Shown here: piece by piece, positions 1 through 64,000 of the stretch
Numbering within the stretch: position 1 is the stretch's first letter
Layout of the letters: every line of letters starts with the position of its first letter
Assembly (NCBI GenBank): GCA_964187785.1
Contig: OZ076409.1
Span: 23,810,001-23,874,000 of the forward strand
Reading direction: 5' to 3'
Length of the DNA: 64,000 nt
Source: Amphiscolops sp. MND2022
Taxonomy: Eukaryota
Position numbers and translations under genes: made by a program
Notes under the pieces: model-generated
Told to the model about the DNA's origin: nothing
Seen by the model: the letters and a program-made list of their open reading frames with translations, nothing else
The model's database searches: none

Positions 1-161
1 CTTGCTGCAATTGATGGTGGTCTTGATTATCCTCAAATATCTCTTTTCAGCATTCATGCAAATGCGACAGTATTAATTCTTATTGGTTACCGCCAAATTG
101 TATCAGACCATTGAAGAATCAATCATTCTGCCATATAACTTCTCGCTGATCACTCGCTCAA

Positions 162-761
162 ATGTTAAACTCTGATTTCTTAGTTATAGACTTTGAAGGT
201 TTCCGTCACAAATCTCAACAATTTATACCCAAAGAGATTTCTGTTAGAGGCGCCAACTATCAAGACACTATTCTTTTGCAACCGCCGGTGAAATTTTCTC
301 TATTAGCAGAAGAAAATAAAAAGACTTACGCCTGGTTAACAGACAACCTACACGGCATTGTTTGGGAAGCTGGGAGTTACGATCACACATTCATTTTCAA
401 TTTCTTCAACGCGCTCAAACTTAGATTTCCAAACAGTACCGTTTTTACTAAAGGTACCGAGAAGTGCACTTTCTTGAGAAATTTCTTCTTCAGTGTTGTC
501 GACTTGGACACTCTTGGTTGCCCCAAAGCATCTCAGTTTAGCTATTGTTCAACAAAAGTTTGTCCGAATCATCAAAAGTCTTACAAACTGAATCACTGTG
601 CTCGAGAAAAAGTGACATTATTCTACAACTGGTTGTTCAATTACTTTCAAAATTCCTATCATGAATGCAGTCGATGCAACAGCCAAAGCGCACAACCTAC
701 AGCTAACCCTATCACCGAATTTGAGCCTCTCAGTTACAACAACCTTGGAGGTAACACGTGA
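162..761 (+). CDS. Polinton accessory protein, DEDD/DnaQ-like exonuclease fold
   Basis: N-terminal VIDFEGF..KE resembles ExoI (DxE); later VVDLD and a C..H...HCA segment; 199 aa intact ORF. Confidence 0.55.
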   Translation: MLNSDFLVIDFEGFRHKSQQFIPKEISVRGANYQDTILLQPPVKFSLLAEENKKTYAWLTDNLHGIVWEAGSYDHTFIFNFFNALKLRFPNSTVFTKGTEKCTFLRNFFFSVVDLDTLGCPKASQFSYCSTKVCPNHQKSYKLNHCAREKVTLFYNWLFNYFQNSYHECSRCNSQSAQPTANPITEFEPLSYNNLGGNT

Positions 762-1011
762 CGCTGAAGCCAAAATAAAATTAGTCAAAGATGAATTCAA
801 GCAGGTTGGCAGTCACAAACTTTTGAGAAAGGGTGTTATACAGTTGACTGCATCCGAGTATTCGCAATTGAAGACTAGTTTCGAAACCATCGACAGTTTC
901 ATTACTTTTGTAAACCAAAATGCCAAGCAAACGACTACAGAATCTGATGGAGGCCCACAATATCAAACCGCTCAAGATGCCACCAAAGTATTCTCGTCCC
1001 ATCAAACTTGA
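661..1011 (+). CDS. Polinton small protein, PC4/Sub1-like ssDNA-binding domain (tentative)
   Basis: RKGVIQLTASEYSQLKTSFETIDSF resembles the PC4 C-terminal segment [22 protein letters not shown]. Confidence 0.45.
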   Translation: MNAVDATAKAHNLQLTLSPNLSLSVTTTLEVTRDAEAKIKLVKDEFKQVGSHKLLRKGVIQLTASEYSQLKTSFETIDSFITFVNQNAKQTTTESDGGPQYQTAQDATKVFSSHQT

Positions 1012-1186
1012 CGGCATCGAGGATCCAAAATTACCAAGACAAATTGCAGGGGAATTGACCAAGCGCAACGATGTGTTGGAGGTTGTCTACTTTCCACCAG
1101 CACAAACAAAAGTCAAGGGCGAGTACCGAATAAAACTCAAGTCTAGTGATGAATTTAACATTTTCATATTTTATACTGCTACATAA
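920..1186 (+). CDS. Polinton hypothetical protein (88 aa)
   Basis: ATG-initiated ORF in the tightly packed Polinton gene row; no motif recognised. Confidence 0.45.
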   Translation: MPSKRLQNLMEAHNIKPLKMPPKYSRPIKLDGIEDPKLPRQIAGELTKRNDVLEVVYFPPAQTKVKGEYRIKLKSSDEFNIFIFYTAT

Positions 1187-1237
1187 TAGTCGTGTTTGTT
1201 ATCAATTCATTTTTCACAATCAAAAACATTTTCAAGT

Positions 1238-1510
1238 ATGACTGAGGTAGTTATCGCTGAAGATGATGGTATTGGTAGTATGGAATCAAACGAAGAAAAC
1301 AGCGTAAGGTCATTGTGGAAGTTTTGCAATTCAATCACTTTACCAAGATCAGAGGTTGTCTTTTTTACTCAAGCAACACTAATTTTCATTCTTGTAATTG
1401 CTAGTTTGTTGAAACTTACTCTAGACAGACCGCCATGCGAAGAAATGTCAGTGTGGTTTTCACTATTATTTGGAGCAGTTGGTTACATTCTACCAAATCC
1501 TAAACTATGA
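1238..1510 (+). CDS. Polinton small two-TM membrane protein
   Basis: Two hydrophobic segments ending WFSLLFGAVGYILPNPKL, resembling the small ORF often found upstream of Polinton ATPases; ATG at 1238; stop overlaps ATPase start (ATGA). Confidence 0.7.
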   Translation: MTEVVIAEDDGIGSMESNEENSVRSLWKFCNSITLPRSEVVFFTQATLIFILVIASLLKLTLDRPPCEEMSVWFSLLFGAVGYILPNPKL

Positions 1511-2232
1511 ACAAAATCATTTTCACCAATGATCGTTTATTCATGGCTCTGGTTGGTCCTGGGGGCTCGGGTAAAACTCGTCTCATTTATTCGATGCTTG
1601 CCTCGCCTACAACATTTTATCCACCCATCGAAAAAACTTTTTACTTTTACAAGGAATATCAACCGCTTTTCCAAGAAATGTCTGAAAGATTAAACATTGA
1701 GTTTATTCCATGTTTGGACTTTGAAATGATCAAAAACTTGGAAAACTGTTTGTTAGTTTTCGACGATTCTTGTGAGGAGATTTACCAAGAACAAGCGTTT
1801 GTCAAACTTGCAGTTGCCGGTAGACACAGGAAACTCCATTGCATTTTCGTCAAACACAACTTATTCCATCAAAGCAAGTGGTCGCGTACAATTGATTTAA
1901 ACACAACACATGTTATTTTATTCAAATCACCACGAGACTTACAGCAAATTGATCATTTCGGAAGACAATTAAAACAATTAGATTTTATTCGAGAAGCTTA
2001 TCAGAGGGCCACGACAAGACCATTCGGACATTTACTTATTGATTTCGATCCAAAAACAAGTGACGTCTTACGTTTTTGCTCGAACATTGTCGCTCCTCAC
2101 CCGACTACCTTTTATATTCCATCATCCACTGCAAAGGAAACGCTTCTAACAAATGAGCGAGAAAAAATTGCATATACTGAAGCACTGGCAAGAAAACAAA
2201 AAGAGGAAAGGCATTTCTCGCGTTATACATGA
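1507..2232 (+). CDS. A32/FtsK-like genome packaging ATPase
   Basis: Walker A GPGGSGKT, Walker B LLVFDD, GRH arginine motif, PFGHLLID. Confidence 0.93.
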   Translation: MNKIIFTNDRLFMALVGPGGSGKTRLIYSMLASPTTFYPPIEKTFYFYKEYQPLFQEMSERLNIEFIPCLDFEMIKNLENCLLVFDDSCEEIYQEQAFVKLAVAGRHRKLHCIFVKHNLFHQSKWSRTIDLNTTHVILFKSPRDLQQIDHFGRQLKQLDFIREAYQRATTRPFGHLLIDFDPKTSDVLRFCSNIVAPHPTTFYIPSSTAKETLLTNEREKIAYTEALARKQKEERHFSRYT

Positions 2233-2461
2233 TTGCGACAGGGAACAAATCAAATTTCTCTGTGAGTGTGCGTTGAACATCATCAATGGAAACATACCAA
2301 TGAAGGTCAACAAATTGATGCCATTCGAGCAACAATTGAAAATTTTATGTCAACCGGAAACATCTGACCGCAGACGACGACAAATTTTGTCATCCATCAA
2401 AGGCTATAAACTATTCAAGCTGATCAGTCGTCCCTGCGTTTGCTATTTATCAGCAGAATGA
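2153..2461 (+). CDS. Conserved Polinton small basic protein
   Basis: LCECALNIINGNIP motif typical of the Polinton ORF downstream of the ATPase. Confidence 0.7.
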   Translation: MSEKKLHILKHWQENKKRKGISRVIHDCDREQIKFLCECALNIINGNIPMKVNKLMPFEQQLKILCQPETSDRRRRQILSSIKGYKLFKLISRPCVCYLSAE

Positions 2462-3096
2462 GTGCTCAAGAATTTATACTAATACCAAAAGAAAATTACA
2501 TCAAGAATCAACCAAAAGCGTCCGAAATTCTGGACGACCCAACAATTACAGCAAAAAGTCAACAACTTACGTTATTACAACGAGTTCCCGAAAAAAAGGA
2601 GCCCGAGAAGGAAAAAACGTCTGAGGAGAAGAAAGCCCCAGAGACACGAGAAGATATCCAGAAAAGGGTACTTCGCTCAATCACTATGCTCAATCCCAAT
2701 CAAACTGAAAAGTCCAAATCCATTTTGAAAGAATTGCAAAGTAGTTCTGACGTTTCGATAAACGACGAAGGTCTTATAGAGATTAACAATACTCCCACAG
2801 CCATTGATGCGTCAAACTTCCTTTTCACGTTGCAGCAACCCACCAAGAGACTTTATCACCCAGATTACAAACGAATTTTAGACAAAATTAAAATTTCACC
2901 AGATCTAGTACCAAATTCGGAAGCTAAAGAGATTGTAAAACCAAAAGTTGTCAAGACCAAGTTTGTCACAACACCAAAGACAAAAAGCAGCGGAAAGACA
3001 CCAAAGAGACCCCGCAAGAAAGATGACCAGCAATCTGGCCCAAGTTTTGAAAGTCAAGAAGATGGCTCGAAGGATTGGGAAACTTTCAACTACTGA
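2458..3096 (+). CDS. Polinton hypothetical protein (Lys-rich C-terminus ending W..F)
   Basis: ATG at 2458 overlaps the previous stop; occupies the usual position between ATPase and integrase. Confidence 0.65.
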   Translation: MSAQEFILIPKENYIKNQPKASEILDDPTITAKSQQLTLLQRVPEKKEPEKEKTSEEKKAPETREDIQKRVLRSITMLNPNQTEKSKSILKELQSSSDVSINDEGLIEINNTPTAIDASNFLFTLQQPTKRLYHPDYKRILDKIKISPDLVPNSEAKEIVKPKVVKTKFVTTPKTKSSGKTPKRPRKKDDQQSGPSFESQEDGSKDWETFNY

Positions 3097-4006
3097 ACAA
3101 GCAAAGTTAGAAAAAATGTACACGAGTGGACCTGCTGCTTACGGGAGCGCGAGAAATTTGCAAGCGACCAGCAAAATGCCAAAAGCAAAAATTGACACTT
3201 TTTTGCAACAAAAAGATGCCCATACAAAATACAGACAAATTCAACGTAAATTCCCTCGCCTTAAAGTTATTGCTTACGAAATTAACGAAATTTGGTCAAT
3301 AGATGTTGCCTATGTGGACAAGTTGGCAAAATACAACAATGGAGTCAAGTATTTGCTGGTTGCAGTGGACGTGTTATCAAGATTTTTACGTGTTGTACCA
3401 ATGCGATCAAAAAGTGCTCCTGACGCTGCTAAAGCATTCGAAAAGATGATTGAGAAAGTGCAACCGCAGAAAGTTTGGTCAGACAAGGGAACCGAATTCA
3501 AAGGAGCATTCAAAAATCTTTGCGATAAGAGAGGAATAGCAACATACACAACTGCCAGCGAAACAAAGTCAGCTTTTGCAGAGAGAAACATTCGTTCACT
3601 CAAAAATATCATGTACAAACACATGGAAAACAAATGGACATATCATTACATCAGCAAGCTATCTCAATTTGTCAGCACAATCAACTCACGCGTCAATCGT
3701 GTAACAATGTTGGCCCCAAACAAAGTTACAAAGAAGCACGAGCCACATTTACGATCTCTAGCTGCAGAGCAGTCGAGCAAATTTGTCAAAAAACCAAAGT
3801 TTAATCTCCGTGATAAAGTTCGGATAGCCAAACAAGATTTACCCTTCAAAAAGGGATATAAACAAAGTTTCACGGACGAAATATTTACAATAATCAAAAT
3901 TTCAACTTTCAACCCTCCAACATACAACTTGCGAGACGAGAGTGGTGATACAATCAACGGAAAATTTTACGAACCCGAACTTGTGAAGGTCAATGGACGA
4001 ATTTGA
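3062..4006 (+). CDS. Retroviral-like (RVE) integrase of the Polinton
   Basis: Catalytic D (WSIDVAY), D (WSDKGTEF), E (AERNIRSLK); FKKGYKQSFTDEIF and KFYEPEL C-terminal motifs; first ATG at 3062. Confidence 0.95.
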   Translation: MARRIGKLSTTEQAKLEKMYTSGPAAYGSARNLQATSKMPKAKIDTFLQQKDAHTKYRQIQRKFPRLKVIAYEINEIWSIDVAYVDKLAKYNNGVKYLLVAVDVLSRFLRVVPMRSKSAPDAAKAFEKMIEKVQPQKVWSDKGTEFKGAFKNLCDKRGIATYTTASETKSAFAERNIRSLKNIMYKHMENKWTYHYISKLSQFVSTINSRVNRVTMLAPNKVTKKHEPHLRSLAAEQSSKFVKKPKFNLRDKVRIAKQDLPFKKGYKQSFTDEIFTIIKISTFNPPTYNLRDESGDTINGKFYEPELVKVNGRI

Positions 4007-4847
4007 CATTTACCTGGAATCAGCAGGTTCCATGAATATATACAGTGGCAACACAATGGCAGCGTTTCGTAACCTCTTGGCGCACCCAATTCACTTGGAA
4101 GGCGACTGGCGGGTAGCGCTCGCCGAAATCATTTTCCCTACCAGCATCAAAAACATAACTACAACTGACTTTTTCATTTACACACCCAAAACGCCATATG
4201 ACAACACTCCTGTCCCGAGCGCCGCAACAGGTGTAGTTATCAAACGAGAGGATTGGTCAGATAATGCTAAATTTGAAGCTGGAGAGTATCAGACAATCAG
4301 CAGCATTCTGGAGCAACTAGACAAGGCAACTGAAACCAAAAAGCCATTAAACTCTGCAGATTATGTGGAGGATAGCATTGAAATTAGCTTTAAAAGCCGA
4401 TATGGAATAAGTGTCAGAGATCGCAGCCTCTTTGATGTTTTGGGTATCCAGGGGGTGCCAGATACAAATCGAGGAGGCTATTACATAGGAACGAACTACA
4501 AAGTCGCAAATATGCAACAACCAATCAAAAACACTTATCCGCCAGATCTCACAGTGGGAACCAACATGTTTTTCGTCAATACCAACATCATTGAACATCA
4601 ACATGTTGCTGGAGTAAAGTCGCCTCTTTTGCGAATTATTGAAAACACTAAACAAGTTCAAAACGGGAAACTTTTCAACACTTCAACAACAGCCCACAAA
4701 GTTTTCACTGAGCTACAGTTCAAGAAGCTCATTACTAGTACAATTGAAGAAATTCAAATTGAGTTGATGTCCATTACTGGACAGAAAGTTCCTTTCGTTG
4801 GTACCGGTCTAGTAGCTCTCACACTCAAGTTTCGGAAATTTCAATAA
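3993..4847 (+). CDS. Minor capsid protein (penton)
   Basis: N-terminal F.IYLES..SM..Y..NT...FRN.L..PI.LEGDWRVAL.EI.FP and C-terminal IEEIQIEL....GQKVPF...LTLKFR pattern of Polinton pentons. Confidence 0.85.
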   Translation: MDEFDIYLESAGSMNIYSGNTMAAFRNLLAHPIHLEGDWRVALAEIIFPTSIKNITTTDFFIYTPKTPYDNTPVPSAATGVVIKREDWSDNAKFEAGEYQTISSILEQLDKATETKKPLNSADYVEDSIEISFKSRYGISVRDRSLFDVLGIQGVPDTNRGGYYIGTNYKVANMQQPIKNTYPPDLTVGTNMFFVNTNIIEHQHVAGVKSPLLRIIENTKQVQNGKLFNTSTTAHKVFTELQFKKLITSTIEEIQIELMSITGQKVPFVGTGLVALTLKFRKFQ

Positions 4848-5219
4848 ATGGAACAATACTACGCCCAACAAGCACAACTACCCCATTTCTCAGGACCTGC
4901 AAGACAACGTGGAAGTGGTTTCGGGTCATTAGCAGCTGGTGTTGGACGAGTAGCTTTACCATTTGCCAAAAAGTTTTTGCTTCCCGCTGTCAAGTCAATT
5001 GGCAAAGAATTCTTATCACAAAGCATACCCGAGTTGCTCGACGTGGCATCAAAAAAGAAGACACCAAAACAAGCAGTTCGATCAGCAGTCCGTAAAACTG
5101 TAAAGAAACAATTGGGTGGATCCAAAAGAAGGAGAAGAGGCAAACGATTCATTCGACGTAAAAAGTTCACACGAAGAAGTCGGTCAGATTTTTTCTCTAG
5201 AGTCAAGAATGTTGATTAA
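4848..5219 (+). CDS. Basic core (pVII-like) protein
   Basis: YY..QA...F.G...QRGSGFG motif (putative adenain cleavage site) and very Arg/Lys-rich C-terminus. Confidence 0.8.
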   Translation: MEQYYAQQAQLPHFSGPARQRGSGFGSLAAGVGRVALPFAKKFLLPAVKSIGKEFLSQSIPELLDVASKKKTPKQAVRSAVRKTVKKQLGGSKRRRRGKRFIRRKKFTRRSRSDFFSRVKNVD

Positions 5220-6537
5220 CAGTAACGCTTTACCAATCGAAACCTCGCACACTTCACTCGATATTTTCGAAAGGCCTCAGCTTCTAGTCAACTTTGACGG
5301 GTCATTTGAGCAGAAAATTGGCCCGCTGTATGCTCCAAATGGACCAACGTTGGAGTTTGAAGTCAAAGGAGACCGGACCAACTTTATCGATTTACAAAAC
5401 ATTTATTTGGAAGTCAAGTGTAAAATTGTAAAAGCAGACAACACCAATTTAAATTATGTGACTGGAGACGCAACTCAACAAGACACGCCAGTTTTCGTCA
5501 ACAATACTCTCCATTCATTATTCTCGGATTGCACTGTAACGGCCCAAGGAGTAAAGGTCTCTTCTGCAAATGGACTTTATGCCCACAAGGCCTTTATTGA
5601 AACTGAATTTTCTCACAACAAGGAAGCAAAAAACACTTGGTTGGAATGCCAGGGTTATAACTACGAATCCAACCCTAGTACGCACACCTTGGGAGCTTTC
5701 ACAAAGAGAGAAGCTGAAACTAGATCTTCAGCCACTGTAACTTTTATTGGGAGGGTTGCCTCTGATTTTTTCTCGTGCGAAAAACATCTCGTGAGTGGAG
5801 TTGAGCTGAGAATATCCTTCCTTCGAACGAGGCCCGAATTTTGCTTGATTTACGACGACGCAGGTAAAGACTACAAAGTTAACATAACTCAAGCCAATTT
5901 GTACGTTCGCAAAATGACTCTTACCGAGAATGCCTATTCAGCAATTGAAACAACTTTGGCGAAAGCCACTGCTCGATATCGGTACACTGAGATCATTCCA
6001 AGGACTTTTCTCATCGGACAAAACTCACAAAGTTGGGATCAAGAAAATGTCTTTAGCGGTCAACCGATTCGAAGATTTATACTTGCCATGTCAACCAATG
6101 CTGGTTTTGTGGGGGCCAAAACAACGAACCCATTCCACTATCAAAAATTTGGTTTGCGGAGCATAACAGTCTATCGTAATGGTCATCCAATTGCTGGAAC
6201 ACCCTTAGAGACTGACACCGATAAAAAGATGTACCTGAATTCAATGGGAGCTCTAGCGTTTCATGAGCATGGTCATGGAATTTCATTCGAAGAATATGCA
6301 AATCATTATCTGTTAGTTTTCGATCTAACCAGTACGCAGCAAGCATCGCATGATTATTTACATCCTGAACTTACAAGTGCATCAATCTCAATCAGTTTGC
6401 GGTTCGATACGGCCTTGGCACAAATTACAGAAGTACTTTTATTGGGAGAAACCGCTTCAACAATATACATTAATAACAGCAGAAAAGTCTCAAAGAACTA
6501 CTACATTGCTCCCGATACCGCATTAACGAGAAAATGA
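5209..6537 (+). CDS. Major capsid protein (double jelly-roll)
   Basis: LDIFERP, LEFEV.G, FIDLQNIYLEVKCKI, NNTLHSLFS, NPFHYQKF, LVFDLT motifs of Polinton MCP; ATG at 5209. Confidence 0.92.
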   Translation: MLINSNALPIETSHTSLDIFERPQLLVNFDGSFEQKIGPLYAPNGPTLEFEVKGDRTNFIDLQNIYLEVKCKIVKADNTNLNYVTGDATQQDTPVFVNNTLHSLFSDCTVTAQGVKVSSANGLYAHKAFIETEFSHNKEAKNTWLECQGYNYESNPSTHTLGAFTKREAETRSSATVTFIGRVASDFFSCEKHLVSGVELRISFLRTRPEFCLIYDDAGKDYKVNITQANLYVRKMTLTENAYSAIETTLAKATARYRYTEIIPRTFLIGQNSQSWDQENVFSGQPIRRFILAMSTNAGFVGAKTTNPFHYQKFGLRSITVYRNGHPIAGTPLETDTDKKMYLNSMGALAFHEHGHGISFEEYANHYLLVFDLTSTQQASHDYLHPELTSASISISLRFDTALAQITEVLLLGETASTIYINNSRKVSKNYYIAPDTALTRK

Positions 6538-6962
6538 TTGACGAACTACAGTTGGGCACTCTCATCAACAAGTGCAAACACTTGAAGTACAAATTTGCTG
6601 GTGTTTATGCAGCAGATAACTTTCCCCTCAATTTAAAGAATGACAACTTTATCATTGTCAATTCAGACAATGCTACTCAAATGGGAACTCATTGGCTTTT
6701 GCTTTGCAACAGAAACAACAAGTATTTATTCGCTGACCCACTTGGCCTTCCACTCAACAATTATTCTCATGTACGTGATCGACTATCTTTTGCAGATTTG
6801 GGAGTGACAGAGATTATACAAGCTCCTCTGCAAAACTTTAACTCAAACTTGTGCGGACTTTATTGCATTTATATAGCTCATTATGTATTTGGCGCTAATT
6901 TTCCTATAATACCTTATACTAGTGAACAAGAACTTTTACGGTTCATAAAACATTTCTTTTGA
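6534..6962 (+). CDS. Adenain-like cysteine maturation protease
   Basis: GTHW (His), FADPLG (Asp), Q....NLCGLYC (Gln, Cys) catalytic set. Confidence 0.92.
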   Translation: MIDELQLGTLINKCKHLKYKFAGVYAADNFPLNLKNDNFIIVNSDNATQMGTHWLLLCNRNNKYLFADPLGLPLNNYSHVRDRLSFADLGVTEIIQAPLQNFNSNLCGLYCIYIAHYVFGANFPIIPYTSEQELLRFIKHFF

Positions 6963-7111
6963 AGCTATGTTGTCTAATTAATTCTTTCAATCTAACTATT
7001 TTTTTCAAAAAAGAAACAAAACAAGACTCAATTTATTAGGCCAGGGAAATGAATAAAGTAACTGAAATAAAAAAAAACAAAAAACAAACAAAACAAAAAC
7101 AAGAAACAGAA

Positions 7112-7495
7112 TCAAATTAGTCGCCAGTCTAAAAAGTATAATGGCTCTCCATCCATAGCGCCAGTCTTCCAGTAGTCATTCTCCTCCTCCTCCAAAGTCG
7201 TCGGTGACGTATAACTACGGCCGTCCGGCTCAATTGTCATGTCAAAGAAGGAGAAACTAACTCGAAGACCTGACCGCTTGCTACTGGGACTTCTTAGCGA
7301 TGAGAAGATGGGGAAAGTGTTGATATTGGGCACGGAGTTGTGTTTGATCCGCCAGGTCCTCGGAGCTGCGTCCTTGATGTATTCCACCGTGTCGTTGAAG
7401 TGCACTTTCTTGTGATGAGGTGCACCGATATTTGATACGAGCTCATCATCCATTCTGAGGCAGGATCTGATTGGAAATGCTGAGGGATCAAACAT
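7112..7495 (-). CDS. Polinton accessory protein (127 aa) with PP1-docking-like motifs
   Basis: First ATG at 7495; converges with the capsid row on a T/A-rich gap (6963-7110); contains RSCLR and KKVHF...VEY. Confidence 0.5.
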   Translation of the reverse strand: MFDPSAFPIRSCLRMDDELVSNIGAPHHKKVHFNDTVEYIKDAAPRTWRIKHNSVPNINTFPIFSSLRSPSSKRSGLRVSFSFFDMTIEPDGRSYTSPTTLEEEENDYWKTGAMDGEPLYFLDWRLI

Positions 7496-7770
7496 TATTT
7501 CAAAATGTAGAGGCAAAGAGAAGAGTGAAGTTGAGTGAGAAAGGCAGCGAAGCAAAGAAGTTGAAGACGAAATTGAACGGTTGATTTTAAAATCAGGCAA
7601 GAAGCAAATGATTTTGGCCTGCGGCCAGACAAGTCCGGCGGCGGCGAGCAACAGCTTGCATTTTTACGATCGAGTGCTGAGAAAAAATTTAACAACAACT
7701 CACTTTCTAGGGGAACTTTTACTGCGTAGCGTATCTGGAGGGGTTGTGTTTCAACAGTTGCGCTTTGTTA

Positions 7771-7955
7771 TTTTGCCGGTTCAAACGAAATCAACCGCCG
7801 ATTGTCTGGGAGGGGGTGCGTCAGGTTGCATTTGTTTTGCCGGTTCAAACGAGATTAACCGCCGGTTGTCTGAAAGGGGGTGCGTCAGCTTACTTTTTTT
7901 AAACCGGTCGAAACAAGATTAAACGGCGATTGTCTAAGTGGGGTGCGTCAGCTTG
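7771..7955. repeat. Three ~64-bp imperfect direct repeats in the divergent promoter region
   Basis: CCGGTTCAAAC..A....AACCGCCG.TTGTCT...GGGGTGCGTCAG recurs at 64 and 63 bp spacing. Confidence 0.8.
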
Positions 7956-8236
7956 CGTCTGTCCTCGAACCCGAATAACCCCCGATAGCTCAAATTTAAA
8001 ACGAAATTTCTCAAAAATAAAATTAGAAATCTCCAACTTTGTTGCAAATCAGTTACCCTCACAAGCAAAAATTGTTGAGCAACCACTTCTCACATTCAAT
8101 ATTTGATTGAAAATAGTATTTCAGAGTGAATTTGTCCAGTCTTTTTGTAAAAAATTTTCATTTCTCATACAACAAGATAATGTTTCGGCAACAAATTCAT
8201 CTGATATAGTAGTTTCAATCAAATATTTTAGTCAAA

Positions 8237-11200
8237 ATGAGAACCTGCGACAAGTGCCAGAAAACATTTCCCAACAAAAACAATCTTCGCCAACATCGAC
8301 GAAATGTTCACAAAATCCCTGCTAACCTCTTCCCCATGGAATGCGATGTTTGCCACAAGATGGAGCTATCCGTCGCCCTATCTGATCAACACTTTCGCGC
8401 GAAACACGGAACCCAGTTACAAAAGATGTGCGTGTATTGTGGAGTCGCATTCGATGACGCCCAAAAATTCTTCAAACACTTGTTAGAGAAACATGATCTA
8501 CCACCACCTATCGATTCTATCAAGGAGAAAACGAAACCAATCTCATCCGCTTTCAATGGGGCTCTCAAAGTATTCAAAATTATTGGATCAGGAGAAAACG
8601 ACTTGATGCAGTTCATGAATGATGTCAAACCACAAATTGATCAACTGGTTAGCGAAAATGTAAACCACACAAGTCAGAAAATGCATCTCGTTTTGAGAAC
8701 AGAGCTTTCAAAGCCGACAAAGGGAGAAGAAACTGAACTTTTTCTTCGATCACACATGGTACCTGTTTACGGCAATACCCTGCCGCAAGATGATTTCCTG
8801 GCAGCAGTGGATAAAATGATCAACACTTTGTTTACGTTCACTGCTTCCGGAAGTGGGTGGATACTGGATAAAATAACTGAGCTAGACATTAAATTTGCCA
8901 CCTTCAATCCAATTCGGGGATCCTCCTACCTTCCTACTCCACCAGAACTGGAGGCACCGCATTTACTGCTCAACATTCGCAACCGACAAGATCACAATTG
9001 TTTTTTGTACTGCTTTACAGCTGCGTGGCACCTGAAACATGGACCTCTACTCTATGTGGCTAGCCGGGATTCAATTGGGAGACGAACGAGCCCTGAAACC
9101 TACTCGTCACGAAATCAATTAGCCCATCAAGCAGTGGGTGACTATGAAATGCCCATGGGCTTTGGACAAATGTTACGATTTGAAAAACTGAACAAGTGCA
9201 ACGTTAACGTTTTCCGTTATACTGAAAACGAACTAGTTCCACTGAGAGTTTCCCGTGAAGACAACACTTTCAATGTTGATTTATTGTTAGTGGATGATGG
9301 ACAGGAGTATCACTACGTTCTGATACTGGACCTTTTGAGACTCGTCAACTTGATCAAAGGAACAACATCGTTGTTTCAGAGAGTACTCTGCAGAAACTGT
9401 TTTCACATCTGCACTGATGAAATGGTTTACAAACGTCACCAAGTTAGTTGCCTGCATCACAAGCCCGCAGTTGTGAAAATGCCTCCGCCAGAAAAAAACC
9501 GGTTGAAATTTAAAAACTTGGGTGCGAGATGGTTTGCCCCGGTGGTTATCTACTTTGATCTCGAATCAATCCTTCAGCCACTTGCCGGCTGCCAAAAAGA
9601 AAATGAATCAACAAGCATCAGTGAACTACACAAACCTAGCGGTTTCTGCTTTGTTGGTATTGAACATGGTAACCCTACCCCAATTTTCATGCAGCTTGAA
9701 CGTTCTGAAAACTGCATGGAAAAATTCATTGAAGCACTTGAGAAAATTGCTCACGAAATGAATACAAGAAAGCAAAACCATCGTTACTTTTCTGATGCAC
9801 TACCAGAAAGACCTCAAGAAGCACAATTTTGTTGGATCTGCGAAGGTCAGTTTGGGTTGAATAGAGACATAGAAGACGACAAAGTCATCGACCATTGTCA
9901 CTACTCGGGAAAGTTTCTCGGTTTCGCACACCCAGAATGTAATATCAACAGGAAAACAACAAACTTCATTCCAGTCATAGCTCACAACTCGTCAAACTAT
10001 GACTTGCATCATGTTTGTATGTATATCCACAAGTTCAAACCAGGTTGCAAACTTGATGTAATACCGTCAACAGATGAAAAATACATAACTTTGTCAATCG
10101 GAGTGCCCGTTAGAACATACCAAGATAAAAATGGGGTGACAAAGACGGTATTCGAGTATCTGCGATTTATAGACTCATACCGATTCATGGGTGCTTCGCT
10201 GGAAAAGTTAGTTTCATACTTGCCGGAAGATAAGTTTGAAATACTTGACAAAGTCTTTCCTGATTATTCTAAAGAAGAACGAAACCTCTTACATCAAAAG
10301 GGCTATTATCCATACTCCTACTTTGACAACTTTGAAAAGTTTCAAGAAGAGAAGCTACCACCGAGAGAACAATGGAAAGATTCGCTGCGCAATGGAGAAG
10401 TTATGATTACTGAGGATCAATGGCAACACGCAGAAAAGGTTTACGAGCAGTTCCAATGCGAAAACTTGGGTGATTACCACAATTTGTACCTTTTAACTGA
10501 CACTCTACTCTTGGCATGCGTGGTTGAAGAATTTCGTAGCCTCTGTTATAAGACCTATGGCTTGGACAGTGCACACTATTTTACTTGCTCCCACTTATCT
10601 GGCGATGCTTTCTTGAAAATATGTCGGGCAGACATTGAACTTTTAACTGATCGCTCCCACCTGGAAATGGTTGAAAATATGATTAGAGGAGGTGTATCTT
10701 CAGTGTTTGACAAGAGACTTTTCAAGGCAAACAACAGATACCTAGATGACCACAACACCGGAGAATATGACACTTATGGTGTATTACTCGACGCAAACAA
10801 CTTGTATGGCGGTGTCATGGAAAAACTGCCACTGCCATTGAACAGCTTTGAAACAGTTCAAAACATTAATCTGAGCAAAATATTGGAAACATCTAACGAC
10901 TCTGAAGAAGGATACATTCTAGAAGTGGACCTTCATTACCCCGATAAGCTTCATGATGGACATGAAGATTTTCCACTGGCTCCAACCAAAGAAAGAATCT
11001 ACTACAAAAGTCTGGGAGAAAGTCAACAAGAGTTGTTGGAAAAGATGGGTGAAACTAGACCTTTTAGTCAAGGTAAAAAGCTGATTCAATCACTGTCTGA
11101 CAAAAAGAACTATACTGTCCATTATATAACACTGAAGCTCTACGTTAGCCTTGGCATGGAAGTGAAGAAAGTACATCGAGTGTTAAAGTTCAAACAAACA

Positions 11201-12631
11201 AAATGGTTGAAACCATATATGGAGCTAAATACCGCAAAGAGAAAAGAATCTCGAAACAAGTTCGAAGAGAGTTTCTTCAAACTCATGAACAATTCTTGCT
11301 ACGGTAAAACTCTGGAAAGTAAACGGAACCGCGTGAGTGTACAACTTATCGCCAACAGCGAAGCTCTATTGAGGAGGACAGACACCCCCTTTTTCCATGA
11401 GTTCAAGATTTTCCACGAGAATCTAGCAGCTATATCTTCAAGAAAAAAATCCTTCACGTGGAACAAACCTACAATAGTTGGGGCTGCTGTACTAGACTTG
11501 GCAAAATACATCATGTTTGATTTCCATTACAATGTGATGAAGAAACATCTCAATTGCTTTGTGTTGTACTCGGACACAGACTCATTGCTATACGAAGTGA
11601 AACATACAGATTTCTATGATGAGCTTGCCAGAAACGCAGAGTTGCGTCAATATTTTGACTTGTCAAATTACCCCACAGATCATAAACTCTATAACGCCGA
11701 CAACAAAATGGTAACACTCAAGTTCAAAGATGAGCTAGGAGGAACACCCATCGAAGAATTTGTAGGCCTCAAGCCAAAAATGTATTCCATCTTGGCAGGC
11801 GGGAAGCAAAAGTTATCAGCGAAGGGCGTCACCAAATTCGCTCAACGAAAGCTAACACATGAGCTTTTCAAAACAATTCTGCAGACGGGTGATTCTTTCA
11901 AGACCTTAAACACCCGGATCGGATCAACCCGACACCAATTGCAAACTATCAAGACCAACAAGCTGTCACTGAGCTCCTTTGATGATAAGCGCTATGTATT
12001 AGAAGACGGCATCTCAACCTTACCCCATGGTCACTACATGATCAGGGATGTTCATGTTGAGCAAGACATTTTGGATGAACCAGAATGGGGATATGAAGAT
12101 GAAGAAATGCCAACAAGTCCCACTTGGGATGAACTAAATGGTATCGATCCCCAAAACACAATCTCCCAAGTCTTTCCAGATGAGGCTCCGATGCCGGGGA
12201 ATGCCCGTCTTCCGTCACCATTGCGACTACCTGAAGATGAGTCAATCTCACTCACTCAAGAATTGATGGAAGCATGGTCACCACCTGATCCGGGGATGCA
12301 TCAAAGAGAATACAGTGATTCCGAGCTGGAAGGCGAAACAAACTTGGACGAAACTCGAGAAGAGCAGAGCCCTCCCAGAAACCCATTCATCGACGACGAG
12401 GCGACAGAAGTTTCCGATGCAGATGGCCAGCTCGAAGGAGAAGAGGATGAATCAGACCCAAATGACTGCGTGATTGTTGAGACACTAACGGAAGATGAGG
12501 CAAACGCCATCGAAGACTTGGAATACCTAATCGATTTTGACAATTGGTTCAGCGACGATGAATTTGTGAACCGGATTAAAAGAGCGAAACGGAGAAGGAT
12601 GGAGATTGTGAGCGACAGCGAGAGCGAATAG
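8237..12631 (+). CDS. Protein-primed family B DNA polymerase (pPolB)
   Basis: ExoI YFDLES, ExoII HNSSNYD, ExoIII YLLTD, IRGG, DANNLYG, KLMNNSCYGK, YSDTDS, KPKMY; three N-terminal C2H2 fingers; endonuclease VII-like insert (CWIC..DHCHYSGKFLGFAHPECN); 1464 aa intact. Confidence 0.97.
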   Translation: MRTCDKCQKTFPNKNNLRQHRRNVHKIPANLFPMECDVCHKMELSVALSDQHFRAKHGTQLQKMCVYCGVAFDDAQKFFKHLLEKHDLPPPIDSIKEKTKPISSAFNGALKVFKIIGSGENDLMQFMNDVKPQIDQLVSENVNHTSQKMHLVLRTELSKPTKGEETELFLRSHMVPVYGNTLPQDDFLAAVDKMINTLFTFTASGSGWILDKITELDIKFATFNPIRGSSYLPTPPELEAPHLLLNIRNRQDHNCFLYCFTAAWHLKHGPLLYVASRDSIGRRTSPETYSSRNQLAHQAVGDYEMPMGFGQMLRFEKLNKCNVNVFRYTENELVPLRVSREDNTFNVDLLLVDDGQEYHYVLILDLLRLVNLIKGTTSLFQRVLCRNCFHICTDEMVYKRHQVSCLHHKPAVVKMPPPEKNRLKFKNLGARWFAPVVIYFDLESILQPLAGCQKENESTSISELHKPSGFCFVGIEHGNPTPIFMQLERSENCMEKFIEALEKIAHEMNTRKQNHRYFSDALPERPQEAQFCWICEGQFGLNRDIEDDKVIDHCHYSGKFLGFAHPECNINRKTTNFIPVIAHNSSNYDLHHVCMYIHKFKPGCKLDVIPSTDEKYITLSIGVPVRTYQDKNGVTKTVFEYLRFIDSYRFMGASLEKLVSYLPEDKFEILDKVFPDYSKEERNLLHQKGYYPYSYFDNFEKFQEEKLPPREQWKDSLRNGEVMITEDQWQHAEKVYEQFQCENLGDYHNLYLLTDTLLLACVVEEFRSLCYKTYGLDSAHYFTCSHLSGDAFLKICRADIELLTDRSHLEMVENMIRGGVSSVFDKRLFKANNRYLDDHNTGEYDTYGVLLDANNLYGGVMEKLPLPLNSFETVQNINLSKILETSNDSEEGYILEVDLHYPDKLHDGHEDFPLAPTKERIYYKSLGESQQELLEKMGETRPFSQGKKLIQSLSDKKNYTVHYITLKLYVSLGMEVKKVHRVLKFKQTKWLKPYMELNTAKRKESRNKFEESFFKLMNNSCYGKTLESKRNRVSVQLIANSEALLRRTDTPFFHEFKIFHENLAAISSRKKSFTWNKPTIVGAAVLDLAKYIMFDFHYNVMKKHLNCFVLYSDTDSLLYEVKHTDFYDELARNAELRQYFDLSNYPTDHKLYNADNKMVTLKFKDELGGTPIEEFVGLKPKMYSILAGGKQKLSAKGVTKFAQRKLTHELFKTILQTGDSFKTLNTRIGSTRHQLQTIKTNKLSLSSFDDKRYVLEDGISTLPHGHYMIRDVHVEQDILDEPEWGYEDEEMPTSPTWDELNGIDPQNTISQVFPDEAPMPGNARLPSPLRLPEDESISLTQELMEAWSPPDPGMHQREYSDSELEGETNLDETREEQSPPRNPFIDDEATEVSDADGQLEGEEDESDPNDCVIVETLTEDEANAIEDLEYLIDFDNWFSDDEFVNRIKRAKRRRMEIVSDSESE

Positions 12632-12649
12632 GACTTCATATTACTTCAT

Positions 12650-12811
12650 ATGCTACTAGCTAGTCTTTGTGCTAAAGTTATTGTTTTACTTTGTATTGTT
12701 CTCAAGTACCTGTTGAGTAAACTTTCAAAAAGTTACAAGTGCTTCAGTAACTGTGAATTCAGTGTTGTTTTGCTCTCATTTTATTGGCCGACGCGTTGTC
12801 TAATAGCATAG
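12650..12811 (+). CDS. Possible 53-aa hydrophobic micro-protein
   Basis: MLLASLCAKVIVLLCIVLKYLL..., 19 nt after the pPolB stop, followed by AATAAA near 12833; below the ORF track cutoff. Confidence 0.25.
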   Translation: MLLASLCAKVIVLLCIVLKYLLSKLSKSYKCFSNCEFSVVLLSFYWPTRCLIA

Positions 12812-12880
12812 GAGATTCTCCAAAAGCCGTAGAATAAAAGCTTTCAGTTGAAAAACAAGTCCATAAATGAATTAAAAAAC

Positions 12881-13952
12881 AAAATACTAGCTTTATTGCC
12901 GCCCCCGCAGGCCTAATCGCGGCCCCGCAGCCGTAAAATGGAAAAAACTTGGGTAAAAAAGCAAAATACTAGGCTTTATTGCCGCCTCCGCTGGCCTAAT
13001 CGAGGCCCCACAGCCGTAGAATGGAAAAAACTTGGGTAAAAAAGCAAAATATTAGGCTGTATTGCCACCCCCACAGGCCTTACTGCGGCCCCGCAGCCGT
13101 AAAATGGAAAAAACCTGGGTAAAAAAGCAAAATAGTAGGCGTTATTGCCGCCCCCGCAGGCCTAATCGCGGCCCCGCAGCCGTAGAATGGAAAAAACTTG
13201 GTTAAAAAAGCAAAATACTAGGCGTTATTGCCGCCCCCGCAGGCCTAATCGCGGCCCCGCAGCCGTAAAATGGAAAAAACTTGGGTAAAAAAGCAAAATA
13301 CTAGGCTTTATTGCCGCCCCCGCAGGCCTAATCGCGGCCCCACAGCCGTAGAATGGAAAATCTTTGGGTAAAAAAGCAAAATATTAGGCTGTATTGCCAC
13401 CCCCACAGGCCTTACTGCGGCCCCGCAGCCGTAAAATGGAAAAAACTTGGGTAAAAAAGCAAAATACTAGGCTTTATTGCCGCCCCCGCAGGCCTAATCG
13501 CGGCCCCACAGCCGTAGAATGGAAAATCTTTGGGTAAAAAAGCAAAATATTAGGCTGTATTGCCACCCCCACAGGCCTTACTGCGGCCCCGCAGCCGTAA
13601 AATGGAAAAAACCTGGGTAAAAAAGCAAAATACTAGGCGTTATTGCCGCCCCCGCAGGCCTAATCGCGGCCCCGCAGCCGTAGAATGGAAAAAACTTGGT
13701 TAAAAAAGCATAATACTAGGCTTTATTGCCGCCCCCGCAGGCCTAATCGCGGCCCCGCAGCCGTAAAATGGAAAAAACTTGGGTAAAAAAGCAAAATACT
13801 AGGCTTTATTGCCGCCCCCGCAGGCCTAATTGCGGCCTCACAGCCGTAGAATGGAAAAAACTTGGGTAAAAAAGCAAAATACTAGGCTTCAATGCCGCCC
13901 CGCAAGCGTAATTGCGGCCTCAAAACCGTAGAATGGAAAAAAACTTGGTTGA
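12881..13952. repeat. Tandem array, 13 units of ~83 bp
   Basis: Unit AAAATACTAGGCTTTATTGCCGCCCCCGCAGGCCTAATCGCGGCCCCGCAGCCGTAAAATGGAAAAAACTTGGGTAAAAAAGC; starts at 12881, 12963, then every 83 bp to 13876; last unit degenerate. Confidence 0.97.
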
Positions 13953-14466
13953 AAGTAGAAATGGAGTAAAGAATTTGAAAGCAACAAATAGATACCAACT
14001 AATAGGACTGATGGGTAATACATAGGTATATTAATCAACGCGAAAGCCTCTTGCCCTAACTGGTGATATGCTCGTTTGTGTTGTGTGTGTGTATGTGTGG
14101 GTATGTGTATGTGTTCTTTCTATCACTATCTCATTCTTTCTCTATGCTTGTCTCCGTGTTTTAGTGCACCATAGATGACCAACTGGTGCTAGATCACACT
14201 TGATAATTTGATTAAAGGATACGTTATAAATCAAAGCTTTCGATCAATACACTTCAGATCCTGAAAAATGTTGGTCATCCTTGTACACGTGCCCGACTCC
14301 CAAAAAAAAACGTGCGGATTCCTCCCACAACCGCTCGAAAACACCGCAAGCGGTGACACATTTTGATCCCCACCTTAACCCTGTTGCTAGTGAACAAACG
14401 TTGAAAATGTAATTCGAAACTCAACCTCATAAGTGTTAAATGAAAAGATCCACACACAGAAAGAGT

Positions 14467-15000
14467 TTATTTCTTCAAAGCATCAAAAAATGCAAGACAC
14501 ATATTGCCCGCGAGATGAGGTTCATTGCAAGAAAAAGCACAGTTTTTAATTCCTGCTAGATTAAGGAGTTTTCTAACCATAGGCAATTTTTCTGTGCCGA
14601 TCAACCCACCAGATTTTGCTGGCGTTAATGTTACAACAGTGGCTCCATGTCGGCCGACACGTTTTCTATCGATAGTTTCCACTCCTGCCGTTCCTCTTTT
14701 CACAGTTAGAACAGCCCGATCAGCGGCTTGTTTGGCCTTCTCAGTTGCCAGAGCCTCGCTTTTGCCACAGTAAACACCAAAGCCGAACTTTCCTTCCCCA
14801 TCGCCATATCCAACATACACACGGTATTTTTTTCGTTTGTCTTCTCTATTTTTTTCAAAAATTGGAATTACTTTGAAGACTTGGAATTGCATTCGGTCAT
14901 CGATAGTTACAATGGTTTGGTGGGGGGTACGTCTCATTGTCAAACTCAAATCCTCGTCATTGACTTCCCAGATGAAGCGTTTGATTAACTCGTATTCCAT
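14467..15000 (-). CDS. Divergent ribosomal protein uS5 (eukaryotic RPS2)-like protein, intronless
   Basis: Aligns by eye with the RPS2 core: [144 protein letters not shown]. Upstream TATAAATA and AATAAA overlapping the stop. Confidence 0.82.
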   Translation of the reverse strand: [177 protein letters not shown]

Positions 15001-16504
15001 TTTTTCGAAAGCCTGGAGTGTAAAATGCGGATTTGACGAGGGGAATTAACGTTCATGACCCTAACTTGACCACATTCATTTTCTTTCGTGGTGAAAATTT
15101 ATCAGTAAGAACGTGAATTCTCATATGTATTTATAAAGGAAAACCATCACTCGGGGATGAAAAAACCACTTGTCGCGCCTAAAGGCTTTTGAAAGTATGT
15201 GGTAAAGAATTACTTGCTATGAATTGAATAAGTAATGAGATCTGCAAAACATAATTGATTGTTTGATTTTTGGGAGTGCAAGTAGTTTTTGAAAGCCCCT
15301 GGTTTGAAATTGAGAACTAACCTTGAAGTAGTTTGCGTTTAACCAGTTGATAATATTCAGTTGATCGGTTGAATGAGGGTTGATATCTTTATGCAACGTT
15401 GCTTGTTTTTCATTGACAAATGCTTTTCATTAAAAAAAATCGTGAATTTTTAAATTGAGATTACCTGGTTTAGTTAATTTCAATCGATTTCCAAAGATCC
15501 ACCTTCTTAGAATAGAGTTTAGTTACTTTTATCTTCCATTATTGAAATGGAAAGGCAAAATTGAGAACTTTTTCCTACCCCCTCCCCTTTTCAAGATGAT
15601 GTTTTTACAAATAATCATATCTCAATTGAGTTACCAATAAAATAGTTCACCAAATTATAAAAGTTTAAAATAATGACATATCTTTTGAAAAAATTGTTTA
15701 ATTCTTTTCCGTCATTTTGACTCTCTTAAATGAATTTTGCGAAACTTTTAATATGATATTGTCAAATATAATCCTTTATATTGATTAGGTTTTACTTGAA
15801 AAGTGTTATTTGAAAAAAATGAAAAGACTTATTTGAAGAAATAATGAATGATAGACGAATACAATCCTTTATGTTGATTATGTTTCCTTTAAAAAGCGCA
15901 GGGGTGGGGGGAAGGAAAAAGAGCCCACAATTGCTTATGAAAAACAAGCAGCAGCTATAAATCCACCTTGTAACACCTAGTCGTTGTTCCGGATTGTTTA
16001 TGATAATTAGAACAGTAGATCGTCTTCAAGTGAATCTATTCGACTCCTTTTGAAAACTTCGATTCAATCTTAATTTGTTGCCGAGAACAAAGGAATCCAG
16101 CTGATGCAAACACAAAGTTTGCAAATTTTAGCAAAACTTTGGCCGATTGTTTACAATTTGGGGAGACAAATTGAAGTTCCAGAGATAAACGAGTGGTTTC
16201 TATTTGTTATTCTTGAGCTTCGTCAACAATGCAAGCTAATAACAGGCGCCGACAGCAAAAGGTTTCCCGCTTGAGGTATTTGAATTAACAACTCAAAAAG
16301 AGCCTGGAAATATTTTTCGTCTGCGAACCAAAATTTCCAAGGTCATAAAATTATAGAACTCTTCTAATACGATCCCTTTATAACGATCCCTTTCAAACGA
16401 TCTAATACGATTCTTTATAAGTGTACAGTTGATAAAATTCATCGTTTCCGCGTACAGAACAAGAAAGTCCATATAAATGTACAAACTGGAATTCGTAAAT
16501 TCAA

Positions 16505-16575
16505 AAGCCCATGGTCTAGGGGTAAGAAGCCTGCTTGGTGGTCGAAGGTCCCCGGTTCGAATCCGGGACTTGGCA
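16505..16575 (+). ncRNA. tRNA-derived (pseudo-tRNA) Pol III unit
   Basis: A-box TGGTCTAGGGG, perfect T-arm CCCGG-TTCGAAT-CCGGG (B-box), TTTT at 16580; acceptor and anticodon stems do not pair. Confidence 0.55.
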
Positions 16576-16646
16576 AAAATTTTGTAAAATTTCAAACCCC
16601 CCCCCCCCGTGTTTAGCACGGTCCGTTAATAAATCCAACTACTTAC

Positions 16647-17065
16647 GTCGGAGCCATATCTAAGTCTCAAAAATAGCAAAAGAAGTTCAAAGTGTCAAGT
16701 ATTCTCTTCTACAGTACCAGAGAAACTCAAAAGTTGGACCAAACTGGCGCGGTGAAAGGGGTCCCTTTCAGATTTTTTAACATCCATTCTGTTACAAAAT
16801 ATCAAAATGAAGGGGACCTTTTGGAGACATTGAAAAATTTTCGAAAAAATGTCTCACAATGCCGAAAAATATGAAAGGACCTCGCACGGTATTGTATGTT
16901 ACGCTGAAAAAAAAGGAACAACCTCTATAGTTCAGTTCCCTGGGCCAAATGGTCCAATTTGACACCTTGAAATTTCGTAGAACTTTGTAGAAATTTATTG
17001 GTCAGTTCGTGTGGATTGAAAAGTCACTCGTATAGTCGTGTTTCACTTCATGAAGCGCCGACTAA
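16647..17065 (-). mobile_element. HINE-like (non-autonomous Helentron) family A, truncated at the Polinton junction
   Basis: GTCGGAGCCATATCTAAG..CAAAAATAGC at left and GCGCCGACTAA hairpin end at right, matching the copy at 63333-63705; terminal stem-loop missing. Confidence 0.7.
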
Positions 17066-17385
17066 CAAGAAAGTAGAAGCCACTGTTTGTCTCATTTGAA
17101 ATACATCAAGTTTTAAAAAGTTAATCTGAAACGCGGAGTTCTGTTTTTTTTTGCGCAAAACAAATGTTACGTATCAATTAGGAAATATATATATCAGGAA
17201 GCTATTTTTTGAAATTTTGAAACTACTAACCAAAATTTTCATGCATTGGTTTTGTTCTGTTTTGCACTGCTTCGAATCTGTGTAGTGAATTATTTAATTC
17301 ATCAATTTGATAGTAGTTTCTAGTTATTTGAATTAATGTAACATTATAATACATATTGAAATAGCAATGTACTGCTTCCTTGAAG

Positions 17386-17577
17386 GGAAGGGCAATAAAA
17401 GTGATCGCTAAGCGCTTCAACGTGCCTGGGGTGACCAACTCCAACCGAGGCTACAGAGGCAGAGGCCGCGGTATGTACCGGGGAGGCGGGTACAGAGGAG
17501 GCTTCGGGGGGTATCGCCCCGTGTACCGTGGACGAGGAGGGTTCCGACCCCGCAGAAACTGGTACTCGCCCTATTAA
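17386..17577 (+). CDS. PABPN1: Nuclear poly(A)-binding protein PABPN1, terminal exon only
   Basis: Acceptor ttccttgaag| then GRAIKVIAKRFNVPG (end of RRM; human GRQIKVIPKRTNRPG), RG-rich tail, C-terminal WYSPY. Confidence 0.85.
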   Translation, partial: GRAIKVIAKRFNVPGVTNSNRGYRGRGRGMYRGGGYRGGFGGYRPVYRGRGGFRPRRNWYSPY

Positions 17578-19601
17578 TTACAAACTGGAGCAATATGTTC
17601 TTCCTATTTTGTTTTTGGTTTTAATTGTTGCAAACAGTTAAGTGTCGTATCGTATTATAATACCTTCTTTCGCCTGATTTATTTTATCACTGGGTTTATG
17701 CGCTTTCGCATTTTTTCTAGGGCTACAATTGTTTTTTGATATGTCTTGAAAAATGACTTTTCACCATTTGATAACCCTGGCTGCGTCTTGTTTTTGATGA
17801 CGATGTCATGATGTCGAATCCGAGTCTCTCGATAAATTTAACATCAAATGTCAACTCTTCTAAGATTCTCAAATTGAACTAAAGGAATTAAGCGCCTACT
17901 TTTTCGTTGGAAATAGTTCAGTTCTGAGTACTCACCCAGACCTGAATTGATAAAACTTGGATATGATTGTATGCTTGAACCAGTGGCTTGACCTCTAAGC
18001 GTAATTCAGCTATCGCTACCGTTAATGATCAAAAGCGGCAGCTAGCTGTAACTGAATATCAAAATGGACAGCTAAATTTCCATTTATCTTTTTCGTCTGA
18101 AAATTTTCTGATGGTTTGGAAGAAAATGAAGCGTTCGCAGTTCAGTTTTTTGCCCGATTTCTTTGCCGTACTTCCAAGATTTTTCTTCTTACTTACCTAG
18201 TACTTTTAATTAGAATAGAAATGATAAACGTTGACTGCTGTTTCAAAAACAGGTTACCTTTATCAGCTGCAGACGTTGTCTTGGAGAAATGTTTCGAAAA
18301 GTTTCCGGATTCGACATGACACGTTCTCGTCTATTTGTAGTAGCTGGCATCAGTTTCTAATTGCAACATTCTTGCATGACGTCACGTGAGAACATCTCTT
18401 GTTACTGAGACTGGCCAGACTACAAATTAGATGACAGTGTCTGACTGACATCAATCTTTCTTGAAAAAAAAATATTTTAGATGAATGTTTTATATGCACA
18501 AAGTAAATTGAACACATTTGATTTAGTCTTCCAAGATTGAAAAAATACTGAGAAAAAACACTGAAGAAAAAAACTAAACTGAAAAGAAAAGGTCAAAAGA
18601 CACAAAACTTTCAAAAGACAAGAAGAAACAGAAAAGCCAAAGTAAAGTTAATTGAAAATTTTCTCTAGTGATTTGTTTTTTATCCGAGTTAGCAGAAAGA
18701 TTTCATAATATTTTCAATGAAAGCGAGTTGAAATGAGTCCAGCAGTAGAGAATTTCGTATTGCAAGTGTTTTTCCCATTGTAACGCACGCCTTATATTCC
18801 GCAATATGCCAAATTAGGATGTCTAACCATTGGCGGTGGGAGGGGGGTAGTTCCTTCACTTTCCTTAATTCACAAATTTTGCCCACACTTAAACCATTGT
18901 CGACAACTTTAGCGACATTTGAGTTTCTGGAACTATAGACGATAGAAAATCAGTGGAGAAGAGCTCATGGAATAACTCAGTTCATTCTCTCTCAATGCTC
19001 CATGCTTTTGATAATGATAGAATATAACGCCTGACAGTGATGTCCACTTGAATGAAAATTCATTATTTTACCAAAAACTCAGTAATTTTTGACCAATTCG
19101 CACCATTTTTTTCACGCTTAAAGTATCCGATTACGCCCATGGTAGAGTGATTTAAAAATCGAAAAGGTGAAGAAACATGGAGAATAAGTAGATGATACTT
19201 CTTGAGGAAATTCCGATATTGAAGTCACCTAATTTATGCCTTGGGATCATTTTTGTCATGGATTTTTGTCATGAAGTATTCTAAAGGCATCGCTTGCTTG
19301 AACAGTTAATCACATGGCGCGCACATGAATACCCGCCCACAGAATTTGTACGTCATATTTAATCGACGTTTCAACATTCAGTTATGAAAAAGCTTTTTGC
19401 AAAAACATCTAAATTTTACCGCTCGACATATGGGATGTTTATCGTAAGTGAATTCAAAATATCAGTGGGTTTGCTGAAGTTTAATGAAACCTGAATGATG
19501 GATTTATATCCGCGTGTATAAATTATTAAAATGCCAGAAGGCACCCTCTTATATATACCTTCAACTTATTAGCTTGACAATTTTATAACTCTAATAATTA
19601 A

Positions 19602-19825
19602 AACTAGCCTAGAACGGCCCAAGTCGGCGCCATATCTAAGGCTCAAAATAGCAAAAGGACTTCAGAGTGTCTCAAGTATTATCCTCTACAGGACCCGAAA
19701 AGCCCAAGTTGGACCGAATTGGCGCGCCCTTTCATCCATTCTGTTGCAAAATATCAAAAAAAATTAAAAGGGGATCCTTCGCAGGCATCAAAAAGTTTTC
19801 CAAAAAAGTCTCACAAAGCCGAAAC
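19602..19825 (-). mobile_element. HINE-like family A fragment
   Basis: AACTAGCCTAGAACGGCCCAAGTCGGCGCCATATCTAAGGCTCAAAATAGC end, shared with other copies. Confidence 0.65.
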
Positions 19826-20054
19826 AAGGTAGAAAAGTGTACCCGGGGGTTACGCTTTACACGGTTTCAGTATCACTTGTTGAATAAAAATTTTTCGAAA
19901 ATCCAAAAAAAGTCATAACCTCTATATTGCGTACTTGCCCCGAACCCGTAGCAATACCGAAAAAACTTTCCACATGTCAATTCATTATTCAGAATTAAAG
20001 AATTCCATTATACTGCTTTGTGAAACAGACTCAGTAGCGTTAAGAGCAATTGTT

Positions 20055-21240
20055 TCAACAAGTTTCTCTGAGATCAAGCTGGTTTTCTTGATTTGTCCCC
20101 TGGAAGTATAATCGCAATGTTTCGCTTGCTTTAAAGGCTTTTCTGGTAGGGACAATGGCTATGATTTCCTTCAGTTCTTGTTCTTCTATGTTCATTTCAT
20201 TAGAATGACTTGATTTCACAACAAATGTCGCTTCATCATCATCTTCACGGTTACTCTCAACGGAAATCATGGGTTCTGACGTTGGCTCCAAGTCGTCGTC
20301 ATATGAACCCTGAACATCAATTTCAATTACTTCTTCATTAAGAGGTTCTGTGACATCCATAGCGAATCCAGCTTTCTTGAACAGTTAACAATGGTTGAAC
20401 TCGAAACATTTTCCCACGATTTTTCAATTAGTGACACAGCATCAAGTACAGTAAGAGTAATGGACTCTACATCACAATTTAGCGCCTGTATTTGCCTTCG
20501 CTGAACACCAGTTTTATAGTTTTGTTTCAGTGCGCTAATAACTCCCATGTCCATTGACTGGCATTTAGCAACACCATTTGGTGGGAAAAAGTTGATTCCA
20601 ATAAAGTTGTTAAGTTTGCGCGGAACAGTTATCAACAAACAACAGAACTTTTTTTCTGACAAAAATTTCTCATTAAGTTTTTGAAGAATTTTATCAAATG
20701 TACCTGCATCCATCCATGCCTTGGTATTTTGATTATAGTAATCGTTGGGCTACGCAAACCAGTCTTCAACAATACCTGAATCTACCTCTCCTCTTTGGCC
20801 ATGTATTTTTTTTGAAATGGTTGTTTTATCGATTTCTGAATTTCCTCAAATATCCAAAAATCTTTTCTTGAAGAGCCGACTGAAAACTGGATAAGACCAA
20901 AAAGTCCCTATGCGTTTTTGGAAATAGACAAGTTTTCGAGAAAATTCTCAACAAAAGGCATCGTTTCATTTTTCAGTTTGGAAAGCCTGTTTTCGGCACT
21001 GAGTTTTTCAGATTTTTTAAAAAAATTCCCGGGCTCATTCAAAAAGTTCGAACTACAGCGGCGTCGATGTGGGTTGCCGTGTTGTCTGTTTATACTAACT
21101 GCTTTGGAATTCGTATCGCTAGGGACCGAATGAAACATTACGAATAAGGAGAAATTCGAATTAACCGCATGATATTATTTATCTCTTGGTTTCAGATATA
21201 TCCCATTTAAACGAAGATCAGAATTGACCGGAGTTTACTG
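20055..21240 (-). pseudogene. pogo/Tigger (DDE_1) transposase relic
   Basis: KAWMD, FFPPN...CQSMDMGVISALKQNY, LDAV..I..SWENVS..TIVNC in frameshifted ORFs 20327-20713 and 20055-20360; candidate TIR end GGAGTTTACTG-TA at 21240; other TIR not found. Confidence 0.72.
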
Positions 21241-22343
21241 TAATTTTCAACAGTACTTTGCAAGTTGCAATACTCAAAAATCTTCAAAACTACTATTTCT
21301 TAATTCCCAAGAATTTTTTCTGGAAATTTGCCAAGGAAATATTTGAAGGCACATGTTTCCATCATTAATATGGACCGTCAATTTTTTAAAATTCAGTTTT
21401 GAGTTTTTTGTGGCCTGGTATCTCGGACTGCTTAGAAATGGTTATTATTTTCCGCCCATATTTCATATGGGAAAGGAAAATATTTAAATCAAACGGGTTT
21501 TTTTTTTTTTTTTTTTTTACAAAATTTGCCAAGATTTTATTTATATTTAAATTTAAGGGTGTTACCCATAGAATTCAACCCACATAAATTTAGCTTCGTG
21601 CGATATGTATTTGTAGAGATTTTTGAAGTTTTTTTAAAAAATGACGAAAATGACGAAAATGACCCCTTAATGACAAAATGACCCCGAAAATGACAAAAAT
21701 TCCCAAATTTCTCATTTTTAAACATTTTTATGCAATTTTTGCCATTTTTTGAGACACCGCGAATTAGAAAAATGGACAAGATGAATCGAAGCTTTCTTTT
21801 CTTCGAACTTCTCAGCGTTTTTATAGTGCATTAGTTATTCTTGAGCCTCAAATTTATGTAGTTGTAGAACAGTTCGGGGCGGAAAATATCCCGCTCCTCA
21901 GCGGGCGTCTTGTTTTCAAAATAAAATGGACAGTTTCTGGAATGGAGGCCAACATTAAATTTTCTGTCGCTAGCTGGGATATCATTAAAACACTGGAAGC
22001 CTACTTCTCTGTTAGAAGTAGCATTCTTCCAGAATTTCTTTGAATAAACAAATGAACTTCGATTGCATAAAGAAGTGTTATTTCAACACTTCGGTAATAC
22101 TTGATCGAATGGGTGATGAAAGTTTTTGAAAGATACTGTAGACTGCCGGAGTATTATACATGTTATACGTATTTACATTGAGTTTTGAAAATTATCAAAA
22201 GCCGTTTTCGACGAGTTTTGATAGGAACCGTTTTGACCATTTCAGATGAGAATGGTTTCTGGGTTTGTTACTAAACTTGTGACGTGAACTCGGCATTAGC
22301 TGCAATGGAAACTGAAATCTTGCCGTAAATCGCTCACAGAACC

Positions 22344-24448
22344 ATGGCCCCGCCGGAGTCTCCTGGTTCAAATGCTAGCAAGAGTAGAAACAAGTCTAAA
22401 GGCGGCATGAACAACGATAAGACACCTAAGAGATCCGTTCCCACAAGTCTGAAAGTGTCGAACCTGCTGAAGAAGCACTGCAAACAGGTGAAAACAGACG
22501 CGTATTCGGGAATCTCATCTAAAGATGTGCACGTGATCAACGGAGTTGGTCTAATTGCAGCCAAGTGCAATCAGTACCTGGTCGTACAGTCTTCGCTCTC
22601 GCCCAATCTGAGCGACATCTTGAAAAACGATTTAGTATTGCCCTATCTCATACAATATTTACAAGTTAGCAAGTCTTTTGTGCTTCTTCTGAATACCACT
22701 TTGTTGGTGTTTTGTGGGCGAATTCTTTGTCTATTGCTCTGATTTAGATTCTCTGTACTCATGATTGAGAATATAGACGTTCAATCTTTTCAAGACTCGT
22801 TCTTGCTTTTGAAATTTTGTTTTTGATTCGCAGCTGAGGTTTCAAAATCAAAACACAGTTCCAAATTTCAAAATATTCTTCGGAGGTCACATTTTCACAT
22901 AAAAATTCGTTGCAGAAAATATATGTGAGTATAAGTTTCTTTCCGTTGCAGGAAAAAGGCAAAGCGCAGTTAGTTTACTTTTGGTTGGCGGCTGAAACAT
23001 TTCGACTGGCTGACCAGACACAAACAGGACCCAGTGACGATTCATGTATTTTGACCAGCGACAAAAGTGCTGTAGAAGAATCTGCCACTGCAGTAGTTGA
23101 CCCCGACCAGTCGAATCTTGACCTCAAAGATGATGACTTGCTTGACCTCGTGGACAAAGATGAGAATCCTTTCAACAAGGAGGCTGAGCTGTTTGACGAG
23201 ATCTCTGACGAGGAGAACCTGGAGGCGGACTTTGGAAATTTTCAGCTATCTTCCGACCGTAACTCAGTTTCAATGTTGCCTGACTTCCGAGCAAGTATAT
23301 CATCGGAAAGTGGCGCCGTTCTCTCTGAGTGCCAAATATCTCGTGCCGAGTTCTTGAAGCAGAATGCTGTCAATATATTCACTAGATACATTTGCAAAGA
23401 CTCGGCCCAACCTGTAGACGTGCCAGAAAAGGTCAGGGCCGAGACCCTGGAAAAGATTTGCTGCACTGACGGTGTTGACTCCACGTGCTTTTCAAGTGCA
23501 CAAACATTTGTTTATTCTATTCTTCTTAATAGTTACTACGAACGTTTTCTATCCAGCTCTTACTTTGTTAGTTACCAACTTGACCGAGTCACTTGTAGAA
23601 ACTTGACCTTAGCCGATGTTCTCTATTCCGATATTACTATTTCTCATTTCATGGAATTCATCGAAGCTGCTTCGTTAACTAACCTCTTTAAATGTTTCTT
23701 ATCCATTCAAAACTTCAAGTTAAATTATGAGCCCAAGTCCTCGAGTTCTGACACCTCTATTATTTTCAACCAATTCTTCAACTTGGAGTCTCCTCAGTTT
23801 CTAATGTTTCCTGAAAAGTTGATTAACAACATCGAGCTTTCTCTGGTCAATGCCAAAAAACGCTACCTTGCATCATCTGAAAGCAGTTCAGGTCCTAGTT
23901 ACATAATCGTGGGCGCTGACGTGTTTGACATTCCTTTCTTCATTCTGGGCAATGCCCTGAAGTTTGACATTTTCCCGCATTTTTTGAGAAGCCGCTTCTA
24001 CCGCCAACTGAAGCGGGAGCTGGAATTATCCTACTTCACTTTACAAAATCAGAGCGGCGCTGCCTGCAAAGGTGGTCAGAGTGAAAGTTTCTCATCTGAA
24101 TGTCAGACGTTGTTGCAGGATAAGGAAAGATTGGATTACGTCCCTCCGCCCATTCTGAGGGAAATTCCGGGAGAGAGCAAGGAAGATGAACGTGGGGGTG
24201 TAACTGCTTTAGGGCATGTTAATGCCATCGGAGAGTATGTGCCGCAATACGAATCACTTCCTGACAAGAAACCGGAGAGAGTGTCAGTCAAGTCTAAAAT
24301 TAAGAATTTACTTTCAAGGAAGGAAAATTCAGAAGTAGAGTATGAAGCATGGGTTACTGCGCATAAAATTGTGAACGATGTCAACAGAGAAACTCTGTAC
24401 AACGCATCCGGTGCTGTCAAGAGGTCACAATCTCCGTCCGAAATATGA
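22344..24448 (+). CDS. AKAP10: A-kinase anchor protein 10 (D-AKAP2), RGS domains; exons 22344-22664 and 22952-24448 (~605 aa)
   Basis: In-frame phase-0 GT-AG intron; LVLPYLIQYLQ/EKGKAQLVYFWLAAETF RGS start, second RGS (LADVLYSD..ISHFMEF), LGHVNAIGEY, and PKA-binding-like helix EAWVTAHKIVNDV. Confidence 0.85.
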
Positions 24449-26407
24449 ACAGAACTTAACCTTAGCCGATGTTCTCTATTCCGATATTACTGTTTCTCAT
24501 TTCAGGAGGATATAAAAAACTCGAATCAATCGTCACATTACAGTCATGGCCATCTTGTCACAATTCGTGCAATAGACTGCGAGAATTTTGTTTCAAAAAC
24601 TTCTCATTCAAACTCATTTCTGTAATTTTGTTATCTATGTACGTTCCCGAACGTAAAAACGAATCACTGATATTTCAGTTGTGCTTGGAGTACTGAAAGC
24701 AATTTGATTTGAGCTGAATATTCATCTAAAAATAAAAAATAGTTCGCAAATTTTCATCGGCAAAACGATTTTTTGAAGTTAACTGAAATTCCGCTCCAAA
24801 TTACAAATGCTTACACATCTTAATGAATAAATCTCCATTTGTCTATATTAATTTGTGCATTGAAATCAATTCTCATTTAATGTGTGTATATCTTGAAGTA
24901 TATATACTGACACCGCAGAAATTCGCTGCCACATTTCATGCGGAAATTCTTCACGCCATTTTACGCTAATCTACTAAAAATGTATTTGGAATCGAATGTC
25001 AGTTTCGTGAAATGATTCCAAGAATGAAAACATTTCTTGAACCAATTTTCTTTCACTGCAATACGCGAAAACCGGGTTTTAAACGAATTTTTTTTCCAGA
25101 TAGCGTGTCCCATTTTTTCGCATTTTTAAAACTGCCTTAGACTGAAACACGACTAAGAAGCGTAGTTCAATACATCACTTCCAGAATGACCAGTTTCAAG
25201 GAGAATTGTTCTTGAGTTTTTTTGCTCGCTAATTTCTGCGGCTAAGGTGCCATACCTTTCAAATACAGTTATTTAGTTACATGTTGAGGAGCCCTGGTGG
25301 CTTCCTTGAATCAAGCAACAAACGCGCAATTGGGTATTAATCTGTAAATAATATTACCAGTAGACTAGTTTCCTGATATACAATGAACTGCCCGATAGTT
25401 ATAGTTTTCAATAATCAAATCATCTTCCCTTTAAATTGAAAATAAAATTTTTTATGAAGTGTCAGTGCTTCGTGTTCTGTTGATAGCCTTCCAGATCCGG
25501 ACAGAATTTTTTGCCGCCTTCCAGGGAGACGCATTTATAATCGGTTGTTTGTTAACAAAAAAGAGTTGAGATTATAATGGCTTTTCGTGGGGTTTTTCAA
25601 TCCACGCAAAGACCAAAATTGTTTGCAAAGACTTATACTTTTTAATATTCCATCGTAATGGAATTTCATTCAAAAACTAAAGTATTATTGAGTGAATGCA
25701 AAAGGTTCATTGCTATTATCACTTACTAGGAGTATTCAAGTGCAGAGGTTAATTCATTCTCCTTCAGTTAACTAACGAAACTCATAGCGCAAAATTTACG
25801 AAAGTTTTTTTGTAAAATTAAAATTAGCATTGTTCCGAAAAACTGTGCGCTTGAAATATATACTCCCAGAAATTTTAAACACAAAAAATTGATATGGAAA
25901 TCATTTATATACTTTTTGAAATTGATATAGTATTTTTTTGCAGAAAAAGGACCAAAGCTGAAGTGATAGTTGAAGAAATTTGACTGAAATGGATGCGACC
26001 AATTCATTTTCTACTTACCGAAATATTACTGAGCCCTATTCTAAATTGGCCTATTTCAAAAAACGCGTTTTTTTTTGATTTTAATGAATTCTGGTTCTAA
26101 CATACGAAGTGAACTTACCTCATTCGACGTGAAAATGCTCCAATTATTAATTTCCTTGAAAAAATTGGAAGTCGATGTCCGGAAAATTCTTTTCAACACA
26201 GTAGAAAAAAAACAAAACAAGCATTTTAGTGGTTGCATTTCTGGGAGCGCGCCCTTGCAGTCAGATATGACAGCGATTGTTGCAAGTCAATTTTTGGAGT
26301 AATTTGAAAAATTTTGAGTTTTCAGAAATGTGATGTTTTGTGGTCTCCGCTGCGTGGAGGGTTATTTGCGGGGATTTGGGGTTGTTTATACGTGCTGTTA
26401 AGTGTAA

Positions 26408-29400
26408 ATGGAGGTGATTTTGCTCTCTGACCACCAGGGGGAGAAACTAGTTAGTGTGAATGGGCACCTGTACGTACATCACTCGACCTCGGGACAGGCT
26501 ATTGTGTGGAGATGCAAGGAGAGGGCCTCCAAGGGATGCCCTGCCAGACTGCGCACTTCTGTGCAGCTGACCAATCCTGTTACTGTCAATTCACACACAC
26601 ACGACCCCAATGAAGTTGATACTGCTGCCATCTTGAGGGTAAGTTTTGTAAACATGTTCAACTATCAACAAGTCGTGAACGGCCCAAATCGTCGCGCCCC
26701 GCTCAAGGTTCAAAACAGTAAAGTTTTTTGAATATGCAAAAAGACACTCTTGTTATAATTTTATCAATTTTACAGTGCCGAAAACTTCCCGAAAGGATTC
26801 GCAAGACTCGAAAACCACTTTTTCCCCGACTGGAAACAAAAAACAAACATTTTTTGAAAGATATTTTTTGAAAACTTTTTTCGGAAAAGTCTCAGTGCCG
26901 AAAAGAAGCTTTGAGCTCGCAAAACGCTTTTTTGCAGCCGAAAACATTCATTATTATTTCTGCTATAGCAGGAATAATATTGAAATCTGAATTATTGAAC
27001 TTTTTTCAGTTCAATTTCTGTCGTGATTACGAGTACCTACTGAAAAATTCAGGTATTTTGTTCGGCAGTGACTATAAGCGTGAGAATTAAATTTCTCTAG
27101 CTGCCGACAAAAATTTGTTTCTCGTGCGATGGAACGAGCGAGTGGTAATTATGCTTTCGTACGCCGAGTTATTGAGATAAAGCGAATGAGTGTTAAGTAT
27201 TCGTTCGCCGAGAGCTTCGCCTGCATTCAAATGCGAATGCGAAACTTCGTCTACGCTTAGTAGTCATATTTTATTTAGTCCGAGAAGAATTAAGGGCGGT
27301 GTAAACTTGTAGAGTGATTAATTGTGCGCTATATAAATGATTAAGATATGCTTCTATGATTGAACATGAAAGCCTAAAAGCAGAAATAATAATTTGCCCC
27401 GCAGGGGGCTATTTTTTCCAATTTGTTTTAACGAAGCCCTCGATTTTTACCAGAAACGAAACGTTGCGCGAGCATAGAGGACTCCATAGGGTTTTCGGCG
27501 CTATGTGACTTACGGGACATTTTTGGGGAAAAATTGAAACTAAATTTTTTCCCTCAATTTTCCGTTTTTTGAAAGCCTCCTGTTGGGAAGTGGTTTTCGA
27601 GTCTTATGCGTATACCTTGGTGTTTTTAGCACTGTAAAATAGATGAAATTTAAACAAAAGTGTTCCTTTGCATATTCAAAAAACCGTACTTTTTTGAACC
27701 TTGAGCTGGGCACTATTTAAAAAATTTTATCTAATTTAAAGTGCCGAAAAATAGCCGAAGGGAAGCCCATAAGACTCGAAAACCCTTTTTTCCACACTGG
27801 AAATCACAAAAAAGTAATGTTTTGATAAAAATTCGGGTTTTTCCTTTTTCCCATTACATCCGCAAAACGCTTTTTCCAAGCCAAATTTTCTTTTAAAACG
27901 TGTAGGGGGCACCATCTTACATAAAGAACTGTTACGAAAAAAAAGTCGCACTGCTGAAAAAAGCCGTAGGCCTTTTGCACAGTTCGGATATAGCGCAATT
28001 TTTTCGAACCGCGTTTCATATTTAGTAAAACAAAATATATTCCGGATAGAACATCGAATATAGCGCAATATTTCCGGACCTCGACCACCCTTCAATGAAA
28101 CACATTTTACTTCGAATATAACGTCAGAAAGTCTGATAAAACGTGCTGGGTCACTGAGAAAACCTATTGTCTTCAATACCTATTCAATTGATGATCGGCA
28201 TGATTAAGAGTGGTGGAAATGAATCGTTCAAAACTCTCAAACTTGATTATTGAAAGTCATCATATGATCAGTTTTTTTTTCGCCAAAATTTCCCCAGCTC
28301 TAATTGCATCTGACTTTGAAAACATTGGTTCTCATTACGAGACACATCCCGGTAGCGAACTAGCAGGATCCTGCTAGTTCGACTTTTGTCTAATCAGAGC
28401 GCGATTTTTTTTGGAAGATTTTCACTTGTCACACATTAAACGCATTAATAGGAAGTTACACTAGTTGAAACAGCTTCGTAAATTGACCAGTTTACACCAG
28501 CGGAAATTACAGTAGTTGACTAGTTTACGCCAAATTTCGTTTCTACGCAATTTGACTACCTGTGCATCTCATAAATACAGGTGGTTCTGGCAATTACGGG
28601 TGATTCTGGTAACTACAGAGGTCGATTTATAATTCCACTGTTTGATTTCCCATACACAGGATGAATCGGTCAATCTTTTTACATAAGTAGTACATAATTA
28701 TGAATCACTCTTATTACATTTCTAGGCTCTTTTCTTCTGTTCCCCCCCACCACCAAATTTTTCTGGAGATTTAATGAAAATCTGATAACAAAAAAACTTG
28801 AATACAAACCCAGAAAGCTTCCATTTTAAATTTATTCTCAGGGTGACAGTTTAGAATTGAGATTCAAACTTTGTTCACACGTTTTCTCTATATAGTCACG
28901 CATTTTTTATGAAGAAATCAACAGCTTCCTGTTTTGAGTCATAAAAACACTTAATACGGTAATAATCATAGTCAAAATGTGTGAACAATGTTTTGTTCAA
29001 GCAAAAAAATTGTTCTAATAGATGTTAACTTCCGGTTATGAAAGAAGGTTGTACTTTTAAATAGGCTAGTCTAAAGTTTTTAAGTAAGTTTTTTTTCGAA
29101 AATTTTGGTGGTGGTGGGGTGAGAAAAGAGCCCATTTCTACTCTTTGTTCGTCTTCGGATCCCATATCTGTAGCCTCTGGGATATTCGGAGGTTGTTTCT
29201 TGGACAAAATTTTCATCTGACAATTGTTGTGATATCGCTAAATTTTCATAGCATAAGACTTGATCTTCAAAATTAACTCCCTTGAGGTTCTTCAACAATG
29301 CATTCTCATTAGCTTCGGTATGCTGGATATACGTTACAGATAATACTTTTCAATTGTGGTTTCTGAATTTAAACGCAATGAATATCACTGTTACAGCTTT

Positions 29401-32400
29401 ATGGTTCATGAGCTTCAAGCTCCAAGTTGGGGTGCATTCGTGTTTCCTTCGGATCGGAACATTCTATCAGATTCTGCCCATGTTCAATGTAAGAAGCGCA
29501 TCCCGACGAGGATCCTAATTGTCTCGGTTGTCCCTTTGTTTGACCTTTGACAATTTATGAATTTAAAAAAGAGGCAGTCGAATATGAGAACTTGAATTTG
29601 AGTTTTCGATACCACAAAAACTATGAAATCTTTGCCCTTGTCGTTTAGCTGACTCAGAATTACGTGGGAGGTAAGCAAGAACTCAAAAGTGGGGAAGATG
29701 AGCTGATTTCTTACTCTGCGACGGGGGCTGCTAATATAGAACCCAATACCTTGTCAACCTCTGCATCTGGTGCTACCGCTACCGCCTCTCACACTTTGAC
29801 TGTCTCTGATGACGCCGTGCCGAAATACTTTTCCGACTACAGTATATCCGATAACGAGCTCATTAACTCCGGCTACGTATCAGGTAGATATTTCATCAAA
29901 TGAATATAATGACAGTGATATTCACGATTATACTTCCCAGTTTTTGAAAGTTAACACCTGACGAATTTAATGAAGGGTTGTCGGAGAACAAGTTAGCGGA
30001 GGAAAAACTTGAATCGGTGCCCTCTTGAAAGCTGAGCAGCGTAAGTTATTGAAAGCATTGAGAATAGTTGATGTTGGAATATGGTACCTAATTCGATGCA
30101 TTAGAAAAATTCTGAACTTTTATAGGGCCGACAAACAATAGGCTACATTTAAAATTGAAATTTGACATTGTAATCAGAGGAGCATCTCATATCTGGCGCA
30201 TTTCAAGTTTTGATATCAAGTTTTGTAAATCAGTTTTAAAAACTTCAAGGCTGATCTTGAAATGAGGCTATGATTGTTAAATGTCTGCAGGAGAATACGG
30301 TGGTGCTTTGGACCCTGATTACGAGAACGACTACATTGATCCAAATGACCCTCCTTACGAAGAGGAAGAACATGTACCTGCTAGGAAGAGAACTAGTGAG
30401 GAGCCGAGAAGGAAAAGACGCATAAAGAAAGTCACGGTGGGTCTTTCCAAGCCACAGTCCGCAGATGAGTCAGAGACTTCAAAGCCTCAGGAATTCAGTT
30501 TGCTGTCTGGCTTGTTCGGAGGCGAGACAAAGAAGAAAAGGAAGAAGAAACCGAACACTCTTAAAGGACCAACAAGCAAGGACATGCCTCCCGAGCCCAG
30601 ATATGTGAGCGATATTCGCCTGGAAGGTAATTGAAAGCTCATTATTTGAGTTTTGAGTTTTCCCACTATAATTAGCGATGTGAAGTGCTAGTGTGGATAA
30701 ATTCGAGAATTTTTTAAAAATGACTTCAGTCAAATGTGTTTGAGTAGTCTTCACTGCGGTAGTCATATTGCATCGTATTATTTTGTGTTCCGTGTGGTTT
30801 CCGGACATTACGCCCTACCAATATGGAGAAGATTAAAAATGTCCGAAATACCCCAAACACAGGAGCGACGTATTATTACCTGTCTAGTGCCTGGTTTTGA
30901 CGAAGGCCAATCTGGACGGGCACGAAGCGCCCCGGAAGGAGGAAGACCGAGTCGTACGGTTTTTTCCAAATTATTGGGCGTAATATCTGCTTTGCGAGTA
31001 ATGTCCGCTTTGGGCGTAATGTCCTAGAACCGTTCAGTGTATTATCGAAATTGAAGTGTTGGTAATGAAATGGATTGCTTAGGAATCTGGACGGTGACAG
31101 ATAGCACTAACCCACAGAGGTTTCTGCTGTACGACAACCACGAGGACAATCCCGAACGGAGGGTGGTTCTGTTCATGACGGACGACCACCTTCGCATCCT
31201 CATGACCACCAACCGTGTCCACATGGAGTCTTCCGCCCCTGTGCCTCCGACCATCTTTGCCCAACTCTACTTAATTCAGGTAACACCACATCTTGAAACC
31301 ATTCAAAAACGGGTTTTATAATCCCATTTTTCATAAGTCAATTTTCTTGACTAAATCAAACTTTATTTTCATTTGCTTTAAACGGGTCAACTCTTTCACG
31401 ACAAAGTATGTTCTTGAGTATTCGGAAAAGGGCACAGATTTAAAAAAGCGGAACTGCTTATTCGGCGTGCACTCCCCGGGTAATGGGAAAATTTTTCTTC
31501 TTTCCTGATGAACCTAAAATGTTAATTTTTGTTTCAGGCTTCTTTAGTTGATAGTAACCACATCGTGACTTTGGGCTACGCTTTCATGGGATCTAGACTG
31601 GAACAGTCTTATGTGGAAGTGTTCCAAGCTATCCTCAGCAAAGCCAAAGACCTCAATCTACCTCCTATATCCTTCCAGACAGGAACTGTCTTTTTGGACT
31701 ATGAAAAGCCGGCTATCAACGCCTTGAAGCGAGTTTTTGGAAGTAACATCAGAATTGAAGGTCGCTTCTTCCACTTGAACCGCATTGTGTGGAAGAAGAT
31801 TCAAAATTTAGATTTAGTGGTGGCCTGTCAAGTCTCAGAAGACTTCAAATTATACGTCGCCCAACTTGTGTGTCTCGCCTTTTTGCCTACTGAGGATGTG
31901 CGCCAGGGTTAGTTGCATTTTTTTTTAAACGAAAACGAATTTTAACGAAGTACACCGTGTTACCGTCTCTTCCCCGCTTGGTCCTAACCTTTTTCGATAT
32001 TCATCATCGCTGACTTTCAACTTAATTTGACCGTTTCGTCTTGTGAAAAGTAGCGTGATCGCCGATGGTTTTCTGTTGTAATCATCAGTTGTAAAACTTA
32101 ATCCTTCGACGGTAAAATCTTTAAATCGTATTGAATTTTTACACGATTTTGATTTTTTTTCGAACAATATCTTTCCAATTCGCTGGATTTCCATTTGTAT
32201 AGCTTTTTTCGAAGACAGAATGGTGAAAAGCTGTCAATGCAAGTTATACTGGCACGCATAAAAGTGTGACGTATTTGTTACATAGAAAAGCTTTTTCTAG
32301 AAAGTGGGAAGCTTTGCGGGTGGTTCGTGAATAAATTTCTTCCAATTTAATATCTGCATGTATGTTGTGCAGTGTATGATGGACAAGTTTTGTATCATTT

Positions 32401-35012
32401 CATGCGTTTGTATGATTCAGGCATGCTGCATTTGAAGCAGACAGCTCCAGGCGGCTCGGAAACAGCCAAGATAGATTTGTTGCTCGACTGGTTTGACTCC
32501 ACTTTCGTCTCAGGGGCAGTAAAGGCAACGAGAATAACACACTCCGCCAAGTCAAAGGTAAGTAAATACAGCAATTCATCCAGCGAAAAATATTTTGAAC
32601 ACAACCTGTTCCTCGAGAATTTCAGTTTTTAGTCGGCGCTTTTCGTAGAAAGACGCAGACTATAGTAGTGACTTTTCTTTTTTTTAATCGGCGCTTTTCG
32701 TAGAAAAACGCAGACTACAGTAGTGACTTTTCTTTTTTTTAAGACCAACGAAGTGACAGATTTTATAAGCTTTATAAGCTGGCTTCCACTAACTGCATAA
32801 AGACTACTGGCACTTGGCATAGAGTTTAATTAGGCTTTTTTGAGGTCTGCCGAGCAGAAGGACATGGGTTCGAGTCCCACCCATGACCAAAAATTTTTTT
32901 GTGCAGGTTTTTTCGGCATGGTGAGACTTTTTTCGCAATTTTTTTTAATATCTCCAAAGGGTCCCCCTTCATTTTTTTTCTATTTTGCAAAAGAATGGAT
33001 GTTCAAAAACTCTCAAAGGCCCCCTTTTACATTTTTCGGCACTATGCGACTTACCGGAGACCAAAAAAAATTCGAAAAAAAAATCGGAAATATTTTCAAT
33101 TATTTTCTCACGCGGGTACTGTAGAAGAGAATACTTGACACTTTGAAGTCCTTTTGCTATTTTTGAGCCTTAGATATGGGGCCGACTTGGGCCGTTCCCT
33201 GCTTGTTTGAAGTAGGTCTTTGTTCAAGTATCGGAACCTTTCAAAGGGTATCAACTAACTCATCAGCAAAACTAAGAAATTTCACCATTTTGAGTCGAGT
33301 GGTGTATTACTGAATTACTTTTGTGTTTGTCGATATCAATGAAATAACCATTCCTAGGATTGTATTATGTTTCTGATATATCTCTAATTTCTGCCGTCTT
33401 TCCGAAACTTCTGTATAACTTTGAAAATGAAGGGTTTGTTGGGTATGTTGAAGGGAATCTCCAAGATGCTTGCCAGCCATATCACAACAGGCGCTGCTGC
33501 GGCCACTGAGACTATAGAGCTACACCAGAACAATGCACCGTTTCCTCCAGAGAAGTGGAACTTTCACGACGCCATCGTGTCTGCCAGCACAAGGAGTGAT
33601 AACCTCTTAGAGGGCTCCTATTGGACCATTAAACATCTCATTGGCAAGTGCTGCTACATTCATTCCTACATTAAAATGCTTGTTCATTTGTTCTATTGCG
33701 ACCCAAATTTCTATGATACTGTCAATAGATGAAGGTATAAACTTGATATATTAGGAGAATCGAAAAATTCATGTCTAACTTCGTTCACGAACAATATTGT
33801 GTTCAGCTATTGTTATACACCGTTCAAATGTCGAATTTGGCTCATTGAATCACATGGCTTATTAGCGTGGTCATCTTATAAATTGTATATTTTTATTATT
33901 TCTGCGATAGCAGGAATATTAGTGAAATCTGAAGATGTCTACTTTTTTTCAGTAAAATTCTCGCACGATACTGAATAATTCAGATATTTTGTTCGGCAGT
34001 GTTTGTAAGCGTGAGAATTAAATTTCTCATGCTGCCGACGGCAATTCAATTCTTGTGCGATGGAACGAGCGAGTGGTAATTATGCATTCGTACGCTGACG
34101 TCATTGAGATGAAGCGAACGAATGTTCGTAATTGTGCTTTCTTTGCGCCGAGTTATTGAGATGAAGCGAATGAGTGTCAAATATTGGTTCGCGGAGAGCT
34201 TCGCGTGCATTCAAATATATATTTGCTTCAGTCCGAGATTTACTACTATTACTACTAAAAGACTGAATTGATTCTAGTCAGAAATGGATTCTAGAAAGAA
34301 ATACTTGATGATATTTACATGTACAGATTTTTTTAACAGATTTAAAGGCGGCATAAACTGTTACAGTAATTAATTGTGCGCTAAATAATGATTAAACAGG
34401 AGTGTATTGGTATTCTAGATATGATTCTATTATTAATGAAAGATTAAAGCAGAAATAATAGTGTGCCCCGGAGGGGCCTATTTTTTATATTGAGAGCAGT
34501 AGACTCTACTGCTTGCAGCGGATTGACACTGAGAAACTTTCCGACGAGCCCTCCCTTCAACATTGGCAAATGCAACATTTTTCATCTTTTCAGCTTAGGT
34601 TCTCGATACGTACTGTCCCTTTCTCTTTTTTAAACTGTTAAGATAATAGTTCTGATAATGTAGTCAAAAGCCACATCTACTGGTAAAATTGATTTTTCTT
34701 GGTTTCTAAAAAAATAATTTTAACTTGACCGCTGTCTGTTAATTATGTTGAAACATCTTCATCGTCTCAGGTCACAACAGGCCCTCGTTCTACCGCGCAA
34801 TCAAGTACTTGCGCATGGAAGAGAACTGGGCGACTAAGCGTATCGAGGATCATGAGCACGGGAGACTTCTGCTGCCTCGCATCACGAAGAAGAATCTTCT
34901 GCAGATGCAAGACAAGATCTCCAGGTACTGTGTGTCCTACAGGGAAGGAGACATTGACATGAGCACCTTTCTCATGGCCGTGGCCAAGACCATTCGTCTG
35001 GGAGAAATGTAA
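26408..35012 (+). CDS. Multi-exon FLYWCH + MULE transposase-derived gene; exons 26408-26638, 29658-29883, 30291-30626, 31083-31279, 31538-31907, 32421-32557, 33454-33643, 34771-35012
   Basis: All seven introns are phase-compatible (0,1,1,0,1,0,1; last donor GC). FLYWCH-like GHLY..WRC....CPA..H.H; MULE motifs FLLYDN, FAQLYLI, LDYEK.AINAL, GRFFHL, LAFLP, FPPEKWN, RSDNLLEG. The exon 1-2 link is least certain. Confidence 0.75.
26667..27960. repeat. Cluster of HINE-like fragments (family A-related) in both orientations
   Basis: AACAAGTCGTGAACGGCCCAAATCG..CTCAAGGTTCAAAA end at 26667; its reverse complement near 27590-27710; a further copy from ~27735. Confidence 0.55.
26951..27417 (+). mobile_element. 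HINE-like family B
   Basis: 5' hairpin TTATTATTTCTGCTATAGCAGGAATAAT; 3' subTIR AGCAGAAATAATAA followed by stem-loop GCCCCGCAGGGGGC and T-run; homologous copies at 33890, 38257 and 50880. Confidence 0.75.
30796..31031. mobile_element. MITE-like insertion
   Basis: Imperfect TIRs GGTTTCCGGACATTACGCCC / GGGCGTAATGTCCTAGAACC; internal segment similar to ~39155-39230. Confidence 0.5.
32626..33208 (+). mobile_element. HINE-like family A, full length
   Basis: TTTTTAGTCGGCGCTTTTC.. 5' hairpin (duplicated) and 3' AGATATGGGGCCGACTT-GGGCCGTTCCCTGC-TTGTTT. Confidence 0.75.
33890..34486 (+). mobile_element. HINE-like family B, full length
   Basis: Same termini as 26951-27417 (TTATTATTTCTGC..GCAGGAATA; AGCAGAAATAATA..GCCCCGGAGGGGC-CTATTTTTT). 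Confidence 0.75.
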
Positions 35013-36837
35013 ATTATTTTGTATTCTACAGTAGTCTACTCTCGTTCACTTTTATTTTTCTTGCTTTTGTACTTCTTTATGTTCAATTCCAATTCAATTT
35101 TGATCAAGCTATTTTTCATATCTGTAGACTAGAATAGTTGTTTCCGTGTCTTACAAGGATGATTGGGGAGCTTGCGTTTCAGCTAGAAAACGTGATTTTG
35201 CCTTGCCAAAATCATTGCAACAATAAATGGCCCCAAAGAGATAATTGTTTTCTGAAACAATTATATGTAGCCAAATTTGTCTGTTTTTACAAATAAATTG
35301 TTGACAACAGGTAATTTTTGGAAAATGATAATTCTACGGACGCTGGACCATTTTTGAAGCGTTGAAATCCCATTGTTTTTTAACGAAATGTTTACCTATT
35401 TACGAAATGCATTTACTTCAACTCTCAGCACGTAGTATAACTTTCTTATCAGCTAGAGGATACATTTATCGACATTAAGTAATCGAGTGTTCACTAATTG
35501 ATCATTCGCTGAAAGCTTCACCCGTTTCAAATTAAGGAATCAAAGGGTCATAACAGCCTAATAAAAATATACCGTACAAGATTCGGATCCTTTCATCCTA
35601 AATTATTTTGCAGCAAAGTTGAAATTTTTCTGAGAAATCTATTTGAAATTGAAGTTCTACTTCTGAGATTTTTGAAGGAAATAATTTCATCACGAATGAA
35701 AATTTATGAGGAAAAGATAAAGTTCTCAGATTTTATTGGGAACTTTTACATTAGCAGAAATATTACTGCGCCTGTGCCCCAAAGGGGTTCATTGTTTTAC
35801 TCGATTTCTTTTGTATTGTTTCATCGAAAAATAACTGCCTTAAGAGTGATATAAATGGTACCGATTATTTCGAGGAGTACTTGACAGAAATGAGAAAAAT
35901 TTTTAAATTAAAGATAGTTTTCCCAGACTTTTCAAACGTTCTGATCTGTCGATTCTTAGTCGAAAGTGAGCTAGTTTCGCGCGGTCCTTATCTTTGACAT
36001 ATCTTGATCGGAAAAAAGCAGAACATTTTTTTCCTAATTCTTTCTCATTCGCCGCAAATCAACTCTAATCCCAAACCTATGGTATGTGTGAATCAACTGA
36101 ACCCTAATCATACAATTTTGTTAAACTTCAAAAGTTTCTCTTGAATTCCTGAGAGCCTATGGTTGCTCAAAAAGAAAAATGGGATTTTTTGAAAAGCATT
36201 TTTAAGGCAATAATTGGTTAGTAGTGAATTCATTTTACAGTTTCACAGTTAACACTTTTTATTCAGTTTCACGATAACATTCTTCTTCGGTTCTCTAACT
36301 TGATTCTTCAATTTTGAAGGTTAACTACCCTAAGATTAATTTCAATTGAGTTTTTTTGAGATTTTTTCGAGGAAAGTAGTGGTAAAAGTAATTTTTGAAC
36401 GATTTCAAATTTTCGATCGTTTCCCTCAAAATCGTTTAACTCAAAGCCTTCCGTACCGAGCCTAATGAAAGGGTTTCGATTCTAGATTCAATCAGGTAAA
36501 CAAATATCCAGCTTTTTGATTTCATTTTGTGTTCTGTTTTAAGTTCCCGAGAAACTACAGTCAGTCAAAAGAAATAAATTTCGAAAGTTTTCAAAGCCAA
36601 AATTCATTTGGTTAACAGTAAATTCGTTTGCCAAGTAATCAATTGCCAACAAAAAACAGTTCTCTGTGTCACATGCTGCCAAGACATTTTGTCTATAGTC
36701 TTGATATGAGTTTATTAAAAACTTGAACTCAACTGAGGAAAGTACGGAGAAGACTTGCTGACAATCTGAAAGAAATATTGTAGCAAACTATTTTGAACTA
36801 ATACAACACGTGTTAATATAATCAAGAAATATGAAAG

Positions 36838-39800
36838 TCAAAAATCCCAAAGTGAGCTGAAACGACGAAACTGGCGAATAGCTTTCTTGCCTGAACGATT
36901 CCAGAGGAAAAGAGCTGTAGCCACGAATGTTACGGAACACCACACAGCCAACACTATCCCCCATGGAAAAGACTCTTTCTTCCTCAGGCACCTACAAGAT
37001 GTATGCACTATAAATAATGGTTGTTTCGAAAATTTTAATTTTCAGCAACACCTTGATGAATTATGTTTACCCAGTAGTTTGAAACAGTTTTCGAGTTACT
37101 GAATATTTCGGGTTACTGAGAAATTCTCAAGTTCTTTTTGCTACGAAAACAAGCAACATGATTTCCAATGCAAAAGATATAGACTTCAAGGGTTACTTAT
37201 CCCCGTGTCATGATGAAATCCGTTCAAAGGAATGACGAAGGTGTTGAATGCCTTAATTTTGTTTATAACTTATGATCATCTGCCTTTGATGAAGTTTATA
37301 AAACTGGCTACTCCTGACCTGTAGCTGGAATGAGATGAGTCACACTGACATTGTACTAGAGAGGGGCCATCTGGAAGACAGACGCTGTTGTCGCCAGGAC
37401 AACTCTTGGACTCACAAGCGTCGATCTGGTCCTCACAAGTTGTCTTTTTCTCACCATCTGTGATGTACTTCCACGTCGTGAACCCATTCCCTGGACATAA
37501 ATGCCCACCGGGCATCTCCAACTTGTATAGATTGTAAAGACCTCGGAAATCGTCGGTTTGTTCTTCTGAATTGTCAATGAAGCAAAATTACCCTAGGTTG
37601 AAAAAAATGTAATTCTTGAAAATATCTTGCAAGATGTCTTGCAAGATCTTGCAAGTCAGTGCATTATTCTTGCAAAATGTCTTGCAAGATTTTTGCTAGA
37701 AATGAATTGACATTGTGTTATACTTGCTGGGGAAGTGTCGAACTTTCAAGATATTTGCATGCTTCGACTGAAAATTGATCATAGGCGTACATTTTTGGAA
37801 AAAAACGCACAAAAACAAGAGAAAAATCATCTTTTTTGACAATTGGTGAAGCTGTTGACTACGTTATCATAACACAGTTGTTATCTTGCAAGATTTGCAT
37901 GGTCTTGCAAGATTCTTGCACGACTGGCATTCTAATTTATCATCTTGCAAGATTTGCATTGTCTTGCAAGACTGGCATCGGCTTGCAAGAATACCATGTT
38001 TTGTAAGAAACTTGCAAGATAAGTGCAAGATTTCAATTTCTTCCAAACTAGGGTAGTATGATTCCTTCAAACAGTATGAGATGAACAAGTATTAATTGTG
38101 CGTAAGTTGAAATGTTGTAGAAGCCGTAGATGTGATCTTTTCCAAACTTCTATCGTCTCACTTTCGTCGACGATTCTGGTCGTTGTGAGGCAGCGCTACT
38201 CCAAGTCTTCAACTAGTTTATTTGATTCTCGTAATTGCGAGGAAAGGCTTTCATTAAGATGAAGCGAACGAGTGTTAATTATTCGTACGTCGAGAGCTTC
38301 GCAATGATTCGAATGCGAAACGCGATATGCGCTTCGTACTTTCATTATCTTCAGTCCGAGAAGAATCAAAGCCGTTGTAAACTCGCTGGTGCAGTGATAA
38401 ATTGTGCGCCATATAATGAATTAACAGAAGTTATTTCAGATGTTTTTATTATTGGACGTTGAAGTTAATGGTGGTTGTAAACTCAAGCAGAAATATTACT
38501 GTGCCCCATGGGGGCCTATTTTTGAAAAATGCTGTCAGCAAGAGTTTCAATCAGGTAGGGGCCAGGTGCTTTTTTCTACTGAAAGGTCTTCCTGAAACCT
38601 TACAATTCTATGTCGATGCAGATGTCCTATCTTTATATTATATACAAAAACACAAATTAAAAACATTTGATTCGACGGAAGATCATGTGTGTGTGTGAAA
38701 AATGTCGAATACTTTTCTACTTCTGCTTCGCCATGCAGTGGAAAGTTCACTTCACAAGTTGGATGTAACAGACTAACTAACCAAAGTTGTTTTCTTGAAG
38801 AGAAAGAACTTGGATAGAATTCAAGACATTGCCCAGTCTTTGCAAACATGTGGCGTCAGTAATTTCACAGCTACGCAGATCTAGTCCAATAAGTGCCATG
38901 CTTGTGCCGTTGAAACAACACCTATCTTCTTCTATGCCCTGAACAATTCAAATGCCAAATAGTCTGAATTTTTCCAGGTCTGTGGACTTATAATTACAAG
39001 CGGATCGGAAATCTTTTCACTTGGACGCCACAAAACGATCGATTTTAAAGCGTAACAAAATAACCGATTTTTGAAACGTAGCAAAAGGACCTGATCAGCT
39101 ACGAAGACACACACATAGTGCCCTATGTACAGGAGCGAAGCGGAGTGACGTGCCATTACCGGTATTCTAGTGGCTAGTTTTGACGAAGGCCGACTCGGAG
39201 GGCACAAACCGCTCCGTAAGGAGGAACGCAGAGTTATAATAACTTTATCAAAAGATGCTTTCTAAATTGGTCATTTTGCTACATCCGAAATTTTGTTACG
39301 TTTCCAAAAGCGGCCATTTTGTTACACTTTCGAAATAAGCCCTTTTGGTATGTGAAGATTGGCACATTTATTTTGTGGTGCTTTCATTTCCACGCATTTC
39401 AGATTCATTAAAAACTTGTTGCGAAATGTACAATTTTTTTAGAAGCTGAGAAATTGATGAATCTAGCCGTGCTTACTTTTTAAGTCGTACTACCGCTGAA
39501 CTATTCTTTAGTTTTGCTCAACTAGCGCACGCTCATAGCAGCTTGTAAGATAAATTATAGACAGGAAACGATTATTGGCTATATGATAAACAGCTGGGAG
39601 GTTTTTCACGGGAGGACTGCTCAAACTCATCACTGAACAGTATTTGTTTTACTCCGGTGAACAAAATCTATTCTTTTAAAGTACTAAAGCTTATATTTCA
39701 AGATTTGGATTCTAAGTGGTTTTGATGCACAAGGCCGTTGTGTAAAGGTACAGGGTTGCCGTTTTTTATGGGTCAAGGAATTTTAAGAAAATTGGAGTTG

Positions 39801-42800
39801 GCCAAAAACGGAATTTTGGAAAAATCTAATCTTTATTTGCTAGAATTCACCTTTACTAATGCTTGTGCCGTTCAAAGCAAACACGGTACCAACAAAATAG
39901 GAAATAAAAACAGTGCTAAAGAATATTGGCAATTAGCAAAATGAATCAGAAGTTGAAAAAAGGTAGGCTGCTTTAAAATGTCTAGGTTATTTAAGGTGAT
40001 ATTAAGCTTGTGGAAATGAAAGTTTTGTGGAAATGTCAATTCTTTTTTGCAAATTTACAGATTTCGCGTTGTAGAGGACAGACAAACTCACTTAAACTAA
40101 TTAGTTTGCTTGTACTATTTATACTTACTAATTTAAAGTACCTGCCCGCCACATAAGTGCGGATGAACTGAATATTCAGTGATAGAAAAAGAAGATACCA
40201 GAATCAGTTGAATTTTAATAAACAATATCTTTCTCCTTACAAGTCAGCTATAGATACAACATGGCGCAGTCAGAGTAACCTTCACAAGTTACTGAAGATT
40301 AATGGACGACAGCACAAATACTTCTCCAAGAAATGGAGGATTCAACGGGACGGTGACGGAAACGCACCAACGCGAACAACCGCCACCAAACGATACAATG
40401 AACAGAACCACAGAACGGACTTGCACACAGAAACTCACCATTCCAACATTGGACAAGCAAGACTATACCAATGCAAACATGTGGTGGCGGAAATTCGTAC
40501 AGTACATAAAAATGACGAAAGACTTAGATCTATCAGCAATGACAAACAGCAAAGAGATACTGCCACAATACCGTGATCAACTAGAAACAGAGATAAAGGA
40601 CATATTTTTGTGGGCAATCGGACAAAACGCTATCACGGAAATGACCAAAACGGTTAGAGAAAGAGAACCAAGCTCATTACTGTTACACAAACTGTACTCA
40701 TTATTCCGGTTACATTTCACTCCAGAACAGAATGTCCACCACAGTAGAGCCGATTTTTTCGAATTGAAACGAGAAGAAGGAGAGTCAGCGGCAGATGTCT
40801 GGAAATGGATACTGGCAATCGAAAGAAATTGCGAATTTGAAACAATAACCGCGGCAGAACTACTAGCATCAAAGTTCCTCTCGGTAATCGGCAAATCAAC
40901 AGGCGACTACGACCTCAAGAAAAAAATCAGAAAAAGTGACATGTCAGTAGAAGCAATAACCGAAGCACTACATGAACATATGTACGAAAAATTAAACGAC
41001 TCACCAGAAACAGAAGAGGAGAAGCAAATTAGATACCTCAACAAAAGGAAAGCAAAAAGCTATAAAGAACACACGGATAAACCAATCAAATTAAAAAAAA
41101 TGGACTGCAATAGATGCGGAGCTCCGAACTGGTCGAGACAACACGAATGCCCAGCCAGAGGAAAGAAATGTACAAAATGCGACAAGATCGGCCATTACGC
41201 AAAATATTGCAGAACAAATAAAAAGATAAACCGCATACAAGAACACGGAACCAGTAGTGCGGAAGAAGACGACTGGTCACCGAACACAATCCATTGCATT
41301 AACCAAAAGATCCATTCAACGCGTCAATTGAATAAAGACGGTTCAGATTTCTTTACACTCACCGCATTGGTCAACAACCGACCAATCAAATTCATAATAG
41401 ACAGCGGATCACCGGTAACTCTAATACCGAAATCCCTCTTTAATAGAATAACACCGGTGAAACCGCTGAAAACGGAATACCGAGACGTAAACGACAACAG
41501 AATTAAATTTGAAGGAAAAACAACTGCAACAGTAGAAATAAACGGAAAGCGAAATAATCTGGAAATCCTGATCACTACGAAGAAAACCAACCCTTTGTTA
41601 GGCTTGGACTGGATGAAAAAATTGGGAATAACGCTGGAGACCGGTAGAACCGATCCACAAATAAATCGTATCGTTGAAGATCCGGATATTACCACTCTCA
41701 AAAGGAAATTCAAGAAACTCTTTCATGAAAACCATACGGTGAAAGGACTAGAAGTGGAAATACAATTAAAAGAAGACGCAAGGTTAATACAACAAAAAGG
41801 AAGGCCAATACCGATTCACTTACAACAATCGGTCGGAAAAGAAATTACCAAACTAATGAAACAAGGCCACATCGAAAAAGTAAGTAATATAGACGAAAAC
41901 TGTTTCGTCAGCCCGGCAGTAATAACTGTAAAGAAAGACAAATCGGTAAAAATCGCCTCAGACTCGAGAAAATTGAACGAGATTACGATCAAAAGAAAAT
42001 CCCAAATCCCAACATGGAGAAATTAATTTCCAGGATCTCCCGCAAAATCGCGGACGGACCGGCAGACGAAATCTGGACTCCGAAACTCGACCTAGACTAC
42101 GCATACGGTCAGTTATCATTGTCCAGAGAAGCCCGGAACCTGTGCATATTTGCCGTAACCGGTGGAAACCTTACCGGTTACTACCGTTTCCTGAAAGGGT
42201 TTTACGGGTTAGCGGACATACCGACAATATTCCAAGAAAAAATCGACCATACTTTAGAAAACAAACACCCAGCATGGCTAGACGATATAATAGTCGTAAC
42301 CAAAGGTTCAAAAGAACAACACAAAAAGGAACTAATAGATGTTCTAACCCAGCTAGAAAACGCTGGATACAAACTCAGCGAACACAAATCCGAATTTTTC
42401 AAAACGGAGATTGACTGGATTGGCCATAAAATTGACCAAAATGGAATCAGACCATTGCAAGATAAATTAATGGCAATAAAAGAATTGAAAAGACCCAACA
42501 ACGAAAAAGAACTCAAATCTTTTCTCGGAGCCATTCAATATTTATCCAAATATATCCACAATTTATCAGCACAAACAGATATCTTGATACAATTACTGAA
42601 GAAAGATAATGAATGGATATGGACTGAAGAACATACGCAAGCATTTGAGAATCTCAAACAAAAGATCACTGAAATACCGTGTTTGGATCATTATAATTCA
42701 GACTACCCAAACGTGATAACAACCGATGCCTGTACAAAAGGCCTCGGTGCGACTATATGGAAAGAACAACCCGACGGAAAACTGAAACCAATCGGCTTCG

Positions 42801-45800
42801 CAAGCCGATTCTTATCCGAAACCGAAAAAAAATACGCCATTAATGAACTCGAATTACTGGCCGTCGTTTGGGGGTTAGAACATTTTCGACTGTACATCTA
42901 CGGTAAACCGATCAAAATACTTACGGATCACCAAGCATTAGAACCGCTCATTAAACGCAACCGGTCCAATAAAACATACAGCGCGCGGTTGACAAGGTGG
43001 CTGGACCGATTAGCACACTTTACGATCAACGTAAACCATATCGCAGGCAAACATTTAGCACTCACGGATTACTTGAGTAGAAATCCGACAGCGCCGCCGC
43101 AAACGGATGACGAATACGACGAAGAATACGTCATCAACAACATCCTACCACACTACAAATTCATTTCCAAATACGGTTGCCTTAGCAACCAATCCGACCA
43201 ATCAGAAGGCGGAACGGACGAAACCGAACACAAAACAAACAATGAGTCCAGGTCAAAAGAAACGCGTGAACAAACCGCCATTGATTGCCGTAACAACACA
43301 GCGTTAACACGTAACTCTTTGAATACGAATTCCAAAAGCAATTCAAAAATTACAATGGATATCAAAACCACCGAACAAATTGCAGCTACCAATCCATCGA
43401 CCGAAACCACCGAGCTAGTTCAACGGTGGAAAGACATTGTCAAACCCGGTATTTACCGTCTAACCGGGGGAAATTGGAAGAAATACCACGAACCAAAATT
43501 CTTGAGAAATGAACGAAAACTAATCGAAGAAAGACTCAACAGACAGTGCGGGGTCGGGAACAAGGCGATTTAAGACAGAAAATCGGCCCACAACAAAGCG
43601 GAGGTTTCCAACCTCAAACGAGAAGATCAGAACAATGGACCGTAGACCCGTTCTGGGAACTAGATAGACCAACACCGACCCAACAACAACAAAACTTAAC
43701 CGGACCATCAGTCACACCGATGACAAATCAACAACTCGCCCACGTACCGATGGAAGAAGGCAAAATCGACTCCGAAACGGACCATGACCCGTCTGTTTTG
43801 GGAGTACCCGCTTGGAACTGGGCACGTCACGTGGGAGTAAAAAGTGTTCAGTATGTCAAGATGGGACATGCCCCAAGAGTAGCGGCCCAGGAAGAAAACA
43901 ACTGGGACCTCGAACAAGCCGTGCGCGAGACCGAGAGAAACTTCTCAACGGATCTACAGCTTCTACTGACGGAAACCACCAATGATCCGACCCTACTCAA
44001 AACACTGGTCAGTCTGGAGCGACAGCAATACGAACTGATACCAGAAGAATACCAGACATACAAAAAGAAATTATCCAGCAGGTTCGGTTTGGTTTTTATC
44101 GAGGACAAAATCATCGTCCCAAAGAACCTCCGAGCAACAGTTATTAGCCTATTACACAAAGGCCATCCTGCCTTCAACAAGATGACACTCGCCGCACGAC
44201 ATTTCTGGTGGCCACGGATGACTGAGGCAATACAAAAGAAGTGCGAGTCATGTCTTCCCTGCAAAATGTCTGGTAAGAACATTAAACCTAACATTCCAAG
44301 TACGGAAACAAATAGCCTCCCACCATTAAATAATCCAAACGAAGAAATTCAATTGGACTTCATCGAACCAATCACGGAACGTAACCGCCAGTTCTATATT
44401 TTACTGTCCATGGACCGGTACAGCAAATGGCCAGCCGCGAGCTTTTGCGCATCTACGGACGGCGAAACGGCAGTAAAATTCCTCGAACAGTACATCCGAC
44501 TAAACGGTGTACCGAAAACAATTAGGACACATAAGGCAACCGCCTTCACGGGACGCCTTTTTAGAGAATTTTGTAAAAAAACTATATATTAAACTAAAAT
44601 ACGGGACACCGTACATACACACACCCACTGGCCTGGTAGAATGAGGGGTTAGAACTCTGAAGGAAAACCTCTTAACTAATATAAAGGCCGGAGAACGATT
44701 TTGAAAAGCCTTAGACATATGCTTCGATGTAATGAGAAAAACGCCACACACACCGTTGAAAAAATCGGCCTTCGAATTGCACTACGGCAGAAAACCAAAT
44801 ACGGAAATAAGTAACTTATTAAACCTGGATGAAATAGAAAAACTAACAAAACGTTCCGTTTTGGCCAAACCAGATACCTTACAGGTGTATTCCTTCAGTG
44901 GAGCTGGCGGTGTGTCCGACCAGCTACCCATGAAGCCGAAGAAAAACACAAAGGGAGTAAGTAATTATCCTTCCTCATTTTTAGAAAAGAAACATCAACG
45001 AAATAAGTTTGAAAGTGCATATTCCGATAAACCACAATTAGCAATATCGGACACAAAACATACCGTAACTACACCTAACGGAAGAGTGATACATAGAAAA
45101 CTGATTAGTAAACCCATTGAAACATTTAACCAGGAGGCCAACAACAGAGGAACCGGACCACGCGGGACAGACGGCCGTTTTATCAAATCACCATCCAAAC
45201 AGAGACGGACAATGGTGATCGACTCCGAGGACGACCTAGAAACACCGTTGATGGACCTGATCAGCCCAAAACACCAGAATTTCCGAATACTACGGTTACA
45301 AAGAGAGTCTCAATCGGCCGAGGCAGGCCCAAGCTGATCAGAGACCGAACCAGTACAAGCTCACCCCAAACCAGCCCAGACAACAACACCACGCAAGGAA
45401 GCAACATGGGCCCACTGATTATCATAACCACGAATATGACAGACACGGAAGTAGACCGTGCCATAGAAGACGCTAAAAGCGCCGAACAAGGAAATTTTAT
45501 CCGGGACGAAAACGGTACGTTATTTACTGATAATAAACCTCATCCGAGCACAGTTGAAGATAACCTGGAAAATTCTAATCTAGATTTAGCAAGCAATTTG
45601 AGCTCCAGTACTGAAATTGAAACCGAAGAAAAAGAACCTATACGCAGATCAAAAAGACTGACAAAAACTAACCCTATTGTGAGATATTATAACCCAGCCT
45701 GTTATGATTACAGGTCACACCGTAGAAAGGCTGACGTCGGATCTCACACAGAATCAAATGGACGCTGGACAGAAGGGGGAAAACAGCAGCCTCTAAACCA

Positions 45801-47349
45801 GTCAAACGAAAAGATACAGGAGCGGTCTACCGCCCACCAAACACTGGACCAGTGGAGGAACAACCGCCACAGCGAGAAGAAGAACGCCCCCCATTGGCAG
45901 ACCATCAGCCAATAGAAGAGGGGGAATGTAGAGGACAGACAAACTCACTTAAACTAATTAGTCTGCTTTTACTATTTATACTTACTAATTTAAAGTACCT
46001 GCCCACCACATAAGTGCGGATGAACTGAATACATTCAGTGATAGAAAAAGAAGATACCAGAATCAGTTGAATTTTAGTAAACAATATCTTTCTCCTTACA
46101 AGTCAGCTATAGATACAACACGCGTATTGGGTTTATTCATGAAAAGAGCATTCAAATTGTTTGAAAAACTGGTGTTTCCAAGGCATTCCTGATATCTTTG
46201 CACTTCAGGGCCTTGTGACAGCATATATGCTGTCACAAGGCCCTGAAGTGCAAAGCTATCAGGAATGCCTTGGAAACACCAGTTTTTCAAACAATTTGAA
46301 AAACGCACCAGTTTTTCAAACAATTTGAAACGCACTATAAAATTTACAAGAAAAAGTTTGTTGAATATTCTTATCATTGCTAGATATATCTAGCAATGAT
46401 AAGAATATTCAACAAACTTTTTCTTGTAAATTTTATAGTGCGTGCCATCATCAAGTTTTTTTGACAAAACCATGAGATTTTTCAGAGCTAGTTGTTTTTT
46501 GCGTCATTTAAGTTTGCTGATTTTATCAATCGACCCATGATTCTGGATGTATATTGAGCCTAGCAGGTCTCCAAACATCCAATCTTTCGTTTTTTCGTCA
46601 GTTTTTTTTATTGGGGTTTGCTTCTCGATACGTACTACAAGTTCTGTGAGTTAATAAATGACTGTGGACTATTTTTTGAGTTTCATCTCAGAGTTTGCGC
46701 TATTTTTTCTTTGTGATAAAACGAAAAAATATATTTCATGATGATTTCTAAAGTTCAAGGTCTTGGAATACAGATCAAAAATGGTAGGCGAAAATCAAAA
46801 AGGGTTTCATGTTAGTTTTATTGCGAAGCGCTTATTGTGGATTAGTGTTCAAGACTTGTTTTTGGCAATTTGTTTTCGACCAGTTGTTTTTGACCAGTAG
46901 ATTCATCATAATTACTTTGGTTTTTGGTGAAAAAATACGAAATCGTTGAAAAATGTGCTTTTTTGCCTTTTAGATTTGAGCGTCATTATCTCATCACTAA
47001 GTACTATTATCTCATGTACTAAGTATTGGAGCGGGAGGTTTCACGATTCACTATCATTTGACTAATGTATACTTTTACGCTATTCACAGTGTATAAGAGT
47101 TTATCAGGATTTAGGAAGTCAACTTGGATTGTTTTTGACGTTTTTTTTTCAAAAACTGGCTGTACTCACGTTCACAGCCGAACAGTGTTTGGCAACCAGA
47201 CTGCCTGCCATTATTTCTTCTTTGCAGCTGGAACTCACAATTTCTGTGAAATGGCATTTAGTGTCATTTTTCTCATAATTAGCCATTTCAGAAGCTAGAA
47301 GCACTTTGAAGTGCAGTATAAAAACTGAGAGTAAAATAAAAGGAATCAT
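36838..47349 (-). CDS. ATRAID: All-trans retinoic acid-induced differentiation factor (APR3); exons 47170-47349, 38782-38938, 37319-37565, 36838-36991 (245 aa)
   Basis: Three GT-AG introns give a 738-nt ORF: signal peptide, RCCFN..LIGLDLRSC, FRGL..L..L, CPG, EGF domain CLPDGPSLVQCQC..YRC, TM helix and basic tail; matches recalled human RCCLN..ILGLDLQNC..FRG..CVPDGPGLLQCVC..YKC. Confidence 0.88.
37591..38053. mobile_element. MITE flanked by TA, rich in CTTGCAAG palindromes
   Basis: Imperfect ~45-bp TIRs CCCTAGGTTGAAAAAAAT.. / ..ATTTCTTCCAAACTAGGG; many CTTGCAAG copies in both arms; in ATRAID intron 2. Confidence 0.7.
38257..38523 (+). mobile_element. HINE-like family B, 3' part
   Basis: GATGAAGCGAACGAGTGTTAATTATTCG core and GCAGAAATATTACTGTGCCCCATGGGGGCCTATTTTT end. 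Confidence 0.65.
40070..40261 (+). repeat. 5' LTR (192 bp)
   Basis: Differs from the 3' LTR by 4 substitutions and a 2-bp indel (manual comparison). Confidence 0.95.
40302..45337 (+). pseudogene. Gypsy gag-pol with frameshifts and stops
   Basis: Zinc knuckles (CNRCG..HEC, CTKCDKIGHYAKYC), protease IDSGS, RT LDLDYAY/WLDD, RNase H TDA..ELELLAV..TDH, integrase H..GH..C..C; frame breaks near 42014, 43550 and 44580, stops near 44642 and 44702. Confidence 0.9.
45927..46120 (+). repeat. 3' LTR (194 bp)
   Basis: Preceded by the PPT and followed by TSD CGCGT. Confidence 0.95.
46151..46300. repeat. 150-bp palindrome (1 mismatch, no spacer)
   Basis: Centre GCATATATGC at 46221-46230; arms pair out to 46151/46300. 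Confidence 0.95.
46330..46443. repeat. 114-bp perfect palindrome
   Basis: Centre CTAGATATATCTAG at 46380-46393. Confidence 0.95.
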
Positions 47350-47955
47350 TTTACGCGAGTAAGGTTTAGTTTAGTCTATGATAATTGACTGAATTTGGTA
47401 GAATTTCTACTTGTTTACAATTTGAAGGTTAAACAGCTTGTTCAATTTGGTGCTAAAACACAAATTTCATGTTTCACAATCACTGAAACTACAATCATCC
47501 TTTTGTTTCAATGACTACATTAAACTAATATCGGTGAAATGAGTCCACTCCTAAATTATCAGATGTTTAAGGAATAAATCTGTTTCATTTACTTTGGGTT
47601 TACTTCCAAAACATTATGTTGGATCTTTTCTATTCATTATCATCCGCAGTAGGCATTGAAAAGTTAACCCCTTACCTCCTCATATTGATGATGCATCGTT
47701 CAATATACTGACCGAAGGGGCTATGAGCTCAAATTGCAGTTTGACTATAAGTTTCCAATCCAATGAAGTGATTCGCTAAAGTTATAAGTCAAATATGTGT
47801 GGTGGTATTAATTTTATTCAAAAAACAGACTCAAAAAATATTTCGAAATAGCCCTCGTAGAATCACTGGCCGCTTTTCCGGATAGATAGAAGTTGACACT
47901 GCGCAATTTTCCGTGACTGGGAAAAGCAAAAGGAGAAATATCAAAGAATGTGACG

Positions 47956-48607
47956 TTTTTAGTCGGCGCATTTTAGTAGAAAATGTGCCCGACTATTACA
48001 GTGGGTAGTTTTTTTTTTAGACACGAAAGTGCCACTTTTCTTTCTGTCTTTTTTTGTTCTTTGTTCAGTTCATTTCTTCAACAACTTGGCGAACCTAAGA
48101 AGCGCGTCCAAAACGAAAAAGAAAACAAAACAAACAAAACCTCGACAACACACTAACGATCTCCCCTAAGCCTCCTCCCCCCCCCTCACTTTTTTTCGGC
48201 ACTATGCGACTTTTTTTGAAACTTTTTGAATTGCACCAAAGGGTCCCCCCTTTATTTGTTTCGATATTTTAAAACACAATGGATGTCAGAAAATTCCAAA
48301 GGGTCCCCCCTTTTACATTTTTCGGCACTGTGACACTGTTCAAAAATCACATTTTAAAATTTTTTCGGGCAATTTTTTTCAGTCCTTAAAGGGTCCCCCC
48401 TTCAATTTTTTTCATATTTTGCAACCAGCTGGAGTTTCACAAAGCCCAAAGGGTCCCCCTTTTACATTTTTCGACACTGTGACACTGTTCAATTCATTTT
48501 TTTTCATATTTTGCCACCAGCTGGAGTTTCACAAAACCCAAAGAGTCCCCCCTTTTACAATTTTGAGCCTTAGATATAGCGCCGACTTTGGCCGTTCTCG
48601 GCTTGTT
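47956..48607 (+). mobile_element. HINE-like family A, full length, with internal CAAAGGGTCCCCC repeats
   Basis: 5' TTTTTAGTCGGCGCATTTT..AAAATGTGCCCGACTA hairpin; 3' AGATATAGCGCCGACTT-TGGCCGTTCTCGGC-TTGTT. Confidence 0.75.
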
Positions 48608-50879
48608 CTTTGCTGTTGCGAGACCCCTGTGTTGGAATAGCCTAGACCATTCGATCAGTTTTTGTTGCCACTGCAGGCTCAAAGATCTGAAGAAAACAGC
48701 TGAGAAAAATTGAAATCGGATAACCGAAATTATTCGGAGAAACGCTTTCGATCACAGGTTCGACGAAACAAGTTGTTTAAATTTTGAAAATATTGTTAGA
48801 CAAAGTTCCGATTGAATCAGATTTTTCAGCACAGCTGCTTCGAAACAAGAAATAATATGCTTGTTCCTGTATAATTGAACTAGCTGGCCATTCAACCAGT
48901 TCGATCAGTTGAGACCTGCGACCAATATCACCATAACTAATTTATCTGAAATTACTCAGCCGCGTTTTTCTGTTTCAACTTTTTACCCAAATGATAGAGG
49001 TTCTAAAAATTCAACTACAACAACGTAGTTTCGAAGCATATGTAATTGTCTAAGTTGTAACGAAAAAGCGCCCCACAAGGACCCCAAATTGCTATAACGT
49101 TAGAATTTACCGTTTTTGACAGTTTTGTGTTTTGGAACAATTTTTGAAAGCTTTCGTTGGTAAGGATATCACAGTGTCACATAAGTGTCAAATTTAATAA
49201 AAATAACTACACAGCATGGTACCAAAAAGCCTAGTACAGCCAATATTGCAAGTAAAAGTACTGAAAGAGTTTTTTCAAGACATTTTTTAAACAAAAAAGT
49301 CCCAAGAGCAGAAGTTTGAGATTTTGTTCAAAATTACGACGAGAGTTTTTGTTTTGAAACTGAATGAAAATTTTGAAAAAATGATCAAAATTGATTGAAT
49401 TCAATATTTAATCAAAATCAAATAATATTTTGATATTTGAGGAAATCTGGAATTTTGTTAACTTTTATAAGCAGTATCTCAAAAATGACTGGTCTCATGA
49501 CCTGAAATCATTATATTTAGAGCTTTCACTGAATCGGGAGTTGCCATTTATACTGAGTAACAATCATTACGTAAACATGATAACATGACCTGATAAAAGT
49601 GAGAGTTCAGAATTTTGAATAAACGAATTGAAAACCAGAATTCTGAATTAACAACTAGAAAACAGTTATCTGACCGTTCCAACAGCCAATCAGACATGGT
49701 GTGAGGAATACATTAAAACTCGAAACCACCACCACTTTTACTACCACTTTACGAGTTAATTTCGTACGGTTCAAGTTTGCCAAGTTTCAAAATTCGCATC
49801 TTCGATCAGACAAACCAGAATCCTGGAAAGTTTATTTGAGCTATCAGCATAAAACGTTCACAGCGTATCAATTAGAGCATCCTGAGACTCCTGAAACTTT
49901 GCCGGAATCGGTTTGATCAGGGCCGAGTCTCACAATCCCTTACTCATTTCTTCAACCTGAAGGAACAATTGTAGCTGCCATCGAAAAAAGGCACCTCTTC
50001 TATTTATTGCGATCATACATCACTTCAAAGGTTTGGAATTTGAAAGTTCTGACAAGTTCGAGAGACAGCTCACAAGTTCGATCTTCATCTTCAACTCAGT
50101 CGCCTATTTCAATGAATTGCCAGACTCAACACATAGAATTTGATTTTGCTGTTGCAGCGTTACGTCAAAGTTGTGTTAACCCATTGAGGAAAGAGTTGAA
50201 ATAAAGTACTACATTCGCCCAAGTTTGATCCAGATGAAGAAACGGCACGCGATTTTATCATGGAACTTGAACAATTAACAGGAGAAAGTTTTCCAGATGC
50301 TGCTGCATTGGCAGCCGCAGGAAGAAGACGAACTGCCATCAGGAAAGCCCGCCAACGAACGCATGCATTGTTTGCAAGAACCATTCATCAATGGACTACC
50401 AACGGAATAAAACAACATTCTCTGACCCAACCTGACAGCATGCGGCAACATTCTGGATACGTTTTTTTGCGGAAAATGATATATACAGCTTTCATTTTTC
50501 CCGAAAATATTTCGACGAAACAATATATTAACAAAATAAAAGTGGAAGAATTCTCATTGTGTTGTCTTTTGCGGTATAACTTTTACGGAGGGTGTTTTCA
50601 GTGAAAAAGTGTTAGTCAAAATTAAAGATCTGAATCAATCGTTTTTTTTTGCTTGCTATATGTGTTATGAATAGCTGTCTTCGATATATTGCATTATAAT
50701 TTTCGCAAAATGCCAAAATTAAAAAAAAGACTAAGTGCTGTAATATTTGTAATTTTTGTTTGATTTCGAATTGAAAAATATTTCTGTAATCTCGATCAAA
50801 ATTTTTAATTGCTGAAAACTTTTGCTTCTGGGAGTTTAATGTCGGTTGATTGAGGAAAAATTAAATGCGATTTGGATTT

Positions 50880-51295
50880 TTATTGAAACCTGAATTACTG
50901 AACCGTTTTTCAGTTCAATTTTTGTCGTGGTTTCGAGTACCTACTGAAAAATTCAGATTTTGATCGGCAGTGAGTATAAGCGTGAGCTTTAAATTTCGTT
51001 TCTCGTGCGATGGAACGAGTGATTGATAACTATGCAACCGTACGCCGAGTTATTGAGATGAAGCGAACGAGTGTTAATTATTCGTTCGCCGAGAGCTTCG
51101 CCTGCATTCAAATGCGAATGCGAAAATTCGTCTACGCTTAGTAGTTATATTTACGTTAGTCTGAGAAGAATTAAAGGCGGTGTTAACTAGTAGCGTGATT
51201 AATTGTGCGCTATTTAAATGAATAAGATATGCTTCTATTAATGAATATGAACGCCTAAAAGCAGAAACAATACTGTGCCCCCAGGGGCCTATTTT
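50880..51295 (+). mobile_element. HINE-like family B, 5' truncated
   Basis: Collinear with 26980-27415; ends GCAGAAACAATACTGTGCCCCCAGGGGCCTATTTT. Confidence 0.72.
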
Positions 51296-52914
51296 CCAAA
51301 GATAGTTCCAACCTCGTTATTCCAAACGTATTCCAGCACATCACCGATTGTCAGTCAGCACTGCATAAAACTGGTCAAGCAAAGGGTGAGATGAGTGGAA
51401 ACGGATCTACAGTAGTGATTCTAGAAGAAGCAACATAGAACGCGGAAAGAAAGCAAATAAACAAATATCATTGGCTAATCAAGGTCTCACGCGCTCATTT
51501 CATTGGTCGAGAGCGATTTCCAAAACATCATTTTTTAGTTTTTTGAATATTTGACGCACTTACAATTTTTTGATTTCAAAATAATTTCGACAGAAAAATT
51601 CTGCCGAACATTTCAAATCTGACAATATAATTTTTTCTCGAAAATATTCTAAATTGCATTAATATGGGCTTATTTTAAGTTGTTAAACTTCAAAATCAGA
51701 TCTCAATACATGTATTTTCGAAAAAGTCTAATTTTACAGAGCATTTTTTATACGATTTTAAGGTGATTTCTAAATCAAAACATATCAGGGGCTTCAGTTA
51801 AATCAGGGGGGTCAATTGAACAAAAAACACTCTGAAAATTTTGAGCAAAAGTAGACCAAAAGTGAGAAAAACCTCAATTTTGACCTAAGTTTGGCTAAAA
51901 ATGGCCTATCGTAACTTCTACAATTCTCATGGCAACCTTCAAATAAACATATTTGTAAACTAGATAAAAATCTAAGAAACTTTCACTTTTATCATTTTTC
52001 AAAAATCGCTGCTGTTTTAGAGATATTCTATTTTGAGATTTGCCTTTCGGTGCTTTTAGAAATATCACTACTGTAAATCAGAATTGGCAGTGTTGAAAAG
52101 CAAATCTTGCCCTTACTTGATCAATGGTTTTTTTCCATATTACATTTGAGGAGGATAATTCTAAATTCAAACACAGTCATCATTCACCGCTAGGTATCTA
52201 TCTCTCGGCTCATAATATATGACAGAGCGTGTTTTGTTTCCCATGTAACTGTTTTAAAATCGTGATTTTGAGATGTCAATTAGACAGAATTAAAAAAAAT
52301 AATTAAAAATCTTCAAAAATGAATCAATTGAGCTTGAGGTATTAAATGACATCTTGGGATTAAATCGTTCTCTTATGCTTCCACAGTAAAGACAGAGAAA
52401 ACAGTTATTTTTTATTTGCAACTGTTTGGCCTTTTTCTTTCAGAAGTTTCAATTTTCTCACTGGTTTCCCCGAAGAGCACTCGGTCAACTTTGTTGTATT
52501 TGCAGTTTTCTGCCCTGGCACTTCGAAAAATCAAACAACTTAGTTTTCATCGTAACATCTAATCAATCTATGTATTTTTATGTTTTTCGTTCATCTCAAT
52601 TTCATCGTTTAATTTATTCAAAGGTTCTTCCATCAATAAGGTTTCCCTTGAAGCAAAGAAAATGTAATCCAAATGATGGCTTGCTTATACACGGCGTACA
52701 TTGTGTAAAAACTGTATCACGTTTTATCACTGTGTTGTGATTTCGAATGATTTCTGCACGTGCCTCAAACGGTACAAAAACACGTTGATATTCTTATACA
52801 AGTCTACTGATAGCGTGTGGTTACACAATTTACATTTTCCAGTTCAAGTTTTATCTTGAATATCACTCCAAAATACGAATATAAATATAGATACTTGAAT
52901 ATATTTGTATTACC

Positions 52915-55900
52915 ATGCCGGGCAGCATATCGAGTGACATCTTATCCCAGATGGACTGGGACGAAGGAATTACAGGGATGACTAATTAATAAAAAATTCC
53001 TAATAATGAACAAAAATTATACTGCTTCAACAATAGACTTTCGAATTCGGCAGAACTAGTTTTTTCTTCGGTAGAATTTCATTTTCTGCTACTTAGATGG
53101 GTTGGATATACAAGATTGAAGCTGGTTTTTCTTGGTTCTTTAGATTGAATTTCGCTGTTGTTCGATGAAATGCGTAATGATTGAAATCCATGAACAGATA
53201 GATCCATTAACTGCTAAAATCTTACCAATTTTTAAGGCTCATTTCCGCCATGAAGGGTCGTCATAAATTGTTTTCAAACATGGCTCTGACGAACTTTTGT
53301 GGGGTGTGATTCGTTAGTCATCCTTGGGGTGTGAATTCGGTAACAGTGCCGGTGGCGAATGCGGAGAACAAGGGACTGGAGGCGGACATAGATGGCAAGA
53401 CCAAGCTGGTTACCCGTCTGAGGGGAGAGCTCACTGAGAACGAGGACAGGGTGTACGCCATCCAGGAGCACATGAAGAACGTCAGACAGGAATTCACTCA
53501 CACCAACGCACTCACTAACGCAAGAGGTCAGTGACCTTTGTAATAACTACACAATTAATAATCAATTTTCATGGATTTTGAGCTATAAGCTGTCGAAGAT
53601 GGGTTTGATTTGATTGTTTCTCTCAGGGCGTAGAGAGCCAGTTTCTCTCAGCCGAATGGCTCATTTTTCGTACTTTTTGATGCTTAATATTCATTTTTTT
53701 AATGGACACTTAATAAAAGTTGATTAATATAACATCAAATAAATTAATTATTATGTTATTATTATAATTTTAAAATCTAAAAATTCTTAGAACTGCCACC
53801 ATGCATATCTTGATTGTGCTTTCATCAAAAAGGCACACAAATTTAGCTAGGCATGGTGTAAAGCCGTATAACGGATGTTAATTGGACGGAATATCACATG
53901 CATAACACTTTCAGAGCATAGTTTGAAACTGTTCTAACATAGAACAGAGTTAAAATTCATGGATAAACAAGAAAATTGCCTCTATTGTTATTATCAATGG
54001 CATCTCTCTTGGAAACACTCTCACGAGATATTTGACAGTGGAATGACGAATTTTAACGTTTCTGATTTCTTTATTGCCATTCTTGGCTTTCCAATTGCTG
54101 ATCGCTATCGAAAGAACATTCATAAACCGGCTATGGTTTTTGATGGAACGCTTTGAAACCTCAATACTATAAGATTCAATAGGCATATGTTTCATATTTT
54201 GGGAACGAAAATATATATTTTTTCATTTTTCTTCCACATGATTGAACGGCGAGAAAATAGGTTTCGTAACATACGTAGTAATGATGATATCTTGAAACAT
54301 TCCCAGAATTGAAAAACCAAAACTAAAGAAATGTCAGTTTTATGGTACAGTTGATGCTTTTTTCTTCCATTCTATGGATTGTTTGTACAATTTTTGATTG
54401 TTTTGTTGACATGAACAGAGTTCAACGACAAAAATATCAGCTCCTTTACATACAGATGATGAGCTCCGGGATACTCTCCGACGCAAACTACATTAACGAG
54501 ATATTTTCAGGACTCGACCGTATCCAATAAATTAGACTTGCAGAAAAACGTACCAAAATTTTCAGTTTCTCTCAACTTTTGGCTTATTTGATGCCATTTT
54601 TAGTCGGCGCTTCATGAAGTGAAACGCGACTATTATAGTGACTCTTTTTAATTTTTTTCAATCCACACGAACAGACCAAAATAGTTCTTAAAAGTTCTAC
54701 AAAATGTGCTCTGGGAAAATTTATGACCAGGAAATCATCTAAAAATTGTACTAAAGTGGCATAAATTTCGAAATTCTGCATTTTGCTCTTTTCTGTACAT
54801 TTTGGGGCTCTTCAAATGATTATACTTCAGACTTCGGTTTTGAAGTTGCTATATATGAAATTTTTGTCATCGAATTCTGGATTTTGAATTATACCCACAA
54901 AGATTTTCGAAAGTTGAAAAAAAAATTCAACACGGTTAAAAACTGAAAAAGGGTTGGGGTGCTGATGTTTTGATTTTCAAAATTAAACTTTCTCTTCGAA
55001 ATACCCTGCTGGTTAGTTAATTGTTGCGTTGTTGAATTTAGGTTACCATAACGCTCGCTAATTTTCAAAAACTTCATAAGTTGCATGAAAAAGTTTAAAA
55101 TTCGGAAGTTAAAAAGTTTTGGAATTTTTTGTGATGGCGCACTTTTTTTTAAAAAAAAGTCCATATGTTTCCACAGATACATACGCTACGAACCTTTTTT
55201 CAATGGTAGTTGAATTCCGCGGGTTTTCAAATTTCTATCATTTGGGTAGTAAGCTTGGCAAAGTTGGGTAGAAAATTGCAGCTGCCATTGATTCTCACTT
55301 ACAGAATTTTGTGCGAGAAATGAAAATTTTCAACGGGGTGGAGGCATCTGATTTTATTATTTATGTCTCTTCAACAGGGAACGAGGCCGACACAGAAGAA
55401 CATCTCAAGAACATTGCGACTAGGGAAAAAGGACGTCTGGCGTCGGAGCTCCAGCGTCTGGACAACGAACTGGCTGACCTGAAGGACAAGAAAAACACTC
55501 TGGAAAACAACATCTTCCGCAAAACCCAGATGATAGACGACATGAAGACCCAGATGAACTGGGATCAACAAGCTCTGGAAGCCTGGCTGGAGGAAGCCGC
55601 CCGGAAAGACGAAGATTTTATGACCCTTCAGAAATACACGCGACAAGATGAGTCCAAAATCAAAGAGACGTCTCTGAAGATCGAGAAACTCACGGATGAA
55701 GTTGCAGCTAAAAGAAGAACTCTGGAAAACGAAACTACCGAAACTCTGACTGCACAATTGGCGTTGGACAAAACGGCCGAGGAGTTCAGAAAAGCGCATT
55801 CTGAAAGACAGACTCTGATTGGACAATGGGAGCAGACGATTGAATTGATGAAACGGAGAGATAAAGAAATTAATGAGCTGTCGATTCATTTGGCCGAAGC

Positions 55901-57998
55901 TAAGAATTCGGTTTACGAAAATGAGCAACTGGTTAAGGAGAAAGAAACTTTCAGCCAACAGGAACAGGAAAATAATGAGGAAAAAGAGAAACAGATTGCC
56001 TTGAAAGACCGCGCCATTGGAAAATCTAGAGGCGATTATAGTGGTCTTGAAAAAAGCAGAAAAGAATTCAGCGATGAGCTGGAATCTCTAAAAAACATCG
56101 TGGAAAAAACTGGCTCCCAGTTAGAAAACACAAGAGCAACTATCTCTAGTTTGAAGAAAGAAATCGAGTCAATGACTCAAAAACTGAACGGGGTCAAAGA
56201 GGAAAGAAAAGCGCTGCAGGATAAGTTGCAACTAGCAGTAGAGGGAAATTTATCAGCTGAACAAAAAGCAAACATGATGGACCAACTTTTGGAAAAACAG
56301 GAAACAAATGTCTCCGAGTTGAGTAAAATCATTCACACGCTGCATGAAAACTTGTTCCGCAAGCAACAGGAGTTGTTCAAGATGAACAATCTGGAAAAAG
56401 ACTTGGAGGCTGAAATTTCCGGTGGAAAAACGGCGGCTAAAAACTTGGCAGCCAGAATTGCCAAACTAGATGCGGATACTCTTAAACAACAGGAGTTAAT
56501 TTACAATCAAGATTTCACGTTGCAGACTCTAGAACGCAGACTATGGAGAATGCAAGGAGAAGTTAAGTCTAATGCCGAGGAAAAAGCTTTGCTTGCAAAA
56601 GTTGAAGAACTGAACGAAATTTTGATTGAGAAAAATCAACGTCATTCGCTGCTTTCCAACCAATTAAAACAACTAAATGAAGATATGAGACGCTTGAAGA
56701 AAGAATACGAAGCCGGAAATCGAGAGAAAATAGATTTGACTGATAAAATTGACGAATTGGATCTCCATAATGATACTTCCGCGAAGGTATACAAAAACAT
56801 GCACAAGAGGCGTCAGGATAAAATGGTCGAGGTTGGTTTGCTACAGCTGGAGGTCAAACGTTTACGTGACCTTTTGAACGCGAAAGCTGATGACGTGATG
56901 ACCTTGGAGAAACGAAGACTTTGGGTGGACACCGCTCTGAAAGAACGTCTGGAGGAAATTAATGTTCATCAAGGAATGTTGAAGGCCCAAATAAAAGCGG
57001 GCGAAGATGAAAGACAGACTATATCTGTGGAGCTGCATGAAAGAATAGCAAAAATAGACAAACTAAGAAAGCGTTACGAAATTTTGATGACGTCAATGGC
57101 ACCGCCCGAAGGCGAAGAGGAGAGATCGGCAGCTTATTACGTCATCAAAGCGGCCCAGGAGAAAGAAGAACTGCAACGAAAAGGTGACATGTTGGATGCC
57201 AAAATCCGAAAAGCCGAGAAAGAGATCCGAGCGCTGGAAAATACACTTCGGCTTCTGAATGGAAGAAACGAGACTTACAGGAAGAGTTTCAACAGTGTTA
57301 AGGATACGAGTGAAGTTGTTGAAGACAAGGAAAAACTTGAGCAGCAAAGGAGAACTGTTCTGGATAAAGTGAAGTACAAGAGACGCCAGCTTAGGGAAAT
57401 TCAAGACGATCTTCGTATGATGCAAACAAGTTTAGCTAGAGTTCAGCAAGAAGATAGCGGCTTGAAGGGATTGAATGAGGAAAAAATCAAAAGGATACAA
57501 ATGGTACAACAGGAAATAGTCGAACAACAGGAAAAGATATCTAGGGCCCAGAAAACTGTATCCAGGGAAGCAAGATCATTGCGACAGTCTAAACAGTCTA
57601 GCTCCCAGACGATTGAAGAACGAGATTTCGAGTTACGTGAGCTCAGAGACTTCAATCGCAACGTTATGAAGCAGATTGCTGACATAATGGTCACAAATGC
57701 TTCCGCTGCTCCAGACATTTTGGTCATGTTCCGGCAAGCTGGTCTGGATGCCCCGCCGGGCTCTGCTACCAGCAGCAGAGCGTCTTCCCAGCTCAGTTCG
57801 GCCCGATCAGATCAGATACCCACAGGGCGATCAGGCGCCGGCTCAGGACCAGGAACCCCAAAGGCCGTCATGTCACCCAAAACAGTCCAGATTGGACTGG
57901 GAGATGGACCAATGGGGAGCCCCGGCGGGTCCAGACCACCTGCCAAAGGAAGCGGAAGTCGGACTTCTTCTAGAGCAAGCGGAGGAAGCAAACGATGA
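52915..57998 (+). CDS. CCDC39: Coiled-coil domain-containing protein 39 (axonemal ruler); exons 52915-52975, 53347-53526, 55378-57998
   Basis: PVANAENK, QMNWDQQALEAWLEE, LIYNQDF, IDKLRKRYEIL, YYVIKAAQEKEELQRKGD.LDAKIRKAEKEI.ALENTL match CCDC39. Intron 2 is phase-1 GT-AG; exon 1 boundary uncertain (no GT donor). Confidence 0.92.
54597..54710 (+). mobile_element. HINE-like family A, 5' fragment
   Basis: TTTTTAGTCGGCGCTTCATGAAGTGAAACGCGACTAT; reverse complement of the 17065 end. Confidence 0.65.
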
Positions 57999-58910
57999 GG
58001 GGCTGATAACTAGCAGATTTGCATCCCTAGAAATAACAGTACTTAAATTGTTCCAACCTGAACAACTTAAAATTTGATCTATTCTGACAATTAATATGGC
58101 ATTGAGATGAAGCTTCATTGAAAAATTAAAACTTTTCAAAAAAGGTTTGATGAGATTGCATTTCCTTAGTTGCGTCCTAAACTTCATTGGAGAAGCTGCA
58201 GCAAGTTAAGAACAGTTCCCAAAATGTAGAAATTTAGTGCTCCGTCTGAATTGTTCTTAACTTGTTTTGAATGCGGAATGCTTTACATATTTGAATGCAA
58301 CGTAAAAGGTGATTTCAACGCTGGGTACTCAGACAAACTATTTGAATTTTCAACAGCTTGTCAATTCCACAGTTATCTCAATTAAGTAAGGTATGGTAGC
58401 ACATCTGCAGCTAATTGATCGCGAAATAGTCCATCTGAAGCTTTGATTCCAAAATGACTTCCTCAAGGTCATGGAGGTCTGACTGGCTGCTCGCCGTTGC
58501 TTTTTAGGTGAGCGACGCGTAAGCGGAGCGAAGCCTTTGCCGCGATCTGCGGTCAAATTTAAACGAATTGATGTTTTTTATCATCCCGTCTGAAAATTCG
58601 ACATCCTTCTCCGTTGTTTTTCTTCGAAACGTTATAACTCGAACCACGTTAATCGCAACGCTCTACTTTTTTGAAAAAAACTCAGCGAGTTCGCAATTAG
58701 TCGTCGTGTAAGTTCAGTTGTTTCGGCGACAGAAACTTGAAAAATGATAAATTTGAGAGGGCAAATTTCTTAATTCTAATTAAGGGCTTTAACTTTAGCC
58801 AATGAGCGTGAAAGTTACATGAATCGAAGGGACGAGAAGCCCCGCGAAGTTTCATGTAACTTGGGTTTTGAAAAAATTCCACAACGGTGAAATTGGTCAT
58901 TAATTGGTCA

Positions 58911-60257
58911 TGTGGAGCTGCATGAAAGAATAGCAAAAATAGACAAACTGAGAAAGCGTTACGAAATTTTGATGACGTCAATGGCACCGCCCGAAGGCGA
59001 AGAGGAGAGATCGGCAGCTTATTACGTCATCAAAGCGGCCCAGGAGAAAGAAGAGCTGCAACGAAAAGGTGACATGTTGGATGCCAAAATCCGAAAAGCC
59101 GAGAAAGAGATCCGAGCGCTGGAAAATACACTTCGGCTACTGAATGGAAGAAACGAGACTTACAGGAAGAGTTTCAACAGTGTTAAGGATACGAGTGAAG
59201 TCGTTGAAGATAAGGAAAAACTTGAGCAGCAAAGGAGAACTGTTCTGGATAAAGTGAAGTACAAGAGACGCCAGCTTAGGGAGATTCAAGACGATCTTCA
59301 TATGATGCAAACAAGTTTAGCTAGAGTTCAGCAAGAAGATAGCGGTTTGAAGGGATTGAATGAGGAAAAAATCAAAAGGATACAAATGGTACAACAGGAA
59401 ATAGTCGAACAACAGGAAAAGATATCCAGGGCCCAGAAAACTGTATCCAGGGAAGCAAGATCATTGCGACAGTCTAAACAGTCTAGCTCCCAGACGATTG
59501 AAGAACGAGATTTCGAGTTACGTGAGCTCAGAGACTTCAATCGTAACGTTATGAAGCAGATTGCTGACATAATGGTCACAAATGCTTCCGCTGCTCCAGA
59601 CATTTTGGTCATGTTCCGGCAAGCTGGTCTGGATGCCCCGCCGGGCTCTGCTACCAGCAGCAGAGCCTCTTCCCAGCTCAGTTCGGCCCGATCAGATCAG
59701 ATACCCACAGGTCAATTCCACAGTATCTCAATTAAGTAAGGTATGGTAGCACATCTGCAGCTAAGTGATCGCGAAATAGTCCATCTGAAGCTTTGGTTCC
59801 AAAATGACTTCCTCAAGATCATGGAGGTCTGACTGGCTGCTCGCCGTTGCTTTTTAGGTGAGCGACGCGTAAGCGGAGCGAAGCCTTTGCCGCGATCTGC
59901 GGTCAAATTTAAACGAATTGATCTGTTTTTTATCATCCCGTCTGAAAATTCGACATCCTTCTCCGTTGTTTTTCTTCGAAACGTTATAACTCGAACCACG
60001 TTAATCGCAACGCTCTACTTTATTGAAAAAAACTCAGCGAGTTCGCAATTGGTCGTCGTGTAAGTTCAGTTGTTTCGGCGACAGAAACTTGAAAAATGAT
60101 AAATTTGAGAGGGCAAATTTCTTAATTCTAATTAAGGGCTTTAACTTTAGCCAATGAGCGTGAAAGTTACATGAATCGAAGGGACGAGAAGCCCCGCGAA
60201 GTTTCATGTAACTTGGGTTTTGAAAAAATTCCACAACGGTGAAATTGGTCATTAATT
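58911..60257 (+). pseudogene. Partial tandem duplicate of the CCDC39 3' region with internal deletion
   Basis: 58911-59711 copies 57026-57826; 59711-60257 copies 58360-58905; lacks the 5' two-thirds of the gene and the native C-terminus. Confidence 0.9.
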
Positions 60258-61517
60258 TTAGAAAAAGTTCGCAAAATTTCTTTCTAAAATTATTATGAGC
60301 AAAATGATTGCTACGATAAGGCATAGTATCTTTGGGTCCTTTATGAGAAGCAATGCGTCAAGAAGCGCTGCAAATGTTCATATGTTCATGTATTTTGTAT
60401 CGACAAACAAATTTCTGGTACAGAGAAAAAGGCCGTTAGTTTTTAGAATAATTTCGAAAAATTTCTTCAAAAGGTTCTGTCGCAGGCTGCCGCGTGTGAT
60501 GGCACCAAAATAACGACATCGACGACCGGACAGGAGGCAGTGGCAGGTACCTTACCAATATATTAAAACAAACTTAGACTGAATCTCATTTTATTATTTT
60601 TAGTATTTTAGATAAGTTTTTTTAATGGAAAATTATTAGTCTGTTAACAATTGCGAGAATATTCAAAATAAAGTGTGAATTATTAAAAGCGTTGGAATGT
60701 AAGTTTGCTGTAAGAATGTCGATTGCAATGCAAAAGTGAATAACTGCGTAGACACGGAAACGAGTTCAAATGAGCTCCTGTACTTCTACGGCAGCGAAAG
60801 TTTCCGGCAAACAAGCAACCATTCACAGCTCTTCAAATATGTACGCAGTAATATTGTTTGCCGGTTACGGCCGCTTGACTGTGTTTTAATGATGCTTTGT
60901 AAAATTTGGGCAATTGGCCGGTTCGGGCCAGACTATTATTTGTACCCCTGCTCCATTAATCTGCTTATGTTGCTATTATTTCATACATTGAGAGGGGAAT
61001 TATTTCTAATGTGATGAAATACAATGAATATGTTTGTTGTGAATGTTACCTAATTTGTGTCATATGTACCAGTCTTTGGACAGGTCCCGGCTGTTGTTTG
61101 AAAAAACTCTACGCTAGCTGGCCGAGTTAGGCTACCACGTTAAATAAACCCCTTACATGTAATTTGCAGTTTGCTTTATTCACATAGCCTATTATGCTTC
61201 ACGCGTCAACGCATGCTTGGAATTGATTGTGATGCATATTTGTAATACCTTTTGCGATTTGCTGACATTCTTGAGAAATTGTTTTGATAGATAGTGATGA
61301 GTTATTTGTTTGAAGTTGCTTTCAAAAGGGTAGTTTGACCATTCCGTGTTTCCCCGTAGCTTTGATGCTCCTTGAAGCTGATGGTCAGGGATAGATACCG
61401 CCAACTCCATGAGCTTGACGCTTGACACAATTTCTCCGAACTCTGAAGTGTTCAAAACGTTCAGTGAAAGTCCAATTTCCCGATGAAATAATTCAATTAT
61501 TACTATCGGGTTTCTTC

Positions 61518-62085
61518 ATGCCTACCACGAGAAAACAGAAGAAAGCTAGAAAATCTAGAGGAGCAGAAATATTTTCAGACATTGAAAATCTCGACATAGT
61601 GCTAGAAGGGAACAACCCTGATAAGGAAAGTGAACTCAGTAACTATGTTGAAAGGTCAGAAAGCCCTAGCTATAACACATTGGCGAACCCTGATGCGAAT
61701 TCTCACCCTAACTCTAGAGAAGATTAGATCAGGGGTTTTGCCGGAAACGCTCGAAACTCAGGAGAGATTGATTCAAGCAGTGAAATCTGGGAAATTGAAT
61801 CAAAGGATCACTCAAGAAATGAGTGACCTCATAAGTAGTGTTAGTTCACAAATACGAAGAGCCATAAATGAGGCAATAAACGAACAAGTTCTGCCTCAAA
61901 TCCAGGCTACTTTGAAGTCCGGACAAGTGCAGATACCTAATAGAAGGTGGGAAGTTCCGGCGAGAAGACCGGGATGTAGATCCGCAGAAGCCCTAAATTG
62001 TATATTTAGAAGCAGTTCAAGAGATGAGCTCCCTAGGGATATGAACAGAAACGAGGATCTAGAGGACACTCATTACAGGTACTGA
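61518..62085 (+). pseudogene. Decayed ORF, probably retrotransposon-derived
   Basis: MPTTRKQKKARKSR.. with an in-frame stop at 61725 and a frameshift; coiled-coil segment; ends near ..CATTACA (LTR-like end); no TSD found. Confidence 0.3.
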
Positions 62086-63332
62086 GAGCAAAATTATTCC
62101 TCAAAAAAGGTAGTTTTTCCCAAAAGGTAGTGTGAATTCTACTGAAGCATAGTTTACTGATGCCGTTAGCTGTATCTGTTAATCTTCTCCTAGGTTTTGC
62201 GTGCATACCGATGTGGGTCCAGATTTATTGTGAGCCTTGTGCAATGCTCCTTCGCCTCCATGTTTAGCCTTGTTTTCTTCGCTGAATGTGTTTGTCTTGA
62301 CAATACCACTAAGCAAAAAACGAAAGACTCGCTGCAGGCCTAATATTTACGAGAGGGTTTCGAACCTGATACCAACTTGATACAAACCGAATGCTCTAAC
62401 CAGCACACAATGCTGCCCAAAACTTGAGAGTTTGACATAGTTTTGAAGAAAAAATTGTCCATACAAAAGTATGCTAAGTAACTGATACTCGTGTGTTTTC
62501 CAATTCTCCTAATGCTCCAGGAAAACCACAAATTGCACAAAAACTGCAGAAAACACTCGAATTACAAAAATTCGTAGTATGTGTATCCTTAGTAGCCAGA
62601 TATGAGCTCTGTGAGTTTTCATATCCAAAAAAAGCGTCTGAATCTTAGTGGATTTTATACATACAAAAATTTGCAATAGTTGCACCAAAATTGCATAACT
62701 TGATCAGTTTTTTTAAAGAAAGTTCACTGTTGGGACATTTCAGGGGCAAAGCAAAGCCTGAAATCTATCTTCATATAAATGTGGCAGGCATTTAAATGTT
62801 TCATCGTTGAATTTCGTGAATATCCATTCCCACTAAAAGTTTTAAAAAATTTCGCATTTAATGATCAAAATTGTTTTCTTTTTATTCATTTCATGGTAGT
62901 TTTTTATAACAATGTTTCTAAAAATGCTCGAATATCTCCACAAATGCATATGTCACAAGCCTATTTCTTTGACAGTTGAGTTTATGAAAACCCCGTCTTT
63001 TGGGTTTAAAGTGGGTTATGGCGAATTTTAATGAAAACGAACGCGGCTCATTTTCTCTTCCATATGGGAATATTGGCGGAAAAATAATCCTACTTAGTTA
63101 GAGACAGTCAATGATTAAAATTTGAAGGAAGAGATGATTTTGTATGCAGATTGAAAATAGTTATATGCATCTTCAATAGATCAGCGTAAATTTTTATAGA
63201 TTTTACGTTTTGAAACTTAATTCTTGCTTATCTATCATACGTCATATGACAAGTGGAATACACGAACCCATGGGCACACTTTTTCATTTCCTTTGAAAGA
63301 CGTAAATCTTTTGAAAGACGTACTCGTAAATT

Positions 63333-63705
63333 AAAACAGGCCGGGACCGACCCAAGTCGGCGCCATATCTAAGGCTCAAAAATAGCAAAAAGACTTCAAA
63401 ATGTCAAATTATTGGTGAATTGGGGACCCTTTTATGAAAAAAAATTGAAAAAAAGTCTCATAATGCCAAAAAAACTGAAAGGGGGACCCTTTGGTCTCAT
63501 CCGGTATTGTGTTACGCGGGAAACCTTTTTGGTTCAGTTCCATGGGCTAACGGGTACAATTTGGCGTCTTCTTGAAATTTTGTAAACTTTTGGGGTAGAA
63601 CTATTTTGGTCACTTCAGGTGTATCGAAAAAAATTTTTAAAAAACCACTGACGAAAATCCATGACTATAGTCGACTCTTTTCTCTAGAAAAGCGCCGACT
63701 AAAAA
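63333..63705 (-). mobile_element. HINE-like family A, full length
   Basis: AAAACAGGCCGGGACCGACCCAAGTCGGCGCCATATCT at left; AGTCGACTCTTTTCTCTAGAAAAGCGCCGACTAAAAA hairpin at right. Confidence 0.75.
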
Positions 63706-64000
63706 CAGACACCAATCATACAAAACTAAATGCAACTTTGTTAGTCATCAATACACATATATAATTCGTGTAATAACAAAATTCTAAATAATATTTCTAA
63801 TCAAATATTTATTTTGATATTGCGCTTCGCACTTGCCAATTCTATTCTAAAATGAGATGTTTTTTCTTAAACCTTCTCACAGCCTACTTCCATGTCTAAA
63901 GCATTTTTTAAACAAGCGACATTGCAATATTGAGTCTTTAATCTTTACTGCCGTCTATTTCACTTTTTGGGAAAGTGAATATTTCTTTCTGTCGGTGTCT

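Follow-up and report, generated by a model that had tools for sequence, protein, structure and literature searches.

A Polinton/Maverick element in the genome of Amphiscolops sp. MND2022 carries, just inside its right terminal inverted repeat (TIR), a gene derived from the cytosolic ribosomal protein uS5 (RPS2), and this gene is exchanged together with its flanks, as a block, between elements of the same genome. Its product (P0001) belongs to a large family of deeply diverged alleles under purifying selection, which, judging from their sequences, appears to be a repurposed scaffold and not a spare ribosomal protein. The window analyzed here is a stretch of 64,000 nucleotides, to which all positions without a locus prefix refer; its features are collected in Table 1.

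The element is a Polinton/Maverick by its TIRs, target-site duplication (TSD), integrase, ATPase, and polymerase motifs. A self-comparison that included 10 kb before the window gave a length of 17.7 kb with the ends AGTAGT/ACTACT; one inverted repeat was found (93% over 104 nt), whose left copy lies 1.08 kb before the window start. Ends of the form (AGT)2//(ACT)2 with a 6-bp TSD are of the Polinton/Maverick type, as in the available text of PMC8097293. A sequence-only reading of the window had placed the right terminus at position 16643, which is borne out by the TIR pair and by the TSD (TACGTC on both sides). The uS5-like gene lies, as had been proposed, between the polymerase gene and this terminus, inside the TIR and oriented so as to face the polymerase; the true TIR does not end before position 14467, the case that would have spoken against it.

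Table 1. Features of the Polinton and of its terminal cassette in the window.
Feature	Position	Strand	Remarks
A32-like packaging ATPase	1507..2232	+	Pfam Pox_A32 23.8 bits, above cut-off; Walker A/B
Retroviral-type integrase	3023..4006	+	Pfam rve 46.7 bits, above cut-off
Probable minor capsid (penton) protein	3993..4847	+	by size and position only; no library match
Probable major capsid protein, 442 aa	5209..6537	+	by size and position only; no Pfam/PHROG match
Adenovirus-like cysteine protease	6534..6962	+	Peptidase_C5 E 0.0024, 18 bits, below cut-off of 21.3; His and Cys motifs
Protein-primed family-B polymerase (pPolB)	8237..12631	+	Exo I-III and Pol A-C motifs, in order
83-bp tandem array, ~13 copies	12873..13954		between pPolB and cassette; likely crossover zone
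Exchangeable terminal cassette (gene and flanks)	13955..16545		most sister elements without DNA similarity here
AATAAA	14466..14471	-	overlaps P0001 stop codon
uS5/RPS2-derived gene P0001, 177 aa	14467..15000	-	new 36-residue N-terminus and both uS5 domains; start Met common to relatives P0002/P0003
TATAAAT	15129..15135	-	~130 nt upstream of P0001 ATG; not above chance
Right TIR ending ACTACT	16545..16643		left TIR at G000:C1 ~23,808,921, outside the window (L031)
6-bp target-site duplication TACGTC	16644..16649		identical six bases precede the left end

The polymerase domain of the frame at 8237..12631 found no match in the domain libraries searched, and its motifs are those which we take to be Exo I-III and Pol A-C; the protein also contains three C2H2-type zinc fingers. 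Two further reading frames were observed in the left part of the element. One (199 aa; window 162-761, +) has a D-x-E motif at its start, appears DEDD-exonuclease-like by eye, has no Pfam match, and is kept in sister elements. The other (89 aa; L031:9148-9417, +), just inside the left TIR and ~850-580 bases before the window start, combines an N-terminal hydrophobic stretch with an EGF domain (Pfam EGF above cut-off), is kept in the sister left arms read, and resembles a viral growth-factor mimic. The insertion of the Polinton has split a dispersed repeat, the two parts of which are continuous with each other across the TSD (L031:7700-8920; window 16644-16720), and the exons just ahead of the insertion site presumably belong to a gene resembling that of an RRM poly(A)-binding protein. 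Elsewhere in the window, long direct repeats ~5.86 kb apart (40070-46120, LTR-like) and a duplication of 1.35-1.9 kb (57026-60223) are unrelated to the uS5 gene.

The 177-aa frame of P0001 is uninterrupted. Both uS5 domains, across which the frame had been noted to align, match above the Pfam cut-offs, i.e., the N-terminal dsRBD-like domain Ribosomal_S5 (PF00333; 30.5 bits, cut-off 27.1) and the C-terminal domain Ribosomal_S5_C (PF03719; 37.8 bits, cut-off 21.5). Among the best 60 of 114 matches in the PDB, cytosolic RPS2 of eukaryotes comes closest (E 1e-17). With 30 aligned alleles as input, AlphaFold predicts the two-domain uS5 fold (pLDDT 78; below 50 and unreliable for residues 1-24), with an rmsd of ~2 Å and a TM-score of 0.72 to RPS2 in Foldseek. 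The divergence from cellular RPS2 is indeed large: the P0001 core is 30% identical to the host's own RPS2, of which the genome holds two ordinary genes, compared with 80% identity between host RPS2 and that of another eukaryote. The description of the gene as intronless holds for the P0001 allele but not for the family, some members of which are spliced. As to the transcription signals first noticed, TATAAAT is present at about 130 bp upstream, but TATA matches within 300 nt upstream are as frequent as expected by chance (9/57 alleles against a 15% background), and the TATA box as a signal common to the alleles was ruled out. AATAAA overlaps the stop codon, as it does on the gene at 3993-4847; a poly(A) signal close to the stop is found in 18/57 alleles against a background of 17%.

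The extent to which ribosomal features persist was assessed by comparing 50 eukaryotic RPS2 sequences with 37 alleles. At 65 positions near-invariant in RPS2, the residue is kept in at least 60% of the alleles in 22 cases (mostly Gly, Ala, or Pro, in addition to K83 and R98) and is not in 43. The mRNA-channel hairpin comprises 13 residues in 49/50 eukaryotic RPS2 and 8-17 residues in the 37 alleles, and its glycine G94, matched by the present alignment to the fidelity glycine reported for E. coli uS5 (PMC10216425), is kept in 8% of them; P0001 retains the 13-residue length with Asp in place of the conserved glycine. It lacks the RG/FxxxFG N-terminal tail, the WxPxTxxGR helix, the YWGNKIG loop, and the TPDLW tail, in line with the earlier remark on the N-tail, the loop, and the C-terminal tail. 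The RG/FxxxFG tail, which is missing in 57/57 intact alleles, is the part of RPS2 on which the PDCD2/Tsr4 chaperone and PRMT3 methylation were reported to act (PMC10216425), and a role as a decoy for this chaperone or for PRMT3 is, at least in its simple form, unlikely. The core has remained basic (pI 9.7; at least 9.0 in 36/37 alleles). P0001 has Arg or Lys at the three positions matching the internal import signal R95/R97/K99 of yeast uS5 (PMC10377357), and these residues are only partly kept across the alleles (49%, 92%, and 51%). Since hairpin and fidelity glycine are not conserved, the family does not look like a spare ribosomal part, and its sequences indicate a repurposed scaffold.

An effect on translation would nevertheless be conceivable, although we consider it unlikely. 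The protein would rival host uS5 in binding to pre-40S particles, importins, or zinc-finger partners (PRMT3, ZNF277), or would enter ribosomes as a faulty subunit, and host translation would be slowed or start-codon fidelity relaxed to the benefit of the element. Consistent with this are the retained fold and basic charge, the invariant K83, the Arg or Lys found at R98 and K186 in ~90% of alleles, and the ancestral WxP..GR helix that six intact alleles retain, as well as the reported influence of uS5 on the mRNA tunnel and on start-codon choice (PMC10216425). On the other side stand the 43 of 65 near-invariant positions that are not kept and the chaperone-binding tail absent from all 57 intact alleles; moreover, the ribosome is a slow-evolving target, which gives no account of alleles that are 29% identical to each other.

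The gene is not confined to the element in the window. A search of the genome (1.07 Gb) with P0001, in which 150 of 318 candidates were scored, gave at least 151 matches; four queries together gave at least 252 distinct uS5-like loci, including the two host genes, and fresh alleles turned up with every further query. Among 135 polymerase copies surveyed (those listed of 3311 candidates), a uS5-like match was present within 9 kb downstream in 97, all on the opposite strand, and on the upstream side in one. Direct inspection of 25 of the 38 misses revealed the gene in 17, a remnant in one, and no gene in seven. A uS5-like gene is thus located downstream in 114 of 122 examined polymerase copies (97 plus the 25 inspected, with the remaining 13 misses left out), on the opposite strand where checked, so that the anticipated co-occurrence with pPolB extends genome-wide. 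Its absence from 7/122 elements implies that the gene is dispensable or replaceable. Forty uS5 loci were picked from among the matches with no listed polymerase nearby; a Polinton core gene is found in the fetched flank of 31 and in none of the other nine, which include a tandem cluster on C7. The polymerase identity falls to ~45% among these loci, and the gene is carried on backbones from ~45% to 100% polymerase identity. The uS5 cassette was also seen to be amplified in tandem at several places (L078 and L079 at G000:C7 42.17-42.19 Mb; L050; G000:C6 51.32-51.33 Mb), and the C7 cluster holds six cassette copies, with no polymerase in the stretches fetched.

The cassette itself measures 1.6-2.9 kb and extends from a tandem array of 83- or 84-bp units to the right TIR. 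Thirty sisters were fetched out of 34 other copies with a polymerase piece at least 90% identical. They are ~85-99% identical to the window up to the end of the array (~13954), and from there mostly no similarity is found until the TIR (~16546). A single-copy gene absent from sister elements had been named as a possible outcome; the sisters do carry the gene family, but as deeply diverged alleles and not as the same gene. In 27 elements whose polymerase DNA is at least 95% identical and whose uS5 core is intact, 11 alleles were distinguished (clusters at 60% identity), with a median pairwise identity of 29%, and all 74 non-host uS5 cores fall into 19 clusters. The shared length of cassettes has a median of 0% between different alleles (295 pairs) and of 92% within the same allele (30 pairs). 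The nearest backbone is 0.6% away, and its allele is 27% identical to P0001; no full-length second copy of the P0001 cassette was found among 40 scored candidates.

On a backbone tree of 26 elements, whose branches are mostly below 2%, at least 14 allele changes were counted (minimum 10; 18.5 when shuffled), which means that alleles cluster on the backbone more than expected by chance. The left arms, used as a control, are 94-99% identical in 19/20 stretches, i.e., those reaching the arm, and the seven sisters read at the N-terminus of the polymerase agree there at 93-100%. As the left arms are near-invariant, the variation is confined to the terminal slot. In addition, the TSD is perfect in 17/19 sister copies and the TIR variants agree within each copy, from which it follows that the swaps happen before insertion. 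Gene and flanks are therefore exchanged as a block between elements, and the simplest account of the exchange would be that replicating elements cross over within the array or close to it.

The array was found at the same place in the oriented arms examined and in 13/13 uS5-bearing loci of one inspected set, and the seven loci without a uS5 gene are also without it. Its type does not co-vary with the uS5 allele. The periods of 83 and 84 bp represent two unrelated repeat sequences, either of which can stand at this position in a given element; the copy number ranges from 3 to 42, and both types occur in one element at L047 and L069. A structured RNA formed by the array was considered and rejected, since, with a single exception, the 30 folds had z-scores above -1.4, i.e., not beyond those of shuffled sequences.

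The way in which the cassette travels bears on whether it could be an immunity or addiction module between Polintons, where each allele would exclude its own type, or be toxic in its absence, and rare types would spread in a genome in which hundreds of copies are already present. Lambdoid immunity regions are an analogue of such type-exclusion modules. The exchange of gene and flanks as one non-homologous block and the additional alleles recovered with each further query would be in accordance with this, and a nematode Maverick cargo gave rise to a toxin-antidote element (10.1101/2022.07.12.499685). Against it, no further conserved ORF of at least 55 aa was found in the cassettes (spliced or RNA partners could exist), the adjoining array does not follow the allele, and the invariant left-arm genes offered no matching antidote or operator, all of which renders the module rather improbable.

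With regard to the elements that lack the gene, six of the seven uS5-less copies belong to one backbone. In L166, JmjC-like ORFs are located ahead of the TIR (L166:1448-4840, -). The JmjC-like protein has language-model neighbours at 0.92-0.96 and HxE..H residues invariant in 13 aligned relatives; its profile match is weak (KDM7 homologue, best E 0.039; Pfam below cut-off), and its single-sequence fold reaches a pLDDT of 34.5. Genome-wide, this family is represented by 126 matches or more, some of them a few kb from uS5-like genes (C12, C1120), and a literature search on Polintons and JmjC yielded only PMC11244446. In L158, L159, L162, and partly L167, another, apparently spliced gene occupies the slot, and the stretch of L168 ended short. 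In this third cassette type, exemplified by L158:3300-4710 (-), the gene looks multi-exonic, and a ~700-bp tandem unit replaces the 83/84-bp array; an OTU-protease-like motif was recognized in the gene by eye, without Pfam support.

Such replacements also weigh on the idea that uS5 is an element-intrinsic, nucleic-acid-binding cofactor (in replication, packaging, or processing of the element's own RNA), the alleles of which would be equal and shuffled neutrally at the array. Carriage across such a range of polymerase identity and the pairing of gene and array wherever examined, down to their joint absence from seven loci, argue for it. Binding of uS5 to proteins with C2H2 fingers was also reported (PMC10216425), and fingers of this type occur three times in the polymerase; a complex prediction for the P0001 core with the zinc-finger region of the polymerase gave no support, without a verdict either way. 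A core cofactor should follow its backbone, yet the alleles differ at ~70% of sites next to a polymerase N-terminus 93-100% identical, and other backbones manage without uS5. The cofactor is rather improbable.

The uS5 alleles are under purifying selection. The core is uninterrupted in 70/78 non-host loci; of 346 pairs at 55% identity or more, silent sites are saturated in 263, and the 27 informative pairs, which are not independent, have a median dN/dS of 0.22 (0.08-0.53). The comparison across copies that had been called for thus points to constraint. A neutral passenger, or a decaying RPS2 pseudogene that hitch-hikes on the element, could account for the frameshifted or truncated copies (8 of 79 loci lack an intact core) but not for the dN/dS, for intact frames at saturated dS, for conserved splice sites, or for a confidently predicted fold; it is contradicted by the selection data already and is hardly credible.

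The alleles form one clade (SH-like 0.90; SH-aLRT 93), which the tree puts outside eukaryotic RPS2 on long branches, while grouping them with host RPS2 is not rejected (AU p 0.156). The proposed tree with host RPS2 thus confirms a single clade but does not, with such branches, name the donor by itself. By sequence, cytosolic rather than mitochondrial uS5 is nearest. Host RPS2 has a phase-1 intron just ahead of the last helix, and the L036/L054 and L111 lineages have one of the same phase, equally far from that helix; splice sites are conserved in the spliced alleles. The host intron kept in two allele lineages points to capture from genomic DNA and rules out a retrocopy origin. RPS2 was accordingly captured with its intron, which the P0001 lineage subsequently lost. 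Genes of vertebrate Mavericks, for comparison, were described as intronless (PMC8097293, in the text available). In one allele clade, acidic exons that are spliced have been added at the N-terminus, and others have Ser-rich tails. The acidic exons were observed upstream of the uS5 core at L091, L097, L102, L105, and L109, and contain motifs that we take to be SIM-like (SUMO-interacting). Taken together, the view of P0001 as a captured, repurposed RPS2 on a Polinton stands: it lies inside the TIR, accompanies pPolB genome-wide, is under purifying selection, and is of the cytosolic type.

The function we favor, tentatively and at a little short of an even chance, is that of a putative host-conflict or counter-defense factor under rare-allele advantage, as suggested by the patterns of sequence and carriage. 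As the single clade and the shared intron show, an ancestral Polinton of the host lineage took up a genomic copy of cytosolic RPS2, which, by sequence, retained the two-domain fold and a basic surface and shed the features required on the ribosome. The derivative now occupies a terminal "accessory" slot next to the right TIR, presumably read inward from there. The slot is exchanged as a block, for which crossover at the 83/84-bp array or close by, during extrachromosomal replication, would be the probable route. Its product may be an early, probably nuclear factor that uses the uS5 scaffold off the ribosome to bind RNA or protein and thereby blunts silencing or surveillance of the element by the host. 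If host defense recognizes the RNA or protein of the cassette, rare alleles would be favored, and many old alleles would persist.

Near-universal carriage, purifying selection, and allele swapping were counted in favor of this host-conflict reading, as were the lost ribosomal features, the import-signal residues of P0001, and the SIM-like acidic exons or Ser-rich tails of other alleles. The JmjC-like gene that replaces uS5 in L166 was counted likewise, JmjC being a class linked to viral chromatin conflict (PMC11244446). Against the host-conflict reading, the array as a recombination hotspot could alone drive the exchange of whole cassettes, with no pressure from the host; the JmjC assignment is weak by profile, and members of that family are common at other sites of the genome as well. 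The import-signal residues, moreover, vary across alleles, and seven of the 122 elements do without the gene. A more specific version, which is possible but rather doubtful, regards the uS5 cassette as a variable specificity module, in which a basic hairpin of free length and swapped N-termini would yield allele-specific effectors, diversified by rare-allele advantage in a conflict of hundreds of endogenous viruses with host silencing or with each other.

Outside the host, no uS5 relatives were confirmed in viral contigs or JGI metagenomes, and a query with the capsid protein likewise led to no confirmed relatives in viral contigs. A search of 5.8 billion sequences returned only three relatives. 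Some 30 divergent relatives were present among the best 150 of a representative search (ENA/Logan records, of which 10 were looked up); when two of these were tested against this genome, P0141 matched at 99% and P0074 at 82%. The Polinton uS5 gene therefore appears, from these searches, to be known here from this host lineage. One database record, P0008, resembles a fusion of halves of two uS5 alleles and may be a chimera or an assembly artefact.

The uS5 partner Zfrp8/PDCD2 was tied to the control of some transposon RNAs (PMC4726551). The literature searches brought up no Polinton described as carrying uS5, although supplements of Polinton surveys or subscription papers could list such cargo; the string "ribosom" is absent from the main text of PMC8502044, PMC8097293, PMC11161782, 10.1101/2022.07.12.499685, and 10.64898/2026.10.13.758929, as far as that text was available. 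The cases of ribosomal proteins in eukaryotic viruses found in the accessible literature are eL40 in FloV-SA2 and giant-virus MAGs (PMC11499249), eL40 and S27a in ChrysoHV (PMC13595923), and antisense eS30 in FBR-MuSV (PMC6375957). They too are ribosomal genes on virus-type elements under purifying selection (mean dN/dS reported there, 0.20). Those proteins, however, are small, reside in giant viruses or a retrovirus, and in FloV-SA2 are 84.6% similar to the host's, whereas the present gene is a remodelled universal core 40S protein, found on most elements of an 18-kb integrating family in many exchangeable alleles. Compared with cytosolic uS5, the Polinton alleles share both domains, the fold (~2 Å), the eukaryote-type K83/P86, and, in two lineages, the intron. 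They differ in being 26-38% identical to the host copy, in lacking the tails and the YWGNKIG loop, in a variable hairpin, in many new N-termini, and in their location on a mobile element.

Among other systems, a variable cargo position with host-manipulating genes is also found in nematode Mavericks, which carry protease and kinase families there (10.1101/2022.07.12.499685), and among the accessory genes of adintoviruses (PMC8502044), but here a host-derived housekeeping gene shows deep allelic polymorphism inside one genome. The JmjC gene of endogenized giant viruses in Amoebidium (KDM4-like; PMC11244446) was likewise captured with introns, trimmed to its core domain, and spread over many insertions; it belongs to giant viruses and not to Polintons, and encodes an enzyme of known chemistry, while no activity is known for the uS5 derivative. 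The capture of a host gene by a virus-like element is thus of an ordinary kind; a core ribosomal protein as an exchangeable allele series is new. In layout, the slot recalls phage immunity modules and adenovirus E4, in which a terminal or modular regulatory block is swapped between related genomes, and E4 is read inward from the right end, as the uS5 slot presumably is; there is no homology, and the analogy is one of layout only.

Few eukaryotic viruses carry ribosomal protein genes, and those known have stayed close to their host counterparts. Here, a protein that is among the most conserved of the cell was taken over, lost its ribosomal hallmarks, and diversified into 19 lineages or more within one genome. 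The exchanged cassettes are direct evidence of recombination between animal Polintons prior to insertion, and point to the terminal slot as the probable seat of their host-conflict genes. The alleles constitute a natural series for the study of how Polintons may escape silencing and of what the uS5 fold may do off the ribosome.
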